In this document: in pieces, positions 1 through 46,646 of the stretch
How the letters are laid out: each line of letters opens with the position of its first letter
Position numbering within the stretch: the stretch's first letter is position 1
Origin: a virus
Direction: 5' to 3' (one strand)
DNA: 46,646 bases
IMG/VR virus record: IMGVR_UViG_3300017446_000004
Span: 1 to 46,646 of that record
Notes under the pieces: generated by a model
The model's database searches: none
What the model was told of the DNA's origin: nothing
Seen by the model: only the letters and a program-made list of their open reading frames with translations
Position numbers and translations under genes: made by a program

Positions 1-123
1 ACGCGGTCGCCGAGGGCCTGTTCACGATCAAGGAGCACGACGGCCGGCTGATCGTGTGGCTGGATGACGTGGTGATCCCCGATCGCGGATGGTTCGGGTT
101 CACCAAGCAAGGCGAGTTGCGCT
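1..123. repeat. Terminal overlap copy 1, identical to 46524-46646 (circular closure or terminal redundancy of the contig)
   Basis: Read directly. The window begins acgcggtcgccgagggcctgttcacgatcaagg. The same string restarts at 46524 and runs to the last base. Confidence 0.95.
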
Positions 124-1727
124 ACATCGGCGCGAACTCGGGCCTATCGGGCGAGGCGCTGCCGCCAAACAAGTTCCTGACCATCCGCACGGGCGGCACG
201 CATGACTTTGCGTTCTACGGCATGGGGCTGGCGCATTGGTGCTATTGGCCCATTTTCTTCAAGCGCTCGGCGCTGAAATTCTGGGCGCTGTACCTCGAAA
301 AGCTTGGCCAGCCGACCGTCGCGATCGGCTTTCCCGCCGCAGACAAAGACGACAAGAAGAAGCTCGCCAGCCTGTTGACCACCGCCCAGGCGATCGGCAA
401 GGACTCGGCCGTTCTCGTTCCCGAGGCGTACCTTGCCGAGGAAAAGGTCAAGATTTTCGAGAGCCAGCGCAGCGGGAACAACGTCTCCGGCTACAAAGAT
501 TTCGTCGCCGAGAATAACGAGGCCATCATGCGCGTGGTTCTCGGTCAGCCGGGCACGTCCAAGGGCGTGAGCAGCGGGCTCAACAGCAATCAGGCCAGCG
601 AACACGCGGGGGTCAAGGAGGAAATCGTCAAGGCCGACTCTGACCTGATCACGGACGCGTTTGGCTCAACCTTCGGTGCGTGGATCACGCGATGGAACCA
701 CGGCGAGGACGTAAAGCCCCCGATCGTCCGCCGCATCCTCAAGGCTGGCGAGGATCTCAACGCGGTCGCCGAGCGCGACAGCAAGCTCGACGCCATCGGC
801 ATCCGTCGCAGCGAGGACAGCGTCAAGGCGACCTATGGCGACGGGTACGAGGTTGATCGCGTGTCGGCATCCGAACAGGCCGCGCAGGACAACGCGCTCG
901 CGCTGGCCAAGGCTGCGGCGACGCCGGCAGCGGGTGGCGGGAACGTCGCCGACATCGCGGCGCAGCGTCAAAAGCGGATTGCCGAGTTTGCGGCCCAGGG
1001 CGGCAGTTCTGTTTCGCCGCTGTACGTGTATCGTCCGGTCGCGCCGAAGACCGCGGACAAACTGGTCGCGTTCGCCAAGTCGATCGGCATAACCTCACCG
1101 CTCGCCGCGTCTGACATGCACGTTACCGAGCTATACTCAAAAACGGCCGTGGATTGGTTCGCGATGGCCGGCGAGGGATGGGACAGCGACACGTTGCAAG
1201 TCCAGGCGGGCGGGCCGCGGTTCGTGGAGCGGTTCGGCGACGCGATCGTCCTGCGGTTCGATTCGCCGACCCTGCGCTATCGTCATGCTTCCATGCGCGA
1301 GCGCGGCGCGTCATCCGATCACGATACCTACAATCCGCACGTGACGCTTGGCTACGGCTACCCGGATCTTGACCTTTCCAAGGTCGAGCCGTTCGGCGAG
1401 GAACTCACCTTCGGCCCCGAGATATTCGAGGCGATCAAGCCCGAGGGGTTCGATCCCGCAACGCTCGATTTCACCGCCGAGGACGAGGCCGCGATCGAGC
1501 GCCTCATTGCGGCGTCGGTCAGCAAGGCGTCTCCGCTGTTCGAGGCTATCGGCAACGCCATGCGCGATTCGCTGCAGGGCGTGACAACCGTTGAGGGCGC
1601 GCGCGTTGCCATCCTCTCCGCGGTCGAGCAATTCGACCCCACTGACCTCGCGAAGGCTTTGGCCCTCCCGTTGCTTGCCGAGCGCGCCGCGGCATCTGTC
1701 GGCGCTGATGACGAGGTGGACGCATGA
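3..1727 (+). CDS. Portal protein, DUF935 / Mu gp29-like, C-terminal part. It continues the ORF that starts at 46073; the joined product is about 725 aa.
   Basis: The frame is open from base 3 (AVAEGLFTIKEHDG...), in phase with 46073..46646 through the 123-bp overlap. DUF935-like stretch: FAFYGMGLAHWCYWPIFFKRSALKFWALYLEKLGQPTVAIGFP...AIMRVVLGQ. It lies directly downstream of the large terminase. Confidence 0.9.
   Translation, partial: AVAEGLFTIKEHDGRLIVWLDDVVIPDRGWFGFTKQGELRYIGANSGLSGEALPPNKFLTIRTGGTHDFAFYGMGLAHWCYWPIFFKRSALKFWALYLEKLGQPTVAIGFPAADKDDKKKLASLLTTAQAIGKDSAVLVPEAYLAEEKVKIFESQRSGNNVSGYKDFVAENNEAIMRVVLGQPGTSKGVSSGLNSNQASEHAGVKEEIVKADSDLITDAFGSTFGAWITRWNHGEDVKPPIVRRILKAGEDLNAVAERDSKLDAIGIRRSEDSVKATYGDGYEVDRVSASEQAAQDNALALAKAAATPAAGGGNVADIAAQRQKRIAEFAAQGGSSVSPLYVYRPVAPKTADKLVAFAKSIGITSPLAASDMHVTELYSKTAVDWFAMAGEGWDSDTLQVQAGGPRFVERFGDAIVLRFDSPTLRYRHASMRERGASSDHDTYNPHVTLGYGYPDLDLSKVEPFGEELTFGPEIFEAIKPEGFDPATLDFTAEDEAAIERLIAASVSKASPLFEAIGNAMRDSLQGVTTVEGARVAILSAVEQFDPTDLAKALALPLLAERAAASVGADDEVDA
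1014..1455 (+). other. 2H phosphoesterase-like (LigT / cyclic phosphodiesterase / Acb1-type) domain embedded in the portal ORF
   Basis: Two H-x-T motifs lie 73 codons apart: MHVTE (His codon 1119-1121) and PHVTLGY (His codon 1338-1340). They follow a strand-like LYVYRPV and an Ala-rich linker. Confidence 0.6.
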
Positions 1728-1855
1728 ACTCGAAACCGCACACCGGCCGCGCGACATTCTGGCGCGCGCTCGTTCTGACCTACGGCGCTACTGCGATCGT
1801 GGTGGTCGTCATAATGACCGGCGCGGCCGACGCGCTGTTGCGCGCCCTCGGATGA
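1724..1855 (+). CDS. 43-aa membrane micro-protein (MNSKPHTGRATFWRALVLTYGATAIVVVVIMTGAADALLRALG)
   Basis: ATGA overlap with the portal stop, one hydrophobic helix and high GC3. It is below the ORF-track length cutoff. Confidence 0.6.
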   Translation: MNSKPHTGRATFWRALVLTYGATAIVVVVIMTGAADALLRALG

Positions 1856-2040
1856 CCGCGCGGGTCCAGGGCGGCGCGCGCGGCATCCTCGCCGCGATCG
1901 CCTCGGGCCGTCTTGACGAACTGGACGCGCGCTTGCCCGAAGATCGCGACCTCCCACCGATGTCGGGCAGCGACCGCCGCGCCGTGATCCGCCGCGATCG
2001 CCTGCGAATGAGAAAGCTGGCGCACCGATCCCCGGTCTGA
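1852..2040 (+). CDS. 62-aa hypothetical protein
   Basis: ATGA overlap with the preceding ORF. High GC3 in this frame (the in-frame tail of track ORF 1591..2040). Confidence 0.55.
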   Translation: MTARVQGGARGILAAIASGRLDELDARLPEDRDLPPMSGSDRRAVIRRDRLRMRKLAHRSPV

Positions 2041-2097
2041 TATCAAATCCCCGGTCGGGTTTTCCCTCTCCTGGGCTCGGCTCGTTGATACTACCCT

Positions 2098-2133
2098 TGG
2101 CCCGCTTGCTGCAACAGGCGGGCCATTTCTTTG
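2098..2133 (+). terminator. Rho-independent terminator-like hairpin
   Basis: 8-bp stem tggcccgc/gcgggcca with a 12-nt loop, followed by tttctttg. Confidence 0.5.
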
Positions 2134-2159
2134 CCCCCCGTGTTCGCGTATTAGGGCGC

Positions 2160-2399
2160 ATGGACAAAGAGAACCTCCGCATCATCACCGCCGAGCCGGT
2201 CGGTCAGAACGTCGTTGAGCGGCTTGAGGAAGTGCTCGAACGGGCGCGCAAGGGCGAGGTGTCGTCGGTCGCGATTGCCTACGTTGACCGCGACGGCATT
2301 TGCACGACGGGTTGGTCTAAACCGCCGTCTATGGGGCTGCTCGTCGGCGCAACCTCGGCACTGCTCGACAAGCTGCATCGGTCATGGAGCGGATCGTGA
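2160..2399 (+). CDS. 79-aa hypothetical protein (MDKENLRIITAEPVGQNVVERLEEV...)
   Basis: Internal ATG of track ORF 2085..2399, chosen because it lies after the terminator hairpin. Its end overlaps the next gene's start. Confidence 0.6.
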   Translation: MDKENLRIITAEPVGQNVVERLEEVLERARKGEVSSVAIAYVDRDGICTTGWSKPPSMGLLVGATSALLDKLHRSWSGS

Positions 2400-3256
2400 G
2401 ATTTGACGCCACCCCGCCAATCCGCCGCAAGCTGCAACCGCTGCAGATCAGTGCGCCCGATATCCTCGATTGGCTGCTCGCCAAAGATCCTACCGCGATC
2501 GGGTCTTATCTCGACATGGGCCCCGAGGAATATGCGCGCGCGTTCACCGCGGCGCAGACGGCCGGCACGGACATCGCCGATGACCTCTATTTCGCGATGG
2601 TGGACACGGTTGCTCAGGGCGGCACCGCGGCCGACTTTGCCGGGCTGGTCGTGCCGACGCTCAAGCGCAAAGGGTGGCTCGGCGGCGATCAAGGGGCGAT
2701 CGCCAGCCGCGTGCAACTGATCTACGCCACGAACCTGCAGCAAGCGCGCCGCGCCGGCCGTTGGGAGAGCTACCAGAAATCAAAGGCGCTTCTGCCCTAT
2801 CTGCGCGCGTTCACGGTCGGCGACGAGCGCGTCCGCCGCCCCCCAAAGTCGGCGCACGATCACACCGCTTGGGATGGCATCATCCTGCCAATCGATCATT
2901 GGTTTTGGGGGATCTACGGAACGGGCGGGTTCGATTTCCGCTGTCGCTGCGATACCGTCCAGATGAGCCGCTCGGAACTTGCGCGCTACCGCGGCGGCGT
3001 CACCTCCGACGACGACCTCGAGCACCGGATCAAGCGGATCGGCCCGCCGCGCTTCCTCGGTCCAGGCGCGTCGTTGCAGGAAAATCTTGCCGCGATGGTC
3101 GAGCCCTCGAACACCGCACCCGATCGAATGCCCGGCCTCCCTCCCGTCGATTCGCGCCGCACCGAAATGGATGGGCGCAATTTCTGGGGCACGGTGATAG
3201 CGGCACAATCTCAGGAGGACCTCGGACGCCGCCTTGCGGCCAACGGGTTCCGATAG
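2384..3256 (+). CDS. Head morphogenesis protein, phage Mu F-like / SPP1 gp7 family
   Basis: EYARAFTAAQTAGTDIADDL...YATNLQQARRAGRWESYQ...LPYLRAFTVGDERVRRPPKSAHDHTAWDGIILP...FRCRC matches the Mu F family pattern. Portal-proximal position. Confidence 0.85.
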   Translation: MERIVRFDATPPIRRKLQPLQISAPDILDWLLAKDPTAIGSYLDMGPEEYARAFTAAQTAGTDIADDLYFAMVDTVAQGGTAADFAGLVVPTLKRKGWLGGDQGAIASRVQLIYATNLQQARRAGRWESYQKSKALLPYLRAFTVGDERVRRPPKSAHDHTAWDGIILPIDHWFWGIYGTGGFDFRCRCDTVQMSRSELARYRGGVTSDDDLEHRIKRIGPPRFLGPGASLQENLAAMVEPSNTAPDRMPGLPPVDSRRTEMDGRNFWGTVIAAQSQEDLGRRLAANGFR

Positions 3257-3284
3257 AACGACGACCACCACGAAAGGGACTGCA

Positions 3285-4883
3285 ATGCTCAAACGACTTA
3301 TGATCGGGCTCGCGCTTCTATGCGCAGCCACGGGGCCCGCGCTCGCGCAGGACAAGGCGACACTCGACACGCGCGAATTGCTCGCGGCCTCCACTCAACC
3401 GGACGCGGCGATCGCCACCGACTATCGGTCGGGCGCATACGACGATCAGCCAACCTTTGTTCGCGTGCTCAAGGCTTACAAGCGCGTCACGGCCCCGCCG
3501 ATCCCGGTTCGTAAGCCGGTCGGAATGAACCTGTCGGGCTTGTCGTGGTATTCGTCGCGCCAGACGTTCGCGAACCTATTGCAGGGCGGGCAATGGAATA
3601 TCGATTGGAAGGTCATCCCGTCCGACCAACTCGACGCGCTCGGCTATCCGAAGACGTGGCCAGCAACCGGCGAGGTAAAGCGCCTGCTCGGCGCGCCAAC
3701 GGGCGGTTGGGTACGGCAAACAAGCGTGGCCTGTACCTGGGCGGGCTCGGGCGGCGTGAACTATTCGGGTGGCCTCAACGTCGTGAAGGGCGACCATAAG
3801 ATCGCGTTCGACATGCCGTCATGGAACGGCGCGGTCAAAAATACGTGGTTCGGGATTTACGGCGTCAACAACGCCGATCCGTTCCGGGATTTTGAGTGCC
3901 ACGACGCCAACCCGGCGAACGCAACGGGTAATGAGTTCTCCAAGGAGATCATCGCCAGCGCCAGCAAATATCCAGTGCTGCGGTTCATGGATTGGTCGGC
4001 GACCAACTCGAGCCCAGCGATCACCGAAGCCAACCGGCCAAACCCGCGCACGCTCGACAATCCAGGCATGGCGCTTGAGAATCAGATCCGCCTTGCAACG
4101 CTGGCCAATGCGGATTCGTGGATCAACCTGTCATGGAAGGCCGACGCGTCGTATATTCGTTGGGCCGCAAAGCAGGCGCATGACACGATCGCGCCTGGGC
4201 ACAAGGCATACGTCGAGTTGAGCAACGAGGTCTGGAACTATCAATTTTGGCAGGCGCAGGATAACCTTGCCGAAGCCGTCGCGCTCAATATCGACCCGAG
4301 CAACAAATATTATGGCGCGGCCAAAAACTATTCCCGCCGCGCGATCGAGGTTTTTAAGGTCTGGGAAGAGGTCTTCGCCGACCGGCCGGGCGATCTCGTT
4401 CGGGTGCTCGGCACACAGTCGGCAAACTCGGAAATCACCCGGCAGGAAATGAACTATCCGGGGATTGCCGACCATATCGACGCGATCGCGGGGGCCCCGT
4501 ATTTCAACCACGATTACAGCGTCCAGTGGACGCCGGAACTCCTGCGCGCCGGGATCGACAAGACCGTCGCACAGCAAAAGGCAACGTGCGATATCGTGCG
4601 CGTCAAAAAGCCGAAAGCGCTTTGCTACACGTACGAAGCCGGACAACACGAATTGGTAACGGGCGCAATGACCTATGACCAACTTGTCAGCCTCCAGCGA
4701 AGCCCGCTTATGGGCGAACTGTACGGCGAATATCTGACCAAGCTCGCCGCAGTCACGGATCTGACCATGCTGTTCAACGACGTGGACCCGATCACGAAAT
4801 ACGGCGCTTGGGGCCATGCCGAATACGGCGGCCAGACCGACGCGCCGAAGCAAATGGCGGTTGACCGCTACATGGCGCAGTAA
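3285..4883 (+). CDS. Sec-exported glycoside hydrolase-like protein (clan GH-A TIM-barrel type)
   Basis: SD gaaaggga precedes the ATG at 3285. Signal peptide MLKRLMIGLALLCAATGPALA/QD. PVLRFMDWSATN and YVELSNEVWN (Asn-Glu at 4224-4229) resemble the acid/base strand of clan GH-A enzymes. Confidence 0.6.
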   Translation: MLKRLMIGLALLCAATGPALAQDKATLDTRELLAASTQPDAAIATDYRSGAYDDQPTFVRVLKAYKRVTAPPIPVRKPVGMNLSGLSWYSSRQTFANLLQGGQWNIDWKVIPSDQLDALGYPKTWPATGEVKRLLGAPTGGWVRQTSVACTWAGSGGVNYSGGLNVVKGDHKIAFDMPSWNGAVKNTWFGIYGVNNADPFRDFECHDANPANATGNEFSKEIIASASKYPVLRFMDWSATNSSPAITEANRPNPRTLDNPGMALENQIRLATLANADSWINLSWKADASYIRWAAKQAHDTIAPGHKAYVELSNEVWNYQFWQAQDNLAEAVALNIDPSNKYYGAAKNYSRRAIEVFKVWEEVFADRPGDLVRVLGTQSANSEITRQEMNYPGIADHIDAIAGAPYFNHDYSVQWTPELLRAGIDKTVAQQKATCDIVRVKKPKALCYTYEAGQHELVTGAMTYDQLVSLQRSPLMGELYGEYLTKLAAVTDLTMLFNDVDPITKYGAWGHAEYGGQTDAPKQMAVDRYMAQ

Positions 4884-4902
4884 GCGCCCGGCGACGCGAC
4901 GC

Positions 4903-4941
4903 GCCGCGGTTAAGGTGGGCATTTCTCACCTTAACCGCGGC
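4903..4941. terminator. Bidirectional terminator hairpin between convergent genes
   Basis: Perfect 15-bp stem gccgcggttaaggtg / caccttaaccgcggc with a 9-nt loop, and a T-rich tract downstream on the + strand. Confidence 0.7.
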
Positions 4942-5299
4942 CGTTGCGCATTTCCTTTTCAGTCAGCACCCGACCAGCCCCAGGCGGCGGCGGGAAGCGC
5001 GGGACATAGCGGGTCATCCCGCCCGGCGCGCGACACGACCAGCAATTCAGAACGTCGGGCGCGGAGTTGAGAATTTCCTCACGCGCGCCGCATGGGCAGG
5101 CGAGGCACACCGTATGTCCCTTCGGATTGGAAGGGACCTCAACCGCCGTGATTGGCGCGGGCGCATATAGCTTCTGTATATTATCAGGCGCGATTGCAGA
5201 TTTGCGCTTGCGCGGGGGCGGCGCGGCCGAGGGCAGTGCGTCGCCGAATAGATCAGCCACGGCCCCCGCACCAGCCTCCACACTCACTGTCGGCGGCAT
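4931..5299 (-). CDS. Zinc-ribbon-like small protein (start uncertain: ATG 5299 or GTG 5260)
   Basis: HTVCLACPCG...(17 aa)...NCWSCRAPG gives CxxC...CxxC. There is a basic PPPRKRKS patch. It is the last gene of the minus-strand cassette. Confidence 0.55.
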   Translation of the reverse strand: MPPTVSVEAGAGAVADLFGDALPSAAPPPRKRKSAIAPDNIQKLYAPAPITAVEVPSNPKGHTVCLACPCGAREEILNSAPDVLNCWSCRAPGGMTRYVPRFPPPPGAGRVLTEKEMRNGRG

Positions 5300-6104
5300 C
5301 GTCTTCCACGTCGCTCATAGGCAGAACTGGATTGTTTTCGACATGATCCCGCAAGTCCGCAACGCTCATATAGCCGAATGAAAAACGACGCTCAGCCTCA
5401 TGGCGGGCCCACCAGTCTAACCCCTCGGGGTTGACCCGAGCGCGAGCAATGCGGCTTTTCTCGCTGACAAACGGGCAATGATCACAATTCCCGGTTCCTC
5501 TAGGCAGCATCAAATCAAAAGGCTGTTGCGTCCAGTATTTCAAAACGTCCTGCTTACGCACACCAGCAGATGCCAACGGAAAACCGAACCTCCGCCCTTC
5601 ATTTAATGCCTTTCTAGGCATTTCATAAACGCGATCATATTCGTCGGCTCTGAAACCAATTGTTTCCTGATAATCCCCTGACGAAAATCCTAGCGTTTCC
5701 ATAAAATCATGCATGACGCCGACTTTACAATGTTGCGTGCACCACCTCCCGCGAAGGGTAGAGAACAACGATTGTTTGCGTTCTATGAGCCTAGACAATG
5801 GCTCTCCATTTCGGCTTGCGCTGTTGTATCCGACTTCCTCAAATCGGCCTGCCGCGCCGACACGACGTAAGTCGGTGACAAACTCGAGCCAACGAACTCG
5901 AACGCCCCAACGGGTCGCGCATTCGTGAACGAAGCGGAGCGTTTCCTCGCGCTCCTTACCCGTGTTCGCAAAACAGACGTGTACGTCGTCGGGCAGCGTG
6001 CCCCCGTGCGCGTCAAGGGTCTGTTTGAGCATATACGCCGACGTTCGCCCTCCCGAAAACGAGATGAGCGCAGGGCCTTCGATGAAATAGGGATTGCCTG
6101 CCAC
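5253..6104 (-). CDS. PAPS reductase / PP-loop ATP-pyrophosphatase family protein
   Basis: PP-loop ISFSGGRTS near the N-terminus. C-terminal Cys motif TGNCDHCPF and terminal CGGWCGG. GTG start at 6104. The gene is conspicuously AT-richer than the rest of the genome. Confidence 0.8.
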   Translation of the reverse strand: MAGNPYFIEGPALISFSGGRTSAYMLKQTLDAHGGTLPDDVHVCFANTGKEREETLRFVHECATRWGVRVRWLEFVTDLRRVGAAGRFEEVGYNSASRNGEPLSRLIERKQSLFSTLRGRWCTQHCKVGVMHDFMETLGFSSGDYQETIGFRADEYDRVYEMPRKALNEGRRFGFPLASAGVRKQDVLKYWTQQPFDLMLPRGTGNCDHCPFVSEKSRIARARVNPEGLDWWARHEAERRFSFGYMSVADLRDHVENNPVLPMSDVEDDAADSECGGWCGGRG

Positions 6105-6106
6105 GA

Positions 6107-6205
6107 TCAGCCCTCGCTCTCAGGCCATATGGTTTCAGCCCAGGCGATCGCCCAGACCGCCGCGCCGAGCAGCGCGACGACGGCCACAGCGCCAATCCAG
6201 ATCAT
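6107..6205 (-). CDS. 32-aa membrane micro-protein (MIWIGAVAVVALLGAAVWAIAWAETIWPESEG)
   Basis: ATGA overlap with the upstream gene and a single hydrophobic helix. Translated by hand; below the track cutoff. Confidence 0.55.
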   Translation of the reverse strand: MIWIGAVAVVALLGAAVWAIAWAETIWPESEG

Positions 6206-6363
6206 TGGTATTCGGTCGCGAGCAGGATCAGGATGGCGACGCCAGCAGCCGCGAGGGCCAAGAGGCTCAAGACCATCTGGCCGAAGCGACCAAGCACAAA
6301 ACGGCGATCGATCCAGAAAACGACAGCGATCGCGACGGCGCAGAGAATGAAGGCAAGAAGCAT
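6202..6363 (-). CDS. 53-aa two-helix membrane protein (MLLAFILCAVAIAVVFWIDRRFVLGRFGQMVLSLLALAAAGVAILILLATEYQ)
   Basis: SD aagga precedes the ATG at 6363. Two hydrophobic helices. Translated by hand. Confidence 0.6.
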   Translation of the reverse strand: MLLAFILCAVAIAVVFWIDRRFVLGRFGQMVLSLLALAAAGVAILILLATEYQ

Positions 6364-6384
6364 GGGGGCGGTTCCTTGTGTCGT

Positions 6385-6534
6385 TTAGCGCAGGAGATTG
6401 CGCAGGAGGCGGCAGGCGTCGTTGCTGATCACCTCGGCAAGCCGCTTGATCGCCTCGCGTTCCTCGGCGGTCTGCGCAACGCTTTGCGTCTGGCGGATCG
6501 CCTCGCGGATCTGATCCTCGGGCGTGCGGATCAT
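6385..6534 (-). CDS. 49-aa hypothetical protein (MIRTPEDQIREAIRQTQSVAQTAEEREAIKRLAEV...)
   Basis: ATGA overlap with the stop of the upstream gene at 6531-6534. It is the in-frame tail of track ORF 6385..6780. Confidence 0.55.
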   Translation of the reverse strand: MIRTPEDQIREAIRQTQSVAQTAEEREAIKRLAEVISNDACRLLRNLLR

Positions 6535-6701
6535 CGGAACACCAGCCCGAGCGCGACGCACGCGCCGAACGCGGCGAGGGGGATGGCCAGCCCGAGGGAG
6601 AACGCTACGGCGACCACCTTGACCGGAGCGGCGAGGATCACGCCGAGCGGCGTTCTGCGCTCGGTCGTGACGGGCGGGCGGTTTCGATAATCCCGGTTCA
6701 C
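6531..6701 (-). CDS. 56-aa membrane protein (…LGVILAAPVKVVAVAFSLGLAIPLAAFGACVALGLVFR)
   Basis: GTGA overlap (GTG 6701-6699, upstream stop 6700-6698). The C-terminal half is hydrophobic. Confidence 0.5.
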   Translation of the reverse strand: MNRDYRNRPPVTTERRTPLGVILAAPVKVVAVAFSLGLAIPLAAFGACVALGLVFR

Positions 6702-6976
6702 AACGCGCGCTGCCGAAAATAGAGCGAGCACGCCAGCTTGAGGCCATCCGCGTTCGGGCCCTTGTAGGCGATGATCGCATCCGCCGCGGTCTGGTCGTCG
6801 CGGGTCAGCGTGTAGCGGTACGCGATCCGGCAAACGTTCGTCCCACTCATTTCGACGAACACGCGGTCGCGCTCGGTCTGGGCAGTGCTGACGAGCGTCG
6901 CATAATTGGCGATCGCGGCGTCAAGGTCGGGCATCGGGGCGGCTGCGCTGGCGAGCGCGAGGGCGGCGAGGATCAT
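6698..6976 (-). CDS. 92-aa exported protein
   Basis: N-terminal signal-like MILAALALASAAAP. ATGA overlap with the upstream gene. Confidence 0.65.
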   Translation of the reverse strand: MILAALALASAAAPMPDLDAAIANYATLVSTAQTERDRVFVEMSGTNVCRIAYRYTLTRDDQTAADAIIAYKGPNADGLKLACSLYFRQRAL

Positions 6977-7149
6977 CGTTTAGCCTTTCTCGGGTTGAGG
7001 TCGATTTCGTGGGGTGCGCCCTTGGCGTCGGCGCGGGCGGCTTCCTGGGCGGCGGCGATCGACGGATGCGGCATGTTGCCCCACTGCCCCGCGCGCGACA
7101 GGTTGATCCGGTCGATCGCCGGGAATGTCTGGATCGTGTAGCGGATCAC
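6973..7149 (-). CDS. 58-aa hypothetical protein
   Basis: GTGA overlap with the upstream 51-aa ORF (GTG 7149-7147, stop 7148-7146). In frame with track ORF 6973..7185. Confidence 0.5.
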   Translation of the reverse strand: MIRYTIQTFPAIDRINLSRAGQWGNMPHPSIAAAQEAARADAKGAPHEIDLNPRKAKR

Positions 7150-7301
7150 TTGCCGACCTGCTCGAGCAATGCGGCGGTCTGGCACATGCCTGCGGCGATC
7201 GCGTGCTCGCGGCGGGCCTCGTCAACCATGCCCGCGCCGCGCAGGGCGTGCGCCCGGTTGCAGTGCTTGGCGGCGGCTTGGCGAAGTTGAAAGCTCGACA
7301 T
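7146..7301 (-). CDS. 51-aa hypothetical protein (MSSFQLRQAAAKHCNRAHALRGAGMVDEARREHAIAAGMCQTAALLEQVGK)
   Basis: SD gagg lies 6 nt upstream of the ATG at 7301. High GC3. Translated by hand. Confidence 0.55.
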   Translation of the reverse strand: MSSFQLRQAAAKHCNRAHALRGAGMVDEARREHAIAAGMCQTAALLEQVGK

Positions 7302-7359
7302 GGGGAACCTCGTTGCGTTTGTGGTGCAATCCGTATCGCACCAGGGAATTAAAGAAGCG

Positions 7360-7629
7360 TTACCAAGGCGTACCCGGATAGACCCGATCCTTGTAATATT
7401 CGCGACCGTAGCGCTGTTGCCAGTACGCGGCGCGGATCAGCGCTTTCTTGCGTTCGTAATACGCGGCGGCACGCTCGACCGGACCCCAATCGTTATTGAG
7501 CGCCCTCTCCGGCCGCGTGAACATGTGGCAAATCTTGGCGGCTGCGGTACGGCAAAGCCGATCCTCGATCTTGAGCATGTCAACGCTGTTGAGGTTACGA
7601 ACTGCGCGCTTCTGTTGGACGAGGGCCAT
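7360..7629 (-). CDS. 89-aa hypothetical protein, first gene of the minus-strand cassette
   Basis: SD aggag precedes the internal ATG (MALVQQKRAV...) of track ORF 7360..7713. Confidence 0.65.
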   Translation of the reverse strand: MALVQQKRAVRNLNSVDMLKIEDRLCRTAAAKICHMFTRPERALNNDWGPVERAAAYYERKKALIRAAYWQQRYGREYYKDRVYPGTPW

Positions 7630-7691
7630 TGTGTTTGCTCCTGTATGAGCGCCTCCGCGCCCTGCGATTCGTGCAATATCACATAGCGCGG

Positions 7692-7715
7692 GCATTGCAA
7701 GCGAATTGCGCAAGG
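7692..7715. promoter_or_regulatory. Candidate operator pair in the divergent control region: GCATTGCAA + ATTGCGCAAG
   Basis: The palindromic cores TTGCAA and TTGCGCAA are 5 nt apart. The same 9-mer and 10-mer recur at 33786-33803 in the other divergent intergenic region. Confidence 0.5.
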
Positions 7716-7769
7716 GGTGGCCCCGCGTTCAGGCTTACGCGCGCGATAGGGCGTCGGTAAATTCTGCGC

Positions 7770-8759
7770 ATGGAACATGATGTCGAAATCGAAGTTTTCC
7801 GCGCCGACACTCGGGCGAGCCGTGGGATCACCGCCGAGCATATCGCCGAGGTTGCGGCGTTCGATTGCGACGCGCACCCGATCCCCAACGTTCTCGGGCA
7901 CCCGGCCGGCGACAAGCCCGCCCACGGCCAAGTGAAGAAATTCCGCGCCGAGGGCTCCACCCTGTTCGCCACCGTGCCCGCCACGGCCGTCAAAATCTGG
8001 GAAGGCATCAAAAAGGGCGAGATCCTCAATCGATCGATGGCGTTTTTCGACCCCAGCCACGAAGCGAACCCGACGCCGGGCAAGTGGGCCCCGCGTCACC
8101 TCGGTTGGCTTGGCGCTTCTGCCCCAGGCATCCCCGGCATGACGCCGCTTTCCCAAGTCGCGAAGGGCCTGGCCTTTTCCGCAGACGGTGAAACGGTGGA
8201 CGTGCTAGGACCGCCTGCCGATGCGGTGGTTTACGCCCCGCCCGCAACAACCGTTTTCACCGTCCACGACGACCCCAAGGAGCCTACCCCAATGGAACGC
8301 ACCCCCGAGCAGATCGCAGCCGACGAACAGCGCGCCCGCGAGTTCACCGCACGCGAGGACGCGATCGCCGCGCGCGAGGAAGCCGCAGCCAAGCGCATCC
8401 GCAGCCAGTTCGAGGCGAGCAACAGCGCCGCGATCGACGGGCTCGTTCGCGAGGGCAAGATCCTGCCCGCCGAGGTCGCCGACCTCAAGACCGCGTTCAA
8501 CGCGCTCGACCCGGAAGCCGAGGAACTGACCTTCGGCGCTGGCGACAAGGCCGTCACCTCGACCGCGGCGTCGCGCATCCTCACGTTCATGGCGTCGGCC
8601 CTGTCCAAGCGCGTACCGCTCGGCGAGCGCGATTCCCCAGCCGGCGAGCCGGGCGAGCGCGAGTTCGCCAGCCCCGCCGAGTTCCGCGCCGCTGCGCACG
8701 CGATGGCCAAGGATGAGGGCATCACGTTCGAGGCCGCAACCGAGAAACTGGCGGGCTGA
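7770..8759 (+). CDS. Capsid maturation protease / scaffolding protein (P2 gpO / Mu gpI-like)
   Basis: The N-terminus (GITAEHIAEVAAFDCD...VLGHP...HGQVKKFRAEGSTLFATV...NRSMAFFDP...HLGWLGASAPGIPGM) resembles the gpO-type serine peptidase. The C-terminal half is Ala/Glu-rich coiled coil. It lies upstream of the decoration and capsid genes. Confidence 0.7.
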   Translation: MEHDVEIEVFRADTRASRGITAEHIAEVAAFDCDAHPIPNVLGHPAGDKPAHGQVKKFRAEGSTLFATVPATAVKIWEGIKKGEILNRSMAFFDPSHEANPTPGKWAPRHLGWLGASAPGIPGMTPLSQVAKGLAFSADGETVDVLGPPADAVVYAPPATTVFTVHDDPKEPTPMERTPEQIAADEQRAREFTAREDAIAAREEAAAKRIRSQFEASNSAAIDGLVREGKILPAEVADLKTAFNALDPEAEELTFGAGDKAVTSTAASRILTFMASALSKRVPLGERDSPAGEPGEREFASPAEFRAAAHAMAKDEGITFEAATEKLAG

Positions 8760-8818
8760 TCCGCAACGGGGTTCCCTGACGGGGGCCCCTCCACTTTCAA
8801 GCTAAGGGAGCCCCTGTC

Positions 8819-9187
8819 ATGGGTCGCACTACCAACGGACTGATCAAGAGCCGCAACGCCGTCGCTGCCATCGCAGGAATGCGGCTGATCACCGAGGGCG
8901 CAGTCGATGGCGCTTGCGCGCTGGCGGTTGACGCAACGAAGAACATCATCGGCGTTTCGTCCGAACTGGACACGATCGCAGGCGAACGCGTCAGCGTGAT
9001 CATGGTCGGCAACATTTGCCCGGTCGTCTATGGCGGAACCGTCACTCGCGGCGACGCGCTCACCGCCGACGCTCAGGGCCGCGCGATCACCACCACCACG
9101 ACCGGCGCGCGCATCGGCGGCACGGCTGAAATCTCGGGCGTGCTCGGCGATATCGGCTCGATCGTCGTCAATCCCGGCATCCTCTAA
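8819..9187 (+). CDS. DUF2190-family head decoration-like protein
   Basis: 122 aa with a GDALTADAQGRA...GGTAEISGVLGDIGSIVVN pattern. SD gggag. It sits immediately before the capsid gene, as is usual for this family. Confidence 0.7.
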   Translation: MGRTTNGLIKSRNAVAAIAGMRLITEGAVDGACALAVDATKNIIGVSSELDTIAGERVSVIMVGNICPVVYGGTVTRGDALTADAQGRAITTTTTGARIGGTAEISGVLGDIGSIVVNPGIL

Positions 9188-9223
9188 ACCCCGCACCCCT
9201 CAACTTTATAAGGACCTGACACG

Positions 9224-10219
9224 ATGGCCCGCGCCAATTTCCCACTGATCTCCGTGCCGCTCTCGGGCGTCGTGATCGACTATGCCGGCATCAACCGCGA
9301 CACGCGCGGCTACATCGCCGACCGCGTTGCACCCGTCAAAAAGGTGACTTCGCAGCTTTTCCGTTGGTATTCGTCGCGCATCAACGAGGCATTCACCCTC
9401 TATGATACGCAGATCGACCGCCTCGGGCAGGCAAACGAAATGCTGCACAACTGGGACCTGCAGACGGACGTGACCAAGGATTACGCGATCCGCGAGCCGG
9501 TCGCGTATGCCGACGAAAAGGAAGCGAACGCCCAGGGCATTCCGTTCTCGTTGCGCGCTGCGGCCGCAAAGAACGTGGTCGATCAGATCCAGCTCAACCG
9601 CGAACTGCGCGTCGCCACCCTGACCAACTCGGCGTCGTCGTACCTCGCGGCCTATGTCGTGGACAAGACGGCCGCCAAGTGGTCGGATTTCGCGAACAGC
9701 GACCCGGTTGCCGACGTTCGCGACGCGCAGTCGAAGATGCTCGTTCGTCCAAACGTGGGCGTTTGCTCGCGCCGGGTGGCGGACATTCTCGAGCGGCATC
9801 CGAAGATCGCCGCGGCGCTCGGCGGTTCGCTGCAGAGCGGTCAGTATAACGACATGGCGCGCGTCGCTCGGCTGTTCAATCTGCGCGAGATCATCGTCGG
9901 TGACACGCTTTACCAGACCAGCAAGCCGGGGCAGACGCTCGCAACCGGCAACATCTGGGCCGACAATTTCGCCATGCACTTCCAGGGCGCGACCACGGCG
10001 GACACGACCGTTTCGGCGAACAACAACAACAGCCGGTCGCCCGACTTCCTGACCACGTTCCAGTGGGGCGATTGGGTATCGTCGGAAAAGGAGTTCCTGC
10101 CCGGCGACATGGGCCTCCTGGGCGGGATCAAGGTCCTCGCCGGGCAGAGCGTCCTCGAGCGGCAGGTCGCACCCTATGCGGGCTTCCTGTTCCAGAACGT
10201 CACCAACCCCGCCGCGTAA
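9224..10219 (+). CDS. Major capsid protein
   Basis: 331 aa with SD aagga, in the scaffold-decoration-capsid order. The sequence style (YADEKEANAQGIPFSL...QIQLNRELRVATL) is typical of capsid proteins paired with DUF2190. Confidence 0.8.
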   Translation: MARANFPLISVPLSGVVIDYAGINRDTRGYIADRVAPVKKVTSQLFRWYSSRINEAFTLYDTQIDRLGQANEMLHNWDLQTDVTKDYAIREPVAYADEKEANAQGIPFSLRAAAAKNVVDQIQLNRELRVATLTNSASSYLAAYVVDKTAAKWSDFANSDPVADVRDAQSKMLVRPNVGVCSRRVADILERHPKIAAALGGSLQSGQYNDMARVARLFNLREIIVGDTLYQTSKPGQTLATGNIWADNFAMHFQGATTADTTVSANNNNSRSPDFLTTFQWGDWVSSEKEFLPGDMGLLGGIKVLAGQSVLERQVAPYAGFLFQNVTNPAA

Positions 10220-10282
10220 CGCGGGTTCTACCGGAGCGGGGGCTATGTCCCCGCCGAGGATAGGACCAAGGAGCAAGACGAC

Positions 10283-10786
10283 ATGAAACGGCCCCCGCTT
10301 TTCTCGCAGTTCGACGGCGAAGACATCAACGGCACGCGCTACGGCCTCGGCGACGAGATCGACGCGGACACTCCCGGCGCGATCCTGACGATCCTTGAGG
10401 ATCAGGGCCGCATTGCCAGCTACAAGCCGACCATGCTGGCCGTGCCGCTTGCCGGCACCGAAAAGGCCGTCAAGGATATGTCGCGCGCCGAACTGGAAAG
10501 CGCAGCGCTTCACGCAATGGCCGCACGGATCAAGGATGCCGACGACGACAAGTTGCGTTCCACCATTCACGACGCGCGCGGCACCGTCGAAGACGAAGAC
10601 GACGACGACGACGACGGCGACGAGCGCACGCCTTATGACGACCTCAAGGATAAGCCGCTCGGCACCATGAAGACCGAGGATCTGACGATCGTCGCCGAGA
10701 ACGAGGGCGTTTCGCTCGCCGACGCGAAGACCAACCAGGATCGCGCCAAGGCGATCGAGGACGCGCGCAAGGCCAAAACCGCTTAA
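10283..10786 (+). CDS. 167-aa acidic protein with a C-terminal HeH/Rho-N-like motif
   Basis: SD aaggag. Acidic run EDEDDDDDDGDE. LGTMKTEDLTIVAENEGVSLADAKTNQDRAKAIEDA resembles a helix-extension-helix motif. Confidence 0.7.
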   Translation: MKRPPLFSQFDGEDINGTRYGLGDEIDADTPGAILTILEDQGRIASYKPTMLAVPLAGTEKAVKDMSRAELESAALHAMAARIKDADDDKLRSTIHDARGTVEDEDDDDDDGDERTPYDDLKDKPLGTMKTEDLTIVAENEGVSLADAKTNQDRAKAIEDARKAKTA

Positions 10787-10810
10787 CTTCGGCGGCAATC
10801 GAAGCGATTA

Positions 10811-10848
10811 GAGGGGGTCGGCCGTTATATGGTCGGCCCCCTCTTTTT
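10811..10848 (+). terminator. Rho-independent terminator after the capsid operon
   Basis: 13-bp stem (two G-U pairs) gagggggtcggcc / ggtcggccccctc with a 7-nt loop, followed by ttttt. Confidence 0.75.
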
Positions 10849-10865
10849 GCTTCTAGGACAATGCC

Positions 10866-11306
10866 ATGAACCGCACGCTTACCATCGCCGCCGCCGCGCT
10901 CGCTTGCATGGCGATGCCTGTCGCGGCGCAGACCGTCACGATACAAGCCCCCACGACCGTTGACCCGCTCGGGCGTCCGGTCGGCATCGGTAAGACGTTC
11001 ATTTACCGCGCCGATGGTTCGATCGTTGACCCGTCAAGCGTGACCGCTGCCGCATCGATCGCAACGGGACAGATCAGCACCGGCACCACCGCCACGCTGA
11101 TCGTTGCCACGCGCGCGGCGCGAAAGCGCGTGATCCTCACGGTCGGCGCGGCCAATAGCTGCGCGTTCGGCCCGGCTGGCGTCACCCTGACCACGGGGTT
11201 CCCATTGCAGCCCGCCGCGGGCGCGACCCTGACGGTCGATAGCGCCGCCGCCCTCTATGCCGTATGTTCGGCGACGACCACGATTAGCTACATGGAGCAC
11301 TTTTGA
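10866..11306 (+). CDS. 146-aa exported protein
   Basis: Signal peptide MNRTLTIAAAALACMAMPVAA/QT. The mature part is Thr/Ala-rich and beta-like. Confidence 0.7.
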   Translation: MNRTLTIAAAALACMAMPVAAQTVTIQAPTTVDPLGRPVGIGKTFIYRADGSIVDPSSVTAAASIATGQISTGTTATLIVATRAARKRVILTVGAANSCAFGPAGVTLTTGFPLQPAAGATLTVDSAAALYAVCSATTTISYMEHF

Positions 11307-11307
11307 C

Positions 11308-11817
11308 ATGCGCCAAGCCCTCGCCGTCCTCGCGCTGCTCACCGCAGCCCCCGCCGCCGCCCAGGTCAGCTACCCCGTGGGCCCGCCGCCCGATATGTCG
11401 ATCTATGCCAAGGCGAGCGACATTCCCCAGCCTGCCACATCGCTCCCGCCTATGGAGGTGGTCGCGGGCGCGGTCGGGTCGCCGGGCACGTATCGGCCCG
11501 CCAATGCGATCGCGCCTCGCATCACGCGCGCCACAACGGTGACGTTGATCTCGGGCGGGACATTCTCGGGCACGTGGTCAACCCCCCTGCCCGCCCCGCC
11601 GATCCTCGTTCTCACGCCAATTGCAACGGGATCGGCCGCGGTAACGTGCGAACTGACATCGGCCCCGACCGTCTCGAACTTTGCGGGTCGTTGCTGGTCG
11701 TCGCAAAACACCTCGATCACGACCGCCGCGCTCACGCTCGGGCTGACCGTGCTGCCCAACATCGCCAGCCCGGCCGGGACTCAGGTGCAGGTGCTCGCGG
11801 TCCCGCCGACGCAATAG
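11308..11817 (+). CDS. 169-aa exported protein
   Basis: The internal ATG of track ORF 11257..11817 gives signal peptide MRQALAVLALLTAAPAAA/QV. It starts 2 nt after the previous stop. Confidence 0.65.
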   Translation: MRQALAVLALLTAAPAAAQVSYPVGPPPDMSIYAKASDIPQPATSLPPMEVVAGAVGSPGTYRPANAIAPRITRATTVTLISGGTFSGTWSTPLPAPPILVLTPIATGSAAVTCELTSAPTVSNFAGRCWSSQNTSITTAALTLGLTVLPNIASPAGTQVQVLAVPPTQ

Positions 11818-11849
11818 CCCCGCCGCCCCCACCGTGATAGGAAGCCCCT

Positions 11850-12356
11850 ATGGCCTATCTGACAACCGACGAATACGTCACCCGCTTTGGGGCTCGGGAA
11901 ACCGGGCTCCTGACCAATACCGACGCGGCGCAGGGGGCGGGGCAGGCGTCCTATGACGCCGCCAAGGTCGAGACGGCGCTACAGGATGCGACAGACGAGA
12001 TCGAGGGCTATGTCTCGCGCCGCTATGCCGTCCCCCTCGAATCGCCGCCCACGATCGTCAAGGGATGGGTCGCGGCGATCGCGCGCCTCAAGCTCGCCGA
12101 GGCAACGGGACGCGTGGCCGACGCGATCCAGGCGGCAGCGGATCGCGTTACCCGCCAGCTTGAGCAACTCGCCGCGTCCAAGCTCGACTTGCCGATCGAG
12201 CCGGGACAGCCCGCCTTGCCCGAGAACGACGCGGGCTCGCCGATGACCTCGAACGATCGCGATTGCCCGACGTTCACCCGCTGCGCGATGGACGATTTCA
12301 CCTCGCCGTTCACAATGGGCGGATGCGATAGCGTGCCGAACTGGCGGCGTGGCTGA
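11850..12356 (+). CDS. Head-tail adaptor, DUF1320 / Mu gp36-like
   Basis: MAYLTTDEYVTRFG...ALQDATDEIEGYVSRRYAVPL matches the DUF1320 N-terminal pattern. SD aggaag. Confidence 0.75.
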   Translation: MAYLTTDEYVTRFGARETGLLTNTDAAQGAGQASYDAAKVETALQDATDEIEGYVSRRYAVPLESPPTIVKGWVAAIARLKLAEATGRVADAIQAAADRVTRQLEQLAASKLDLPIEPGQPALPENDAGSPMTSNDRDCPTFTRCAMDDFTSPFTMGGCDSVPNWRRG

Positions 12357-12940
12357 TGGCCCGCGGCGGGTTTTCCACGACGATCGAATATGAAGGCGGC
12401 GGGCTAAATGAAGCCCTGGCCGGGCTGCGCAACTTTCGCCGCCTGGGGAACGATCTCACGCCGTTCATGGAAGACGCCGCGGCGATCCTGCTCTCGTCAA
12501 CCTTGCTGCGGTTCAACTCGGGCCGCGGCCCCAACGATATCCCGTGGGCACCGACCAAGCGCCAGAATACCAGCGCGGTCGGCAAGCGCGGCCCGAACAA
12601 AGCCGGCATTCTGGTCGATACGGGCGATCTGCGCGCCTCGATCCGCGCCGAGACGACGAACAATAGCGTTGAGGTCGGTTCGGACGGCCTGACCGATCCG
12701 GTCAAGGCGATCGCAAACCAATTCGGCTCGCATCGGCAGGCCGTCGTGCTGCGGCACAAGCGCACGATCACGATGGCTTTTGGCGCGCCTCTCGCCGAGC
12801 CTGTTACCGTGGAGGTCCGCCCGCATGGTCGGATCACGAACCTCCCGGCACGCCCCTTTATCGGGATCGACGCGCGCGACGAGACGAATATCAAAGAGGC
12901 TTGGCAGGCCCGCATCATTCGCACCTTTGAGAGCGCCTAG
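12356..12940 (+). CDS. Virion morphogenesis protein, Mu gpG / P2 gpS-like
   Basis: ILVDTGDLRASI...VEVGSD...LPARPFIGI are hallmark stretches of this family. TGATG junction with the upstream gene. Confidence 0.75.
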   Translation: MARGGFSTTIEYEGGGLNEALAGLRNFRRLGNDLTPFMEDAAAILLSSTLLRFNSGRGPNDIPWAPTKRQNTSAVGKRGPNKAGILVDTGDLRASIRAETTNNSVEVGSDGLTDPVKAIANQFGSHRQAVVLRHKRTITMAFGAPLAEPVTVEVRPHGRITNLPARPFIGIDARDETNIKEAWQARIIRTFESA

Positions 12941-12993
12941 CGGAGCGGGGCCACGCGCGCTATGAGGGCGTGGACAACAGCGGAGCCCGCCCC

Positions 12994-13239
12994 ATGTGCA
13001 TCAAGTTTCTGACCCCCACTCGACACGGCGCGGTAACGTTCCCGCCGAACACCCCCTTAGCGTTCGAGAACCCGCTCGCCGAGCCGTATTTTAAGGGCGC
13101 AGGCTTTGCCGAGGACTGCTCGGACGAACCCGTCATGACCTACGCGGACGCCGAGGTCGTGATCGATCCGGCCACCGTGTTCGGCACGGGCCCGAATGTC
13201 GGCCAACTGGTCGTTGCTGACCTTGTGCAGGAGGGTTGA
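12994..13239 (+). CDS. 81-aa hypothetical protein
   Basis: SD ggag lies 8 nt before the ATG at 12994, inside track ORF 12970..13239. Confidence 0.6.
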   Translation: MCIKFLTPTRHGAVTFPPNTPLAFENPLAEPYFKGAGFAEDCSDEPVMTYADAEVVIDPATVFGTGPNVGQLVVADLVQEG

Positions 13240-13242
13240 TCA

Positions 13243-13617
13243 ATGGCCAAATACATGAACCCGAACGTCATCGATCTGGCGCTCAACGACATCAAGACCA
13301 ACGCCAACAAGCTTGTGGTCTGCGCGCAACAGCCGACGACGTTTGCCGAGGCGAACGTCACCTATGCGTTGGGCTCGGTCGCGATGACGAGCGCCGACTA
13401 TACGCTCGCTAACGGCGACGTTTCCGGCCGCAAGGTGACGGTTGCCGCGAAGGCCGCGGTTCCCGTCACGGTCAGTGGCACCGCCACGCACGTCGCGCTG
13501 ATCGATACCGTCAATTCGGTCTTGAAGCTGGTCACGACGACGACCTCCACGGCGGTCGCGGCAGCCGGAACCGTTGACGTGGGCTCGTTCAAAGACGAGA
13601 TCCAGGCCCCCGCCTGA
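13243..13617 (+). CDS. 124-aa hypothetical virion-module protein
   Basis: SD gaggg, high GC3, located in the connector/tail block. Confidence 0.7.
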   Translation: MAKYMNPNVIDLALNDIKTNANKLVVCAQQPTTFAEANVTYALGSVAMTSADYTLANGDVSGRKVTVAAKAAVPVTVSGTATHVALIDTVNSVLKLVTTTTSTAVAAAGTVDVGSFKDEIQAPA

Positions 13618-15326
13618 TGGTAAGCCGTCCGTTTACGCTCGACGATGCGTCAACCCGCCCGCAGTCGTGGGTTGATGCTCAGGACGCGGCAACAATCGCG
13701 CTTGACGCAAACGGACGGCTTGCCTCCTGGGCCTTCAAGGGCACCCAGGCGGGGCAGTTCACGCCGGTATCCGCAAGCGTTGCCCCGCTTTACACCCCCG
13801 CCGATTTCGCCGGCGCTTTCCCTGCATTCAAATTCACCGCCACCCGCGTTGACCTGATAACCGCGGCGTTTACGGGCCCTTCGCAGCCCTGCACCGTCGT
13901 TTACGTCTGGCAAGAGCCATCGGGCGGGCAAAACCCGTATTGCGTCGTCGCTGATCACCGCAGTACGGGCGGCAGCGATGGCGGCCGCGTCACGGTGTTC
14001 AACGCTTACGCAGCGCAAAACACCATCGCGATCGTGCCGAGCAACGCCTCTGGCCAGCGCCTGAATCTCACGGGCAACGCGTTCAACAAAGTCAACGTGA
14101 TGGTCGTTGAATATAACGGCCCATATTCGCGGATCTATTTGAACGGCGTCACTACCCAACCCAAAAATCTACTTCTGTCGTCGGTAATCTTTGGCGGCGG
14201 CATGACGATCGGCGGCAAATTCAACGACGCATACACCGCGTTCAACGGGCTATTTGGCGAGCAGGCTGTCTATCCGGTCATCTTTAACGATGCGGATTGG
14301 GACAAGATCACTCAAGGCACGTCATGGAAATGGGGGCAGCAAGCCTCCATCCCTGACGGCGCGACCTACAAGGCTGCGCGGCCGATGGTTTCGGACGGTA
14401 CGCCCGATCCGGCTACGCCTGCGCCGCTCGCCCACGCACACGCTATTTCGTCGCCAACCGCGTCGTTCCGCACCCCTGCCGCAGTCGATCCCCTCGCGCA
14501 CTCACACGCGGCCACCTCGCCGACGTTGACGGCTGGCACGACGATGGCGGCGCAGGACATGGCGCAGGCGCACGCGGCCACCTCGCCGGGCGTTTCGTCC
14601 AAGCAGGCGATCGCGGCGAACTCGCTACAGCACGCGCACACCGAGACGCCGACCAGCCTGCTCTATCAAACCACCGTCGCGGCGCTGTCATCGATCCAGG
14701 CGCAGGCGATGACGGCTGCGGGGCTTGGCGCTGGCGGGGCGCTGGTCGTCAATAGCGCTGCGCAGGCTCACGCGGCCGCTGCAGCGGCGTTGACGGCTCG
14801 GCGGGCCCTTGTGTCGCCAAGCAGCCTAACGCAGCCTCACGCGCTTGCTGCGGCGGCTTTCACGCACGTTTCGCCGCCCGACAACATGACGCCAGACCCG
14901 CTCGACTTCGGCGTTGACCTCGGCAGCATCCGCGACCGCGTGATCCTGCTCAAGTATTTCCTGTCCGTGACGGACGTGCTCGACGCGAGCGAAGCGCTAG
15001 ACGAGACGCTCCCGGCCGCGCCGCCTGCCGCGTTCGTAGGCGTGGCGAGCGAGCGCGCCGAGCCGAACAAGACGATTGGCGGACATTCGCAGCGGGTGCG
15101 GGTTGAGATCGCCATCCTCTTCGCCGAAAGCACGTCGCGATTTGACCGCGAGGCCCGCGATCAACTCGACCTGACCCGCCGCGCGCTGATCCGGCAACTG
15201 GTCGCGTGGACGCCGAAGAATGCCGGCGAGGGGCTCGAATATTCGCGGTATCGGGTGGTCAAGATCGGCGACGGGCTGGCCTGGGGCGAGGTGACGTTCA
15301 CGACCTCTTATCGGCTGACCATCTAG
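13617..15326 (+). CDS. Fusion protein: N-terminal LamG/concanavalin-like lectin domain, HxH repeat stalk, C-terminal neck/tail-terminator-like domain (Mu gp37 / DUF3168-style)
   Basis: N-terminus: SWVDAQDAATIALDANGRLASWAFKG...PAFKF...VVEYNG...IYLNG is LamG-like. The middle has seven repeats of about 22 aa. The C-terminus (LPAAPPAAFVGVASERAEP...RVRVEIAILFAE...LEYSRYRVVKIGDGLAWGEVTFTTSY) has the pattern of small neck proteins and sits just upstream of the tube gene. Confidence 0.6.
   Translation: MVSRPFTLDDASTRPQSWVDAQDAATIALDANGRLASWAFKGTQAGQFTPVSASVAPLYTPADFAGAFPAFKFTATRVDLITAAFTGPSQPCTVVYVWQEPSGGQNPYCVVADHRSTGGSDGGRVTVFNAYAAQNTIAIVPSNASGQRLNLTGNAFNKVNVMVVEYNGPYSRIYLNGVTTQPKNLLLSSVIFGGGMTIGGKFNDAYTAFNGLFGEQAVYPVIFNDADWDKITQGTSWKWGQQASIPDGATYKAARPMVSDGTPDPATPAPLAHAHAISSPTASFRTPAAVDPLAHSHAATSPTLTAGTTMAAQDMAQAHAATSPGVSSKQAIAANSLQHAHTETPTSLLYQTTVAALSSIQAQAMTAAGLGAGGALVVNSAAQAHAAAAAALTARRALVSPSSLTQPHALAAAAFTHVSPPDNMTPDPLDFGVDLGSIRDRVILLKYFLSVTDVLDASEALDETLPAAPPAAFVGVASERAEPNKTIGGHSQRVRVEIAILFAESTSRFDREARDQLDLTRRALIRQLVAWTPKNAGEGLEYSRYRVVKIGDGLAWGEVTFTTSYRLTI
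14410..14875 (+). repeat. Intragenic degenerate tandem repeat, about 66 nt (22 aa), seven units, core L-A-H-A/S-H-A-x-S-P
   Basis: Units start near 14424, 14491, 14559, 14623, 14690, 14754 and 14826. Peptides: PLAHAHAISSPT, PLAHSHAATSPT, MAQAHAATSPG, LQHAHTETPT, IQAQAMTAAG, AAQAHAAAAA, LTQPHALAAA. Confidence 0.8.
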
Positions 15327-15407
15327 CGCGGGCGTTCAGGCTTACGGGTGGAGGGGGGCGCAAGTATTCTGCGCCCTCAACTCTCGAACGCTATTGGAGC
15401 CCCGATC

Positions 15408-15791
15408 ATGGACGCAACCGCCGCAGACCCCAACGCAACCGCCGCGCCGGCCATGACCAAGGAGGGGGTGGCGCTCGCCGGGAAATACCCGCTCAACTTG
15501 CGGCTGCGCGCCGAGGCGCTGGCGACGGATGGCAAGGCGAAAGATCCTGACGGCCTCGCCTCGGATGAACTGATCGCCTCCACCAAGGATCGCCTCGATC
15601 GCGAGCGGGCCGAAGCCGAGCGGCTCGCGGCGCGTGACGCCAAGGAGCATCCGCCCGTGTCGGAATCCATGAAGCGCGAGGATCTGGTCGCGCTCGCCGC
15701 CAAGGAAGGCGCGCCGCACGACGCAGACGCGACCAAGCCGCAGATCATCGAAGCAATCGAGGCCACCCGCCTCGCGAACAAGGAAGCCTAA
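15408..15791 (+). CDS. 127-aa protein with a C-terminal HeH/Rho-N-like motif
   Basis: SD ggag lies 8 nt before the ATG at 15408 (internal to track ORF 15348..15791). MKREDLVALAAKEGAPHDADATKPQIIEAIEA. Confidence 0.65.
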   Translation: MDATAADPNATAAPAMTKEGVALAGKYPLNLRLRAEALATDGKAKDPDGLASDELIASTKDRLDRERAEAERLAARDAKEHPPVSESMKREDLVALAAKEGAPHDADATKPQIIEAIEATRLANKEA

Positions 15792-15794
15792 GAC

Positions 15795-16745
15795 ATGGCA
15801 GGCACGAACAAGGATTGGTTCACCAAGGTCATTCTCGGGAAGCTCGAGACGACCGAAGGCACCGACGCCGCCCCGACCAGCGCCCTTAACGCGCTCAAGG
15901 TGCTCAATTTCGCAACGACGTTCCTCAACGCCGAGCAGAAGACCCGCGCGATCGAGACGCCGTATTACGGCGCAACGCCGTTCGCGCTCACCTCGCTTAC
16001 CCGGTCCTACACCTATGACATGGAGATCCACGGCGGCGGCGTGACGGCCGGCACGACCGTTCCCCCGTGGATGATCCCGATGCAGGCTTGCGGGTTCGCG
16101 GCCCCTGTCGTCGGCGCAAACAACGTGACGATTGCGCCCGTGACGAACTCCCCCAAATCGTTGACGCAATATGCGTACATTGACGATTTGCTGACCAAGA
16201 TCCTGGGCGCGCGCGGCTCGGTGGGGTTCAAGATCGAGGATGACGAATACCCGATTTTCAATTTCGATTTTCTCGGCGTCCCCGATGCGGCGATCGCATC
16301 GCAGGCCGTACCGACCGCGCCGACGATTACGGGCTACGTTGACCCCGTTCTGTCCACGACCGCCAACACCACGTTTTCTATGGGCGGATTTTCGCCGGCG
16401 CTGCGCCGCTTCAGTATGGCGGCTAACGTTGATCGACAGTTCCGATCGCTGATCGGCCCCGCCGACCGCATCAACATGCGCGGCCGTGCGTGGAGCGGCG
16501 ATGTCGTGATCGAGGTTCCCGACCTGACGGCGAAGAACTATTTTACGCAGATTCCCGCGGGCACGACGATGGCGGCAACGGTGGTGCAGGGCGTGACGCC
16601 GGGCAATATCGTCCAGATCGACACGCCGCGGTTGCTGATCTCGGGCGCGGCGCTGTCCGAGGAACAGGGCAAGGCGATGGTCACGCTTTCGGTGACGGCG
16701 CTGCCGAACACGGGTAACGACGAGATCCTGTTCACCTCGAAATAA
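15795..16745 (+). CDS. Major tail (tube) protein
   Basis: 316 aa with SD aaggaag. It is followed by a strong terminator, then the chaperone pair and the tape measure. The call is by synteny. Confidence 0.7.
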   Translation: MAGTNKDWFTKVILGKLETTEGTDAAPTSALNALKVLNFATTFLNAEQKTRAIETPYYGATPFALTSLTRSYTYDMEIHGGGVTAGTTVPPWMIPMQACGFAAPVVGANNVTIAPVTNSPKSLTQYAYIDDLLTKILGARGSVGFKIEDDEYPIFNFDFLGVPDAAIASQAVPTAPTITGYVDPVLSTTANTTFSMGGFSPALRRFSMAANVDRQFRSLIGPADRINMRGRAWSGDVVIEVPDLTAKNYFTQIPAGTTMAATVVQGVTPGNIVQIDTPRLLISGAALSEEQGKAMVTLSVTALPNTGNDEILFTSK

Positions 16746-16774
16746 GTTGCGGTTCGCCGCGATTTGGAGAAATT

Positions 16775-16816
16775 GGCCGGGCGCGGGGGATCACCTCGCG
16801 CCCGGCCTTTTCTTTT
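16775..16816 (+). terminator. Rho-independent terminator after the tube gene
   Basis: Perfect 11-bp stem ggccgggcgcg / cgcgcccggcc with an 11-nt loop, followed by ttttctttt. Confidence 0.8.
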
Positions 16817-16828
16817 GGAGCCCCTCAC

Positions 16829-17308
16829 ATGTTCGATCTGCTCGACCGCCCGCTATTTTACCTCCCCGTCAAATGGCCTGGGGTGGTCCCCGGCGACGAC
16901 GGCGGCGCGACGCTCACCGAACACATGGTCGAGATACAGGTCGAGTTGCTTGATCGCGAAGAGTTCAACGCGTGGATGATCGAGGGCAGCAAAGACGTTG
17001 AGGACATGACTGCCGAGGAACGGCAGGCGCACGAACTGACCACGATCAAGGGCGTTGCGAAGGGGTGGCGCAAGATCAAGGCGAACGGTCGCAACCCGGA
17101 TTTTAGCGACGAGAATATTGCAAAGCTTCTGGGGTTCCCCGGTTTCGTCAGCGCATTCGGCGAAGCGTACATGAACGCATGGAACGCAAAAATCGAGATC
17201 CGGTCGGGAAACTCCGAAGGCTCGCCCGCCAATGGGCAGGCGGACGGGCCTACCGGCGCGACGAGCAAGGCCGCGACGCCCAGGAAACCGCGCACGGCGA
17301 AGAACTGA
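16829..17308 (+). CDS. Tail assembly chaperone (lambda gpG analogue)
   Basis: 159 aa, positioned between the tube gene and the tape measure. It contains the slippery heptamer in frame. Confidence 0.75.
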   Translation: MFDLLDRPLFYLPVKWPGVVPGDDGGATLTEHMVEIQVELLDREEFNAWMIEGSKDVEDMTAEERQAHELTTIKGVAKGWRKIKANGRNPDFSDENIAKLLGFPGFVSAFGEAYMNAWNAKIEIRSGNSEGSPANGQADGPTGATSKAATPRKPRTAKN

Positions 17309-17613
17309 CACCGCTAGAAAAGGAGTGCGCGCAGTGGGGCATAGATCCCGCCGCGTTCAACATGGGGGACCGCGAGGAAAGCAAATCTGCGGTTCCCTTG
17401 TGGCCTGATATGCGCGTGCCGTTCGCGCTGTTCTGCGATGCTCCTTGGAACTGGGTGTCTCTCGGGATGGGTGGCGTAGTGCGAACGAATATCAGCCGGA
17501 TCGAGTTGGAAGCCTCCGCGCGATCGCTCGGCGTGACGATGACGCCGGACATTTTTACCGACGTTCGCCTGATGGAAAACGCCGCGATCGAATACTGGTC
17601 GGCCAAAAGGTGA
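16829..17613 (+). CDS. Tail assembly chaperone G-T type fusion made by a -1 frameshift at 17206-17212. The extension is DUF1799-like.
   Basis: The -1 frame segment (LTPLEKECAQWGIDPAAF...VPLWPDMRVPFALFCDAPWNWVSLGMGG...RLMENAAIEY) matches the DUF1799 tail chaperone pattern and ends just before the tape measure. Confidence 0.6.
17206..17212 (+). promoter_or_regulatory. Programmed -1 frameshift slippery heptamer G GGA AAC
   Basis: The zero-frame codons are tcG GGA AAC. The -1 frame stays open from here to 17613. Confidence 0.65.
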
Positions 17614-17669
17614 AATCTGCCGCTGATTGCTGTAATCCTCGCCGAAAGCGGTAAGGGCGAACAGCGATC

Positions 17670-20600
17670 ATGGCAGATTTTGACCTCTCGGCGAGGATTT
17701 CCGGCGACGCATCCGGGCTTGTGGCGGCGGCAACGCAGGGCGAGACGGCGATCGAGGGTGTCGGCAACGCGTCGCGGCGCGCGGCTGGCGGGTCGAAGGA
17801 ACTGGAAACGGCGACCGCCAGCGCCAGCGCCACGACCGAACGCGCCTCGGCGGCAGCGAATACCCTGTCGGCGACGCTCGCCGCATCTGCAACTGCACGC
17901 CAGCGCGTCGCGACGGCAACCTCGCAACTCGACATTGCCGAATCGCGCGCGGCTGCGGCCGTTGCCAAGCTCGAACTTGCGCACCGTGCCGCCGCAAAGG
18001 CATCCGACGATGACGCCGATGCGCAATTGCGGATCATCGCAGCATTGGCCTCTGCCGAGGCGCGGGTCGCGGCCACTGCGCTTGCTGTCACGAATGCCCA
18101 GGTAAAGCAGGCGGCGGGCCTGCGCGACCTGTCGCAAGCGGCGACGCAAAACACCGCCGCCGCGAACCGCCAGCAATACGCGATCCGAAACGTCGGGCAG
18201 CAGTTCGGCGATTTTGGGTTGCAGGTTGCCAGCGGGCAAGACGCCGCGCGCGCGTTTGGTCAGCAGGCGGGCCAGCTTGGCTATGCACTGTCGGAAATGG
18301 GCGGCAAGCTCGGCGCGGTCGGCCGGTTCCTAACGGGGCCTTGGGGGATCGCCCTGACCATCGCCGCGGCCTTTGCTGCGCCATTGCTCGAGAAACTGCT
18401 CAGCACCACCGCGGCGGCGGCGGATCAGGCCAAGGCGCTTGATACGGCCGTCACTGCGGCCGACAGCTATGGCGCGGCGCAATCGAACCTGGGCAAGGTC
18501 ATTGACCTGACGACCGGCAAGCTCAAGTCGCATAACGTCGTCTTGATCGAGACGATCAAGCTACAGGCGCAGGCCAATTTCATCGCCGCGCAGCAAGACC
18601 AGCGCGAGGCGACAAAGAAGCTCGCCGGCGCGGGATCGGCGTCGTTGCTCGAGCGGTTCTCGGACAATTCCAGCGCGATCGGCGGGTCGCAATATGGCGT
18701 CGGCGTCGGCAACTCTAACCGGGTTGGCCAAGCGCTGCGCGAGCGCGCCGCGTCGCTCGGGCCGCTGTCGGACACGCTCAAGACGTACACCGACGCCGCG
18801 AAGGCATATGGCGAGGCCCTCGCCGATCCGCGCAGTTCGCCGGCCGCGATCAAGGCGGCGTCGGATCAATACGACAAATCGTTGACCGGGACGATCAGCC
18901 GGATTGGCGGCGCGGCAAAGACCGCAGGCCGCGACGTGATCGAAACGAAGCGCTTGGTGCTCGACCTGGGCTCGGCGCTCAAGGCGCAGCAGGCCGCGCG
19001 CGAATCTACGGACGCGCTTAACGGGAAGGGCGTCTCGTCCAACCTCATTCCGTACAAGCCCGACGCCAAGCCGAAGAAAACCCCTAAGCCCAAATCCACG
19101 GATGCCGTGGAAGAGTTCGGGCTCGGCGCGGCTGACAAGATCGCGAACATTGTAGGCCGCTTCGATGACGCACCCGCGGTGATCGACAAGACGAACGAAA
19201 AGGTCCGGGAACTCGACCGGCTGATCGAGCAACTCGGGCGGCGCAAGCCTCCCGGCTTCGGCGACCTGATCGCCCAGGCCGAAGCGGCAAAGATCGTGGT
19301 TCGTGACGGACTGATCAACGAGGTCGCGCGCGCGTTCGAGCAGCCGAAGACGATGGCGGAAAAGGCGACCGCAGCGATCGGGCAACTCGACGCCGTGATC
19401 GCGGATCTGTCGAAGAACAAGCCCCCAAGCTTCGACAAGCTGATCGCCGACGCCAACCGCGCCAAGGGCGTGATCGCGGATTCGATCCAGAAGCCGTTCC
19501 GCGATTACATCAAGGATCAGCAGGAGAGCCTTGAGATCCAGCGTTTGACCGCGACGGGACACGCTGCCGAGGCCGACCAACGCCGGCAGATCCTCGCGCT
19601 CGAAAAGCAGGGGCCACCCTTGACGATCGAGCAAAAGGACGCCGTGCTCGCAACCGTCCAGGCGCTTCGCGCGCAGCAGCGCGAGTTGGATGTCCTGCGC
19701 GAGAAAAACGCGAAATATCTGGAAGCGCTCGGCGGCATCAAGGGCGTGGTGGAAGACGCTACGCAGGCATTTGTGCGCGGGGATCTCGGGCAACTGATCA
19801 AGTCGCCGGGCAAGATCCTTGATGTGTTCCAAACGCTGCAGGGCCGCGCGGTCTTCGACAAGCTGTTCCAAGGCATTTTCCGCGACCTCGAGGATCAGGT
19901 AAACGGAACCGCGACGGTCAAGGATGCGTCCGACCGGATGGCCACCGCTGTCGATAAAGCGTCGAGCTCTATCGTCCAACTCGGCAACGCTGCCGACGCG
20001 GCGGCACGTGGCGTGTCTGGCGCGGGGGCAGGCGGCGCAACTGACCTCAATTCGCTTCTGGCGCGCGGCAATGGCGTTACCGGGCCGGGCCCGAACGGGG
20101 GCCAGACCAGCACGACCGGCGCGGACATTATCGTCAACGGGTCGCGCGCGCCGCGTGATCCCACGGCGCTCGTTTCCACCGCGCTCGGTAAGGTCAGCAC
20201 GTCGATTGCGGGACTGTTCACCAATCCGGCGAACGCCTCGAAAATCGGCGCATCAATCGGCAAGTTTGCGGGCAAGGGGCTTGAGGGCGCGGCTACCGGC
20301 TCGATCGTGGCTGGCGTGGGCAAAGCGATCGGCGTCAACCTCAACAAGACCGGCGCGCAACTCGGCGGCGCAGCGGGCAACATTCTAAGCAGCGCTCTAG
20401 GGTTCGCCGGCCCGCTCGGGTCGATCCTCGGCTCGCTCGGCGGCGGGCTGATCGGCAACCTGTTCGCGCCCAAGGCAAAGCCGGGCGGCGCGACCGTTTC
20501 GTCGGTCAACGGCTCGGCGGACGTGTCGGGCAGCGTCGGCAGCGATTCTAAGGGCATCGCCGCGGGCAAGGGCTTGGGCTCAAGCGTGGCGTCGGGAATC

Positions 20601-21542
20601 AATTCGATCGCGCAGCAACTCGGCGGCGTTATCGGTGATTTCAACGTCCAGATCGGCAAGTATAAGGACGATCTGCGCGTCAATCAGAACGGGAAGGCGC
20701 TTGGCGGCGTCAAGGGCAGCGGCGCGACCTCGTTCGGCGATGATGAAGCGGCGGCGACCTCCTACGCCATTTCGCTCGCGATCGCGCAGGGCGCGGTTAA
20801 GGGGCTGTCCCCGGCGATACAAAAGGCGTTGGCGTCAAATACAGACGTGGACAAGGCGCTCGCCGAAGCTCTCAAGGTCAAGCAAGTCGAAACCCTGATC
20901 GGCGGGCTTGGCTCGGCGCTCAAGGAGCAGTTCAACGCGTTTGACGCGACCGCTAACGATCGGGTGCGCGTCGCTCGGCAATACGGGTTGGACGTGGCTG
21001 CGGTCGAAAAGATCAACGCCGAGCAACGCGTCAAACTGGTCGATGACGCGCTCAAGTCGCGCGTGGCGTCGCTGTCGGACTTCCTGCAATCGGTCAAATT
21101 TGGCGACCTGTTCGAGGGCAGCGCGTCCGACCGCCGCGCCGCACTGATCGCCGAGATTGCCAAGGTGCAGAAAGACGCCGAGGCCGGAATCGATGGCGCA
21201 GCCGACAAGCTGGCAAGCCTCAATCAGCAACTTGTGACGACCAGCAAGGAAGCATTCGGCACGGCCGGCGCGGAGTTCTCGACGGATCGGGCGAACTCGA
21301 TCAGTGGCGTTGAGAAGGTGATTCAGATGGAAACCGACCGCGTGAACGCGGCATCGGCGGCGACCGCGACCACGACGGCCGCAATCCAGGCTGGCAACGC
21401 GCTGGCGAATGAGGGTAACGACATCGCGGCGCAGCAACTCGCGGCGCTCAAGACGATCGCCGCGAATAGTAGTGGATCGGGCGGCGGCGGCGCTTCGGCC
21501 AATATTGGGGCCGTTCGCCGCTCGGCGTTCGCGATAGAATAG
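17670..21542 (+). CDS. Tape measure protein
   Basis: 1290 aa, Ala/Gln/Leu-rich helical with Gly-rich segments. It lies directly after the chaperone pair. Confidence 0.9.
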   Translation: MADFDLSARISGDASGLVAAATQGETAIEGVGNASRRAAGGSKELETATASASATTERASAAANTLSATLAASATARQRVATATSQLDIAESRAAAAVAKLELAHRAAAKASDDDADAQLRIIAALASAEARVAATALAVTNAQVKQAAGLRDLSQAATQNTAAANRQQYAIRNVGQQFGDFGLQVASGQDAARAFGQQAGQLGYALSEMGGKLGAVGRFLTGPWGIALTIAAAFAAPLLEKLLSTTAAAADQAKALDTAVTAADSYGAAQSNLGKVIDLTTGKLKSHNVVLIETIKLQAQANFIAAQQDQREATKKLAGAGSASLLERFSDNSSAIGGSQYGVGVGNSNRVGQALRERAASLGPLSDTLKTYTDAAKAYGEALADPRSSPAAIKAASDQYDKSLTGTISRIGGAAKTAGRDVIETKRLVLDLGSALKAQQAARESTDALNGKGVSSNLIPYKPDAKPKKTPKPKSTDAVEEFGLGAADKIANIVGRFDDAPAVIDKTNEKVRELDRLIEQLGRRKPPGFGDLIAQAEAAKIVVRDGLINEVARAFEQPKTMAEKATAAIGQLDAVIADLSKNKPPSFDKLIADANRAKGVIADSIQKPFRDYIKDQQESLEIQRLTATGHAAEADQRRQILALEKQGPPLTIEQKDAVLATVQALRAQQRELDVLREKNAKYLEALGGIKGVVEDATQAFVRGDLGQLIKSPGKILDVFQTLQGRAVFDKLFQGIFRDLEDQVNGTATVKDASDRMATAVDKASSSIVQLGNAADAAARGVSGAGAGGATDLNSLLARGNGVTGPGPNGGQTSTTGADIIVNGSRAPRDPTALVSTALGKVSTSIAGLFTNPANASKIGASIGKFAGKGLEGAATGSIVAGVGKAIGVNLNKTGAQLGGAAGNILSSALGFAGPLGSILGSLGGGLIGNLFAPKAKPGGATVSSVNGSADVSGSVGSDSKGIAAGKGLGSSVASGINSIAQQLGGVIGDFNVQIGKYKDDLRVNQNGKALGGVKGSGATSFGDDEAAATSYAISLAIAQGAVKGLSPAIQKALASNTDVDKALAEALKVKQVETLIGGLGSALKEQFNAFDATANDRVRVARQYGLDVAAVEKINAEQRVKLVDDALKSRVASLSDFLQSVKFGDLFEGSASDRRAALIAEIAKVQKDAEAGIDGAADKLASLNQQLVTTSKEAFGTAGAEFSTDRANSISGVEKVIQMETDRVNAASAATATTTAAIQAGNALANEGNDIAAQQLAALKTIAANSSGSGGGGASANIGAVRRSAFAIE

Positions 21543-21552
21543 GGGTTATTGA

Positions 21553-24500
21553 ATGGCTTTCGTCGTACTTTTGCAGGCCCAGCCCCGGTTGCCGTCCAGT
21601 GGCGCGCTCACCACCGTTCGCGTGGCCGGGGGCGGGTCGCGGGCCTATGATCAACTCGGCTTTACCGATTGGCGCGCAGGCATCGCGACCCGGCCTCGGT
21701 TCACCACGGCGATCGATTTCGACAAAGGCGGGCCGACCGGGGGCGCGATCCCGCAAACGACAGGCATTCGGATCGCGCCATCGGACAAAGCCTATTTTTC
21801 GGCGCTGTCCAACGTCGTTTGGCCTGGCGCTCGCGTCTCGATCGCGACCGGCGACGACGAAGGGCTCGCCATATCCTATCCGCTTTTGTTGCAGGGGACG
21901 GTTGCGGCGTCCGTCACCTCGGGCGCAGCGATCACGTTGACGATCGCCGACCTGTCGGCAGACCTCAACAAGCTCGCCGTGCCGAACACGTTCGCCGGCA
22001 CCGGGGGGCTTGAGGGCGTGGACGCCGCGACAGGGCGCGTAAAGCGCCGCACCTTCGGCGTGGTCTTCAACGTGGAAGGCCGAGTCCTCGACAACGCGAA
22101 CAACGTCTATGAGTTCGGCGATCCGAATTTCGGCGTTTCGTCGTTCGATATGCTCAAGGATAAGGGGCAGGCCGGGCCTATGACCGTGCTGGCGTGGCAA
22201 GGGAGCGCCCTGGCGACGCTCAACGCGCTCAAGGCGGCGACGGTGGCCAGTGGGGGCGGCGTGGTCGCTCCATCGATCTCCTGCGCGAAATGGTGGACGG
22301 TTCCGGCCGGCCCTCTCACGGCGGATATGACGTACAATCCCGGCAGCGGCACACAGCCCGCGCAGCTTGCCGCGACGTTCGCCGCTCAGTTCTCAACCGA
22401 CATGACGTTCGCGAACATCGCCGAGGCCGCGGGATGGATCAATTACGCGTCGGGCGTCCACATTGACGACGCGAACGAAACCGCCGCATCCGTGCTTGAT
22501 CGCCTGCTCTTGCCGGTCTTTATCGTTTGGGTGCTGCGCGCCGATGGCGGGCTCGTCTTTCGCCGGGTCAGCTTCGACAATCCGATTGCCACCCTGCGCG
22601 CCGAAACGGTCAACCGCGAGGTGGTCTTCCCCGCACTCAAGACGCGAAAGCTTGGATTTCAGCGAAACTACCGCATCCATTCGGAAAGCGAGATTTCGGC
22701 CACGCTGCTCGCTGCCAAAGATATCGCCTACGCGGATGGCACGCCGATCGAGACGCTCAAGCCTGCCGAGGCTGGCGCGAACGTCACAGAGGCGCGCACG
22801 GCCGCGGCGATCAGCGGGCAGGGCACCTTTGCGACAATCAGCAGCGCGGCCTATGGATCTCAATACCTGACCGGGTTCGGCGCACTGTCGCCGCTCTCTA
22901 ACCTGACGTTTGGCTCGTCGTTCCTGCTCGAGCAAGCTGGCGGCGTGTCGGCCACGCTTGCCGCGTTCAAGACGATCCAGGGCATTGCCGCTTCGATCAC
23001 CGGCCAAGGCGGGTTCGCGACGATCAATAGCGCCGCTTATGGGTCGTCGTTCCTTACCGGATTTGGTCAACTCAGCCCGCTCAACAATCTGTTTTTCGGC
23101 GGCGCGTATCTGCTCGAGCAATCTGGCGGATCGCCCGCGACCTTGGCGGCATTCAAGACCATCCAGGGAATCGCGGCGTCGATCACCGGGCAAGGCGCAT
23201 TCGCCACGCAAAATAGCGCGGGCTATGGCTCGGCGCTTCTGACCGGGTTCGGGCAATTGAGCCCGCTCAATTCGCTCGCCTTCGGAAGCCCCTACCTGCT
23301 CGAGCAGTCTGGCGGCGCATCGGCAACCCTGGCGCAGTTCAAAACCTCGCTTGGCAGCGCGGGCGGGTTCCTTGGTCAAACGGATTGGGCAACGTTCACC
23401 GTGCCCACTGCGCGGTTGACGCGGGAGGACGCGAACCTCGTTTATGATGGAGGCCTCACGCTACGCGCGGCACGTTGGTCGCTAGGCAGCGGTTGGAATT
23501 GGGTCCTCGGCGCGGCTGGCGACGGCCCTTATTTGCAGCGCGGCACGGGTGGCCAAAGCATAAGCTACAGCGACTTTTTCGCGTTCGCCGCGGGGTCGGG
23601 ATACTTGCAATCTGAAATGTTCGCCTCGGGCATGACTGCCGGCACGTTCGCGATGGATCTGGAATTTTACAACGGCGCTACCTTGCTCACTGGCGGCTCA
23701 ACGGGTGCGACATCTGCGGCAAACGGGACCGGATGGAGCGAGCGCGGTTCAACGTTTACCGCCCCCGCGAACACCACCCGCGCCCGCGTTCGGGTTTATA
23801 CAGCGAGCGATGCGCAGAACACGAACGCCGCAATCCGGCGTATCAAAGTCAGTAGCGCGTCAACGCGCACGAAATACAGTGACGAGGCGACGGTCGGCGC
23901 GGCATACGACGACGGAACCTATATGAACATGCTCAAGCCCGAGGAAGCGGGCGGGAACCGGACAGAGGCGCGCATCGCATCGGCGATCAGCGGGCAAACC
24001 GATTGGGCGACCTATACCGGATTGACCACAACGGTTGTGGCTGGTCGGACTCAACGCCTTCAAGGCGATGGATACATCGAGTCCGCCACGATCTATAAAA
24101 CCGGAGCAGGTTTTCTTAGCGCGTTCTACCCAGCCGAAGGCGGGGCAAATAAGACCGAGACGCGGACGGCCGCAGCGATCACCGGGCAAAGCGCTTTCGC
24201 CACATATACGGGCGTCCCTCCTGGCGCACTGATCGGCGGGCCGACCAACCTCGTTCCCGATGGCGGGTTTCGGTTTGGCGGGCAGGGCTGGTCGGCATCG
24301 GCGATCGGATTTGGCCTCAACGGTACGGACTCGACGGGCTACGCCATTTGCAACGCGACAGGGACGAACGTATCAAGCTCGCCTCAATTCCCGGCCACCG
24401 CTGGCGCACAATATTGCTTGCAAGCTGAAATGTCATACGCTGCGGGCGGCGGCAATCAGTGCGCCGACGTGGTGTTCCTTAACGCTCAAGGGCAACCGCT

Positions 24501-25224
24501 GACCGATCCGGGCTCGCGTATTTCGCTCAACACCTCGGGCGTTGCGACGGGAACGGCAATTGGCGGAACATCAAATTACACGATGCTTTATCGTGTTTTC
24601 ACCGCCCCGGCGAACACCGCGTCGGCAACGGTTCGCGTCTATTCCGAAGGCAAGACATCGGGGACGATGGTGTGGCGCAAAATCAAGCTCGCGTTTAGCG
24701 CCTATCCGAGCCCGTGGGATGACACCGCTTCAATGTCGGCCCGCTACGGCGATGACACGCTCGCGGACGCTCTGCGCCCCGAGGAAATCGGCGGGAACCG
24801 AACCGAAGCGCGCACCGCATCGGCGATCGCGGGGCAAGGCACCTTTGCCACGCTCAGCAACGTCAGCCGCGGAAATTACGCCAGCTATTTCAACCTCAAT
24901 GCCTTCAGTCTCAATTACAACATTACGCGCAGCGACGGCGTAAGCGTTGTGACGGAGTCGCTCGTCGTAACAACCTTAGGCATCGCGTCGGCAATCTCTG
25001 GTCAAGGTGGACTTGCCACGCGAAACGCGGTCGATAGCTCAACGATGACCCCAAATTCCGCGTCTGACATGGTGATTATGAGCAATACCAACACCTATAC
25101 AGGAACCGGAGCCCCTGGCACGGGAAGCCCGGTTGGCGGGACGGGCGGCACGGTCAGCACGGGCGGATCTGGCGGCGCAGGCGGCGGCGTCGGCAACACC
25201 CGGCAGACTTATGCGACACCATGA
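21553..25224 (+). CDS. Tail tip / host-specificity fibre protein (gpJ-like N-terminus, fibre repeats, two carbohydrate-binding-module-like domains, Gly-rich tail)
   Basis: 1223 aa, immediately after the tape measure. A recurring fibre motif (E/A)xGANxTExRTAAAIxGQGxFAT appears at least 5 times. Two paralogous segments begin NLVYDGGL... and NLVPDGGFRFGGQGW..., and end FTAPANTxxAxVRVY...IKV/L. Confidence 0.8.
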   Translation: MAFVVLLQAQPRLPSSGALTTVRVAGGGSRAYDQLGFTDWRAGIATRPRFTTAIDFDKGGPTGGAIPQTTGIRIAPSDKAYFSALSNVVWPGARVSIATGDDEGLAISYPLLLQGTVAASVTSGAAITLTIADLSADLNKLAVPNTFAGTGGLEGVDAATGRVKRRTFGVVFNVEGRVLDNANNVYEFGDPNFGVSSFDMLKDKGQAGPMTVLAWQGSALATLNALKAATVASGGGVVAPSISCAKWWTVPAGPLTADMTYNPGSGTQPAQLAATFAAQFSTDMTFANIAEAAGWINYASGVHIDDANETAASVLDRLLLPVFIVWVLRADGGLVFRRVSFDNPIATLRAETVNREVVFPALKTRKLGFQRNYRIHSESEISATLLAAKDIAYADGTPIETLKPAEAGANVTEARTAAAISGQGTFATISSAAYGSQYLTGFGALSPLSNLTFGSSFLLEQAGGVSATLAAFKTIQGIAASITGQGGFATINSAAYGSSFLTGFGQLSPLNNLFFGGAYLLEQSGGSPATLAAFKTIQGIAASITGQGAFATQNSAGYGSALLTGFGQLSPLNSLAFGSPYLLEQSGGASATLAQFKTSLGSAGGFLGQTDWATFTVPTARLTREDANLVYDGGLTLRAARWSLGSGWNWVLGAAGDGPYLQRGTGGQSISYSDFFAFAAGSGYLQSEMFASGMTAGTFAMDLEFYNGATLLTGGSTGATSAANGTGWSERGSTFTAPANTTRARVRVYTASDAQNTNAAIRRIKVSSASTRTKYSDEATVGAAYDDGTYMNMLKPEEAGGNRTEARIASAISGQTDWATYTGLTTTVVAGRTQRLQGDGYIESATIYKTGAGFLSAFYPAEGGANKTETRTAAAITGQSAFATYTGVPPGALIGGPTNLVPDGGFRFGGQGWSASAIGFGLNGTDSTGYAICNATGTNVSSSPQFPATAGAQYCLQAEMSYAAGGGNQCADVVFLNAQGQPLTDPGSRISLNTSGVATGTAIGGTSNYTMLYRVFTAPANTASATVRVYSEGKTSGTMVWRKIKLAFSAYPSPWDDTASMSARYGDDTLADALRPEEIGGNRTEARTASAIAGQGTFATLSNVSRGNYASYFNLNAFSLNYNITRSDGVSVVTESLVVTTLGIASAISGQGGLATRNAVDSSTMTPNSASDMVIMSNTNTYTGTGAPGTGSPVGGTGGTVSTGGSGGAGGGVGNTRQTYATP
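22810..23367 (+). repeat. Three in-frame tandem copies of a 186-nt (62-aa) unit inside the fibre gene
   Basis: The atc of I(S/T)GQG lies at 22810, 22996 and 23182, an exact 186-nt period. Units read ISGQGTFATISSAAYGS(Q/S)(Y/F)LTGFG(A/Q)LSPL(S/N)NL.FG...LLEQ(A/S)GG..ATLAAFKTIQGIAAS. Confidence 0.9.
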
Positions 25225-25236
25225 TAAGGCAGGCAA

Positions 25237-25545
25237 ATGGCACTTGAGACGATATTCGATTTCAACATCACGCTTTCCAAGGATGCTGACGTGTCGATCC
25301 TGTTTCAGGCCGCGCACGTTTACACGGCCACAGGGGTTAGCAACCCGTGGGGGCTGACGTGCGCGTTTGATGGCGTCGGTATCAAGTCGATCGGCGGCGG
25401 CGGCGACATCACGATCACGCCCACGTTTATCGCGGGGCGGCAAAACACGCCGGCCGGCGCGCGACGTGTTCTCGTCCAGTGGTACGGGTCGCCAAATATG
25501 AAGCTTTCGGGCGCGGATATCGTCGTCAACATTCGCTATCGTTGA
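25237..25545 (+). CDS. 102-aa hypothetical protein (tail-distal block)
   Basis: SD aagg, high GC3, follows the fibre gene. Confidence 0.65.
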   Translation: MALETIFDFNITLSKDADVSILFQAAHVYTATGVSNPWGLTCAFDGVGIKSIGGGGDITITPTFIAGRQNTPAGARRVLVQWYGSPNMKLSGADIVVNIRYR

Positions 25546-25601
25546 TATGCGGCGCTCGAAATCGTATCGGGGTTCCTCGGTTTGATGCAGGAGCCTCTTA
25601 G

Positions 25602-26003
25602 ATGCAAACTTTCGACACCATCGGCGAAGCACGCGAGGGAATTATGGAGTTCCGCGCCGAGCATTTCGGCGGCGTTCCCGAGATCGCCCGCAAGCAGTTC
25701 AAGGAATTGGCCGCAAGCCCGAGCCCGGTTGACCAGATCGTCCGCCTGGGCGAGTTCGTTTGGGCCAACCGGGACATTCTGGACGCCGAGGCGTGGTCGC
25801 TCGGCGCGGGCCTGATCAGCTTTGCTACTATCAACGCATGGCATGGCCTGCTCGAGAATGACCGCGGCAACGCGATCGTTGCCAACTTGCGCAAGATGCT
25901 CGGCGAGATCACCCGAGCCCCCGCCGAGCCAGAGGCCCAGGCGCAATACGTCGTGACGCCGCCCGCCGCGACGCCGCTTGATGCCGAACCCGCCGCAGAA
26001 TAA
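25602..26003 (+). CDS. 133-aa hypothetical protein
   Basis: SD aggag precedes the ATG. TAATG junction with the next gene. Confidence 0.7.
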   Translation: MQTFDTIGEAREGIMEFRAEHFGGVPEIARKQFKELAASPSPVDQIVRLGEFVWANRDILDAEAWSLGAGLISFATINAWHGLLENDRGNAIVANLRKMLGEITRAPAEPEAQAQYVVTPPAATPLDAEPAAE

Positions 26004-26365
26004 TGGCGACGGTTGAACCCGGATACGCGTCATGGTTGACGCTCCCCGCGCGCTACGTGAGCACGGCGATTGCCGGCGCGGCGAGCGCGTGGGCCGGGCT
26101 CGCCGAGGACTCGAGCATCATTTCGCCGCTTGCGCTCAAGGCCGACGCGCAAACGGTTGCCACGTCCCAAGCGCAGATCCTCGCCGGGCCGAATGCGCGC
26201 GATCAATTGACGATTGCGGGGCTTCACGCGGACAAGATCGGCACGGTCATCAACGTGACGGCCGACCGCGCGGGATATGAGAACGGCGCGAATGTGTTCG
26301 TCGTTGGCGCGCAGGAAGCTGACGAGGGCAAGGTCACAACGCTGACCGTGATCAAGAGGCTTTAG
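26003..26365 (+). CDS. 120-aa hypothetical protein
   Basis: Coupled start (TAATG) and high GC3. Confidence 0.65.
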   Translation: MATVEPGYASWLTLPARYVSTAIAGAASAWAGLAEDSSIISPLALKADAQTVATSQAQILAGPNARDQLTIAGLHADKIGTVINVTADRAGYENGANVFVVGAQEADEGKVTTLTVIKRL

Positions 26366-26368
26366 CCA

Positions 26369-27121
26369 ATGCAATCCCTTCTGATCATGGCCCCTATGCC
26401 GGTTGCGGCGGTGGTTTCGCAGACGATCGCGGGCATGTCGCGCGCGCTGTCTCCCGATCCAAAAGAGGCGTTCATCTGCCCGGCCAATACGGGCGTTGGC
26501 ATCATTCTGGACATGGGCGTCGCTGTAACGGTCGATACCGCGTTCGTGGGCTATCATACCGCGATCGGCACTCAGCAATTTAGCATGTCGGCTTGCGATT
26601 CCGCAGGCTCGAACGCCTTGGCCGTGGTGTCGGGAACATCGCTCGCACCGCTTGGCTATGGCCCGCCAAACCACGGATTTCGCAAGGGCACGGCGCGGAC
26701 CTCGCGCTATTTCCGATTTGACTTTAGCTCGCTCAACGCGGCCGCGTTTTCGGTCGGCGTCATCGCCCTGGGCAAGGCGTGGCAATCGCAGTGGGGGCAG
26801 GAAATGGGCGCAGGCCGACAGGTGATCGACACCGGGTCAGCCGAGCGCCTTTTCGGCGGCGGGTTCGGCATTGACGAAGGCGCGCGCTCGGACGCGTACC
26901 AATGGACCTTCGGCGACCTGCAAGCCGCCGAGATCCGTTCGCTCTATGCGATCGTGTCCGACCGCGGCACGACGAGAACGGTTTTGGTGATCGAGGACCC
27001 CGAAATCACGGACGGCCTAAACGAGCGCATTCATTGGGGCTTGTTCCAAAAGCTTGATTTTTATGAGAGAGTCGACCCAAGCAATTGGAAATGGTCGTTA
27101 CAGGTGGCTGATTGGGCATGA
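26369..27121 (+). CDS. 250-aa hypothetical protein, possibly virion-associated
   Basis: Long clean ORF between the fibre and the lysis genes. No motif I can name. Confidence 0.7.
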   Translation: MQSLLIMAPMPVAAVVSQTIAGMSRALSPDPKEAFICPANTGVGIILDMGVAVTVDTAFVGYHTAIGTQQFSMSACDSAGSNALAVVSGTSLAPLGYGPPNHGFRKGTARTSRYFRFDFSSLNAAAFSVGVIALGKAWQSQWGQEMGAGRQVIDTGSAERLFGGGFGIDEGARSDAYQWTFGDLQAAEIRSLYAIVSDRGTTRTVLVIEDPEITDGLNERIHWGLFQKLDFYERVDPSNWKWSLQVADWA

Positions 27122-27636
27122 CGCAAATTCTATGGGCAACCGAATACCTGCGGCCTTGGCTGACAACGGCATTTAGCGCGGGAACTTTCACGGTCGCTTT
27201 GAGCGGATACCGCATCTGGCGGAAAGGCAAAACCGACGACCTCAAAGTCGCGAGTGACACCCTCAAGATCGAGGCCGACGTTGCCGACCGCCTTAGCGCG
27301 CACTACGCGACCGAATTGGCATCGCTGCGCGAGCAGATCATCACCTCGGGAAACGCCCACGCCGATCGACAAGAGCGCGCAGATCGGCGTTACACTGCCA
27401 GTATGCACGCGGCTGATGAGCGCGAGCGCGAATGCCAAGCCCAGGTTTCGACGTTGCGAGACGAGGTGCGCAAGCTTTCCGAAGAGGTGTTCGGCCTGCG
27501 CCGACAGCTAAGCCAAAATTCGCGGTCCGCGATCATCCTGGCGGGGCAGGTTCCGACCGACGACATTGCCGCCGCCGCCGAGCGTGCAGCAATGGCGCTT
27601 GATGAGGTAGAATCGCGGGCAAATCCGACCGGATGA
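27118..27636 (+). CDS. N-terminal transmembrane + coiled-coil protein (i-spanin-like architecture)
   Basis: ATGA overlap with the upstream gene. TM LRPWLTTAFSAGTFTVALSGYRIW, then a heptad-like region (LASLREQI...VSTLRDEVRKLSEEVFGLRRQL). Confidence 0.6.
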   Translation: MTQILWATEYLRPWLTTAFSAGTFTVALSGYRIWRKGKTDDLKVASDTLKIEADVADRLSAHYATELASLREQIITSGNAHADRQERADRRYTASMHAADERERECQAQVSTLRDEVRKLSEEVFGLRRQLSQNSRSAIILAGQVPTDDIAAAAERAAMALDEVESRANPTG

Positions 27637-27660
27637 CGACCGTCTAAATTCGCGATAAGA

Positions 27661-27686
27661 GGGGGGCTTCAACATAGGAGCCCCCC
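27661..27686 (+). promoter_or_regulatory. Hairpin that includes the holin Shine-Dalgarno sequence
   Basis: 8-bp stem ggggggct / agcccccc. The aggag SD (27676-27680) spans the end of the loop and the 3' arm. The ATG is at 27690. Confidence 0.4.
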
Positions 27687-27689
27687 GCC

Positions 27690-28031
27690 ATGTCCACCCC
27701 CGACACAGAACCAACGCCGATCGTTTTTGACGACAGCATGACGACCGCGCAGATCCGGCAATTCCTTTCCGCAACGGCGTTTGTCGTTACCTCGATTCCC
27801 GTGTTCGCCGCCCTGTTCAGCAGGCGCGACATTGTGGGGATTGTCGATCTGCTCAAGAGCGAGCCCGCGCTCCAAGCTATCGGCGTTCTCAGCGCCTTCG
27901 CACTTCTGGTCTATCGTCAATGGGCAACCCGCCGCCGCGTCGCCAAGGGCACGGTGATCGCTGCCGCGTCGCCGGTCGCCGTGCTCAAGAGCGAGGTCGC
28001 GGGCTCGCCTACGCCGAGTGCCGAATCGTGA
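27690..28031 (+). CDS. Holin candidate (two transmembrane helices)
   Basis: 113 aa. Helices FLSATAFVVTSIPVFAALFS and AIGVLSAFALLVYRQW. GTGA coupling to the endolysin. Confidence 0.6.
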   Translation: MSTPDTEPTPIVFDDSMTTAQIRQFLSATAFVVTSIPVFAALFSRRDIVGIVDLLKSEPALQAIGVLSAFALLVYRQWATRRRVAKGTVIAAASPVAVLKSEVAGSPTPSAES

Positions 28032-28567
28032 CGGTCGATGACGTGCTCGATGACGTGCTCGCTAAGGAAGGCGGATACGTCAACGACCCGTTGGACGCGG
28101 GCGGCGAGACAAACCACGGCATCACGATCGCGACGGCGCGCGCCAACGGGTACAAGGGGCCAATGCGCGACATGCCGCAGTCGGTTGCCCGCGACATCCT
28201 GTTCCGCCGCTATGTCGTCGCGCCCGGCTTCGACAAGGTTGCCGTGATATCCGCAAAGATCGCCGCCGAGTTGGTGGATACGGGCGTCAACATGGGGCCC
28301 GATACCGCGGGCAAGATCCTGCAGCGCTGCCTTAACTCGCTCAACAACAACGGCAGGGATTTCGCCGTGCTCGACGTTGACGGCGATGTCGGCAAGGCCA
28401 GCCGGGCGGCGCTCAAGGTGTTTCTGGCGCGCCGCGGCGACCTGGGCGAGGCGCGCCTCCTTGTCCTGCTCAACGCGTTGCAGGGCGAGCGCTATGTCTC
28501 ACTGACCGAGACGCGCGCCGCGAACAAAGCCTTTATGTTCGGATGGCTCGCGCGGATCATGCCGTAA
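28028..28567 (+). CDS. Endolysin, glycoside hydrolase family 108 N-acetylmuramidase with a C-terminal peptidoglycan-binding domain
   Basis: LAKEGGYVNDPLDAGGETNHGIT is the GH108 signature. The C-terminal LDVDGDVGKASRAAL...FMFGWLARI resembles the associated PG-binding domain. GTG start at 28028 inside track ORF 27920..28567. Confidence 0.85.
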   Translation: MTVDDVLDDVLAKEGGYVNDPLDAGGETNHGITIATARANGYKGPMRDMPQSVARDILFRRYVVAPGFDKVAVISAKIAAELVDTGVNMGPDTAGKILQRCLNSLNNNGRDFAVLDVDGDVGKASRAALKVFLARRGDLGEARLLVLLNALQGERYVSLTETRAANKAFMFGWLARIMP

Positions 28568-28646
28568 CGGCTCGGTCTGGCGCTCAACGGCCGGTCGGCG
28601 CATAACGCGCCGGCCGGCAGCGTGCCGGTTTCAGCAAGGAATCGCC

Positions 28647-29090
28647 ATGCGAATATTTCACGGAATGGGGCTGGCGCTAGTCGCCGCGTGCTCCCTCTCA
28701 CTCGCCGCCTGCGAAATGGGCGCGACGCGGCCCGCCACAGGCGTTCCCGTGCCAATCGGGCAGGTTGCCACCACCGCCGACGCGCTCGGCGTCCCTGCCC
28801 CGGCTGCGGCGGCAAATTCCACCGTTTTGGACGAGGCTCTCGCCCTCAAGGTGGAAGCCGCATACAAAGCATCCCGATCTGCGATGGAACTGGCGGTCGA
28901 CTCTGGCCGGCTGCGCGGGGCCAATGCCACAACGGCCGCGGCGATCGACAACCGGATTTATGCGGGGGTGCAGGCCACCCGCGCGGCGTATCGCGCCGGC
29001 AATGCGGATCGGTACACGACCGCCGCAGCGGAGGCGCTCAACGCGGTCGGCGACTTGCTGATCGCAGTCGGTAAGGGGGCGGGCAAATGA
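28647..29090 (+). CDS. Lipoprotein (o-spanin or exclusion-type function possible)
   Basis: SD aagga. Lipobox LSLAA/C in MRIFHGMGLALVAACSLSLAACEM. The mature part is Ala-rich and helical. Confidence 0.7.
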   Translation: MRIFHGMGLALVAACSLSLAACEMGATRPATGVPVPIGQVATTADALGVPAPAAAANSTVLDEALALKVEAAYKASRSAMELAVDSGRLRGANATTAAAIDNRIYAGVQATRAAYRAGNADRYTTAAAEALNAVGDLLIAVGKGAGK

Positions 29091-29302
29091 GCGGTGCATT
29101 CAACCTTGAGAACGTGCTCAAGGCGCTGTCGCTGGCAGGCTCGGCAACCCCTGCCGTCGCTGCGCTGGTCAACCTTGTGACCCCGCTGCTTGATCGCCGA
29201 GATCAAGCGACGCTCAAGGAAGCGTTGGCCGATGCCCAGGCCGACAACGACGAAGGGCATCGGCGCTTGCAAGAGAAGTTGGCCAGCGCGGCTAAGCGCT
29301 GA
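29087..29302 (+). CDS. 71-aa hypothetical protein
   Basis: ATGA overlap with the lipoprotein gene. Last gene of the rightward late transcript. Confidence 0.55.
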   Translation: MSGAFNLENVLKALSLAGSATPAVAALVNLVTPLLDRRDQATLKEALADAQADNDEGHRRLQEKLASAAKR

Positions 29303-29444
29303 TCCTGCGCCCCTTGAGGGCGGCAGCGCGCCGACGCCGATATTCCCGGATCGGCGCGCTGTCTCGGGTGGTGGCGACAATATCCGCCAGCTTGTGCAGG
29401 GCCGCGGATCGGCGGAAATGCTCACGGATATCTTGCTCTGTCAT
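29292..29444 (-). CDS. 50-aa hypothetical protein (MTEQDIREHFRRSAALHKLADIV...)
   Basis: The internal ATG of track ORF 29292..29477 has an upstream ggaaggg. Last gene of the leftward operon. Confidence 0.5.
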   Translation of the reverse strand: MTEQDIREHFRRSAALHKLADIVATTRDSAPIREYRRRRAAALKGRRISA

Positions 29445-29457
29445 CGTCTCACCCTTC

Positions 29458-29730
29458 CTAGACCAGAAACTTGCCAACGACCGCGGAGCGGAACGTCTCG
29501 AACCGTTGCTCGTCGCGGCGCTTCCTGGCGTTTCGTTCCGTCTCAGGTTCCGCGCCGAGATCCGCGAGCGCGGCGTCGATCACCTCGCGGAACTCGGCAA
29601 GGCGGGCCCCCTTTAGGGGCCCACTGTTCCAATATAGACCGCGCAACCGCCAGACCGCCCAATTCCGTTGACGGGCCGCGGTTTGCTTGCCTGATGGCGG
29701 TCGGAATTTACGCAGCGGGTCGCGTGCCAT
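29458..29730 (-). CDS. 90-aa hypothetical protein
   Basis: The ATG at 29730 overlaps the ERF stop by 1 nt (TGATG). In frame with track ORF 29458..29919. Confidence 0.6.
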   Translation of the reverse strand: MARDPLRKFRPPSGKQTAARQRNWAVWRLRGLYWNSGPLKGARLAEFREVIDAALADLGAEPETERNARKRRDEQRFETFRSAVVGKFLV

Positions 29731-30722
29731 CACTCGCCCCCGTCGTCGGCTGGCATCAACCGCGCAACCGCATTCGAGCCCGCCGCGATCGCTCGAGCGT
29801 ACAGGTCGGGGTGTTCGCCCTGCAAACGCCCCATTGCCTTCGCGCCCTTGGTCTGAATACGGACGAGCGCGTCGCGATCGGGGGCCGCGGCGCAGTCCAG
29901 TTCGTATTGCTCGGTCCACCCTTCGGCCGTGTTCACGTCGGGCCCGGTCTTCGCGGGAGGATCTGCGCGATCGGGTTCGGCTTTGCTCGCGCCGGGCAGC
30001 GCGAGCACGCCGCTAAGGCGCGCGTGCGTTCCCGAACCGATCACGACCGCCTTATCCTTGATGTTGAGACGGCTAAACCATGCCGCATATTCGCCGCGAT
30101 CCGCCGCCGCTTGGGCGTCCACGATCAGCCCCTCTTGCCGGTCGTTCATGTGGTAATTTTCGCGGCCGATCGCGCCGTCGTTATCCTCGCCATCCTCGAT
30201 AATGTTGAGCATCCCTTTCATCGTGTAGCGCTTGAGGTAGCTGGATGCTGACCCGAGGGATTGGATAGGCGAGCGCCCTGGGCCCGTGTCTGCCGGGCCC
30301 TTCATCACCGCGCCTTCCTCGATGAACCCGTTTTCGTGCCGCAAGATCGGTTGCACCGTCACAAGCTGCCCCTCACTGCCGAGCCGAAAGTCGATCGACA
30401 GACGGAATCGAGTGAGCACCGGGAGCGCCGCACGGTGCATATCCTCGAACTTGGCGTAACGGTGCTTATCGGATTTCCCGCCCTTGAATATCACCGGCAT
30501 GGCGCGCAACGCTGCGGCCTTGTCGCGGTTAAATTCGGCCTGTCGTTCGCGGTCTTCCATTTGGTTCATAAGGTTGAACATCGCCGCGGCTTTCGTCGGG
30601 TCAACGTCGGGATTGGTCAGCGCCTCGCGCAGCATCATCAAGCGCTGATCGCCGGGGATCGAGGTCGAGCTATGCGACACGGCGCGGGTTTCGGCGGTTG
30701 CCAGTTCGCGGGAATCGGTCAT
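29730..30722 (-). CDS. erf: ERF-family single-strand annealing protein
   Basis: AALPVLTRFRLSIDF...LVTVQPILRHENGF...QSLGSASSYLKRYTMKGMLNIIEDGEDNDG matches the ERF core. SD aagga precedes the ATG at 30722. Confidence 0.8.
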   Translation of the reverse strand: MTDSRELATAETRAVSHSSTSIPGDQRLMMLREALTNPDVDPTKAAAMFNLMNQMEDRERQAEFNRDKAAALRAMPVIFKGGKSDKHRYAKFEDMHRAALPVLTRFRLSIDFRLGSEGQLVTVQPILRHENGFIEEGAVMKGPADTGPGRSPIQSLGSASSYLKRYTMKGMLNIIEDGEDNDGAIGRENYHMNDRQEGLIVDAQAAADRGEYAAWFSRLNIKDKAVVIGSGTHARLSGVLALPGASKAEPDRADPPAKTGPDVNTAEGWTEQYELDCAAAPDRDALVRIQTKGAKAMGRLQGEHPDLYARAIAAGSNAVARLMPADDGGE

Positions 30723-30742
30723 CGGTATTTCCTTCGGTTGGA

Positions 30743-32044
30743 TCAATGGCCCTCAAGCCAGTGTGTCGAGAAATCGAGCGCGGAGGTCGAGCGCTTCGCT
30801 TCGATCGGGAACCACGGCTCGCCGGGTTCATAGGCTTGGCTATGCAGCACAAACGACCGCTTTGCCCGGTCAATATCCATGATTGCCCGGTTGTATAGAT
30901 CGGTCGGCCGGCGCGTCACGCGCGCCTGCCGCGCCGCGCCCTGATCGTCGCCGATTGCGTTGTTCATCGCCGTCCCCTCGGGGACATGGAAGAAATCGAA
31001 CTCATAGGCGAGCAGATTGGGCACGCCGTCTTTTTCCTTGAACACGTACCAACACGCCAGTTCGTCGGGCCGAATCTGGATAGCCGCGACAATCGCGCGC
31101 TCACGCTCGGTTGCCTCGCCGATGATCTGCAACCCCCCAAGCCGGATTGCCTCGGCGGCATCGCGATAGGTGACGGCTTGCACGTGATAGCGATTATAAC
31201 GGATCGTGTCGGCGATCGCCTGCTCAAGCTCTTTGCCGTTCGGATTGGCAAAAGTCTTGAGGTCATCCCACATGTCGGCGCGGAGATAATCCATACGCGC
31301 TTTCATCCGCAAGCCGTGCTTGTCGGTCCAGAAAATCGACACCTCGGCAGCGCCTCCCGTCAGCAAAGCGGCAATCTCGTCGTTGCTGCGGATCTGTTCC
31401 ATGTCGGTCGCGATCTGGTCGAAATACTTGCCGGGCAGGGCTATGCGATCGCCGCGCGCGGCTTCCCATTCCTGCAACGCGATTTGCCAGATCGGGCCCT
31501 CATATCCGGCATCAACAAGGCGCTGCGCCTGCTCTCCGACCGAGCCGGTCTTTTTCTCGCCGAGCGCTTCCAACGCCTTACCCATATCGGTCCCCGTGAA
31601 AAGCGTTGCCTTGGGGAACTCGGACTTTTCGAGCGCGCGCACGTATTGCTGATCAAATAGCTCGGGCTCGAGCCGGGCCGTATGGTATGCCTTGCCGAGG
31701 ACCTGGGCCGCGGTCGCTTCCTCGTCCAGTTCTGCGCGGTCGGGATCGAGCCACGACCGACGCCAGAACGTCGCCGCGCTCACGCAAAGCTTTTGCAAGC
31801 CCGAGGCGCTCAACCGCGGCACGGCATGATAGATTTCGGACGGCAGGCCGAAATAGATGCCATCCTCAATCGCATCAACGCGGCGTTGCATTTCCGCGCG
31901 GCGCGCCGCTTGGTCGTCATCCGCCTGGGCGGGCGCGGCGACCTTGGCGGCGGGCTTTGCCGCAGCCGGCCGCTCCACTTTTGCAGCGGGAGCGGCGGGC
32001 GGCGGCACGACGGCATCAAATGCCAGATCGAACGGGTTGGACAT
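30743..32044 (-). CDS. PD-(D/E)xK exonuclease, RecE-like / DUF3799 type
   Basis: SASGLQKL...GKAYHTARLE...AEVSIFW...KARMDYL...WDDLKTF...RYHVQAVTY gives the E, D, DxK and Q..Y elements. The start is taken at MSNPFD (32044). Confidence 0.75.
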   Translation of the reverse strand: MSNPFDLAFDAVVPPPAAPAAKVERPAAAKPAAKVAAPAQADDDQAARRAEMQRRVDAIEDGIYFGLPSEIYHAVPRLSASGLQKLCVSAATFWRRSWLDPDRAELDEEATAAQVLGKAYHTARLEPELFDQQYVRALEKSEFPKATLFTGTDMGKALEALGEKKTGSVGEQAQRLVDAGYEGPIWQIALQEWEAARGDRIALPGKYFDQIATDMEQIRSNDEIAALLTGGAAEVSIFWTDKHGLRMKARMDYLRADMWDDLKTFANPNGKELEQAIADTIRYNRYHVQAVTYRDAAEAIRLGGLQIIGEATERERAIVAAIQIRPDELACWYVFKEKDGVPNLLAYEFDFFHVPEGTAMNNAIGDDQGAARQARVTRRPTDLYNRAIMDIDRAKRSFVLHSQAYEPGEPWFPIEAKRSTSALDFSTHWLEGH

Positions 32045-32049
32045 GGCGA

Positions 32050-32307
32050 TCACTTCCCCCCGAACAGGTCGTCGGCCGTTGTTGTCGGCGTCTCGAGCGG
32101 CGCAAGCCCGAGAATCGGCTTGGTCGGATAGTCGGGTTTGCGATCCGACACACTGACCATAAAGACGCGCTTCCACGCGTCATCCGCGCCGCGCGCATCG
32201 GCGACCTTGACCTGATCGCCCGGCGCAACGGGGGCGCCGTCGTTGTGATAGGTATAGGTCCGCGTATCCTGCACGCGGAATTTGCAAGCGACGTATTGGG
32301 TAGGCAT
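32050..32307 (-). CDS. 85-aa hypothetical protein
   Basis: Clean ORF with high GC3, packed between the neighbouring operon genes. Confidence 0.65.
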   Translation of the reverse strand: MPTQYVACKFRVQDTRTYTYHNDGAPVAPGDQVKVADARGADDAWKRVFMVSVSDRKPDYPTKPILGLAPLETPTTTADDLFGGK

Positions 32308-32336
32308 TCGGTTCTCCTGTCGAAATCGGTTGAGGG

Positions 32337-33737
32337 TCAGAACTTGACGGACGTGTTCGGGATCGTGCCCGCGACCAGGGCGAGGACGATCTTGCGCGCG
32401 GTCGGCTCGTCAACGCCCCCGTGCTCCATGATCGCTTCCTTGGCGGCGCGCATCACGTTGCCCTTGTGCTCGAGATCCTCGGCGCGCTGTTGATCGGCAA
32501 GGCGCTTGGCTTCGCGTTCGTCGGCCTCGATCTGCGCCAGCCGCGCGGCCTCGGCGATCTCGGCGTCGCGCTTGGCCTGCGCCTCTTGCGCCTCGCGCGC
32601 GACCTGTGCGGCGCGCTCGTTTGCCTCGTCAATGCGAGCCTGATCGGCTCGGCGCTGTTCCTCCGCGGCCGCATTCGCCTCGGCGATCGCCTTGTCGTGC
32701 TCGCGCTGGCGTTCGGCCTGCGCTTCCTCGGCTGCGCGCTGCGCTGCCGCCGCCGCTTCTGCCGCCGCCGCCGCGCGGGCTTCCTCGATCCGCTTAGCCT
32801 CGGCTTCCCGCGCCGCCTGCGCATCTTCCTCGGCGCGCTTGGCTGCGGCCGCTGCCGCTTCCTGCGCCGCGACTTCGGCAAGGCGGTCAGCCTCGATCTG
32901 GGCAAGGCGCTGGCGTTCCGCCTCGGCTTCCTCGGCGGCGATCCGGTCGCGCTCGTCGCGCTCGGCTTTCTCGGCGCGCAGCTTGTCCAGTTCGGCGCGG
33001 TCGAGTTCCTCACGCGCCAGCCGGTTCCGCGCGTGCAACAGGGCCGTGACGATCTGGTCGCGCTCGGCAATCGCGGTTGCGGCCTCGTCCTCGGTCCACT
33101 CGGGATGAGTGAACGTCAACGCATAGAGCGACCGGCCGCGCGCTTCGACCGTGGCCGACGTGTCGTCGTCGTGGATCACAGCGTCGGCGCGCATTCGGGC
33201 GAGAATTGCCTCATTGGTGGCGACCCGCTTGGCCTCGGCGACTTCCCAAGCCGTGAGGGGCGCGCGCACCTCGTCGGCCAACCCCTGCAACTCGGCTTTC
33301 ATCTTGCTACGGCTGGCGTTGACGAGCGCGATTTTCGTGCGCCAATCCTCGGTTAGACCGAGCCCCGCCTTGTCGAGCGTGGTTTTCGCTTTGGTGACGC
33401 GGAACGCGAGCGACGCGATCGCCTCACGGCCCTTGCGCGTGGCAACGTCGGGAACGTGCTTGGCCGTCTCGGTCTTCAATTTGGCGTAGAACTCGGAGAA
33501 TTTGGCCTCGTCCGTGAACACCGCAACCGGGTTGGCCGTGGTCTGCGCGACCAGCGCGCCGACCGACTCTTCGACCGCGACAGGCGGGGGCGGCGGCATA
33601 CCATCCGGGTACTTTTCGGCCATTTCCGCAGCGACCGCGGCCTTGCTCTCGCTCTTGCGCTTGCGGGTGCGCGGCGCTGCGGCGGCGGGCGGCGCGGCCT
33701 CCTGATCGTCTGGCTTGCCCTCGAATAAGTCTGTCAT
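32337..33737 (-). CDS. 466-aa coiled-coil protein, N-terminus DUF1351-like (recombination-module accessory)
   Basis: SD aaagga precedes the ATG at 33737 (MTDLFEGKPDD). The N-terminal region resembles DUF1351 proteins found next to Erf/RecT. There is a long Ala/Glu/Arg-rich coiled coil. Confidence 0.7.
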   Translation of the reverse strand: MTDLFEGKPDDQEAAPPAAAAPRTRKRKSESKAAVAAEMAEKYPDGMPPPPPVAVEESVGALVAQTTANPVAVFTDEAKFSEFYAKLKTETAKHVPDVATRKGREAIASLAFRVTKAKTTLDKAGLGLTEDWRTKIALVNASRSKMKAELQGLADEVRAPLTAWEVAEAKRVATNEAILARMRADAVIHDDDTSATVEARGRSLYALTFTHPEWTEDEAATAIAERDQIVTALLHARNRLAREELDRAELDKLRAEKAERDERDRIAAEEAEAERQRLAQIEADRLAEVAAQEAAAAAAKRAEEDAQAAREAEAKRIEEARAAAAAEAAAAAQRAAEEAQAERQREHDKAIAEANAAAEEQRRADQARIDEANERAAQVAREAQEAQAKRDAEIAEAARLAQIEADEREAKRLADQQRAEDLEHKGNVMRAAKEAIMEHGGVDEPTARKIVLALVAGTIPNTSVKF

Positions 33738-33760
33738 GGTGCGTCCTTTCGCGGTTGCAT

Positions 33761-33805
33761 TTGATGGCATCAACCGTGTAAGAGGATTGCGCAAGCATTG
33801 CAACG
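33761..33805. promoter_or_regulatory. Early divergent control region: palindrome TTGATGgCATCAA plus ATTGCGCAAG / GCATTGCAA operator-like pair
   Basis: 6+1+6 perfect palindrome at 33761-33773. The 10-mer at 33786-33795 and the 9-mer at 33795-33803 are identical to 7705-7714 and 7692-7700. Confidence 0.5.
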
Positions 33806-33823
33806 ACATTGTGAGGTGACAGC

Positions 33824-34036
33824 ATGACGGCCCCAAATTACAGCGCGGAAATGGACAAGATCGAGGCGCGAGCAAAAAACGTGCGCAAGACGATGAGCGA
33901 CGTTTGCAAGTCGGCCGGCGTGGCGTATTCGACATGGTATCGCGCCCGCGGCGGGCATAGCGACATCAAGATCAAGACGATCGGCGCGCTCGAGGATGCC
34001 CTCACGGCGATGGAAGCGGAGCGCGCTGCAGCGTGA
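33824..34036 (+). CDS. 70-aa helix-turn-helix DNA-binding protein (Cro/Ner-like early regulator candidate)
   Basis: SD gaggtg. MSDVCKSAGVAYSTWYRARGG is HTH-like. First gene of the rightward transcript. Confidence 0.65.
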   Translation: MTAPNYSAEMDKIEARAKNVRKTMSDVCKSAGVAYSTWYRARGGHSDIKIKTIGALEDALTAMEAERAAA

Positions 34037-34659
34037 CAAAGCGGCTCAACGGGACAGGCGAAAAGCCTGATCCGCAATATCAGCGTGACGCTTACGATTG
34101 GTATCGCGAACCGCCCGCGTGCGTGGAAGCGCTCGCCGATGTCATCGATTTTTCGGGATCGCTGGTCTGGGACCCCTGCGCGGGCGGCGGCAATATTCTG
34201 GACGTGTTCAAGGCACGCGGCCACGCGACAATTGCGTCCGATATCGTGGACCGATCGCCGCGGCATAAATTCTTTCGCGGCAACTTTCTGCAATGTACGA
34301 AATGGCCGATGGCGCACGACCGGCCGCTCGATCTGATCACGAACCCGCCATATGGCTATATCAAAGGGATCGCGGAAACGATGATGCGGCACGCCTGCAA
34401 CACGATCCCTTTCCGCTATGCCGCGTTCCTGTTGCCAATCGAGTTTTTGGCAAGCTCAGGGCGGTCGAAGCTGTTTAGCGAGTTCCGCCCGAGCCATGTG
34501 GTCATATGCTCGCAACGTCCGTCTATGCCTCCTGGCGCGATGGTCGAAGCTATGGGCGCAGACGCTTACCGCGGCGGAATGGCCGATTACGTCTGGATCG
34601 TTCACAAGCCGCCTTTCAAATGGCGCACCGAATTACTTTGGACACGCCCAACGGCGTGA
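34033..34659 (+). CDS. N6-adenine DNA methyltransferase (orphan)
   Basis: Motif I LVWDPCAGGGNI and motif IV ITNPPYG. GTGA coupling to the HTH gene. No restriction partner is seen. Confidence 0.85.
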   Translation: MTKRLNGTGEKPDPQYQRDAYDWYREPPACVEALADVIDFSGSLVWDPCAGGGNILDVFKARGHATIASDIVDRSPRHKFFRGNFLQCTKWPMAHDRPLDLITNPPYGYIKGIAETMMRHACNTIPFRYAAFLLPIEFLASSGRSKLFSEFRPSHVVICSQRPSMPPGAMVEAMGADAYRGGMADYVWIVHKPPFKWRTELLWTRPTA

Positions 34660-34724
34660 CCCGCTCAAATCCCCAAGGATCGTGTTTGCCGAGCGTCTCG
34701 GCTGCAACTCAAGGAATGACACAA

Positions 34725-35909
34725 ATGGCGAAGAAACCAACGACGACGAAGGCCGCAGATCCTTTCGACGCGCTCGCGGTCGGCCTCGCGGCTGATCACA
34801 AGGCGGCAAAGCTCGCCGATCCGGCGCAGACCGACGCCGCGTCGGCGATTGTCGAGAATGAACCCGCGCCCGAGACGGCCGCACCCGCTGCCGAGCCGGC
34901 CCAGGTCGAGCCGACCGCAGAAGCCGCGCCCGAGCCTGCCCAGGGCGAGGCCGTGCATCTTTCGGGAAAGCGCGCTTTTTCCGCGATCGTGGACGATCCC
35001 GCCGAAGTTCCGCCCGCACCCGGCGACGACGCCGAGACGGTGTTCCAACGCCGCCTTGAGCGCTTGAACACTGCGGTCGAGTTCGCCCAATTCGACAGCG
35101 GCACCGCGTTCGGCGACCTCCGCGACGTGATCCTCGATCTGTTCAAACTGCGGCCGAAGCTTTGGAGCGCTATGATCCCGAGCGAGCAAAACGACCTGTC
35201 GCGCCATGTCGAAGGCGTCGCGAAGGGTATCATTCGCAAGGTCGTTCTCGTCATCGCCCAGGAGGAAAGCCTCACGATCGAAGGAACGCTTTTGTCCAAG
35301 TTCGCGGTCAACGGCGAATCGGTGGAGGCCAAGGTCAAGATCGACAACGTGGACCGCGACGTTCTCAACAACATCTTCATGATGTCGAGCCACAAAGTCG
35401 TAATCGTGTCGGCCGACGACAAGCGGTTCCAATCGATGCGCCGCGAACTGCCCGCGGCGGATGATCAGTTGGGCATGGAGTTCGCCAGCGACATGCCGGT
35501 CGAGAAGGTGACGCGCCCGCCCGAGCCTGCGCCGAAGCCCGAGAAGACGCACCCGGCCGACGACAGCGATCTCGCCGGCGAGGATGAGCCCGACGCCGAC
35601 GACGACCAGGGCGAGGAAGGCGACGACGAAGGCGCAGCGCACGAACCCGACGCCGAGCCGGATACGGTTGACGACGGCAGCAGCAGCTTTGCCGTGTTCG
35701 ACACGCGGGCGGGCCTTTGGCTGGTCGCGGAGCAGGGCGACGAAGGCGAATGGAACACGGATAAGGCCAAGGCCGGAACGTGGACGTACTTCAACGCCAA
35801 ACAGATCGCCGAGGATTTCGACGGCGACTCGGGCGGCGAGGTCGTGGTCCGTCAACTCGGCGACTTCGACAAGCCGAAAGACCAGACGCCGGAAATGACC
35901 GACTTCTGA
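34725..35909 (+). CDS. 394-aa strongly acidic hypothetical protein
   Basis: SD aagga lies 9 nt before the ATG at 34725. Pro/Ala/Glu-rich N-terminus and a DDSDLAGEDEPDADDDQGEEGDDEG tract. Confidence 0.7.
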   Translation: MAKKPTTTKAADPFDALAVGLAADHKAAKLADPAQTDAASAIVENEPAPETAAPAAEPAQVEPTAEAAPEPAQGEAVHLSGKRAFSAIVDDPAEVPPAPGDDAETVFQRRLERLNTAVEFAQFDSGTAFGDLRDVILDLFKLRPKLWSAMIPSEQNDLSRHVEGVAKGIIRKVVLVIAQEESLTIEGTLLSKFAVNGESVEAKVKIDNVDRDVLNNIFMMSSHKVVIVSADDKRFQSMRRELPAADDQLGMEFASDMPVEKVTRPPEPAPKPEKTHPADDSDLAGEDEPDADDDQGEEGDDEGAAHEPDAEPDTVDDGSSSFAVFDTRAGLWLVAEQGDEGEWNTDKAKAGTWTYFNAKQIAEDFDGDSGGEVVVRQLGDFDKPKDQTPEMTDF

Positions 35910-35979
35910 TCGGCCACCGGACCCCGCTGGCGAGCGCGCTGGCGGGGCGAGGATGACCGATCAACGGTCTGACAGGAGA
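35906..35979 (+). repeat. Intercistronic stop-hairpin-SD element, copy 1
   Basis: cTGAt, GCCACCGGACCCCGC, 13-nt loop, GGCGGGGCGAGGATG, ACAGGAGA. The same conserved blocks occur at 36186-36247. Confidence 0.8.
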
Positions 35980-35983
35980 CGTT

Positions 35984-36190
35984 ATGCCAATATTTGAACG
36001 GGAAGAACGCTACGTAGTGTTCAAGATTAAGGACCTGACGGACGAGCAGATGGCGCTGGTCGATCAGCTGCGCGAAACCCGCGGGCTGCCCACCGTCCAG
36101 TGCGTCGTCATCGAACACGACTGGCCGATCTATGAGCGGGCATGGGCTCTGGTCGAGGATCAATGGGTTTCCGATATTACGACGGACTGA
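35984..36190 (+). CDS. 68-aa hypothetical protein
   Basis: SD acaggaga of the repeat element precedes the ATG. Confidence 0.7.
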   Translation: MPIFEREERYVVFKIKDLTDEQMALVDQLRETRGLPTVQCVVIEHDWPIYERAWALVEDQWVSDITTD

Positions 36191-36247
36191 TGCGCCACCG
36201 GACCCCGCCATATGTGCATTGGCGGGGCGAGGATGGCACAACAGGAG
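36186..36247 (+). repeat. Intercistronic stop-hairpin-SD element, copy 2
   Basis: The 15-nt, 15-nt and 8-nt blocks are identical to copy 1. The loop differs in sequence and length (12 nt), while the CCCCGC/GCGGGG stem is kept. Confidence 0.8.
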
Positions 36248-36255
36248 AGACGGCA

Positions 36256-36405
36256 ATGTCTATGTATGACCCCGGCAACCCCCAACACCTTGACCACCTC
36301 CACCGCCACAAGGCGGCATGGACGCCCGAGCGCGAGGCCGCGCTACAGGCGCAGTTTAAGGCCGAAGGCAAAGGCCGCTACGCGAAGGCCGCACCATGCG
36401 CGTAG
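36256..36405 (+). CDS. 49-aa hypothetical protein (MSMYDPGNPQHLDHLHRHKAAWTPEREAALQAQF...)
   Basis: SD from repeat copy 2. Its end overlaps the rusA start. Confidence 0.55.
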   Translation: MSMYDPGNPQHLDHLHRHKAAWTPEREAALQAQFKAEGKGRYAKAAPCA

Positions 36406-36866
36406 CGTTCACGATACCGGGCCCGCCGCAGGGCAAGCGCCGCCCACGAACCCGCGTGGTCGGTCGCATTGCCACCATCTACAGCGATCCGGCCGACAAA
36501 CTGCGCGAGATCGAGATCCGCGCCGCCGTGCGCTTGGCCATGAACGGGCAACAGGCGATCGCCGGCGCGGTGCGCGTCACGATCGACGCCGTGTTCGAGG
36601 TGACGCCAAGTTGGCCGAAAAAACGCAAGGAGGCCGCGCTCGCCGCCCTCTATCACACCAGCAAGCCCGATGCCGACAACATCGCAAAAAGCATTCTCGA
36701 CGGGCTCAACCCCGATCCCAAGGCGAAAGAGGAATGGGCGCGCGTCCCCTTCTGTCTCAACGACGACGGACAGGTCGCCGAGCAGATGATCCGCAAGCGC
36801 TACGGCTCGCCCGCGCGAACCGAGGTGATCGTCCAGGCGATAGCCCCGCCCGAGCCTGCGGGATGA
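36396..36866 (+). CDS. rusA: RusA-family Holliday junction resolvase
   Basis: FTIPGPPQGKRRPR...HTSKPDADNIAKSILDGLN...NDDGQV are the RusA hallmarks. Confidence 0.85.
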   Translation: MRVAFTIPGPPQGKRRPRTRVVGRIATIYSDPADKLREIEIRAAVRLAMNGQQAIAGAVRVTIDAVFEVTPSWPKKRKEAALAALYHTSKPDADNIAKSILDGLNPDPKAKEEWARVPFCLNDDGQVAEQMIRKRYGSPARTEVIVQAIAPPEPAG

Positions 36867-37048
36867 CCGCGGGAAGGCGCGGACTTGACACGCCGCGGCA
36901 GCAAGCCCGGCTTGACGGACAGGTTGCGTTCCTCCGCGGGCACCCCTTCCACGCCAACCCGCACCCGCTCAACACGGTCAACAGCCAATATTGGGCGCGC
37001 GGGTGGCGCATCGGCGAGGACGCCGCCCGCAAAATAGGCGTTGCGTAA
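36863..37048 (+). CDS. 61-aa small protein with an Rmf/CrpP-like motif
   Basis: ATGA overlap with rusA. DGQVAFLRGHPFHANPHP...SQYWARGWRIG fits the G..A..G....P....W..GW pattern. Confidence 0.5.
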   Translation: MTAGRRGLDTPRQQARLDGQVAFLRGHPFHANPHPLNTVNSQYWARGWRIGEDAARKIGVA

Positions 37049-37076
37049 AGTGCAATTAAATCGCAAGGATCTGCGC

Positions 37077-37298
37077 ATGATCTCAGGACCAATAGAGCGG
37101 GGCATCCCCCTGCCGCAAAAGACCAGGGGCCGGCCGGTCCTTTACAAGATCGAGGACATGGGCGTCGGGGATAGCCGCTATTTCGCAGCACCCTATGCGA
37201 CCGTCCGATCGGCGATCTGGGCTCGATCGCGCAAGCTCGGGTACAGCATGACATGCGCGCCCGATGGCGACGGCTCGCGCGTCTGGCGGGTCAAGTAG
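37077..37298 (+). CDS. 73-aa hypothetical protein
   Basis: SD aagga lies 7 nt before the ATG at 37077. Internal to track ORF 37041..37298. Confidence 0.6.
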   Translation: MISGPIERGIPLPQKTRGRPVLYKIEDMGVGDSRYFAAPYATVRSAIWARSRKLGYSMTCAPDGDGSRVWRVK

Positions 37299-37299
37299 C

Positions 37300-38100
37300 A
37301 TGGCCGAATTTCCCGCCCTCCCGCTCTGGACCGACGCCTATCTCGGCGACACGACGCATTTGGACGCGACCGAACACGGCGCGTATCTCCTGCTCCTTAT
37401 CGTGTCATGGCGCACGACCGACACGTCGCTCCCGGATGACGACGCATTGCTCGCCAAATATGCCCGCTGCACCCCGAAAGTATGGCGGCGCGTCCGCCCG
37501 GTTCTCGAGCCGTTTTTCGAGCGCGATGGAAAAAAATGGATACAGTTGAGACTCCGCGGAGAGAAGCAATATGTTTCCGCGCGTCGTGACAGTGCGGCAG
37601 CGAATGGGCGAGCTAGTGCATTGAAAAGAAAGGAACGACACGCAACGAAGCGACCAACGGAGCGTGAACAAAGCGACCAACAAACCGTCAACGAAACGCC
37701 GACTCCCACACCCACACCCACACCCAGTAGTAATATTGATGTTCCACCAATATTACCGCGCAAGCGCTCAAAGCCTGAATTGGCCATGCCCGAGGGGGTC
37801 GAAAAATCGGTTTGGGATGACGTGAACGAACTGCGGAAAAAGAAGGGCGCGCCGTTCACGCAAACCGCGCTCAACGCGATCGAGCGGGAGGCCAAGGCGG
37901 CAGGGTGGACGCTCAACAACGCATTGGCCGAAATGTGCAATCGCGGATGGCAGGGCTTCAAAGCCGATTGGGTACAGGACCGAGGAGGAAACAATGGACA
38001 GCGCAGGAACGGCAATGGCTCGGGTGGTGGATCAGGCAACGGGTTCCGGGACGCGATCAGAGAGGCGGGAGATTTCTTCGGCACAGACGACCCGTATTGA
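37300..38100 (+). CDS. DUF1376 (YdaU-like) replication-associated protein
   Basis: FPALPLWTDAYLGDTTHLDATEHGAYLLLLIVSWR is the DUF1376 signature. It has a TPTPTPTPTP linker and a Gly/Asn-rich tail. Confidence 0.75.
   Translation: MAEFPALPLWTDAYLGDTTHLDATEHGAYLLLLIVSWRTTDTSLPDDDALLAKYARCTPKVWRRVRPVLEPFFERDGKKWIQLRLRGEKQYVSARRDSAAANGRASALKRKERHATKRPTEREQSDQQTVNETPTPTPTPTPSSNIDVPPILPRKRSKPELAMPEGVEKSVWDDVNELRKKKGAPFTQTALNAIEREAKAAGWTLNNALAEMCNRGWQGFKADWVQDRGGNNGQRRNGNGSGGGSGNGFRDAIREAGDFFGTDDPY
37649..37755. other. Candidate replication origin patch inside the DUF1376 gene
   Basis: Direct repeats AGCGACCAAC at 37649 and 37672, a cacaccc x3 microsatellite, and an AT-only inverted repeat taatattg / caatatta (37731-37755), all in a locally AT-richer stretch. 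Confidence 0.35.
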
Positions 38101-38557
38101 GCCGAACGCGAACGGTCGTTACGTCGTCAACCGCATCGAATATCTTGAGGCGACGCTCCCGACGCGTTCCACCGATCGCAAAGCCGGACAGCAGCGCACC
38201 GCGGTCTATATCAAGTTCCTGTCGGGATACTCCCGCGATGCCCTCACATGGATGACGGACGAGGTGTTTAAGCGACACGATTGGTTCCCGACCGTGCGGC
38301 AGTGCTTGGAGATCCTGGGCGAGTATGTCGAGCCGGTCGAGCATCGCGACGACACCCTGATCGAGGCCCAATCGCGACAGGCCGCATTCGAGACGTGGTT
38401 CGCCAATATCTCCGATGGCCAGCCGATCGGCGACGTTGAGGACCGATGGATCAGGATTGCGATCGAGCGCGGCCCGATCCGCAGGCTTGAGGACGGTTCG
38501 CTCGTTCTCCGCGCGCTCTACCAGGGCCCGCGCCTCCCGGCTCCGGTCAAGCTATGA
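37994..38557 (+). CDS. Hypothetical protein of about 180 aa (start uncertain: ATG 37994 or 38015; overlaps the upstream gene)
   Basis: Clean ORF from about 38100 onward. There is no ATG/GTG near the upstream stop, so the 5' end is unresolved. Confidence 0.55.
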   Translation: MDSAGTAMARVVDQATGSGTRSERREISSAQTTRIEPNANGRYVVNRIEYLEATLPTRSTDRKAGQQRTAVYIKFLSGYSRDALTWMTDEVFKRHDWFPTVRQCLEILGEYVEPVEHRDDTLIEAQSRQAAFETWFANISDGQPIGDVEDRWIRIAIERGPIRRLEDGSLVLRALYQGPRLPAPVKL

Positions 38558-38706
38558 GCGTCGGCCGCGAAATGCTCGAGGACCACGTTGCCTCCCTCAA
38601 CCGTCACGATTGGGTCATTGCATCGGGCAATCCCTACATCGTGATTACACCACGCGGCCAACCCGCTAAGATCGCCCGACGCGACGACATGAAGGCGGAT
38701 AAGTGA
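38554..38706 (+). CDS. 50-aa hypothetical protein (MSVGREMLEDHVASLNRHDWVIASGNPYIVITPRGQ...)
   Basis: ATGA overlap upstream and GTGA overlap downstream. Translated by hand. Confidence 0.55.
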   Translation: MSVGREMLEDHVASLNRHDWVIASGNPYIVITPRGQPAKIARRDDMKADK

Positions 38707-39068
38707 ACCTGATTGAGGACAAGATCGGCGAGGAACACGCCCGCGCGCTCTCTGCTCTGGTCGGGGGCACACAGATCACCGTGCCCGACAATCTCACCGC
38801 ATCCGTGTTCAACTCGGGACGCCTGCGCGAGCGGATTGGCGATGGATTGTTCGCCTTGCTGGTCTTCCACTTCGGCGGCACTCGCCTCTACGTGCCGCAG
38901 CTTGCCCAGGATCGCCGCACTGGACAGGAGCGGGTTGATCCCAAGGCGGTTGAGCGTCTGACCCGGCGCGGGTGGTCTGCGGCGCGCATTGCCCGCAAGC
39001 TCGGCTGTTCGACCCGGACGGTTTACAAGCGTCGCGCGCAAACCTCTTGCAATGCTGGCGCTACCTGA
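38703..39068 (+). CDS. Mor/C-family-like transcriptional activator
   Basis: FHFGGTRLYVPQL plus the C-terminal HTH GWSAARIARKLGCSTRTVYKRR parallel Mu Mor (HLGGGQVYIPRG ... VYKAIRR). Confidence 0.55.
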   Translation: MNLIEDKIGEEHARALSALVGGTQITVPDNLTASVFNSGRLRERIGDGLFALLVFHFGGTRLYVPQLAQDRRTGQERVDPKAVERLTRRGWSAARIARKLGCSTRTVYKRRAQTSCNAGAT

Positions 39069-39105
39069 TATTGCGGGCTCGGACCTCAACAGGAGAGTTG
39101 GACCC

Positions 39106-40044
39106 GTGAACGACAAAGCAACAGAAACCATCAAGGCCGCTGCGGCGAACATTGGCCGGGCCTTCCAAGCCCTCGGCAAGGATTTTGACGCCGAGCGGAT
39201 CGAAGCCGGCGACATTCGCAAGGCGCAGTTTTCACCCGCTTATCACGCCGCCCCCTCGATAATGCTGACCGATGAGGTCATCGGGTTTGAGTGCGACCAC
39301 TGCCACCGCTTCAACGAGGTGGATAAGCTTGACGACGCCTTCCTTGTGGCGCTGGAAGCTCGATTCGGGAAAAGCGGCACCATTCCGCCCGAAACCGCGC
39401 CGGATGCGCCTGACGGCCCGGAAATCCCGAGTCGTTCGGCGATTAGCGACGAAGACCGCGCCTCGATCCGCAAGATCAGCGACAAGTTGTTCGGTTCTGG
39501 CCCTTTTACCGCGTTCGAGCAGATGGTTGCGGATGGCGTGCGAGAATGCGAGCGCATTCGCGAACTGACGGCCGACCGAGACGCCGAGCGCGACCGCGCC
39601 AAGGGCCTCGCGACCTTGCTTGAGCGCGCGCAGGATCGATACGACGAAAGCCGCGAGTTGCTGGCGCAGGCCGGGATCAAGCTGGTCGAGCGCGAAAAGG
39701 AGATCGACGGGCTGCTCGCGCAGATCGCGACCGCCGACGACCACGGCGAACAGTTCCACGATCGCATTACCTCCTTGACCGCCAAGGTCGCCGAGCGCGA
39801 TGCGATCATCAAGGCGCGCGATGGCACGATCGAGGGAATGCACGGCGTGGTTATGGATCGTGACCGCGATCTCGCGAGCCTACAAGATCGGCTTGCCGCG
39901 CGCGACGCACAGATCGAGCGGATGCATTCCCACGCGCTTGATCGAAGCAACGACATTGGGCACCTCACAAGCCGCATTGAAGCGCGCGATCGCCTGCTCG
40001 ACCGCATCCTCGAACTGGTCATTGACGCGAAGGGCGGCAAGTGA
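39106..40044 (+). CDS. 312-aa coiled-coil protein (alternative start ATG 39052)
   Basis: SD aggaga lies 9 nt before the GTG at 39106. Repeated RD-rich heptads: AERDAIIKARDGTIEGM, RDRDLASLQDRLAARDAQIERM, IEARDRLLDRI. Confidence 0.65.
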   Translation: MNDKATETIKAAAANIGRAFQALGKDFDAERIEAGDIRKAQFSPAYHAAPSIMLTDEVIGFECDHCHRFNEVDKLDDAFLVALEARFGKSGTIPPETAPDAPDGPEIPSRSAISDEDRASIRKISDKLFGSGPFTAFEQMVADGVRECERIRELTADRDAERDRAKGLATLLERAQDRYDESRELLAQAGIKLVEREKEIDGLLAQIATADDHGEQFHDRITSLTAKVAERDAIIKARDGTIEGMHGVVMDRDRDLASLQDRLAARDAQIERMHSHALDRSNDIGHLTSRIEARDRLLDRILELVIDAKGGK

Positions 40045-40397
40045 GCGCGCCGGGCACAACGCCGGGCCCTTGGGAAGTGCAAACCCCGATGGGCGATAAC
40101 GCGCCGTGGATCGTACGCGCCGGCCTACAGTCTTACGAATGGGAGCCGATCGCCACGCTCGGCGACGAGTTCGTCACCAACACCGCGCAAAAGCGGATCA
40201 TGGCCGACGCCAACCTGATGGGCGCGAGCCAAGCGCTTTACGACGCGCTGGCGGCAGAGTTGGCCGACCTAATGATCGATCGCAGTTGGGCGGAAACGTC
40301 CGATCTCGACCGCTTGATACAACGTTGCGAGCGCATAGAACGCGCGCTCGCCCAGGCCTCGCCCAGGCCAAAGGGGAAACCGTATGAGCAACGATAG
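40041..40397 (+). CDS. 118-aa hypothetical protein
   Basis: GTGA coupling, high GC3. Confidence 0.65.
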   Translation: MSAPGTTPGPWEVQTPMGDNAPWIVRAGLQSYEWEPIATLGDEFVTNTAQKRIMADANLMGASQALYDALAAELADLMIDRSWAETSDLDRLIQRCERIERALAQASPRPKGKPYEQR

Positions 40398-40728
40398 CAC
40401 CACCCGCTGCGGACGCTGCGGCACGATCGACGGTTGCGTTTGCGTTGATAGCGGCGCGTGGCAGGACGAGGCGTTGCGACGGACGAGGGTCAAGCCCGAA
40501 AACCAGCCCGCCTTCCCCGAGGTCCCCGCGGACTGCAACGGCTATGAGGGCCGCGCCGGCATGACGCTGCGCGACCACTTCGCCGGGAAGGCGCTCCCGC
40601 AGACCATTGCCGCGGTGTTTGAAATCCACCCCAACGGCTCAGGAACAAAGGATTTTGCCGAGACGTGCGCGACGCTGGCCTACCAGATGGCCGACGCGAT
40701 GCTCGCCGCGCGCGAGGTTAAGCCGTGA
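40384..40728 (+). CDS. 114-aa Cys-rich hypothetical protein
   Basis: N-terminal CGRCGTIDGCVCV. It overlaps the previous gene's end. Confidence 0.6.
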   Translation: MSNDSTTRCGRCGTIDGCVCVDSGAWQDEALRRTRVKPENQPAFPEVPADCNGYEGRAGMTLRDHFAGKALPQTIAAVFEIHPNGSGTKDFAETCATLAYQMADAMLAAREVKP

Positions 40729-40817
40729 CGGTCTGGGATATCATCCTCGTTGCGCTCGTCTCATCGGCGATCCGCGGCACGTTTATCGCAATCAACAAAT
40801 GGAGGGCGCGCAAATGA
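40725..40817 (+). CDS. 30-aa membrane micro-protein (VTVWDIILVALVSSAIRGTFIAINKWRARK)
   Basis: GTGA overlap upstream and ATGA overlap downstream. Translated by hand. Confidence 0.45.
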   Translation: MTVWDIILVALVSSAIRGTFIAINKWRARK

Positions 40818-41209
40818 GCGACCTGATCAAACGGATCGCCGCCGCGCCGAGCGGGTCGCGCGACCTCAACGCCGATATCTATGCCGCCCTCGGGTATGAG
40901 GTCCTCCGCACCCCTCGCAAGCCCCGCGGACTCGCATGGTGCTATCGCGGGACCGGGCCGCTCGGCGTCGCCGGCCGCTGGCGGGGGCAACTCGATCTGA
41001 CCACCTCGACCAACGCAGCAATGAGGCTGATCCCGGAGGGGTGGCCAGAGGTGGCGATCGTGTCGGACAACTCATGTTGGCGCGTGGACTTGGGCAAGCC
41101 AACGACGGACGGTTGCTATTACGACGAGGCCGACATGGCGATGTCGTATGGAGCAACGCCCGAGTTGGCGATATGCGGCGCGGCTTTGAAAGCACGGGGG
41201 CACCAATGA
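40814..41209 (+). CDS. 131-aa hypothetical protein
   Basis: SD ggaggg precedes the ATG at 40814. In-frame tail of track ORF 40607..41209. Confidence 0.65.
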   Translation: MSDLIKRIAAAPSGSRDLNADIYAALGYEVLRTPRKPRGLAWCYRGTGPLGVAGRWRGQLDLTTSTNAAMRLIPEGWPEVAIVSDNSCWRVDLGKPTTDGCYYDEADMAMSYGATPELAICGAALKARGHQ

Positions 41210-41457
41210 GCGAAATGGGCGAAATGTACCGCGACCTCAAGGATTGGCAGAAGGCCCGCCGCCGCATCTGGGGCGAACCCTGCGCCAAGTGCCGCGAGGA
41301 ACAGCCGCGGCGACAGCCGACCATCCTTGAGCCCGGCCGTTTCTGCAAAGTGCATCGGCCGTGGCATCGCGACCCCAGGCCGCACCCGACCGAGGAAGAA
41401 TTTGCCGAGCGCATGGCCGCGAACGGCTGGAACGCCCACAAATCGGAGGAAAGCTAA
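41206..41457 (+). CDS. 83-aa hypothetical protein with a CxxC...CxxH motif
   Basis: ATGA overlap. CAKCREEQ...FCKVH. Confidence 0.6.
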   Translation: MSEMGEMYRDLKDWQKARRRIWGEPCAKCREEQPRRQPTILEPGRFCKVHRPWHRDPRPHPTEEEFAERMAANGWNAHKSEES

Positions 41458-42017
41458 TGCCCATTCACCCCGTCATCGTCATGATCGGAACCGCAACGTT
41501 CTCCTGCTATGCTACGGTCAAGGCCCCGCCGATCTACCACGCCGCGAAAACGTGGATCGCCAAGCCCGCGCCTCGGTCGGGCGATCACGCGAAGCACAAC
41601 CGCCAGCATCACGCCAAGCCCGCCGCGGTCGTTCCGGTCTGCCCTCCATCGGGGATCACGACGCTCAACCGCACGCTGCCCACGGCCGACCCGCTCGCGA
41701 TGATGGATGACGACGTGGAGGAAGCCGACCGACCGTCGCGATCGTATAGCCTTGCCCCGCCCGCGTTCGTCCCGCGCTCGAGCTATGAGATCACCCGGCC
41801 GGATCTGTTCGCGCCATACGTGCCGCAGCCGGTCGCGCCTGGGGTTGGTCTGATAATCCGGCCGACCCCCACGCCGACGACCGAGCCCGAGGCGGGAAAT
41901 CCCGCAACGCCCCTGCCCGAGCCCGAAACGTGGGCGCTGATGCTCGCGGGGTTCGCGCTGGTCGGCGCTGTAGCCCGCCACCGCGCGCAACGCTCTTGCA
42001 CGGTACCCGCAATGTGA
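41457..42017 (+). CDS. Exported protein with a C-terminal PEP-CTERM (PEPxxWA-type) exosortase sorting signal
   Basis: SD ggagga and a TAATG junction. The C-terminus PLPEPETWALMLAGFALVGAVARHRAQR gives a PEP motif, a TM helix and a basic tail. The N-terminus VIVMIGTATFSCYA is hydrophobic. Confidence 0.65.
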   Translation: MPIHPVIVMIGTATFSCYATVKAPPIYHAAKTWIAKPAPRSGDHAKHNRQHHAKPAAVVPVCPPSGITTLNRTLPTADPLAMMDDDVEEADRPSRSYSLAPPAFVPRSSYEITRPDLFAPYVPQPVAPGVGLIIRPTPTPTTEPEAGNPATPLPEPETWALMLAGFALVGAVARHRAQRSCTVPAM

Positions 42018-42053
42018 TACAGCGCGGGGGTGCAACGCAATCAGGAGAGATTG

Positions 42054-42896
42054 ATGAACCGCGATGAACACAAGACCGCCCGCCCGCCGATCGCGCAGTT
42101 TGGCGATGCGATCGAGGTGAAGGGGGAAAGGCCGGGGTGGCTGCCGGATGATGTGTGGGATCAAGTCGAGGCGATCCTGTATTGCGGTGAGGTCCAGCGG
42201 TGCATTCCTGGTGCAACCAACCCCGTTATGTCGGATTGGGAATGGGGCGACATTGAGTCGATCAAGCTCCCCGTCCCGCGCTACGATTTCGTCTATCTCG
42301 CGCTGGAGCGGGGGATGGTGCCGTGGTTTGGCGGGGATGAAGCGCCGGTCGAGGCCAAGCTAGTTGACGTTTTGTATAGAGACGGTCGAGTGGTGACTGG
42401 TTTGTGGGCGCACCGGCTGGATTGGTTCCACTACACGCAGCATTCAACCGATAACGCCATCATCGGCTACCACGCCACCTCGACCGCCCTCCCGCTCGCC
42501 CACCCCGCCGCAGTGAAATGGCGAGAGCGGTGGTATGGATCGGAGCCGCAGAAGGGTTCGGCAATTTTAGATGAGCGAGGCAATCTGATCGCGTATTTCG
42601 GTGGCGACGAGGTTACTCACACGGCCACAACCGCGACCGTTGCCGCACACAATGCAGCGCTCGCCCACCCCGCCGCGCCGCAGGGGGAGGAATGGGCAGC
42701 GGAAGTAGCAGCCAGAATTGTGCGCGATTTCCGGCCGGAAGGGTGGCCAGCGAAAGAGGCTGAGATAGCCCGCTATCTGTTGATGAGCCTCGCAGCCCTC
42801 GCCCCCGCGGCGATTGCTTCCGGACGGGAGGGGGCGTGCCAATGCCACATCAAAGCACCCTGCGGATGGTGCACAGCAGAATGGGAAGAGTCATGA
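42054..42896 (+). CDS. 280-aa hypothetical protein
   Basis: SD aggaga precedes the ATG at 42054. C-terminal CQCH...CGWC. Confidence 0.7.
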   Translation: MNRDEHKTARPPIAQFGDAIEVKGERPGWLPDDVWDQVEAILYCGEVQRCIPGATNPVMSDWEWGDIESIKLPVPRYDFVYLALERGMVPWFGGDEAPVEAKLVDVLYRDGRVVTGLWAHRLDWFHYTQHSTDNAIIGYHATSTALPLAHPAAVKWRERWYGSEPQKGSAILDERGNLIAYFGGDEVTHTATTATVAAHNAALAHPAAPQGEEWAAEVAARIVRDFRPEGWPAKEAEIARYLLMSLAALAPAAIASGREGACQCHIKAPCGWCTAEWEES

Positions 42897-43699
42897 TCAA
42901 CCACGCTAAAGCCGCGCCCTCAAAGGAATGGTGCATCAAGATGGCCGAACTCGAAGGCAACAGCGAAATCGGCGCAGGTTCGCCCGATCACCCTTTGCGG
43001 AACCCCGCCCCCGCCAAAGCCGCGCCGATGCGCGAGGATATGACGCCGGTGACTGACGCCGATCGTAAGGCGCTATCCGATGCGACAGAGTATTATTGGC
43101 AGCATAGTCGCGTCGAAGATACGTCGCAGGCCTCGATCGATCAAATCGTTACCGCGCACGCATTAGCTTGCGAGGGGGCGTCGGCAATCATCGCTCGCCA
43201 CCGCCTCGCCCACACCGCCCGCCCCGACGCCGGGGATGAGGTCGAACGGCTCGATCTCGCGCGGTTCGGCGCATCGGAACGCGCGGGCTACCTATACCCC
43301 GGCGAGGATCAGCAGAAGGAGCGCGCCGCTTTTTGTGAGGGGGCCGCACTCGCCGCCATGCGCGAGGGGGTGGACGCGGCCCGAGCCCGCGCGATCAAGG
43401 ATGCCGCCGCGGCCGTCGTCAATTTCCGCGTTGGCGATCTGCCAGGGAGCGGATGGCTCAAAGATAACGGGGCCTCGCGCGCCGCGCTTGCTCGCCTTGT
43501 CGCCGCGCTCAAGCGGCCTGCCGCCGAGGGGGTGGACCCCGATGCCGCAACCGGATGCGCCGACGATCAGGCGTTTGCGGCGGTCAGTGACGACGCATTG
43601 AGGGAGACGGTCGAGCGATTGAGCCGGCAACTCGACGTTTCCCCCGACAAGATCCGCGATGCGATCGCCAACCTCCGCGCAAAGGGCCTGATCGAATGA
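42893..43699 (+). CDS. 268-aa hypothetical protein
   Basis: ATGA coupling, high GC3. Confidence 0.7.
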   Translation: MINHAKAAPSKEWCIKMAELEGNSEIGAGSPDHPLRNPAPAKAAPMREDMTPVTDADRKALSDATEYYWQHSRVEDTSQASIDQIVTAHALACEGASAIIARHRLAHTARPDAGDEVERLDLARFGASERAGYLYPGEDQQKERAAFCEGAALAAMREGVDAARARAIKDAAAAVVNFRVGDLPGSGWLKDNGASRAALARLVAALKRPAAEGVDPDAATGCADDQAFAAVSDDALRETVERLSRQLDVSPDKIRDAIANLRAKGLIE

Positions 43700-43875
43700 G
43701 CCCGGCGCAGCAAGCCCGCCACATGTTCGCCGATGCCGTCCAGGCGCAGGGCCCCGCGTGGCGCAACGCCGCCGACTCGATCCGAGCCGGGAATTATGGC
43801 AATGCGTGGACGGTCGCCGCGATCGGCGCGATCGAGAAAGCACTCAGGACAGGCGCAGACGATGACGTTGAGTAA
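43696..43875 (+). CDS. 59-aa hypothetical protein
   Basis: ATGA coupling. Translated by hand (MSPAQQARHMFADAVQAQGPAWRN...). Confidence 0.5.
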   Translation: MSPAQQARHMFADAVQAQGPAWRNAADSIRAGNYGNAWTVAAIGAIEKALRTGADDDVE

Positions 43876-44485
43876 GGCGGCAGTGCAGAACCGAGGCGGG
43901 CGCGCGAACAACGTGCGTAAGCGCCGCCCTCGCGACGCGGATGGATGGCTCGCCACCGAAAAGGCGTTCGTGCTGCACTATCTCGGCGTCGCGAACCGCA
44001 ACGCGACCGAGGCGGCGGTCCTCGCCGGGTATGGCAGAGGCAACCGCGATAGCGCCAAAAAGCAGGGATGCGAGATCCTGCAGCGGCCGCACGTCATCGA
44101 ATACATTGATAAAATCACTCAGGAGCGGAACCAAAAGCTTCGCGTGACGGCCGACGACGTGCTCCGCGAGTTGATGATCCTCAAGGTGGACGCCGAGACG
44201 GAAAAGCGGACGCTCGGCGCGCTCAAGATGCGCCGCGAGATCCTCAAAGATATCGGCGATCATGTCGCGGTCGGCGCGTTCCGGCGCAACGTCGGATTGT
44301 CGGCACCGAACGGCGGGCCTATCGAGGTGGCCGACCTTGCGATGATGGCGGAACTTACCGACGATGAACTCGACCAGCTTGAGAAAGCCCGCGCAATCCT
44401 TGACCGGATCTCGCCCGCCAGCGCCGCGGGTTCCGACCGCGGCAGCGATTCGAGCGGAACGGGAGCGACGCCGCAAGGCGAATGA
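43862..44485 (+). CDS. Terminase small subunit
   Basis: EKAFVLHYLGVANRNATEAAVLAGYGRGNRDSAKKQGCEILQRPHVIEYI matches the small terminase HTH region. It lies directly upstream of the large subunit. Confidence 0.8.
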   Translation: MTLSKAAVQNRGGRANNVRKRRPRDADGWLATEKAFVLHYLGVANRNATEAAVLAGYGRGNRDSAKKQGCEILQRPHVIEYIDKITQERNQKLRVTADDVLRELMILKVDAETEKRTLGALKMRREILKDIGDHVAVGAFRRNVGLSAPNGGPIEVADLAMMAELTDDELDQLEKARAILDRISPASAAGSDRGSDSSGTGATPQGE

Positions 44486-46073
44486 GCAGGCGCAGCTTGC
44501 GCGCGACGCCGAGGTCATCCGCGCGCGCTGTTCCACGCTGGTCGGGTTCGTTCAAGAGGCGTGGCCGATCCTCGAGCCCGAAACGCCGTTCGTGCTCAAC
44601 TGGCATATCGTCGCCATCTGCCAGCACCTCGAGGCCGTCACGCGCGGGGATATCACTCGCCTGCTTGTGAACGTGCCGCCCGGCTCGTCCAAATCGATGA
44701 TCGTCTCGGTTCTCTGGCCCGCCTGGGAATGGGGGCCGTGCGGTCGGCCGTCGCTGCGCTACCTGACCACCTCGTTCAACGATGCTGCCGTGTCGCGCGA
44801 CACGATCAAATCCCGCGATTTGATGCTCTCCGATTGGTACAAGGCCCTTTGGCCCGAGGTCGTGCTCACGCGCACGGGCGAAAAGCGCCTCGGTAACACC
44901 GCAACCGGCGCGCGCGTTGCGGTCGCGTTCGGATCGTTGACCGGGCAGCGCGGCGACCGCTTCATTGTTGACGATCCGCATTCGACCGAGGGGGCCGAAA
45001 GCGAGGCCGACCGAATGCGCGCGTCCAGGCGGTTTATCGAGGGCGGCACCAACCGCTTGAACGATCAGACACGATCGGCGCTGATCGTCATCATGCAGCG
45101 CTTGCACGCCGACGATATCAGCGGGCAGATCCTCAAGCGCAAAATGCCTTACGTGCATCTGTTGATCCCGATGGAGTTCGAGGTCGAGCGGCGCACCACC
45201 ACCTCAATCGGGTGGACCGATCCGCGCACCCGCGACGGCGAGCTATTGGACCCCAAGCGATTCCCGCGCGCGGCCGTGACCGAACTGCAGGGCATGGGGT
45301 CGTTTGCCTATGCCGGGCAGTATCAGCAGCGCCCGACCGCGCGCGAAGGCGGCATGTTCAAGCGGCATTGGTTCGCCGGCAAGATCATCGACGCGAGCAC
45401 CGCCCCAAAAACCGGGTTGACGTGGTGCAGGGCGTGGGATTTCGCCGCGACTCGGGAGAAGCCCGGCAAGTCGCCGGATTGGTCGGTCGGTCTTCTGATG
45501 GCGCGGCAGGGCCGGGATTATTACGTGTTCGGTATCAAGCGGATGCGCGAAACAGCCGGCGTGGTGCAGCGCACGGTTCGCGACATGGCCGAAATCGACC
45601 CCGTGGGCACCACCATTCGTATCCCGCAAGATCCGTCGCAGGCTGGCGTTGCCCAGGTCGAAAGCTATGTCGCGGCCATGTCGGGCTTTCCGCTCAAGCC
45701 GCAATTGACATCGGGCCGCGGCGACAAGGCGGCGCGCGCGCAGCCGGTCGGCATTCAAGCCGAGTTCGGGCATATCTACCTCGTCAACAGCGGCCCGCCT
45801 GACGAATACATAGACGATTGGATTGAGACGTTCCTAGACGAGGTTTGCACGTTCCCGGCCGGGACGCACGACGACCAAGTTGACGCCTTCGCCGACGCCT
45901 TCAACGAGTTGGCGCTCGGCGAGGATACGCCCTTTTACAGCGCCAGCGCGGGCCGACGCGAAAGCCTCGCCGTTGTGGAACGTGACACGGGCTCGGACTT
46001 TGGCGATAATGGCGACAACGACGGGGGCGATGTTGGCTCGCTGTTCTCACGCTCGCAAGGACTCGCTTTCTGA
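44364..46073 (+). CDS. Terminase large subunit (5' end uncertain: ATG 44364 overlaps terS; TTG near 44397 is an alternative)
   Basis: Walker A VNVPPGSSKSM and Walker B DRFIVDDP. The C-terminal nuclease-type THDDQVDAFADAF is present. The stop overlaps the portal start (ATGA-type junction at 46071-46075). Confidence 0.9.
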   Translation: MNSTSLRKPAQSLTGSRPPAPRVPTAAAIRAERERRRKANEQAQLARDAEVIRARCSTLVGFVQEAWPILEPETPFVLNWHIVAICQHLEAVTRGDITRLLVNVPPGSSKSMIVSVLWPAWEWGPCGRPSLRYLTTSFNDAAVSRDTIKSRDLMLSDWYKALWPEVVLTRTGEKRLGNTATGARVAVAFGSLTGQRGDRFIVDDPHSTEGAESEADRMRASRRFIEGGTNRLNDQTRSALIVIMQRLHADDISGQILKRKMPYVHLLIPMEFEVERRTTTSIGWTDPRTRDGELLDPKRFPRAAVTELQGMGSFAYAGQYQQRPTAREGGMFKRHWFAGKIIDASTAPKTGLTWCRAWDFAATREKPGKSPDWSVGLLMARQGRDYYVFGIKRMRETAGVVQRTVRDMAEIDPVGTTIRIPQDPSQAGVAQVESYVAAMSGFPLKPQLTSGRGDKAARAQPVGIQAEFGHIYLVNSGPPDEYIDDWIETFLDEVCTFPAGTHDDQVDAFADAFNELALGEDTPFYSASAGRRESLAVVERDTGSDFGDNGDNDGGDVGSLFSRSQGLAF

Positions 46074-46646
46074 TGGCAATTTCCCCGATCATCCGCCGCC
46101 CCCTTGAAGCCCTCGGCTTCCTCGCGCCCGCGGAGGTCGGCGGCATGTCCCCCGCCCCGATCCGGCAAGCCTCGCCGCAGGAAACCGACGCCGCGCCCGC
46201 GCTCGACCGCATGATCAGCCGATCGGCGGATTCGTCGTGGTTTCCAAGCGCGTGGCTCGACGCGATCGAGACGAACGACGACCCGATCCTGTCGCGCGAC
46301 GGGTCGGGGCTCAAGCTGTTCGACGCGCTCCTGTCCGACGAGACCGCAATGTCCACGCTGCAACAGCGCCGCCTTGCGATCACGTCGAAGGAATGGGAGG
46401 TCGTGCCCGGCGATGAGGACGACCCGCGGGCGGTAAAAGCGGCTGACGACTTTCGCGCGATGGTGGACGCGCTCGGGTTCGATCGTGTTACGGGATTGCT
46501 GCACTATGGCATTTGGTACGGTTACGCGGTCGCCGAGGGCCTGTTCACGATCAAGGAGCACGACGGCCGGCTGATCGTGTGGCTGGATGACGTGGTGATC
46601 CCCGATCGCGGATGGTTCGGGTTCACCAAGCAAGGCGAGTTGCGCT
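46073..46646 (+). CDS. Portal protein N-terminal part (runs off the window end and continues at base 124 through the overlap)
   Basis: The ATG at 46073 shares its A with the terminase TGA. Translation MAISPIIRRPLEALGF...LKLFDALLSDETAMSTLQQRRLAITSKEWEVVPG is DUF935-like. It is in phase with 3..1727. Confidence 0.9.
   Translation, partial: MAISPIIRRPLEALGFLAPAEVGGMSPAPIRQASPQETDAAPALDRMISRSADSSWFPSAWLDAIETNDDPILSRDGSGLKLFDALLSDETAMSTLQQRRLAITSKEWEVVPGDEDDPRAVKAADDFRAMVDALGFDRVTGLLHYGIWYGYAVAEGLFTIKEHDGRLIVWLDDVVIPDRGWFGFTKQGELR
46524..46646. repeat. Terminal overlap copy 2, identical to 1-123
   Basis: Read directly. Confidence 0.95.

Follow-up and report, generated by a model that had tools for sequence, protein, structure and literature searches.

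The portal protein encoded in the window, a 46,646-nt stretch of viral DNA, contains an inserted, predicted Acb1-family 2H phosphodiesterase domain at residues 483–636 (996..1457, + strand), as delimited using Pfam, an AF2 model, Foldseek and 11 insert-free relatives. The best overall explanation is that a counter-defence enzyme of the Acb1 family is carried in the arm of the portal, released by a protease and ejected with the DNA. We assign this reading a probability of about 0.5.

Work on Acb1 has so far dealt with a free protein that is produced once infection is under way. In the phage described here, as in hundreds of related phages, it is hard-wired into a protein that every head must contain. 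If released and injected, the enzyme would provide a particle-borne counter-defence before phage gene expression, which would change the view of when CBASS-type signalling occurs and when it is evaded. If it only acts late in the producing cell, the protein is a known anti-defence enzyme in a gene fusion of an ordinary kind.

Genome context of the portal gene

The window corresponds to a circular phage genome whose ends overlap by 123 nt, bases 1–123 repeating bases 46524–46646. The portal ORF therefore crosses the junction and ends at position 1727. More specifically, the N-terminal part of the ORF (aa 1–191; 46073..46646, + strand) resumes at position 124, and the continuation (1..1727, + strand) terminates in a stop codon at 1725–1727. 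The joined ORF (46073..46646 and 124..1727, + strand) is uninterrupted and encodes 725 residues. It starts at the ATG at 46073, which shares 1 nt with the stop codon of the terminase. The same genome is present in another rotation as ENA contig ERZ27250342:k141_364151, where the 725-aa ORF is internal and unbroken. The earlier note had allowed that a frameshift might separate the enzymatic segment from the portal. Such an assembly artefact is excluded: the ORF is continuous in the ENA contig, and the portal–Acb1 architecture is continuous in 105 of the 120 related protein clusters listed, which derive from separate contigs.

The portal core (aa 81–430; 46313 across the junction to 839, + strand) matched Portal_Mu (PF06074, formerly DUF935) with an E-value of 1e-69. 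Consistent with this match, the portals of JBD30 and Mu were the best fold matches of the full-length model, and the gene lies between those encoding TerL and MuF. Family model, portal fold and gene site thus all agree with membership of Portal_Mu. The large terminase (44364..46073, + strand; PF17289, Terminase_6C; a 493-aa product in the ENA record) is encoded directly upstream, and a MuF-like minor head protein (2384..3256, + strand; PF04233, E 6e-8; phrog_220, E 3e-36) downstream, the portal gene being part of the late head module. Another gene (7770..8759, + strand), whose product has a scaffold-like C-terminal half, matched phrog_976, ‘head maturation protease’, with an E-value of 8e-42 and had no match in Pfam. 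The phage genes include ERF, RusA, TerS and TerL, indicating that the phage is not transposable.

Identification of the Acb1 domain

Residues 490–630 (1017..1439, + strand) matched the Acb1 model PF23474 with 115.3 bits (cut-off 27; E 2.5e-33) over profile positions 2–138 of 144. The AF2 model of the segment had a pLDDT of 88, rising above 90 over the Acb1 domain. In the model, a strand-helix-strand pattern is duplicated and each HxT motif opens a strand. According to Foldseek, the best matches were the Acb1 structures 7T26 and 7T27, together with Acb1 entries in BFVD. The top match, 7T26, had an E-value of 2e-9 and a TM of 0.78, or 0.80 when the full-length model was used. The fold check proposed in the earlier note thus yielded a predicted 2H fold. 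In phmmer searches, the domain matched Acb1 of FBB1 (E 1e-9) and the C-terminal end of Pam3's portal (E 7e-19). A word-index homology search with the domain alone returned a single match, and an exhaustive HMMER search was used instead.

The domain shares the 2H superfamily fold and the two HxT/S motifs with E. coli LigT and the 2',3'-cyclic nucleotide phosphodiesterases (5LDM, 1JH6). However, these proteins were weaker fold matches (TM ~0.5–0.6, 11–14% identity), LigT reaching a TM of ~0.59 in Foldseek as compared to 0.78 for Acb1 7T26. The 2'-5' RNA ligase model PF13563 scored 17.8–21 bits against a cut-off of 27 (E 0.0035), and membership of the LigT/RNA ligase group was rejected because this score is below threshold. 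PF02834 was not reported for the window portal in the Pfam scan. Of the initial description of the segment as LigT/Acb1-like, the 2H phosphoesterase assignment and the Acb1 affiliation were retained, whereas the affiliation with LigT was not, on the basis of both Pfam and Foldseek. Together, sequence comparison and modelling confirmed the segment as a predicted Acb1-family 2H phosphoesterase.

Catalytic motifs and ligand-site residues

The characterized Acb1 proteins are those of T4 (gene 57B) and Erwinia FBB1 (7T26/7T27, PF23474; Hobbs et al. 2022, PMC9117128). The window domain shares with them the Pfam family, the predicted 2H fold, the HxT/HxT tetrad and equivalents of Tyr12 and Glu141. 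Acb1 activity is defined by metal-independent hydrolysis of 3'3'-cGAMP and cyclic trinucleotides, together with protection of the phage against CBASS. By contrast, the T4 and FBB1 enzymes are free proteins of ~150 aa with a mobile C-terminal lid that shuts on the ligand, whereas the window domain is internal to a 725-aa portal.

The strand-like start LYVYRPV pointed out previously was found at aa 491 (window position 1020), and both H-x-T motifs were located as described, MHVTE at 1116–1130 and PHVTLGY at 1335–1355, with their His residues 73 codons apart. Based on alignment with T4 and FBB1 Acb1, the first catalytic motif, H524-V-T526 (1119..1127, + strand), corresponds to H44/T46 of the T4 enzyme, and the second, H597-V-T599 (1338..1346, + strand), to H113/T115. 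The tetrad is highly conserved among 105 related portals: H524 and T526 are each present in 104, H597 is present in all 105, and position 599 is occupied by Thr in 100 and Ser in five.

The conservation of the ligand site was more mixed. Tyr492, the equivalent of T4 Y12, is invariant among the 105 relatives, and E627, the equivalent of the adenine-contacting E141, is kept in 99 of them. T4 F107 aligns to H591, a position occupied by Tyr, Phe, His or Trp in 103/105. In a sequence alignment that is gapped near W74, T4 W74 and W147 align to E560 and G633 (with F634 adjacent), respectively; by this alignment, two of the four base-stacking aromatic residues of T4 Acb1 are without an equivalent here. 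The portal–Acb1 clade has near-invariant residues of its own, namely R495, W536, W544, R557 and E624. Residues equivalent to the lid (aa 627–636) are present and run on into the low-confidence linker and the tail. As W74 and W147 are not kept and the lid is not a free C-terminus, the substrate range may differ from that of T4 Acb1. From the conserved residues, we infer that the domain is a catalytically competent Acb1-type phosphodiesterase whose substrates would be cyclic oligonucleotides.

It is unlikely that the domain is an active 2H enzyme acting on a substrate other than that of T4 Acb1. Candidate substrates include RNA 2',3'-cyclic phosphate ends, as in repair following attack by anticodon nucleases, 2'-5' oligoadenylates, cyclic phosphates derived from ADP-ribose, and Thoeris or other signals, and 2H enzymes cover all of these chemistries (PMC9503650). 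LigT and the plant CPDase are also fold matches of the domain, though weaker ones, but the match to the Acb1 model is ~30 orders of magnitude above those to LigT-type models. Similarly, the absence of W74 and W147 and the presence of clade-specific near-invariant residues are in keeping with another substrate, but the Glu that contacts adenine is conserved, as is the counterpart of Tyr12. The family is named ‘RNA ligase’ in PHROG and RefSeq. We read this label as carried over from an older annotation of T4 57B, the gene for Acb1. Finally, no RNA ligase or kinase-phosphatase partner was found among the ~30 window ORFs scanned.

It is highly improbable that the domain has lost its enzymatic role and now contributes to the structure or assembly of the portal crown, or that it reflects an assembly or frameshift artefact. 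Nothing positive was found in favour of either, beyond the Pam3 paper reporting canonical portal parts only. The conservation of the tetrad in 104–105 of 105 relatives and the existence of portals that dispense with the domain argue against a structural role, and the ORF, unbroken both in the ENA contig with its independent rotation and in over 100 other clusters, argues against an artefact.

The domain is a clean insertion

The portal has close relatives without the domain (51–67% identity over the aligned portal core), 11 of which set the boundaries of a clean insertion of ~150 aa. These relatives lack exactly aa 483–636 and retain the tail. The insert is therefore located between the portal core and a native helical tail of ~90 aa, in agreement with the earlier description of a domain embedded in the portal and followed by a further tail. 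In a tree of the portal core, the presence or absence of the domain takes ~11 changes. Together with the insert-free relatives, these changes indicate that the domain is accessory rather than structural.

An Ala/Gly-rich helix and flexible linker (aa 440–482; 867..995, + strand) join the portal core to the inserted domain. In the AF2 model, aa 440–455 and 469–482 are helical, and aa 454–468 have a pLDDT below 50. An alignment of 42 sequences had no invariant columns over aa 431–491, and no conserved cleavage motif was visible in this variable N-terminal linker. A second low-confidence linker (aa 632–641) precedes the tail, such that the insert is flanked on both sides by linkers with a pLDDT below 50.

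The native C-terminal tail (aa 641–725; 1470..1724, + strand) is predicted to contain three helices in the model of aa 470–725 and four in the full-length model (643–658, 662–675, 681–693 and 697–716). It is retained in 15/15 insert-free relatives. The tail had no match in Pfam, a PDB profile search, PHROGs or the phage collection. A home-made tail profile gave matches to Mu-like prophage portals that were weak and, without exception, located at the extreme C-terminus.

Distribution of portal–Acb1 fusions

The earlier note knew of no characterized portal–2H fusion. The architecture is not new and the window portal is a further example: such fusions are abundant, occur in cultured phages such as Pam3, and have been described. 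More specifically, Iyer, Burroughs, Anantharaman and Aravind reported fusions of 2H phosphoesterases to MuF or Portal and proposed that they are packaged in heads and, on injection, oppose immune signalling by (oligo)nucleotides (2022, Viruses 14:1977, PMC9503650, section 3.4.5). That report consists of one sentence based on comparative genomics, and does not include a breakdown by portal family, the internal insertion or proteolytic release. What stood of the novelty claim concerns experiment: our literature search found no experimental test, biochemical or virion-proteomic, of any portal–Acb1 protein.

A Pfam scan of the 85 nearest cluster representatives identified 56 as portal–Acb1 fusions. 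In total, the Acb1 clade comprises roughly 1,858 domains. By carrier, the 85 included 48 Phage_portal_3 and eight Portal_Mu proteins, as well as two DUF2213 proteins, one MuF protein and five XkdF-type proteases, the last as called by the Pfam scan only. A fusion suggested by the annotation ‘prohead protease’, gp129 of DSS3P8, was rejected as a misannotated stand-alone Acb1 of 150 aa. We take the carrier types of the Acb1 clade to be capsid-interior or packaged proteins. Thus classed, they fit what selection for packaging would predict.

Cultured carriers include Pseudanabaena phage Pam3 (gp3; 8HDS), Synechococcus phages Ssp-JY39 and Yong-M2-251, Pseudomonas phage phiPSA1, the Rhizobium phages RHEph04-06 and RHph, Sinorhizobium phage HMSP1-Susan and Aminobacter phage Erebus. 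Their portals carry an Acb1 domain of the same clade (37–48% identity) at the capsid-interior end, and the terminase and MuF genes adjoin. The three of these portals that were scanned, those of Pam3, Ssp-JY39 and HMSP1-Susan, belong to Phage_portal_3 (PF06381) and have the enzyme at the extreme C-terminus. By contrast, the window portal belongs to Portal_Mu (PF06074) and the enzyme is inserted ahead of a native 90-aa tail. Portal records of the phiPSA1 type are annotated DUF1073, presumably the older name of the Phage_portal_3 family.

The sequence of 8HDS includes the Acb1 domain, but 8HDS was not recovered when the domain model was matched by fold. These data suggest that the Pam3 domain is unmodelled in, or absent from, the virion map. 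In the phage collection, no record spanned at least 80% of the portal query. A first scan of genome contigs revealed no relative; a profile scan identified 74 Mu-like prophage portals of at most 39% identity, and neither an Acb1 domain nor a close tail was found within 10 kb in any of them.

Topology and release of the domain

In solved portal structures (Pam3), the C-terminal crown and barrel are on the inside. Given the order of crown after core indicated by the Pfam and fold matches, the Acb1 domain should face the capsid interior. The proposal in the earlier note that the domain is located at the DNA exit was therefore not borne out. A domain tethered in the interior cannot reach the cytoplasm at DNA ejection, so delivery requires proteolytic release.

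A precedent for release exists in Mu. According to the cryo-EM study of this phage, the last 124 aa of gp29 are missing from the virion, which was ascribed to protease I (PMC11915804). Mu gp29 belongs to the same Pfam family as the window portal, with 23% identity over the core, and the window portal matches the Mu neck structures in fold. The insert and tail occupy the post-crown region equivalent to the removed C-terminus of gp29, which itself is without an enzyme domain. However, the two phages differ in their proteases: the window protease belongs to phrog_976 and Mu protease I to phrog_328, and no similarity between the two was detected by BLAST. The analogy with cleavage in Mu is therefore one of position only. 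A literature search on Mu gpH processing and BCSR5 yielded nothing useful.

In the mechanism that we favour, a module of ~150 aa with two flexible linkers has been spliced into a Mu-family portal, in the C-terminal arm that faces the capsid interior. The fusion would build ~12 copies of the enzyme into every procapsid at the portal vertex. During head maturation, the protease would cut loose the region beyond the crown, in the same way as the final 124 residues of Mu gp29 are reported to be removed. The freed fragment of 16–28 kDa would then stay in the head and exit with the DNA, such that the enzyme would be present in the next host ahead of any phage gene expression. There, abortive infection would be averted by cleavage of its nucleotide triggers, the cyclic di- and trinucleotides of CBASS-type systems and possibly the cA3 of type III CRISPR. 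The location in the capsid interior, the release by proteolysis and the ejection are all steps that we infer. The release step is favoured because of the Mu precedent, the encoded head maturation protease (7770..8759), which is a candidate for freeing the C-terminal segment of the portal, and the linkers with a pLDDT below 50. Against release and ejection, the protease is unlike Mu protease I in sequence and the N-terminal linker has no conserved cleavage motif; moreover, a folded 16-kDa domain would need to pass through the tail channel.

A less probable, though serious, alternative is that the same enzyme acts on the same targets late in the producing cell, as part of free, unassembled or procapsid-bound portal, with the virion copies being incidental. 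The enzyme would then degrade CBASS signals when virion assembly triggers them, and the fusion would serve co-expression and stoichiometry. Late virion assembly has been reported to be critical for CBASS activation (bioRxiv 10.1101/2023.05.21.541620), and the ejectosome protein gp15 of ICP3/T7 has been reported to inhibit CBASS via unincorporated excess (bioRxiv 10.1101/2025.07.23.666291). Late action is also consistent with the position of the gene in the late head module and the lack of an evident cleavage site, and it avoids the difficulty that a tethered interior domain could not otherwise reach the cytoplasm. However, co-expression alone is possible without an in-frame insertion inside the portal such as the one retained by more than 100 diverged lineages, and in T4-like phages acb1 functions well as a separate gene. 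In addition, we class the other Acb1-clade carriers as capsid-interior or packaged, which suggests that selection has acted on packaging rather than on late timing alone.

A broader extension of the release-and-ejection mechanism is tentative and rather doubtful. In this extension, the post-crown arm of Mu-family and other portals would be a general, protease-cut cargo slot, from which 12 free Acb1 molecules per virion would be co-ejected to erase cyclic-nucleotide signals prior to phage gene expression. If this is correct, the portal C-terminus would be a natural slot for packaging cargo, the enzyme would be the first virion-delivered one that degrades immune signals, and some CBASS or type III CRISPR signalling would have to be opposed from the very onset of infection. 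The question of delivery can be tested now, with the cultured carriers available and the exact domain boundaries provided by the insert-free relatives.

The portal fusion has parallels in MuF-fused polyvalent proteins, T4 Alt and internal proteins, in which an accessory enzyme is likewise attached to, or targeted with, a capsid-interior component. Unlike these injected effectors, the portal is a fixed structural ring that is not ejected, hence the need for a release step. No capsid-targeting or cleavage signal was identified in the window portal–Acb1 protein. Several of the 85 scanned representatives contained ADP-ribosyltransferase domains resembling those that polyvalent proteins carry.

The portal gene and its embedded domain

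Nucleotides 1..123 of the window are identical to 46524..46646, leaving 46,523 unique bases; the window is a complete phage genome, circular or terminally redundant. The portal ORF starts with an ATG at 46073, one base of which also belongs to the large terminase stop codon, runs across the junction and ends with a stop codon at 1725-1727, encoding 725 aa. An ENA metagenome contig of 46,664 bp, ERZ27250342:k141_364151, carries the same genome in a different rotation. As the 725-aa ORF is internal and unbroken in this contig, joining it over the window ends is not artefactual. Two tiny ORFs follow the portal gene (1724..2042), the first of which (1724..1855; 43 aa, strongly hydrophobic) overlaps the stop codon of that gene. 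Both are called in the ENA record (43 and 62 aa) and assigned to no family.

An earlier note, made from sequence alone, had placed a LigT/Acb1-like 2H-phosphoesterase domain within the portal protein at 1014-1455. Its motif coordinates were exact on re-checking: aa 491 (window 1020) is the first residue of LYVYRPV, MHVTE at 1116-1130 contains H524-V-T526, and PHVTLGY at 1335-1355 contains H597-V-T599. The two histidines are 73 codons apart and a tail of ~90 residues follows the domain. According to Pfam, the protein comprises Portal_Mu (PF06074, formerly DUF935; aa 81-430, E 1e-69) and Acb1 (PF23474) at aa 490-630, with a score of 115 bits (cut-off 27), E 2.5e-33 and a match to positions 2-138 of the 144-position profile. 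The LigT-type family PF13563 scored below threshold. A sequence search of the PDB returned the portal of phage Pam3 (8HDS, residues 470-610, E 7e-19), followed by Acb1 of Erwinia phage FBB1 (7T26, E 1e-9).

An AlphaFold2 model of aa 470-725, based on an alignment of 71 sequences, had a mean pLDDT of 88, exceeding 90 across the domain. The model possessed the duplicated strand-helix-strand of 2H enzymes, each HxT motif opening a strand. With this model as query, Foldseek ranked the Acb1 structures 7T26 and 7T27 first in the PDB (E 2e-9, TM 0.78), followed by a Burkholderia phage phosphodiesterase and then E. coli LigT (TM about 0.5-0.6). The named top matches in a BFVD fold search carried Acb1 annotation. 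The original 2H assignment is correct, and the Pfam and Foldseek matches sharpen it to Acb1.

Active site

We aligned the domain to T4 Acb1, using the residues defined by Hobbs et al. 2022 (PMC9117128). The catalytic pairs H44/T46 and H113/T115 of T4 are kept as H524/T526 and H597/T599, as are Y12 (Y492) and the adenine-contacting E141 (E627). F107 is replaced by His (H591), and neither W74 (E560) nor the lid residue W147 (G633, with F634 adjacent) is kept. Among 105 portal-Acb1 carriers, H524 and T526 each occur in 104 and H597 in all; position 599 holds Thr in 100 carriers and Ser in five, and Y492, R495 and R557 are invariant. There is good support for membership in the Acb1 family and for the catalytic machinery, and the inserted domain is under selection. 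The stacking residues are unconserved and the lid, a free terminus in T4 Acb1, is no longer terminal in the window's domain, features that would fit a substrate other than that of T4 Acb1, RNA>p ends for example. We consider such a substrate improbable; the window ORFs scanned include no RNA ligase partner.

The domain as an inserted module

Among the matches listed, a full-protein search gave the identical sequence plus 119 further clusters. In 105 of these 120 clusters, Portal_Mu was combined with Acb1 (680-786 aa, many encoded on 37-53 kb contigs); the remaining 15 had Portal_Mu alone (513-625 aa). Over the aligned core, the Acb1-less relatives are 51-67% identical to the window's portal, closer to it than many Acb1 carriers. 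Eleven of them, when aligned, lacked exactly aa 483-636 (window 996..1457) and all eleven kept the C-terminal ~90-aa tail, indicating that the enzyme is an in-frame spliced module of ~150 aa. The module sits between an Ala-rich post-core segment and the native portal tail. In the full-length model, pLDDT falls below 50 in both linkers that flank it (aa 454-468 and 632-641). A neighbour-joining tree of portal cores, which allows a rough estimate, implied ~11 presence/absence changes over the 120 sequences, indicating that the module has probably been gained or lost repeatedly. It is accessory and dispensable for portal function.

The tail (1470..1724, ~85-90 aa) has a predicted helical structure and is conserved in relatives both bearing and lacking the insert. 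It had no match in Pfam, PDB, PHROG or cultured phages. A custom profile of the tail yielded weak matches (best E 1e-5, ten more at E <0.03), every one of them at the very C-terminus of a Mu-like prophage portal. This constant position places the insert in the ancestral post-crown arm. One metagenomic protein from the domain search, P0011 (249 aa), consists solely of an Acb1 domain (aa 4-154) and a portal-type tail (aa 158-248); either its gene call is truncated or it represents an Acb1-plus-tail protein that stands by itself.

Distribution of portal-Acb1 fusions

With the domain as query, exhaustive HMMER searching retrieved 1,858 cluster representatives at E <=0.001. Among the best 150, the median length was 605 aa and the domain lay mostly at residues ~450-640, ending the protein in most. 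When 85 of the best matches, those of <=1,000 aa, were scanned with Pfam, 56 proved to be portal fusions (Phage_portal_3, 48; Portal_Mu, 8). Other carriers were XkdF-type prohead proteases (5), DUF2213 (2) and MuF (1), and several of the 85 had ADP-ribosyltransferase or toxin domains. In cultured phages, tblastn located the domain within portal-annotated genes of Synechococcus phages Ssp-JY39 and Yong-M2-251, Pseudomonas phiPSA1, many Rhizobium RHph and RHEph phages, Pam3 and Aminobacter Erebus. Moreover, the C-terminal end of the portal family profile phrog_146 aligns to the Acb1 domain.

The earlier note's remark that it knew of no characterised portal-2H fusion overstates the novelty: the fusion is widespread, occurs in a cultured phage with a solved portal structure, and has been interpreted in print (Iyer et al. 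2022, PMC9503650), with head packaging and injection against (oligo)nucleotide immune signalling as the proposed function. Hobbs et al. do not mention portal fusions, and our literature search found no experimental work on any portal-Acb1 protein. Specific to the window are the second portal family and the internal placement. In Pam3, Ssp-JY39 and HMSP1-Susan, the enzyme was confirmed to be C-terminal on Phage_portal_3, whereas in the window it lies inside a Portal_Mu protein, before the conserved tail. No record in the phage collection covered at least 80% of the query, and the insert occurred in 0 of 74 Mu-like prophage portals of reference genomes; the Portal_Mu version is therefore a metagenome-only clade so far.

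Public annotations of the Acb1 family mislead. The 150-aa DSS3P8 gp129 (L079, a Roseobacter phage locus, 3010-3462), annotated as 'prohead protease, HK97 family', is in fact a stand-alone Acb1 (E 6e-29). T4 57B (L001, the T4 locus, 8953-9411) is Acb1, still 'RNA ligase' in RefSeq, and phrog_755 is labelled identically. The T4 gene directly adjoins ipI, annotated as an internal virion protein (L001:8592-9411), possibly linking Acb1 to head-delivered proteins even without fusion.

Possible routes of action

Portals are dodecamers, so each head would hold ~12 copies of the domain. Judging from domain order, the insert, which follows the portal core, would face the capsid interior; the innermost parts of the Pam3 portal structure are the barrel and crown. 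At ejection, a domain still tethered to the portal cannot enter the cytoplasm of the host, which leaves two routes: release and delivery, or late action in the producing cell.

We favour release and delivery, at a probability of about 0.5: the domain would be freed from the portal, then delivered to the next host. Delivery is plausible but requires the release step. In phage Mu, the type member of the portal family, the virion structure lacks the last 124 residues of gp29 (PMC11915804), a loss attributed to protease I, and the Mu and JBD30 portal chains as modelled span just 369-405 residues. At 7770..8759 the window carries the gene for a head maturation protease (phrog_976) whose C-terminal half is scaffold-like. 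The insert's place in the ancestral post-crown arm also favours release. 8HDS carries the domain in its sequence, yet the fold matches of the domain model do not include this entry, suggesting that the domain is unmodelled in the virion map. The other carriers of the Acb1 clade are of types that, in phages generally, lie within the capsid or are packaged, exactly what selection for packaging predicts. Against release, BLAST shows no relationship between the window protease and Mu protease I, the two fall into different PHROGs, and no conserved cleavage motif is visible in the N-terminal linker. Late action, which we hold more tentatively, has two reports in its favour: CBASS activation has been tied to late virion assembly (bioRxiv 10.1101/2023.05.21.541620), and a virion ejectosome protein was reported to inhibit CBASS via unincorporated excess (bioRxiv 10.1101/2025.07.23.666291). 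The interest of the fusion lies in a testable question: is an immune-signal-degrading enzyme delivered by the virion?

Other features of the genome

The genome encodes a GH108 endolysin (27920..28567), an ERF recombinase (29730..30746, minus strand), RusA (36396..36866) and small and large terminases (43733..46073). No transposase was found among the window ORFs scanned, and the phage does not look transposable despite its Mu-type portal. Between the MuF and head protease genes, the head module is split by an island of unrelated genes (3234..7700). Within it, 3234..4883 encodes a 549-aa protein that has a signal peptide and matches no family. On the minus strand, 5253..6104 encodes a PAPS-reductase-like protein (phrog_424, E 5e-45), and two small ORFs (4931..5299 and 6698..6976) are without matches. 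In a 569-aa ORF (13617..15326), the tail-terminator family match is confined to aa 424-568; the unmatched N-terminal 420 aa may represent a fusion or a start called too far upstream in a GC-rich genome. Finally, a 218-aa phage protein (41361..42017) bears a C-terminal PEP-CTERM sorting motif (PF07589, E 1e-5), which hints at a Gram-negative, exosortase-bearing host.

Follow-up and report, generated by a model that had tools for sequence, protein, structure and literature searches.

A probable mosaic accessory operon with NinC-type cargo at the MuF/protease-scaffold junction of a Mu-type head module

Introduction

In Pseudomonas Mu-like phages, anti-CRISPR genes are flanked by gene G and the protease/scaffold gene; the loci that hold them, inserted in the Mu-type head module, consist of very small ORFs in variable strings and have a promoter of their own (PMC3993853). 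Lambda ninC is annotated as belonging to the PAPS-reductase family and is nonessential (PMC10695390). Here, we describe a 2.7-kb inverted gene block in the head module of a complete temperate phage genome of ~46.6 kb, whose host is probably a sphingomonad; positions refer to the window, the whole analysed stretch of 46,646 nucleotides. A sequence-only reading of this DNA had taken the block for an accessory island that couples a PAPS-reductase-family enzyme to a small membrane complex, a combination said to match no recognised system. We find the locus to be known in kind, the enzyme being by its profile match a lambda NinC-family protein and the site corresponding to a known insertion hot spot. 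The block is probably a mosaic accessory ("moron") operon at the MuF/protease-scaffold junction, in which the enzyme is independent NinC-type cargo.

Results

Ten minus-strand ORFs of 89, 51, 58, 92, 56, 49, 53, 32, 283 and 122 aa make up the block (Table 1), with the lengths given by the earlier reading. The flip of the coding strand in the head module is equally real, but the block does not directly succeed the MuF gene, as a plus-strand gene (3234/3285-4883) intervenes. Codon-position GC agrees with minus-strand coding, GC1 exceeding GC2 and GC3 reaching 0.71-0.86 in the small ORFs. Cross-lineage protein conservation backs five ORFs (58, 92, 56 and 49 aa and the Zn-ribbon core); for the 89-, 51-, 53- and 32-aa ORFs, the support consists of composition and gene calls. 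The expectation that gene callers would miss the small ORFs was wrong because all ten appear in the public gene calls for the identical ENA and Logan contigs.

Table 1. Coordinates of the cassette, its boundaries and the neighbouring cargo gene
Feature	Position	Strand	Description
Clan GH-A glycoside-hydrolase-like cargo gene	3285..4883	+	532 aa, signal-peptide-like N-terminus, in MuF-protease gap
Hairpin	4903..4941	.	Perfect 15-nt arms 4903-4917 and 4927-4941, 9-nt loop
Zn-ribbon core, last cassette gene	4931..5110	-	~59 aa, CxC...CxxC; 51% identity to relatives' terminal 69-aa protein, core only
283-aa NinC-family PP-loop ("PAPS-reductase-like") enzyme, single-gene cargo	5253..6104	-	phrog_424 at 4.7e-45
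32-aa ORF, cargo slot	6107..6205	-	ATGA overlap; one predicted TM segment (Kyte-Doolittle)
53-aa ORF, cargo slot	6202..6363	-	AAGGAA upstream; two predicted TM segments (Kyte-Doolittle); GC3 0.72
49-aa helical protein, backbone	6385..6534	-	ATGA overlap; also in L034-L038/L079 lineage
56-aa protein, backbone	6531..6701	-	GTGA overlap; homologues 33-38% identical in three lineages
92-aa protein, backbone	6698..6976	-	ATGA overlap; homologues 45-55% identical in three lineages
58-aa protein, backbone	6973..7149	-	GTGA overlap; homologues 45-55% identical, same position, L034-L038, L079, L084 (three lineages)
51-aa ORF, lineage-specific ORFan, predicted helical and soluble	7146..7301	-	GAGG upstream; GC3 0.85
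89-aa ORF, first cassette gene, lineage-specific ORFan	7360..7629	-	ATG, AGGAG 9 nt upstream; GC 0.61/0.44/0.71; publicly called
Divergent intergenic region	7630..7769	.	140 nt, between leftward first cassette gene and rightward protease/scaffold gene
Promoter-like element, into cassette	7673..7711	-	GCGCAATTCGCTTGCA 7711-7696; -35-like TTGCAA 7700-7695; -10-like TATTGC 7678-7673

The five 4-nt overlaps reported previously were all located, as GTGA at 7149/7146 and 6701/6698 and as ATGA at 6976/6973, 6534/6531 and 6205/6202. To conclude from them on tight stoichiometric co-translation is over-reading, the overlap type being very common and not special to the block: it occurs at 4 of ~20 other same-strand junctions in the gene list of the genome. 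The 53-aa, 32-aa and NinC-like genes are closely packed, with a 4-nt overlap and then a 2-nt gap, and could have been locally co-opted to act jointly.

Among the backbone products, the 92-aa protein has two invariant cysteines and belongs to a family for which 1.84 billion representative proteins yielded just 3 clusters; its N-terminus has a ~12-residue hydrophobic stretch but no basic n-region, and the protein is possibly exported. The transmembrane segments claimed for the 56-, 53- and 32-aa proteins were recovered with the Kyte-Doolittle scale, while the signal peptide claimed for the 92-aa protein is no more than plausible. In the 56-aa protein, two hydrophobic 19-residue windows over residues 19-54 predict one or two such segments. 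The 49-aa protein is 31% identical over its full length to the relatives' 49-aa protein at the same position and gave sub-threshold Pfam hints only (CcdA 0.06), and the 58-aa protein has no relative in Pfam, PHROG or PDB. Pfam, PHROG and further homology searches found no relatives of the 89- and 51-aa ORFs; the 53- and 32-aa ORFs, with none in related cassettes or enzyme-homologue loci, are known from this phage only. Database and family searches, Pfam, PHROG and PADLOC among them, allowed no function to be assigned to the small proteins. The endolysin sits elsewhere, at 27920-28567, and the block was rejected as a lysis module; the gpG-family gene (Phage_tail_S) is likewise away from the block, at a position corresponding to window 12356-12940.

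The last gene was called as a 122-aa ORF reaching 5299, with a 47-nt overlap with the NinC gene. This extension is not conserved and has a GC3 of 0.63 vs 0.74 in the core, and the start is likely the GTG at 5110, preceded by AAGGGA. Of the CxxC...CxxC protein proposed earlier, the Cys-motif character stands, but the conserved cysteines form CxC...CxxC and only the C-terminal ~59 of the 122 aa are conserved.

Both claimed boundaries exist. The hairpin, a 15-bp stem, lies between the cassette and the convergent glycosidase-like gene and includes the stop codon of the Zn-ribbon gene; its folding energy is -45.5 kcal/mol (z = -7.4) for the plus strand and -42.9 kcal/mol (z = -4.4) for the minus strand. 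A U-rich tail follows it on the plus strand only, and the terminator scan flags only an adjacent short stem (4936-4948) with a T-rich tail, again on the plus strand. In the divergent spacer, found in full at 140 nt, two blocks, TTGCAA and CGCGCGCG..GGTAAAT, are kept in related phages. The -35-like and -10-like hexamers of the promoter-like element are 16 nt apart, the interval ending in TGA, and TTGCAA-N15-18-TAT has 4 matches vs 0.29 expected. The 16-nt motif at GCGCAATTCGCTTGCA, partly derived from the very sites that it describes, occurs 4 times vs 0.19 expected, each time before the first gene of a gene string and 45-60 nt upstream of a Shine-Dalgarno sequence and start codon. One copy precedes the leftward operon of phrog_1376, a RecE-like exonuclease and Erf (recombination), and the cassette site is identical to that at 39.0 kb at 32 of 40 nt. 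A scan of the 21-kb L035 locus of a related phage did not find the motif. From these patterns, we infer that the element works as the cassette promoter.

In related phages, too, an inverted cassette occupies this site, directly upstream of the protease/scaffold gene and divergent from it, with the backbone gene order recurring; this part of the proposed neighbourhood check bears the island out. Few samples supplied these cassettes, and five IMG/VR contigs among them are mutually close. In L034-L038 and L079, head proteins are 57-77% identical to those of this phage, and backbone proteins are less conserved (31-55%). Two lineages keep the five genes of the 58-, 92-, 56- and 49-aa proteins and the Zn-ribbon core in the same order. 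In a third (L084), the divergent cassette exceeds 4.8 kb and has at least 18 genes, including RNase H, of which the common genes are the 58/92/56-aa trio only. L034, L036 and L037 have nothing in the slot that separates the 49-aa gene from the Zn ribbon, and L035 has a Cys/His-rich ORF of 115-147 aa there; the NinC-like gene and the 53-, 32-, 89- and 51-aa ORFs occur in none of the related cassettes (L034-L038, L079, L084). Across Mu-type prophages, the MuF-to-protease distance ranges from ~0.1 kb to ~2.8 kb: in a Sphingomonas MAG prophage (L045), MuF abuts the protease gene with no insert, and in L052, the gap contains an inverted 314-aa gene. The site corresponds to the G/protease-scaffold hot spot of Pseudomonas Mu-like phages. 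The idea of an accessory island in a structural operon is upheld by the absence from L045, the content varying over three lineages, and the block's own promoter-like element and terminator hairpin.

The gene that separates MuF from the block has alternative starts at 3234 and 3285, giving 532-549 aa. Its product has no match in Pfam or PHROG; the motifs ELSNEVWN and YEAGQH are conserved, and the AF2 model (pLDDT 88) leads Foldseek to GH51, GH79 and GH39, suggesting a secreted protein of GH-A-like fold. Homologues are cargo genes in other Sphingomonas prophages.

By its profile match, the 283-aa protein is a member of the abundant phage lambda NinC/phrog_424 family; its homologues number over 7,797, some of them under the name "Nin-like protein", and among 435 matched phage records the annotation NinC is frequent. 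The motifs SFSGGRTS, NCDHC and CGGWCGG are all present as described before, and S17, G18, G19, S22, C62, C122, C207, C210, C275 and C279 are invariant. For the AF2 model (pLDDT 81), Foldseek returned CysH, APS reductase, LarE, NcsA and TtuA. We consider an ATP-pyrophosphatase-type enzyme on a nucleic-acid or nucleotide substrate most likely, its cysteine cluster probably being of the Fe-S type. The proposed analogy with DndC and BrxP is weak: in PADLOC, SspD matched part of the protein, residues 14-193, at 2.7e-9, BrxP scored 0.031 and DndC did not match at all.

Local GC of the enzyme gene is 0.41-0.62 vs 0.64 for the genome, and its DNA homology (blastn) is restricted to the ORF, stopping at the ORF ends; by these measures, the gene is a recent, horizontally acquired and independent cargo. 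Homologues at 37 other loci lie in early, replication or recombination regions, never beside any cassette small protein, and have RusA, NinB, RecT, SSB and HNH genes as neighbours and, in one case, a 4-nt-coupled 823-aa C5 DNA methylase. Neither 31 viral loci nor those of three close homologues (78-80% identity) contained the small proteins, and so the arrangement proposed as conserved around PAPS-reductase homologues does not recur there.

Discussion

The block is best described in three layers: a backbone of ORFans (58, 92, 56 and 49 aa) followed by the ~59-aa Zn ribbon as the last gene, in an order kept in relatives; two lineage-specific leader genes (89 and 51 aa); and, after the 49-aa gene and before the Zn ribbon, a cargo slot, which here would have received the 53- and 32-aa hydrophobic micro-ORFs and the NinC-type enzyme. 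As to promoter use and timing, a sigma-70-like promoter of its own in the 140-nt spacer would drive leftward transcription of the operon; its class is the one also seen where the leftward recombination operon begins. Where a gene has no Shine-Dalgarno sequence, translation may proceed by termination-reinitiation at the ATGA/GTGA overlaps, and transcription would stop at the hairpin common with the convergent glycosidase-like gene. The island would be dispensable for head assembly and act in the phage-host interaction, with counter-defence, exclusion or conversion as possible roles.

That the ten genes form one integrated system, with a PP-loop nucleic-acid-modifying enzyme stoichiometrically coupled to a small membrane complex, seems very improbable to us. 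The genes do share one orientation and are closely spaced, with 4-nt overlaps at five junctions; three products are predicted to be membrane proteins, the enzyme gene starts only 2 nt after the 32-aa TM ORF, and PADLOC gives the SspD match (2.7e-9). Against this, the related cassettes keep the backbone yet all lack the enzyme gene, the 31 viral and three close-homologue loci carry the enzyme without the small proteins, and the two adjacent TM ORFs have no relatives in anything searched. Foreign GC and homology ending at ORF boundaries speak the same way, and 4-nt overlaps are common elsewhere in the genome; the enzyme would be independent cargo rather than a membrane-complex subunit, contrary to the earlier reading.

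Phage PAPS reductases have been treated as auxiliary metabolic genes (PMC13369170), and the 283-aa gene could in principle encode a PAPS/APS reductase of the CysH type, raising sulfate assimilation by the host in the course of infection. Best Foldseek matches do include CysH (6vpu, 1sur) and APS reductases (2goy, 7lhr, 4bwv). The layout C122 ... C207xxC210, we presume, resembles the APS reductase Fe-S site, and sulfonucleotide chemistry is conceivable because the protein keeps a predicted-flexible C-terminal tail whose invariant (D/E)-C recalls the ECGLH tail of CysH. A sulfate-assimilation CysH is nevertheless unlikely: Pfam PAPS_reduct reaches 20.6 bits where the gathering cut-off is 22.5 bits, and matches residues 13-71 only; a PDB sequence search with the enzyme gave no match; TM-scores are only 0.4-0.5, with the [4Fe-4S] sulfur transferases LarE, NcsA and TtuA equally good; and the SGGxxS PP-loop is intact, as is typical of ATP pyrophosphatases. 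Moreover, the genes around its homologues are those of DNA replication, recombination and methylation rather than of sulfur metabolism, and lambda ninC is dispensable. The backbone, on the other hand, might be a head-morphogenesis or late-regulation module, for example of assembly chaperones or a Zn-finger late activator, small activators of that kind being known from other phages. We keep such a role in view because the backbone is conserved in three lineages beside head genes (45-77% identical), in a fixed place just ahead of the protease/scaffold gene, and in two of them the Zn ribbon stays the last gene. It is quite unlikely all the same, as the strand is opposite to all head genes, the promoter-like element is of the leftward recombination-operon class, L045 lacks the module with the same head gene order, membrane or exported products would be odd for capsid assembly, backbone identity (31-55%) is below that of head proteins, and Pfam gave no match to Ogr/Delta or another regulator family.

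The mosaic accessory operon can finally be set against known systems. With DndC/SspD (phosphorothioation) and BrxP (type 4 BREX), the enzyme shares the superfamily fold, the PP-loop and cysteines compatible with an Fe-S cluster, but the ten cassette proteins include no cysteine desulfurase and no DndB/D/E or SspA/B/C partner, and the extra domains described for BrxP (PMC12839542) are missing. CysH and assimilatory APS reductases provide its best structural matches (6vpu, 2goy, 1sur) and a flexible C-terminal tail with an invariant Cys, yet the enzyme stays under the Pfam threshold with its SGGxxS loop intact, the tail motif is (D/E)CxxWC vs ECGLH, and the gene context is DNA, not sulfur. With lambda NinC, similar in size at ~290 aa, membership of one sequence family is clear: the phrog_424 match is accompanied by tblastn matches to NinC-annotated genes in Stx-converting, chi-like and lambdoid phages, and the PP-loop is shared with a gene that is nonessential in lambda. 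Unlike those genes, found in the nin/early region near RusA, NinB or RecT, this one lies in a head-module cassette, and it covers positions 155-410 of the 460 in the profile, the first ~150 having no counterpart.

The site recalls the acr-aca locus of Pseudomonas Mu-like phages (JBD30/D3112), in that both occupy the same niche, with the MuF/G genes on one side and the protease/scaffold gene on the other (PMC3993853), and have mosaic content between related phages, as seen among the relatives here. The likeness is one of gene position and content: this cassette is divergent from the head genes, not co-directional, Pfam-type profile searches found no helix-turn-helix Aca-type gene in it, nothing in it resembles the Pfam or PHROG anti-CRISPR families, and three products are predicted membrane proteins. 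Compared with morons and hypervariable cargo such as the lambdoid nin region, the cassette, with ten genes in this phage and at least 18 in L084, exceeds the usual length of a head-module insertion and has a conserved ORFan backbone, not wholly interchangeable cargo. It shares with them the form of an autonomous unit with a putative promoter and terminator of its own in a conserved module, atypical composition, presence or absence that varies between relatives, and assorted contents that include nucleic-acid enzymes (NinC in this phage, RNase H in L084), with a Cys/His-rich ORF in L035.

Anatomy of the inverted cassette

The ten minus-strand ORFs that the sequence-only reading placed between the MuF and protease/scaffold genes are all present with exactly the lengths claimed, and the five 4-nt overlaps between them are real (GTGA at 7149/7146 and 6701/6698; ATGA at 6976/6973, 6534/6531 and 6205/6202), as are the bounding hairpin and the divergent spacer (see table). 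The folding energy of the hairpin is -45.5 kcal/mol (z = -7.4) for the plus strand and -42.9 kcal/mol (z = -4.4) for the minus strand, with a U-rich tail on the plus strand only. In a genome of 64% GC, the small ORFs carry a minus-strand coding signature, GC1 exceeding GC2 and GC3 lying at 0.71-0.86. The expectation that gene callers would miss them proved wrong, all ten being already in the public gene calls on two contigs identical to the window (ENA ERZ27250342 k141_364151 and Logan SRR6987777_249). The block does lie inside the MuF-protease interval, but a plus-strand gene of 532-549 aa (start at 3234 or 3285) separates it from MuF.

Overlaps of 4 nt are also found at four of the roughly 20 other same-strand junctions in the genome's gene list. 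A Shine-Dalgarno sequence is recognisable before the 89-, 51-, 92- and 53-aa ORFs and the enzyme gene, and the cassette genes lacking one are those whose start sits in a 4-nt overlap, a pattern that fits ordinary termination-reinitiation coupling. The last gene was read as a CxxC...CxxC protein; its 122-aa ORF is present, but conservation is confined to the C-terminal ~59 aa, where the cysteines are arranged as CxC...CxxC. The start of the zinc-ribbon gene in related phages corresponds to a GTG at 5110 with AAGGGA before it. The extension upstream of this GTG, which is not conserved, shares 47 nt with the enzyme gene, and its coding signature is weaker (GC3 of 0.63 vs 0.74 in the core). If translation starts at 5110, a non-coding stretch of 142 nt (5111-5252) follows the enzyme gene and includes an AT-rich patch, TATAGCTTCTGTATATTATCAGG, at about 5166-5190; the stretch may be an insertion scar or an internal regulatory site.

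Coordinates of the cassette, the promoter-like motif copies and the main genome features in the window
Feature	Position	Strand	Remark
Cassette	4931-7629	-	ten ORFs
Hairpin	4903-4917 / 4927-4941		perfect 15-nt arms, 9-nt loop
Divergent spacer	7630-7769		140 nt
283-aa enzyme gene	5253-6104	-
Secreted 532-aa protein gene	3285-4883	+
GCGCAAnnCnCTT(G/A)CA copy	7696-7711	-
GCGCAAnnCnCTT(G/A)CA copy	33777-33792	-
GCGCAAnnCnCTT(G/A)CA copy	39036-39051	+
GCGCAAnnCnCTT(G/A)CA copy	41985-42000	+	left out of motif definition
Portal gene	about 46073-46646 plus 1-1727		spans contig ends
Acb1 domain of portal protein	1017-1439	+	C-terminal
Endolysin	27920-28567		phrog_315, 2.6e-38
147-aa ORF following endolysin	28647-29090		N-terminus lipoprotein-like by eye
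Erf-like annealing protein and RecE-like exonuclease	29.7-32.2 kb	-
RusA resolvase	36396-36866
Primosomal/O-like replication protein	37264-38100
Small and large terminase genes	43.8-46.1 kb

A conserved backbone with a variable cargo slot

With the protease/scaffold protein as query, five contigs from related phages were recovered from IMG/VR (L034-L038), and a metagenome scan with the 92-aa alignment gave a sole new locus, L079. Their head proteins are 57-77% identical to those of the window, and all of them have a minus-strand cassette immediately upstream of, and divergent from, the protease/scaffold gene, in which homologues of the five backbone genes follow the same order as in the window: those of the 58-aa (55% identity), 92-aa (47%), 56-aa (38%) and 49-aa (31%, over the full length) proteins and of the zinc-ribbon core (51%). 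These cassettes contain no PAPS-like gene and no 53-, 32-, 89- or 51-aa ORF; the interval from the 49-aa gene to the zinc ribbon is empty in L034, L036 and L037 and holds a Cys/His-rich ORF of 115-147 aa in L035. An exhaustive HMMER search of 1.84 billion representative proteins found the 92-aa protein in three clusters only, one of which led to a third lineage, L084. The divergent cassette there (5418-10250) measures more than 4.8 kb and has at least 18 co-oriented small genes, both lower bounds as it runs past the contig end; only the 58/92/56-aa trio is common to it and the window's cassette, and its products include several that are rich in Cys and an RNase H (Pfam, 32.5 bits). Inspection by eye had also suggested an HNH nuclease in L035 and an ASCH-like protein in L084; Pfam supported neither, and both were dropped. 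In L036, the MuF homologue aligns as two pieces, 482-991 and 1919-2221, about 0.9 kb apart, which suggests a putative insertion in, or split of, the MuF gene.

Because the backbone is kept while the leader genes and the cargo slot differ among related lineages, we describe the cassette as mosaic: it is a conserved ORFan backbone with lineage-specific leader genes and a cargo slot. This content supports the earlier view of the block as an accessory island. Its presentation as an unrecognised system is not supported, the block being a moron-type cargo operon at a known hot spot of Mu-type head modules, with a gene of the NinC family.

The small proteins themselves offer few clues. By hydropathy, the 56-aa protein has two hydrophobic windows within residues 19-54 (one or two transmembrane segments), and two such segments are predicted in the 53-aa and one in the 32-aa protein; of the signal peptide assigned to the 92-aa protein, the scan retains just a hydrophobic N-terminus of ~12 residues. 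Nothing significant was found for the small proteins in Pfam, PHROGs, NCBIfam or PADLOC; a tblastn search with the nine small proteins concatenated gave no homologue among cultured phages; neither the 89-aa nor the 53-aa protein had relatives in IMG/VR scans; and family profiles of the 92-aa, 58-aa and zinc-ribbon proteins had no meaningful relative in the PDB. The 92-aa protein also matches P0124, a repeat protein of 1,644 aa, in 13 short stretches, apparently an artefact of composition.

The enzyme as probable single-gene cargo

The 283-aa protein matches phrog_424 ('phosphoadenosine phosphosulfate reductase') over residues 4-279 with E = 4.7e-45. The protein collection contains more than 7,797 homologues, of which some bear the name 'Nin-like protein'. 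A tblastn search hits 435 records of cultured phages, Stx-converting, chi-like and lambdoid ones among them, and in many the gene is annotated 'NinC protein'. On these matches, we assign it to the lambda NinC / phrog_424 family; lambda ninC is nonessential and is listed under the PAPS-reductase family (PMC10695390). The PP-loop SFSGGRTS is intact, with S17, G18, G19 and S22 invariant across 24 homologues, as are six cysteines (C62, C122, C207, C210, C275 and C279); the last two lie in a C-terminal tail of low pLDDT, presumably flexible.

The proposal that the enzyme is coupled to a small membrane complex does not survive comparison. The PAPS-like gene is missing from every related cassette and, conversely, the other nine cassette proteins are absent from 31 IMG/VR loci carrying an enzyme homologue (38-73% identity). 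Three closer homologues (78-80% identity) each occur in a different setting: in L085 among small ORFs and ahead of RusA, DnaA_C and HNH genes; in L088 opposite a NinB-SSB-RecT operon; and in L086 (3533-6858), at 79% identity, just past an integrase and in a 4-nt overlap with the end of the gene for an 823-aa C5 DNA methylase. The methylase is not adjacent to any of the other 33 homologues examined, and its coupling in L086 hints that the NinC-like family acts on DNA. In yet another locus (L003), RusA lies upstream of the homologue and a terminase gene downstream. In blastn of the window against six homologue loci, homology is restricted to the ORF (query 604-1438; ORF 597-1448), none of the ORFs preceding the homologues is hydrophobic, and local GC over the enzyme gene falls to 0.41-0.62, vs 0.64 for the genome. 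Given the absence from related cassettes, the different settings elsewhere, the ORF-only homology and the low GC, we regard the enzyme as uncoupled from the micro-proteins and its gene as an apparent recent single-gene acquisition into the cargo slot. The putative 53- and 32-aa transmembrane micro-ORFs beside it had no detectable relatives in our searches; that they arrived with NinC is not supported, there being no flanking DNA homology and no transmembrane ORFs upstream of the close homologues.

A promoter-like motif

In the spacer, at 7700-7673, the minus strand reads TTGCAA, 16 nt ending in TGA, and then TATTGC. Genome-wide, TTGCAA-N15-18-TAT has four matches vs 0.29 expected, and the copy at 39047 has 32 of 40 nt in common with that of the cassette. 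A 16-nt motif, GCGCAAnnCnCTT(G/A)CA, partly defined post hoc from the sites it describes, occurs four times in the window vs 0.19 expected. Behind each copy come a -35/-10-like pair and, 45-60 nt downstream, the Shine-Dalgarno sequence and start codon that open a gene string; one copy precedes the leftward phrog_1376 / RecE-like exonuclease / Erf operon. In the L035 locus (21 kb), the TTGCAA block alone is conserved and the 16-nt motif is absent; a generic consensus promoter scan did not flag the element of the cassette. The motif probably represents a promoter class of the phage's own. As it is common to the cassette and the start of the recombination operon, it suggests that the cassette would be an autonomous unit expressed from the promoter class of that operon, outside the late head transcript.

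Genome context and insertion site

The window is the complete, circularly permuted genome of a temperate phage, in which the portal gene is followed by MuF, protease/scaffold, cement protein, major capsid protein and tail genes. Close homologues of several of its proteins are encoded in Sphingomonas, Sphingosinicella, Novosphingobium and Blastomonas genomes, and for this reason a sphingomonad is its likely host. A scan of the whole window at Rfam gathering thresholds gave no match. At its C-terminus, the portal protein (Portal_Mu, 2.7e-50) bears an anti-CBASS phosphodiesterase domain, Acb1 (PF23474; 116 bits vs a cut-off of 27 bits). By tblastn, the same domain is also found in genes annotated 'portal protein' of cultured phages of Synechococcus, Pseudomonas (phiPSA1 group) and Rhizobium (RHEph04 group), so the fusion is recurrent; we found no discussion of it in the literature searched. 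The predicted fusion shows that the phage invests in counter-defence.

In Mu-type prophages that are less closely related, MuF and the protease gene lie ~0.1 kb to ~2.8 kb apart. MuF abuts the protease gene without any insert in L045, from a Sphingomonas MAG; L052 has an inverted 314-aa gene in the gap; and in most others the gap is filled by a gpG-like plus-strand gene. In the window phage, a gpG-family gene (Pfam Phage_tail_S) is instead found downstream of the capsid gene, and a replacement of Mu gene G by the cassette is thereby ruled out. The acr locus of Mu-like phages lies between the MuF/G genes and the protease/scaffold gene (PMC3993853) and, together with the variable gap, this identifies the MuF / protease-scaffold junction as a known cargo hot spot.

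Two convergent cargo units with a common hairpin occupy the gap in the window: the cassette and the gene of the secreted 532-aa protein. The latter protein has conserved ELSNEVWN and YEAGQH motifs and no Pfam or PHROG match. Its confident AF2 model (pLDDT 88) resembles clan GH-A glycosidases of families GH51, GH79 and GH39, and its homologues are cargo in unrelated Sphingomonas prophages, beside Acyl_transf_3 (O-acyltransferase), GH30 and BrnT/BrnA genes; it is likely a lysogenic-conversion or polysaccharide-active moron.

Possible functions

A morphogenetic role of the small proteins is unlikely, as the strand of the cassette and its inferred promoter class, the several membrane-like products and the absence of the cassette from L045 all count against it. 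A lysis cassette of holin or spanin type is ruled out by the endolysin module, which lies 20 kb away. A bolder alternative is that the conserved backbone forms a new counter-defence or superinfection-exclusion operon, though, taken jointly with the elements that follow, we consider it rather improbable. The backbone would comprise the 58-aa, the possibly exported 92-aa, the 56-aa membrane and the 49-aa proteins, with the zinc ribbon as a fixed 3' anchor; its niche in sphingomonad Mu-head phages would be that of the Pseudomonas Mu-like anti-CRISPR locus; and its expression would come from a promoter class also found at the start of the recombination operon. The cargo slot would take up nucleic-acid enzymes, NinC in the window and an RNase H or a Cys/His-rich protein elsewhere, and the NinC-type enzyme might modify phage or host nucleic acid and so permit restriction evasion.

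As to the reaction of the enzyme, CysH-like PAPS/APS reduction is conceivable but unlikely. The AlphaFold model (pLDDT 81) has the adenine-nucleotide alpha-hydrolase fold of CysH; Foldseek matches 6vpu, 1sur and 2goy at E ~1e-4 (query-normalised TM 0.38-0.43, target-normalised TM 0.48-0.54), and among viral models it finds proteins labelled PAPS reductase. On the other hand, CysH, APS reductase, [4Fe-4S] LarE, NcsA and TtuA match the model about equally (E ~1e-4; query-normalised TM ~0.3-0.45, target-normalised TM up to 0.54), and Pfam PAPS_reduct (PF01507) scores 20.6 bits, under the 22.5-bit gathering cut-off, over residues 13-71 only. At the place of the C-terminal catalytic cysteine motif of CysH, ECG(L/I)H, the tail of the enzyme reads DSECGGWCGG: C275 is invariant and has D/E before it, and L/I-H does not come after it. 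The protein has no sequence match in the PDB, and the NinC-like family profile finds only 21fy chain C (E = 0.035). This 270-aa chain, named 'PptA', matches weakly over the PP-loop region; a literature search gave nothing relevant on PptA. We infer an ATP-pyrophosphatase-type enzyme with a cysteine cluster, probably Fe-S, whose substrate would be a nucleic acid or nucleotide.

Overall, our analyses overturn nothing in the present understanding: the hot spot, the enzyme family and the moron concept had all been described previously. If our reading of the cassette is true, the MuF / protease-scaffold junction acts as a cargo hot spot well beyond Pseudomonas, and the small conserved ORFans at this junction are reasonable candidates for anti-defence and exclusion screens; the backbone is one such candidate, in a phage that also carries the portal-Acb1 fusion. 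The enzyme, in turn, is another phage 'PAPS reductase' whose context opposes the routine sulfur-AMG annotation of virome studies: its homologues lie among DNA-metabolism genes, its PP-loop is intact and it is here a single-gene cargo, which together disfavour that annotation.

Comparison with known systems

Among the defence systems that use related enzymes, the resemblance to DndC/SspD is partial: PADLOC aligns the enzyme to positions 4-153 of the 277-position SspD profile (2.7e-9) and reports no DndC match, and none of the partner proteins (cysteine desulfurase, DndB/D/E, SspA/B/C) has a PADLOC, Pfam or NCBIfam match among the other nine cassette proteins. The enzyme is no BrxP of type 4 BREX: the 779-position BrxP profile matches its 283 aa at E = 0.031 over residues 13-68 only, and it lacks the extra domains specific to BrxP. 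The cassette takes the position of the Mu-like acr-aca locus, 140 nt from the protease/scaffold start; that locus has a conserved HTH (Aca) gene at its 3' end, whereas the conserved last gene of the cassette encodes a zinc ribbon, and Pfam, PHROGs and NCBIfam detect no HTH family in any cassette protein. NinC / phrog_424 genes habitually lie in the nin or early region, with replication genes on one side and late genes on the other, unlike the window gene, which sits between MuF and protease/scaffold; this location is a positional habit of the NinC family and no requirement for membership.

What the first reader, a model, noticed from the sequence alone, without database searches (positions are those of the whole stretch)
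13617..15326. LamG lectin - repeat stalk - neck protein fusion: a candidate collar or whisker displayed at the head-tail junction
Seen: one uninterrupted 569-aa ORF combines three parts:
- an N-terminal LamG/concanavalin-like domain of about 250 aa (WVDAQDAATIALDANGRLASW..., VVEYNG..IYLNG);
- a repeat region of about 155 aa;
- a C-terminal domain of about 145 aa whose pattern (LPAAPPAAFVGV...RVRVEIAILFAE...YRVVKIGDGLAWGEVTFTTSY) and position, just before the tube gene, fit the small neck/tail-terminator class (Mu gp37 / DUF3168-like).

Inference: a ring-forming neck protein carrying an outward-facing lectin on a stalk would form a carbohydrate-binding collar. Functional analogues would be the T4 whiskers or the lactococcal neck passage structure, but built as a single polypeptide. 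An internal ATG at NMTPDPLDF (about 14886) could also yield a stalk-less neck protein.
Basis: partly seen in the sequence, partly recalled or inferred. Interest (0 to 1): 0.7.

Follow-up and report, generated by a model that had tools for sequence, protein, structure and literature searches.

The report
Neck whisker fused to tail terminator
In this 46.5-kb phage the only copy of the tail-terminator gene, which builds the ring that caps the tail under the head, is fused in frame to an imported "whisker" gene with a lectin-like tip and a 22-residue-repeat rope, so the terminator ring probably replaces the usual separate collar ring as the whisker's anchor.

Summary
ORF 13617-15326 (569 aa) is real and coding throughout. 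It has three parts:
- a LamG-like N-domain of about 260 aa;
- about seven 22-residue repeats;
- a full-length tail-terminator domain (Pfam PF23840, E=1.4e-14; the AF2 model matches the Mu, T5, lambda and GTA terminators).

All 18 close homologues of the C-domain are stand-alone proteins of 144-149 aa. Their Met1 aligns exactly on the internal ATG at 14886. In related phages the terminator gene directly follows the tail-completion gene. The window therefore carries a ~1.9-kb inserted cassette (81-aa gene, 124-aa gene, LamG-repeat gene), and the last cassette gene runs in frame into the terminator.

In other phages the same LamG-repeat protein is always followed by, or fused to, an Ig-like Gp77 domain. 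Gp77 is the collar or fiber-tail adaptor of phage GP4. The 124-aa protein is a probable remote relative of the GP4 fiber I "bead" gp80.

Best reading: this is a GP4/Bas63-type collar-whisker system. It has lost its collar and is anchored covalently to the hexameric terminator. The repeats are probably a "rope" that carries 124-aa beads, not a free-standing stalk. Glycan binding is not tested. I rate it a new variant of a known kind, of moderate to high interest.

The parts
12356..12940 (+). Tail completion / Neck1 gene (Phage_tail_S). It forms the left flank of the insertion; in relatives it overlaps the start of the terminator gene.
   Evidence: PF05069 E=1.3e-17 and phrog_26. In L004-L009 it is followed, with an 8-11 nt overlap, by the 146-147-aa terminator gene.
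12941..14885 (+). About 1.9 kb that is absent from related phages: an inserted whisker cassette.
   Evidence: DNA and protein alignments with L005, L006 and L008 lose homology after the tail_S stop and regain it at ATG 14886.
12994..13239 (+). Cassette gene 1: an 81-aa protein of unknown role that regularly precedes the 124-aa gene.
   Evidence: 50% identical to the 80-aa gene in L001 and L088. jackhmmer finds relatives directly upstream of p124 homologues in more than 15 loci. No Pfam or PHROG hit.
13243..13617 (+). Cassette gene 2: a 124-aa protein, a probable relative of the GP4 fiber I / whisker 'bead' protein gp80.
   Evidence: 71% identical to the L001 gene. The family is found in 80 held loci, with an invariant GDVSGRKVTV motif. 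Family members hit phrog_240, the PHROG that GP4 gp80 hits at 7e-33. hhalign against the gp80 family gives E=1.3e-3 over 115 columns. A Gp77 gene lies next to it in 28 of 80 loci.
13617..15326 (+). The fused ORF: 569 aa comprising a LamG-like tip, a 22-aa-repeat rope and a tail terminator.
13617..14399 (+). N-terminal ConA-like/LamG (Laminin_G_3-type) domain, aa 1-261.
   Evidence: 42% identical to P0002 over aa 1-260. A profile search finds 415 relatives. Laminin_G_3 reaches the Pfam cut-off in P0023 and P0024, and 5 of 15 family members match. The best PDB sequence hit is the N-terminal region of pappalysin-2, a LamG-like module by my recollection (E=0.097).
14400..14885 (+). Repeat region, aa ~262-423: about 7 units of 22 residues (for example PLAHAHAISSPTASFRTPAAVD, MAQAHAATSPGVSSKQAIAANS). 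Proposed to be the rope.
   Evidence: Periodicity z=8.3 at lag 22. The same 21-22-aa period occurs in all homologues and 20 aa in GP4 gp79. Repeats with the same Q-A-H motif occur in proteins directly downstream of p124 genes in L043, L046 and L052.
14886..14888 (+). Internal ATG, the ancestral start codon of the terminator gene.
   Evidence: It aligns with Met1 of 18 of 18 stand-alone homologues. No SD-like purine run lies upstream (gcccgacaacATG).
14886..15326 (+). Tail-terminator domain, aa 424-569. It is the only terminator copy in the genome.
   Evidence: PF23840 E=1.4e-14. It is 54-77% identical to the stand-alone terminators. The AF2 model has pLDDT 82.9. Foldseek matches Mu, T5 p142, DT57C, R4C, lambda gpU and RcGTA terminators. 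A six-frame scan finds no other copy and no Gp77.
15795..16745 (+). Tail tube gene, given as right-hand context. No sheath gene lies between terminator and tube, so a siphophage-type tail is inferred.
   Evidence: PF18906 Phage_tube_2. It is 62-78% identical in the relatives.

Best explanation
A mobile 'whisker' cassette was inserted between the tail-completion gene and the tail-terminator gene of a ~46.5-kb siphophage. The cassette holds an 81-aa gene, a 124-aa gp80-like gene, and a gene for a LamG-like tip followed by 22-residue repeats.

In its usual form this cassette ends with a small Ig-like Gp77 protein. Gp77 forms a collar ring around the connector and holds the whisker. Here Gp77 and the last few residues of the repeat protein are missing. 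The repeat protein instead reads in frame into the terminator gene, exactly at that gene's original start codon.

The product is a terminator subunit with a 423-residue N-terminal extension. When six terminator subunits cap the tail tube, six extensions would leave the outer face of the ring at the head-tail junction. Each extension is proposed to act as a 'rope'. Its ~7 repeats would each bind a copy of the 124-aa protein, like beads on a string as described for phage Bas63. This would give a stiff whisker tipped by the LamG-like domain. The tip plausibly makes weak, reversible contacts with host surface polysaccharide.

Shown here: the fusion, the insertion, the terminator identity, the periodic repeats, and the link between this protein family and Gp77.
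Inferred: the bead-on-rope assembly, the outward display, the copy number, the glycan binding, and that most or all terminator is made as the fusion.
For: 1. **Fusion and terminator.** The ORF is continuous and coding throughout. PF23840 is matched at 54.7 bits. The AF2 model of the C-domain has pLDDT 82.9 and matches solved tail terminators.
2. **Insertion.** All 18 homologues of the C-domain are stand-alone proteins of 144-149 aa whose Met1 aligns on ATG 14886. In L004-L009 tail_S directly abuts the terminator gene.
3. **Only copy.** The window holds no second terminator and no Gp77. The essential terminator must therefore come from this ORF.
4. **Cassette identity.** The same 80-aa, 124-aa and LamG-repeat trio occurs between portal and protease in L001, L088 and L089. 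There, and after the LamG-repeat gene of L087, a 91-94-aa PF23148 Gp77 gene follows. In P0023, P0045, P0061 and P0149 the Gp77 domain is fused C-terminally.
5. **What Gp77 is.** It is the 93-aa Ig-like fiber-tail adaptor ring of GP4; Bas63 and Sf14 carry a comparable Ig-like collar. Whisker or fiber I dimers wrap a rope, which is a separate protein in GP4 and an N-terminal extension of the collar protein in Bas63 (PMC11445570; PMC12609058, read). That polarity, rope N-terminal to the ring domain, is the same as here.
6. **The 124-aa protein and gp80.** GP4 gp80 matches PF23140 and phrog_240. Members of the 124-aa family hit phrog_240 (best 7.4e-9; L015 at 2.6e-8). hhalign of the two family profiles gives E=1.3e-3, end to end. 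A Gp77 gene lies beside the 124-aa gene in 28 of 80 loci.
7. **Rope.** The period is 22 aa here (z=8.3), 21-22 aa in homologues and 20 aa in GP4 gp79. Proteins directly after 124-aa genes in L043, L046 and L052 carry long 22-aa repeats with the same Q-A-H motif.
8. **Outward display.** The terminator fold has its helices, including the N-terminal helix, at the periphery of the ring (PMC10276861). The first ~10 residues of the domain are modelled with low confidence.
9. **Genome state.** The window ends overlap by 124 nt, which indicates a complete circular assembly.
Against: - No structure could be obtained for the N-domain plus repeats: AF2 gave pLDDT 31.8 with a 2-sequence alignment.
- The link between the 124-aa protein and gp80 is remote. 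The window protein itself hits no PHROG or Pfam family. A profile search of PDB sequences gave nothing. hhalign probability is only 18.6%.
- I infer that GP4's rope is gp79; this is not verified. gp79 is not among the PDB sequences.
- Laminin_G_3 is below threshold in the window protein. The superfamily also includes enzymes and protein-binding modules.
- A random in-frame junction has a 1-in-3 chance, so the fusion could be a tolerated accident.
- All records of this phage may come from one sample.
- Nothing shows that the protein is in virions.
Confidence: 0.6

Rival explanations
1. The fusion is a self-contained single-polypeptide collar. The repeat region folds on its own into a stalk, and the 81-aa and 124-aa genes are unrelated neighbours, for example chaperones or head decorations.
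For: The ORF alone contains a tip, a spacer and an anchor. The window's 124-aa protein has no direct hit to gp80 families. AF2 predicted a helix in aa 381-397, though at very low confidence.
Against: The 124-aa gene travels with the repeat protein in L001, L088 and L089 and sits next to Gp77 genes in 28 of 80 loci. It is also linked to the gp80 family through phrog_240 and hhalign. The repeats are Ala/Ser/Thr/Pro-rich 22-mers, and AF2 predicted no confident fold for them. In Bas63 the equivalent region is an extended rope that needs whisker subunits (PMC12609058).
Confidence: 0.18
2. The functional terminator is mainly the short 146-aa form, started at the internal ATG 14886. The long fusion is a minor product, giving mixed rings with one or a few whiskers, or a tolerated by-product of a recent deletion that removed Gp77 and the stop codon.
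For: The ancestral start codon is retained. The analogous Gp77 fusion P0023 keeps a good SD (AGAGGGG) before its internal Met, and the L046 rope-phrog_810 fusion also keeps its Met. This suggests that two products may be common in this family.
Against: In the window nothing SD-like precedes the ATG (gcccgacaacATG). Most other genes here have GGAG or AGGA 6-12 nt upstream or are stop-start coupled. No stop codon is available for reinitiation, and no promoter-like site lies in 12800-15900.
Confidence: 0.17
3. Artefact. A chimeric assembly or an indel error joined two separate genes.
For: The fusion is known from one phage only: the protein cluster has a single member. The different records could derive from the same sample.
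Against: Two different assemblers give identical sequence across the junction. GC3 stays high and the 22-aa repeat pattern continues in frame up to the junction. The +1 frame that would end at ATGA is open for only 19 codons. The flanks are collinear with related phages.
Confidence: 0.03

Closest known systems
Collar-whisker / fiber I system of podophage GP4 (gp77 Ig-like adaptor ring, gp80 fiber I dimers on a 'rope') and of myophages Bas63 and Sf14 (Ig-like collar with N-terminal rope domain plus whisker dimers)
   Same: - The LamG-repeat protein family is encoded next to, or fused to, PF23148 Gp77.
- A gp80-like small protein is encoded just upstream.
- The periodic ~20-22-aa region lies N-terminal to the ring-forming domain, as in the Bas63 collar protein (PMC12609058).
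- The location is the head-tail junction.
   Different: - The window has no Gp77 collar; the ring domain is the hexameric tail terminator, giving an expected 6 whiskers rather than 12 or 5.
- A ~260-aa LamG-like domain caps the rope.
- The host phage is a siphophage with Mu-Gp36 and tail_S neck genes.
- The similarity of the bead protein to gp80 is remote.
Stand-alone tail terminator proteins (PF23840; structural class of lambda gpU, T5 p142, Mu terminator, RcGTA terminator)
   Same: The C-terminal 146 aa are 54-77% identical to stand-alone members and keep all invariant residues. They also share the fold and the gene position.
   Different: All 18 sequence homologues found are 144-149 aa. This one carries a 423-aa N-terminal extension and has lost the SD and overlap coupling to tail_S.
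Carbohydrate-binding decorations of lactococcal siphophages (neck passage structure, tail tube extensions, evolved Dit)
   Same: The concept is the same: auxiliary sugar-binding modules displayed on neck or tail of a siphophage (PMC6669499, listed and not read in detail).
   Different: No sequence relationship was found. Those modules are separate proteins or extensions of tube or Dit proteins, not of the terminator, and no rope-and-bead architecture is described for them, to my knowledge.
T4 whiskers (fibritin, wac) on the gp13/gp14 neck
   Same: Fibres radiating from the neck that assist host interaction or fibre assembly (my own knowledge).
   Different: Fibritin is a trimeric coiled coil attached non-covalently. 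Nothing here resembles a coiled coil, and the attachment is covalent to the terminator.

Membership tests
Tail terminator (Pfam PF23840; gpU/p142 structural class) | Sequence match to the family model above the curated cut-off, over the full length. | tested here: met
   54.7 bits against a cut-off of 27; aa 424-568 cover profile positions 1-146 of 150.
Tail terminator (Pfam PF23840; gpU/p142 structural class) | Alpha/beta fold with a beta-sheet core and peripheral helices that matches solved terminators. | tested here: met
   AF2 pLDDT 82.9 and pTM 0.74. Foldseek at E 1e-6 to 1e-3 matches Mu (9khy), T5 p142, DT57C, R4C, lambda gpU and RcGTA.
Tail terminator (Pfam PF23840; gpU/p142 structural class) | Gene located between the neck or tail-completion genes and the tube gene. 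| tested here: met
Tail terminator (Pfam PF23840; gpU/p142 structural class) | Forms a hexameric ring that caps the tube and docks the head. | not testable with these tools
   Needs multimer modelling or cryo-EM.
GP4/Bas63-type collar-whisker (fiber I) system | Ig-like Gp77 (PF23148) collar or adaptor ring protein. | tested here: not met
   No Gp77 in any frame of the window. It is present next to or fused with every other member of the LamG-repeat family examined.
GP4/Bas63-type collar-whisker (fiber I) system | Small gp80-type (PF23140 / phrog_240) bead or whisker protein. | tested here: inconclusive
   The window's 124-aa protein has no direct hit. Its family reaches phrog_240 (7.4e-9), and hhalign against the gp80 family gives E=1.3e-3 with probability 18.6%. 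Genomic linkage to Gp77 is strong, 28 of 80 loci.
GP4/Bas63-type collar-whisker (fiber I) system | Extended 'rope' polypeptide, N-terminal to or interlocked with the ring protein, on which the beads are threaded. | tested here: inconclusive
   A 22-aa periodic region lies N-terminal to the ring domain, and related repeats follow 124-aa genes elsewhere. Threading itself cannot be tested here, and AF2 of this region failed.
Concanavalin A-like / LamG (Pfam Laminin_G_3, PF13385) | Match to the family model above the curated cut-off. | tested here: not met
   The window protein scores 13.7 bits against 27.6, E=0.069. Homologues P0023 (27.8 bits) and P0024 (28.7 bits) pass, and 5 of 15 family members match at E<=0.01. 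Membership therefore rests on transitivity.
Concanavalin A-like / LamG (Pfam Laminin_G_3, PF13385) | Beta-sandwich jelly-roll fold. | tested here: inconclusive
   AF2 pLDDT is 31.8. DSSP shows mostly strands in aa 24-220, but the model is unusable.
Concanavalin A-like / LamG (Pfam Laminin_G_3, PF13385) | Carbohydrate binding. | not testable with these tools
   Needs a glycan array or a binding assay.

The most novel reading that the evidence does not exclude
The 22-residue 'rope' may be a portable tether that can be grafted onto any ring-forming neck protein. In this phage the essential tail terminator would then be made only as the rope fusion. Every virion would carry an obligatory crown of six LamG-tipped whiskers, each loaded with 124-aa beads, anchored covalently at the terminator.

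The in-frame run-on into the next gene, with its start codon retained, is seen with three partners: Gp77 in P0023, P0045, P0061 and P0149; an unknown phrog_810 protein in L046; and the terminator here. It could be a recurrent evolutionary route, and possibly a two-product expression strategy, for decorating phage necks.
Probability: 0.35. Interest if true: 0.7.

Novelty: new variant of a known kind. Interest (0 to 1): 0.58.

Why it matters
- **Interchangeable anchor.** Neck whiskers and collars have only recently been resolved (GP4, Sf14, Bas63), and their role in adsorption is still speculative. This locus suggests the anchor can be swapped: the same tip-rope-bead cassette can hang from a dedicated Ig-like collar or directly from the tail terminator, a conserved and essential ring.
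- **A genetic handle.** Because the whisker is fused to an essential gene, its function can be tested cleanly by deleting residues 1-423 while keeping the ATG at 14886.
- **Annotation.** Several widespread unannotated phage families gain a working annotation. These are the 124-aa family with the GDVSGRKVTV motif, the 81-aa family, and the proteins with a globular head followed by 22-aa Q-A-H repeats.
- **A candidate for GP4.** GP4 gp79 emerges as a candidate for that phage's rope protein.
- **Engineering.** The terminator N-terminus may be a permissive display site.

Tried and rejected
- **Whole-protein search for homologues.** Only 2 hits, probably because the Ala-rich repeats swamped the word index. 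The N-domain alone gave none with the word-indexed tool. The exhaustive profile search was needed.
- **tblastn of the ORF against isolate phages.** No match.
- **The search for related loci with the 124-aa and LamG alignments in IMG/VR.** The automatically chosen patterns found nothing. A hand-made degenerate pattern for GDVSGRKVTV found 62 viral and 13 genomic stretches, nearly all confirmed by tblastn.
- **AF2 of aa 1-423.** The alignment had 2 sequences and the model failed (pLDDT 31.8), so no fold search of the tip or rope was possible. MAFFT could not build a correct mixed alignment for a full-length prediction.
- **PDB sequence searches.** Profiles of the terminator family and the 124-aa family gave no hits. 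The LamG profile gave only pappalysin-2 at E=0.097. GP4 gp79 is not among the PDB sequences, so the identity of the GP4 rope could not be confirmed.
- **Hidden frameshift or overlapping stop at the ATGA junction.** Rejected, because the +1 frame is open for only 19 codons and the repeat pattern continues in frame 0.
- **Internal promoter.** No sigma-70-like site was found.
- **DNA tandem repeat as the origin of the protein repeats.** None was found.
- **Gp77 from L001 against isolate phages.** No match. The P0149 Gp77 domain matched 100 records.
Full report

Yes. An ATG-started ORF of 569 aa runs from 13617 to 15326 on the + strand. Its frame has no stop before 15324, while the other two frames have 21 and 12 stops. 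Third-position GC is 0.70-0.92 in every 150-nt block of the ORF frame, as in the neighbouring structural genes.

The identical gene occurs in an ENA MEGAHIT contig of 46,664 nt and in a Logan contig of run SRR6987777, and is also listed as held by JGI. The window ends overlap by 124 nt, so the sequence is a complete circular assembly of about 46.5 kb.

The gene order around the ORF is typical of a siphophage structural module:
- major capsid protein, 9224-10219;
- Mu-Gp36-like adaptor, 11850-12356;
- Phage_tail_S tail completion / Neck1, 12356-12940;
- an 81-aa gene;
- a 124-aa gene;
- the ORF;
- a 127/147-aa gene;
- tail tube, 15795-16745;
- chaperones and the tape-measure protein.

**2. The C-terminal part is a genuine, intact tail terminator.**

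Residues 424-568 match Pfam PF23840 (Phage_tail_terminator) end to end, at 54.7 bits against a cut-off of 27. An AF2 model built on 19 sequences has pLDDT 82.9 and pTM 0.74. Foldseek matches it to solved terminators or collar-terminators: phage Mu, diffocin, P74-26, DT57C and T5 p142, roseophage R4C, lambda gpU and RcGTA.

Eighteen sequence homologues (54-77% identical) are all stand-alone proteins of 144-149 aa. In the alignment their initiator Met falls exactly on the internal Met of the ORF, encoded by ATG 14886. A six-frame scan finds no other terminator in the window. The phage therefore depends on this ORF for an essential protein.

**3. The ORF is the product of an insertion.**

In three related phage genomes of 46.5-47.6 kb, capsid, adaptor, tail_S, terminator and tube are 51-78% identical to the window's. 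There the tail_S gene overlaps the terminator start by 8-11 nt. In the window, homology to the relatives stops at the tail_S stop codon (12940) and resumes at ATG 14886. The 1.9 kb in between holds three genes that the relatives lack over the stretches compared.

**4. The inserted genes are a mobile cassette that normally ends in a collar protein.**

The first search found only one homologue of the N-terminal part, P0002 (42% identity over aa 1-260). Its contig carries the same three genes in the same order, at 50%, 71% and 43% identity. They lie between portal and prohead protease and are followed by a 94-aa PF23148 Gp77 gene.

An exhaustive profile search of 1.84 billion representatives gave 415 relatives of the N-domain. 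The closest ones fall into two groups:
- P0021 and P0022 are immediately followed by a 91-94-aa Gp77 gene.
- P0023, P0045, P0061 and P0149 carry the Gp77 domain fused to their C-terminus.

None of the listed hits other than the window's own protein has a terminator domain. The window has no Gp77.

**5. What Gp77 tells us.**

PF23148 is named after gp77 of Ralstonia podophage GP4. It is a 93-aa Ig-like 'tail-fiber adapter' that forms a 15-mer ring around the head-to-tail adaptor and holds the fibers (PMC11445570).

The Bas63 cryo-EM paper describes a comparable assembly in myophages Bas63 and Sf14 (PMC12609058):
- Each collar protein sends out a long N-terminal 'rope'.
- Dimers of a small whisker protein sit on the rope 'such as beads on a string', and the rope completes the incomplete beta-sandwich of each bead.
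- In GP4 the rope is a separate protein that interlocks with the collar and carries five fiber I dimers.

**6. The other cassette parts fit that system.**

*Bead.* GP4 gp80 (140 aa) matches PF23140 'fiber I protein' and phrog_240, and is present as 10 chains in PDB 8JOU. The window's 124-aa protein belongs to a large unannotated family, found in 80 of the loci I hold, with an invariant GDVSGRKVTV motif. Three lines connect this family to gp80:
- Four of 54 members hit phrog_240 (best 7.4e-9; L015 at 2.6e-8).
- A profile-profile alignment with a gp80 family alignment is collinear over 115 columns, with E=1.3e-3 and a shared TH-x-A-x-x-D motif.
- In 28 of 80 loci a Gp77 gene lies next to the 124-aa gene, usually immediately downstream.

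I call this probable remote homology, not proof. The window protein itself hits nothing directly.

*Rope.* Residues ~262-423 of the ORF are periodic with a 22-residue unit (z=8.3 at lag 22, 7.4 at lag 44), giving about 7 units. The same 21-22-residue period is found in every homologue. A 20-residue period is found in GP4 gp79, the gene directly after gp80. In L043, L046 and L052 the protein directly after the 124-aa gene has a ~200-aa head followed by long, nearly perfect 22-aa repeats (ADAxQAHxxDNVxLTQHxVLxV). These share the Q-A-H motif of the window's repeats.

*81-aa gene.* Relatives of this gene also recur directly upstream of the 124-aa family. Its role is unknown.

**7. The N-terminal domain.**

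The window protein gives only a sub-threshold Laminin_G_3 hit (E=0.069, aa 95-224). Homologues P0023 and P0024 reach the Pfam cut-off over the same region. Five of 15 family members match at E<=0.01. The best PDB sequence hit of the family profile is the N-terminal region of pappalysin-2, which I recall to be a LamG-like module, at E=0.097.

The domain is therefore very probably a ConA-like/LamG jelly roll. The AF2 model failed (pLDDT 31.8), and sugar binding is inference only.

**8. How it most likely works.**

The terminator fold places its two main helices, including the N-terminal helix, at the periphery of the hexamer (R4C paper, PMC10276861). The first ~10 residues of the domain are modelled with low confidence. 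An N-terminal extension should therefore leave the ring on its outside, and this is the same rope-then-ring polarity as in the Bas63 collar protein.

I propose that six fusion subunits cap the tube. Each rope would bind up to about seven 124-aa subunits, or three to four dimers. The LamG-like domains at the tips would contact host surface polysaccharide reversibly; Bas63 is LPS-dependent, and such an interaction has been speculated for GP4 fiber I.

The short C-terminal motif that ends the free rope proteins is RFATLTIGK in P0002 and P0022, and RIVFARG in P0021. It is absent here. This is consistent with covalent attachment replacing a docking strand, which is my inference.

**9. One product or two?**

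The ancestral ATG is retained, but it is preceded by gcccgacaac, with nothing SD-like. Most genes in the window have GGAG or AGGA 6-12 nt upstream or are coupled by stop-start overlap. The relatives have SD-like runs in the tail_S 3' end that were lost with the insertion. There is no stop for reinitiation and no promoter-like site.

By contrast, the Gp77 fusion P0023 keeps AGAGGGG before its internal Met. I therefore think the window's terminator is made mostly or only as the fusion. A minor short form cannot be excluded.

**10. Rivals.**
- A self-supporting single-polypeptide stalk is less likely, given the conserved linkage with the 124-aa gene and the composition of the repeats.
- A tolerated accident, with the short form doing the work, remains possible. 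An in-frame junction has a 1-in-3 chance.
- An assembly artefact is unlikely.

**11. Novelty.**

Collar-whisker systems and ropes fused to the collar are known. I found no description of a rope fused to a tail terminator in two literature searches. None of the 18 terminator homologues carries one, and none of the 150 listed LamG-family hits has a terminator domain.

A further in-frame rope fusion, to a phrog_810 protein of unknown function, turned up in L046. Grafting of ropes onto neighbouring genes may therefore be recurrent. I rate the finding a new variant of a known kind.

Noticed in passing
window 1-124 and 46523-46646: The first 100+ bases recur at 46523, so the ends overlap by 124 nt. 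The window is a circularly closed assembly of a complete ~46.5-kb phage genome.
   Followed up: partly
window 10866-11306 and 11308-11817: Two genes lie between the capsid and the adaptor. Both encode proteins with N-terminal signal-peptide-like sequences (MNRTLTIAAAALACMAMPVAAQ..., MRQALAVLALLTAAPAAAQ...). This slot is variable in the relatives: Lipase_GDSL_2 plus DUF1996 in L004/L005, and other genes in L006 and L008.
   Followed up: no
window 21553-25224: The 1223-aa protein after the tape measure contains long internal repeats of about 62 aa (ISGQG.FATI.SAAYGS..LTGFG.LSPL...), seen by eye in the translation. It is probably the host-specificity or fibre protein.
   Followed up: no
L092 (Ralstonia phage GP4, MH638294) 8948-9925, minus strand: GP4 gp79 (325 aa) lies directly after the fiber I gene gp80. 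It has a ~20-aa periodic sequence (z=5.8) and ends in a PIERQLFV motif that resembles the C-termini of the LamG-rope proteins. It is not among the PDB sequences. It is a candidate for the GP4 'rope' protein.
   Followed up: partly
L046 (IMGVR_UViG_3300010166_000006), reverse-complement coordinates 5173-7173: A 666-aa ORF directly after a 124-aa-family gene has three parts: a ~230-aa head, 22-aa Q-A-H repeats, and an in-frame full-length phrog_810 domain of unknown function (E=3.6e-18) that keeps its own Met. This is a second example of a rope running into the next gene.
   Followed up: partly
L095 (Mycobacterium phage Faith1) 2093-5128: Faith1 gp22 (Gp77-like), gp23 (gp80-like) and gp24 are adjacent. 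gp24 is 762 aa, with a globular head, a Gly-rich region and ~20-aa repeats. The collar, bead and rope trio therefore also seems to exist in cluster L mycobacteriophages, where the genes are annotated as hypothetical or minor tail proteins.
   Followed up: partly
window 16829-17308 and 17179-17613: Two ORFs upstream of the tape-measure gene overlap. The first gives weak tail-assembly-chaperone hits, and the second contains a gene with a weak DUF1799 hit on record. This is the usual place for a programmed frameshift in tail chaperones.
   Followed up: no
L085 (GCA_026540855.1 contig JALNUP010000017.1) 7312-9863: In this prophage the LamG-rope-Gp77 fusion P0023 sits after the lysis genes and before an integrase. 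It is preceded by a 137-aa protein (phrog_644) instead of a 124-aa family member, so the cassette has variants with other small partner proteins.
   Followed up: partly

Follow-up and report, generated by a model that had tools for sequence, protein, structure and literature searches.

A predicted exosortase substrate encoded by a tailed phage of a likely Sphingomonas host

Here we report that a tailed phage with a likely Sphingomonas or Sphingomonadales host carries a genuine gene for what is probably a small envelope protein using the PEP-CTERM/exosortase pathway of that host. The gene was found in a 46,646-nucleotide stretch of viral DNA, the whole of which was analysed (the window; IMG/VR record IMGVR_UViG_3300017446_000004). 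Its product ends in a PEP-CTERM tail and belongs to a family known solely from phages and prophages of Sphingomonas; the surface-sorting pathway of the host therefore very probably handles a protein that the phage supplies. The present evidence is of a domain that hidden Markov models (HMMs) detect routinely, on an unusual carrier, and the function of the protein is putative. Sorting by exosortase is common among environmental Gram-negative bacteria, yet its experimental basis is very small; to our knowledge, the attachment partner and final location of exosortase substrates are largely conjecture.

The window represents a complete phage genome of about 46.5 kb, assembled as a circle with an exact 123-nt terminal overlap. 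It encodes TerS, TerL, a portal protein, a major head protein, Erf, an exonuclease, RusA and an endolysin; the terminase, portal, head and endolysin genes and the circular assembly bear out the phage assignment made in an earlier note on this DNA. TerL is closest to Erythrobacter phages, at 45% identity, and a megablast of the 30–46.6 kb region against 50,697 GenBank phages gave no match. Neither an integrase nor a CI repressor was detected in the window, where tblastn queries taken from related loci (two integrases, one CI repressor) also gave no match, and a role in lysogenic conversion is therefore argued from relatives of the protein and not from the window genome. No convincing polytopic membrane open reading frame (ORF) was found in the window as a candidate exosortase: of two ORFs with several transmembrane (TM) segments, one is antisense to a real gene and the other encodes 205 amino acids with three segments.

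A scan of bacterial genomes with a five-sequence alignment of the protein family gave matches in Sphingomonas only (three of three), and Sphingomonas, or a close relative in the Sphingomonadales, is the most likely host. The earlier note had taken the PEPxxWA tail as a clue to a Sphingomonadales host. Such a host is independently indicated by the three genome matches, the homologue in Sphingomonas sp. PsM26 and TerL. Among ten tail-only matches looked up, the only named organism was Roseateles, a betaproteobacterium. The equation of PEPxxWA with Sphingomonadales is thus unsupported, and the tail alone is an unreliable host marker. A Sphingomonas EPS locus includes an exosortase-associated amidotransferase, and exosortase and PEP-CTERM genes are reported to be widespread over 902 Sphingomonadales genomes (preprint, bioRxiv 10.64898/2025.12.21.693542).

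The gene lies just upstream of the terminase genes (Table 1). Its ATG at 41457 overlaps the TAA of an 83-aa ORF in the sequence TAATG, and this start is backed by a ribosome-binding site and by the aligned N termini of homologues. Together, the GGAGG, the coupled start, a coding-like GC3 pattern and conserved homologues in other phages indicate that the ORF is a real gene. The + strand between 38.5 and 44.5 kb was scanned and showed no promoter-like or terminator-like sites, leaving the gene without a promoter of its own, in contrast to classic morons. NCBIfam and Pfam gave no informative family for the flanking genes. The 83-aa ORF matches no family in Pfam, NCBIfam or PHROGs, and the 283-aa ORF on the other side matches only phrog_9174, of unknown function, below threshold (E = 8e-4). 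This downstream ORF is 63% identical to the ORF that follows a homologue on another phage contig (L011/L050), and its N-terminal part also finds a match in a further homologue locus (L001).

The 186-residue product ends in ...ATPLPEPETWALMLAGFALVGAVARHRAQRSCTVPAM, exactly as the earlier note had read it. That note took the C terminus for a PEP-CTERM signal of the PEPxxWA type and suggested an HMM search as a check, and three models agree with it above their curated cut-offs: NF035944 (PEPxxWA-CTERM) at 42.6 bits (cut-off 35; E = 3.9e-11), PF07589 at 26.1 bits (cut-off 20.7) and TIGR02595 at 16.6 bits (cut-off 16), with matches spanning residues 154–176. The Pro-Glu-Pro motif, TM helix and basic cluster follow one another at the extreme C terminus; W159, after the motif, begins the hydrophobic helix (hydropathy peak 1.88), and seven residues separate RHRAQR from the stop. 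AlphaFold2 (AF2) predicts a helix over residues 156–181 with pLDDT 82–95. No other PEP-CTERM-like tail occurs in any of the six frames of the window. The profile scores place the tail match far beyond chance and indicate a bona fide PEPxxWA-type PEP-CTERM signal.

Two further features described in the earlier note, a hydrophobic N terminus and a Pro-rich, probably extended middle, were both recovered. Residues 1–21 reach Kyte–Doolittle means of 1.2–1.6 in 15-residue windows, and hydropathy and AF2 place a hydrophobic helix, kept across the family, at residues 4–18. The segment has no Lys or Arg before the helix and no clear AxA site, and it closes with an invariant cysteine, Cys17 (41505-41507). 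As an export signal it thus appears atypical in being without Lys or Arg, and an ordinary SPase I signal does not explain Cys17. A second invariant cysteine, Cys62 (41640-41642), lies within VVPVCPPSGITTL of the family core. Proline makes up 16% of the protein, and AF2, run with the family alignment, predicts helices only at residues 4–18, 25–34 and 156–181, with pLDDT below 50 across residues 57–135 and a model pLDDT of 54; the extended Pro-rich middle therefore holds. Hydropathy stays below 1.0 throughout residues 22–156, leaving no TM segment between signal and tail. The protein gave no match in PHROGs, PADLOC or a PDB profile search, nor in Pfam outside the tail, so that its mature part resembles no protein of known function in these collections; none of the defence HMMs of PADLOC-DB 2.0 matches it.

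Table 1. Positions of the gene, its neighbours, the lysis cassette and the segments of the encoded protein
Feature	Position	Strand	Basis or remark
PEP-CTERM protein gene	41457..42017	+	186 aa; stop TGA 42015-42017
Ribosome-binding site GGAGG	41445..41449	+	Sequence reading; 7 nt before ATG
83-aa ORF 5' of the gene	41206..41457	+	Translational coupling, same operon
283-aa ORF 3' of the gene	42045..42896	+	Accompanies the gene in another phage backbone
N-terminal hydrophobic segment, residues 1-21, MPIHPVIVMIGTATFSCYATV	41457..41519	+	Hydropathy, AF2; presumed export signal
Basic His/Lys/Arg-rich segment, residues 24-56	41526..41624	+	Alignment; length varies across family
Conserved family core, residues 57-90, VVPVCPPSGITTL and PLAMMDDDVEEA	41625..41726	+	Alignments A1-A4
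Pro-rich low-complexity linker, residues 91-153	41727..41915	+	Composition; pLDDT <50; length-variable
Pro-Glu-Pro motif, residues 154-156	41916..41924	+	HMM match; proposed exosortase recognition/cleavage site
C-terminal TM helix, residues 159-173, WALMLAGFALVGAVA	41931..41975	+	Hydropathy, AF2
Basic cluster RHRAQR, residues 174-179	41976..41993	+	Sequence; predicted cytoplasmic stop-transfer part of sorting signal
Lysis cassette, N-terminal-TM coiled-coil protein	27112-27636
Lysis cassette, 2-TM holin-like protein	27690-28031
Lysis cassette, endolysin	27920-28567
Lysis cassette, 147-aa protein with canonical LAAC lipobox	28647-29090

About 12 homologues, with 25–45% identity, group around the protein, which is the founding member of a small family without prior annotation; the Sphingomonas sp. 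PsM26 homologue already bears the NCBI name 'PEP-CTERM sorting domain-containing protein'. The family was revealed by an exhaustive representative search. A word-indexed search found one relative only and a profile of the N-terminal half recovered two; an IMG/VR search with a two-sequence alignment, which gave weak patterns, found no related loci, and tblastn of the protein against the 50,697 GenBank phages gave no match at E ≤ 1. Members share the N-terminal hydrophobic segment ending in the invariant cysteine, a VPxCPPSGIxT / PLxxMDxD core, a Pro/Gly linker (Gly-rich in some relatives) and the PEP tail. The tail is the best-conserved part, with a mean pairwise identity of 49% as against 20–35% elsewhere (35% in the core and 20% in the basic segment). 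NF035944 matches 10 of 11 members at E ≤ 0.01, and P154, P156, W159, G165, G170 and R174 are each kept in at least 90% of the 11 aligned members.

Wherever the context of a homologue can be read, it is phage, prophage or integrative-element DNA, and by these contexts the family is confined to Sphingomonas phages, prophages and integrative elements. The L011/L050 contig, of 44 kb, encodes a P22-type coat protein and shares flanking genes with the window phage. At L001 the homologue adjoins genes for RecT and an exonuclease, at L004 an HTH_17 gene and an integrase gene, and at L052 the order is integrase, PAPS reductase, family member and CI-like repressor. Sphingomonas sp. PsM26 holds two family copies, one in a prophage with DUF5131, radical SAM, MazG and integrase genes (L010) and one at a locus with a primase-polymerase (L009). 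Sphingomonas sp. PvP055 is the source of the homologue P0049, and locus L002 of this strain has two further PEP-CTERM tails within 20 kb of the truncated homologue.

In the reading that we favour, the gene, which lies directly before the terminase genes, would be transcribed as part of an early/middle rightward operon, and the N-terminal hydrophobic segment would drive Sec export of the product. The C-terminal helix and RHRAQR would keep it anchored in the inner membrane so that the PEP motif faces the periplasm; there a host exosortase (XrtA-type, reported to be widespread in Sphingomonadales) would cleave at PEP and hand a product of roughly 130–150 residues to the outer envelope or exopolysaccharide layer. 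This product would consist of a short conserved 'head' (a basic stretch, CPPSGITTL and the acidic MDDDVE) on a long Pro-rich stalk. Its most likely purpose would be to change the cell surface during infection or lysogeny; masking of a receptor or polysaccharide, for instance, would exclude other phages. Exosortase-dependent processing is predicted, and surface display or exclusion is hypothetical; such a role would parallel that of envelope proteins encoded near immunity or integration genes of other temperate phages.

Cleavage by an exosortase is a prediction, and the protein could instead be an ordinary membrane-anchored phage protein whose tail, captured from the end of a host gene, serves as an anchor independently of exosortase. 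Such a protein would have its site of action in the inner membrane or the periplasm, where it might, for instance, counter DNA injection in the manner of Sie-type exclusion. TIGR02595 is barely over its cut-off, and the window phage has one such tail, whereas a genome with the PEP-CTERM system has, by definition, many substrates (PMC1569441). However, NF035944 is cleared by a wide interval in the window protein and recovered in nearly all relatives, the PEP, Trp, Gly and Arg positions of the tail are kept despite an overall identity of 25–45%, and the pathway is reported for the likely hosts (bioRxiv 10.64898/2025.12.21.693542). We consider exosortase-independent anchoring unlikely.

The strong conservation of the tail beside a mostly disordered, fast-evolving remainder would also suit a decoy or inhibitor that occupies or jams the host exosortase, so that fewer PEP-CTERM matrix proteins of the host are exported and the EPS or floc matrix loosens, with easier virion escape or freedom from trapping as the suggested benefit. 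The position of the gene in a lytic-cycle operon before the terminase genes, in a phage with no detected lysogeny genes, fits this idea, as does the reported joint need for PEP-CTERM proteins and EPS in Zoogloea floc formation. However, conservation of the CPPSGIxT / MDxD core, together with the two invariant cysteines, speaks for a function of the mature part itself, and several relatives lie in the lysogeny regions of prophages. We know of no precedent for an exosortase decoy, and regard this role as rather improbable.

Sorting by exosortase, as we favour it, also has to be weighed against a lysis function. Rz1-type o-spanins are Pro-rich, and T1 gp11 is a unimolecular spanin that fuses both membranes at lysis. 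Like T1 gp11, the window protein has an N-terminal cysteine after a short hydrophobic segment and a C-terminal TM anchor; Cys17 could then be a lipobox cysteine anchored in the outer membrane, the C-terminal helix an inner-membrane anchor and the Pro-rich periplasmic part a bridge between them, with the likeness to PEP-CTERM incidental. The cysteine is invariant at position 17 or 18, at the end of the hydrophobic segment, it is preceded by T, A or S in most members, with toggling between T and A among very close relatives, and the confidently predicted C-terminal helix is followed by basic residues. However, the residues before the cysteine are T-F-S in the window protein and G-L-T, G-I-T, G-I-V, G-V-A, G-F-A or A-F-A in relatives: no member has L, V or I at position −3, and about half carry T or V at position −1. 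In about half of the members, positions −3 to −1 (G-L-T, G-I-V, T-F-S) depart from the usual L-[AS]-[GA]-C lipobox. The window protein lacks a canonical lipobox, and the phage's own lysis lipoprotein has LAAC. The lysis cassette (27.1–29.1 kb) lies 13 kb from the gene at 41.5 kb and contains coiled-coil, holin-like, endolysin and LAAC genes, so spanin-like parts are already there; in relatives the gene adjoins integrase, repressor or recombination (RecT) genes and not lysis genes. A plain membrane anchor or a spanin would, moreover, have no need of the near-invariant P154, P156 and W159 in the best-conserved part of the protein. We reject the spanin reading because of where the gene lies, the quality of its lipobox and how well the PEP motif is conserved: a spanin role is unlikely, and a likeness to PEP-CTERM that is merely incidental to such a role very improbable.

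A chance ORF, or a real gene in the antisense ORF 41454..42164, has a negligible claim even though long spurious ORFs occur in most frames here at 64% GC. At least 10 independent contigs carry homologues of the + strand protein, which refutes both readings, and its ribosome-binding site, start/stop coupling, GC3 pattern and HMM E-value agree with the + strand gene.

Returning to the favoured reading of a phage-encoded exosortase substrate, the window protein agrees with known PEP-CTERM substrates (Haft et al. 2006, PMC1569441) in its terminal PEP motif, TM helix and basic cluster, its N-terminal hydrophobic segment with no TM segment between, its lack of homology outside the tail and its scores with the three HMMs. 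It differs in being phage-encoded rather than chromosomal, in being the only such protein of its genome, in its very small, mostly disordered, Pro-rich body and in its atypical N-terminal signal with an invariant cysteine. Zoogloea resiniphila has a flocculation-associated PEP-CTERM protein, PepA (NF033554; Gao et al. 2018, as cited), which is alike in tail type and in presumed delivery to the EPS matrix. The match of the window protein to NF033554 is confined to the tail, at 17 bits against a cut-off of 80; it is not a PepA homologue.

Among Gram-positive bacteria, SasX of Staphylococcus is a prophage-encoded LPXTG sortase substrate with a demonstrated role in colonisation. For SasX as for the window protein, a mobile element provides a surface protein dependent, by prediction in the window phage, on a C-terminal sorting enzyme of the host; the two differ in enzyme (sortase versus exosortase), motif (LPXTG versus PEP) and envelope type, and the role of the window protein is putative. 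Cor of phi80 and HK022 and Llp of T5 are superinfection-exclusion lipoproteins that use the Lol route. They resemble the window protein as small, exported phage proteins on a host sorting route (again predicted here), and the genes of its relatives lie in early or lysogeny regions; they share no sequence similarity with it and are sorted as Lol lipoproteins rather than by exosortase, and exclusion is a hypothesis for the window protein. A PEP-CTERM domain on a mobile-element protein is also mentioned in passing for HOG10 of the IME1 virus-like elements of Dehalococcoides, a different host phylum and element type likened here by description only (bioRxiv 10.64898/2026.09.15.751708).

Phage-borne PEP-CTERM tails are not unique to the window phage: one narrow DNA pattern, PEPxTWxxMLxG, occurs in 99 stretches on IMG/VR viral contigs, some beside terminase genes, and the rarity implied in the earlier note was overstated. 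Among the papers examined on PEP-CTERM with phage and on exosortase with prophage, none describes a characterised phage-encoded exosortase substrate, and a search for the term 'PEPxxWA' returned no paper. Tentatively, tailed phages of EPS-producing Gram-negative bacteria may exploit host exosortase routinely. The family described here, together with dozens of unrelated PEP-CTERM proteins whose genes lie beside terminase or replication genes on viral contigs, would then be phage-made substrates that remodel the polysaccharide–protein surface layer of infected or lysogenic cells, for exclusion, receptor masking or matrix loosening; in the window protein, a lipid anchor on the invariant N-terminal cysteine might make the protein doubly sorted. 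Should phages in general provide substrates of their own, they and prophages would have a so far undescribed means of editing the EPS and biofilm surface of their hosts, with a bearing on floc and granule formation in wastewater communities and on phage host range. With its short head, spacer and sorting tail, the 186-residue protein could serve as a compact reporter substrate for the exosortase pathway in Sphingomonas.

Among the five nearest neighbouring genes, PADLOC-DB 2.0 gave no match except to PbeC, a weak one (E = 0.0044, 13.4 bits) on a 351-aa coiled-coil ORF at 38989-40044, which also shows weak matches, far below threshold, to SMC and tropomyosin.

The observation of a PEPxxWA-type tail on a phage ORF is confirmed. 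The ORF described in the earlier note, of 186 amino acids with a PEPxxWA-type C terminus, is present as described and ends in ...ATPLPEPETWALMLAGFALVGAVARHRAQRSCTVPAM, and in the HMM check that the note had called for this tail scores above the curated cut-off in all three relevant models: NF035944, the PEPxxWA-CTERM model (42.6 bits against a cut-off of 35, E=3.9e-11), PF07589 (26.1 bits against 20.7) and TIGR02595 (16.6 bits against 16). The defining features of PEP-CTERM proteins used as tests are those of Haft et al. 2006 (PMC1569441). A GGAGG lies 7 nt 5′ of the ATG, which overlaps the stop of an upstream 83-aa ORF (TAATG), and GC by codon position follows a coding-like pattern. The analysis shows the ORF to be a real phage gene whose sorting signal is genuine and kept by purifying selection. 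The hydrophobic N terminus and the Pro-rich, probably extended middle that had been read from the sequence are likewise borne out: residues 1–21 are hydrophobic by hydropathy, proline makes up 16% of all residues, and in an AlphaFold2 model built from the family alignment (mean pLDDT 54) residues 57–135 fall below 50. The only helices predicted are 4–18, 25–34 and 156–181, of which the last alone is confident. A six-frame regex and hydropathy scan of the window found no second PEP-CTERM tail and no convincing polytopic membrane ORF as a candidate phage-borne exosortase.

The protein and its homologues form a new phage-restricted family within the known PEP-CTERM sorting-signal proteins. A word-indexed search retrieved one relative only; an exhaustive search of 1.84 billion representatives retrieved around ten full-length relatives of 157–188 aa, and in it the N-terminal 140 residues had no match beyond the family. 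In the family alignment, the N-terminal hydrophobic segment closes with an invariant Cys (C17) and leads into a His-rich basic stretch whose length varies. A second invariant Cys (C62) lies in the core, VPxCPPSGIxT[IL], after which come PLxxMDxD, a linker rich in Pro or Gly and also of varying length, and the common PEPxTW tail. Conservation is highest in this tail (mean pairwise identity 49%, against 20–35% elsewhere), and NF035944 matches 10 of 11 members at E<=0.01, all but a frameshifted copy. An ordinary SPase I signal would not account for the invariant Cys17 that closes the hydrophobic segment. This residue may belong to a non-canonical lipobox, the preceding −1 position toggling between T and A among very close relatives, or it may instead pair with Cys62 in a disulfide. 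The family is of value mainly as a compact tool for studying exosortase biology.

The window is a complete tailed-phage genome. Nucleotides 1–123 are repeated exactly at 46524–46646, and this terminal repeat indicates a circular assembly and a complete genome of roughly 46.5 kb. The contig itself is 18 nt longer (46,664 bp); if those 18 nt continue the repeat, the overlap would be 141 nt, the length expected from an assembler run at k=141. The phage-encoded origin claimed earlier is substantiated by terminases, portal, major head protein and endolysin within the window. Neither tRNA genes nor, with queries from related prophages, an integrase or CI repressor were found there, and GenBank phages include no close relative; the nearest large terminases (45%) belong to two phages of Erythrobacter, a member of the Sphingomonadales. 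Within the lysis cassette, the 147-aa lipoprotein gene is separate from the coiled-coil gene, not embedded in it. Residues 322–462 of the portal ORF at 54–1727 match the ‘RNA ligase’ PHROG phrog_755, possibly a fused extra domain. The tail region (17670–25224) holds two very large neighbouring ORFs, one of 1290 aa without a PHROG match and one of 1223 aa matching only phrog_8917 (unknown function), which are probably tail or host-recognition proteins.

Features of the phage genome, and contexts of family relatives (L loci)
Feature	Position or locus	Strand	Description
Major head protein	9224-10219		PHROG match
Lysis cassette	27112-29090		Four proteins: coiled-coil, holin-like, endolysin, lipoprotein
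Lysis protein, 174 aa			N-terminal TM segment and coiled coil; i-spanin-like
Lysis protein, 113 aa			Two TM segments; holin-like
Endolysin			phrog_315
Lysis protein, 147 aa			Canonical lipoprotein signal, lipobox LAAC (…LSLAAC…)
Erf-like annealing protein and exonuclease	29730-32176	-	PHROG matches
RusA	36396-36866		PHROG match
ORFs of unknown function	40384-40728, 42045-42896, 42836-43699		Common to window and L011/L050
PEP-CTERM gene	41457-42017	+	186 aa, ending ...ATPLPEPETWALMLAGFALVGAVARHRAQRSCTVPAM
Small terminase	43733-44485		PHROG match
Large terminase	44364-46073		PHROG match
Portal	46010 to end plus 54-1727		Spans window ends/circular junction; PHROG match (phrog_113, residues 2-313)
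Relative	L001		Adjoins RNase_T-type exonuclease and RecT
Relative	L004		Followed by HTH_17 gene, tyrosine integrase
Relatives	L006, L013		Arrays of small genes on same strand
Relative, Sphingomonas sp. PsM26, second copy	L009		Near primase-polymerase; NCBI name ‘PEP-CTERM sorting domain-containing protein’
Relative, Sphingomonas sp. PsM26	L010		DUF5131 on one side; radical-SAM, MazG, integrase on other
Relative	L011/L050		44-kb contig with P22-type coat protein
Relative, IMG isolate genome	L052		Prophage: integrase, PAPS reductase, family member, small genes, CI-like repressor

The PEP-CTERM gene ends a run of small, tightly packed plus-strand genes situated after the replication and RusA genes, and the small terminase lies two genes downstream. 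Between 38.5 and 44.5 kb we found no promoter-like site and no plus-strand terminator-like site, and the gene therefore appears to be an operon member rather than an autonomous moron. The 44-kb contig L011/L050 shares three neighbours (g40384, g42045 at 63% identity, and g42836) in the same order around the gene despite a structural module unlike that of the window phage, which suggests, from gene order, a small mobile block moving between unrelated phage backbones.

The family is restricted to mobile elements and associated with Sphingomonas: all relatives with readable context lie on phage-like or integrative DNA, and a search of 185,579 species-representative genomes gave three matches, all in Sphingomonas. 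Two diverged copies (L009 and L010) occur in Sphingomonas sp. PsM26 (contigs JARUXA010000011 and JARUXA010000014) on different mobile elements, one an integrase-bearing prophage, the other an element carrying a primase-polymerase/D5-type gene. Sphingomonas sp. PvP055 (L002) and S. echinoides (L008) carry a truncated, tail-less copy, directly followed in the latter by a transposase-like ORF; in the former, two further ORFs of 193 aa each that end in PEP-CTERM tails (2496–3077 and 6955–7536 of L002) lie within 8 kb. These surroundings could represent either a prophage in decay or an island with many PEP-CTERM genes. The host-range clue proposed earlier stands in part, on the genome matches and the Erythrobacter-phage-like terminase; the tail alone is not a taxon marker, Roseateles being the only named organism among ten tail-only matches looked up. 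A preprint on 902 Sphingomonadales genomes reports exosortase and PEP-CTERM genes to be widespread among them, with an exosortase almost always present where PEP-CTERM genes occur (bioRxiv 10.64898/2025.12.21.693542). An ‘exosortase-associated’ amidotransferase was found in a Sphingomonas EPS locus.

The interpretation that the phage protein uses the exosortase pathway is supported as far as sequence reaches and is unproven beyond it. The N-terminal segment would direct Sec export, the C-terminal helix and RHRAQR cluster would hold the protein in the inner membrane, host exosortase would recognize and cleave it at PEP, and a ‘head-on-a-stalk’ polypeptide would reach the outer envelope or the EPS layer. 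Its proposed purpose would be surface remodelling, most likely exclusion or receptor masking, by analogy, since the early or lysogeny regions in which the relatives are located are common sites of small exported phage proteins. Possible alternatives are a decoy that jams the host exosortase and a plain membrane anchor independent of it. A unimolecular spanin, with a putative lipid-anchored Cys, is suggested by the combination of the invariant Cys with a C-terminal TM helix; however, spanin-like parts are already present in the lysis cassette, 13 kb from the gene, relatives occur in lysogeny and recombination regions rather than lysis regions, the lipobox is non-canonical, and the PEP-x-x-W motif, for which a spanin would have no use, is conserved. 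An artefactual ORF is ruled out by the homologues.

The family also points to a wider, unstudied phage habit of encoding PEP-CTERM proteins. In line with the earlier note, the literature searched describes no characterized phage-borne exosortase substrate; a PEP-CTERM domain is mentioned on a virus-like element of Dehalococcoides (bioRxiv 10.64898/2026.09.15.751708). A search of IMG/VR viral contigs with one narrow DNA pattern encoding PEPxTWxxMLxG gave 99 stretches, of which two alone (L050 and L052) are members of the family described here. The motif occurs in 107 ORFs, in 104 of them no more than 45 residues before the stop, and these ORFs fall into around 45 unrelated protein groups. Some have a terminase (TerL) homologue no more than about 1 kb away (L065, L047, L025 and L076), one is near an endolysin homologue (L015), and others are near primase/helicase or methyltransferase genes. 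Judged from these contigs, phage-carried PEP-CTERM tails are not rare in sequence data, and such cargo looks widespread and unstudied. Tandem pairs of these ORFs are frequent (L036, L048, L051, L066, L083 and L087). In proteins P0004 (2036 aa) and P0007/P0090 (~1344 aa, Roseateles sp.), tail matches fall at internal positions (for example, 987–1024) in four to six separate stretches, which may be internal PEP-CTERM-like repeats or fused gene calls.
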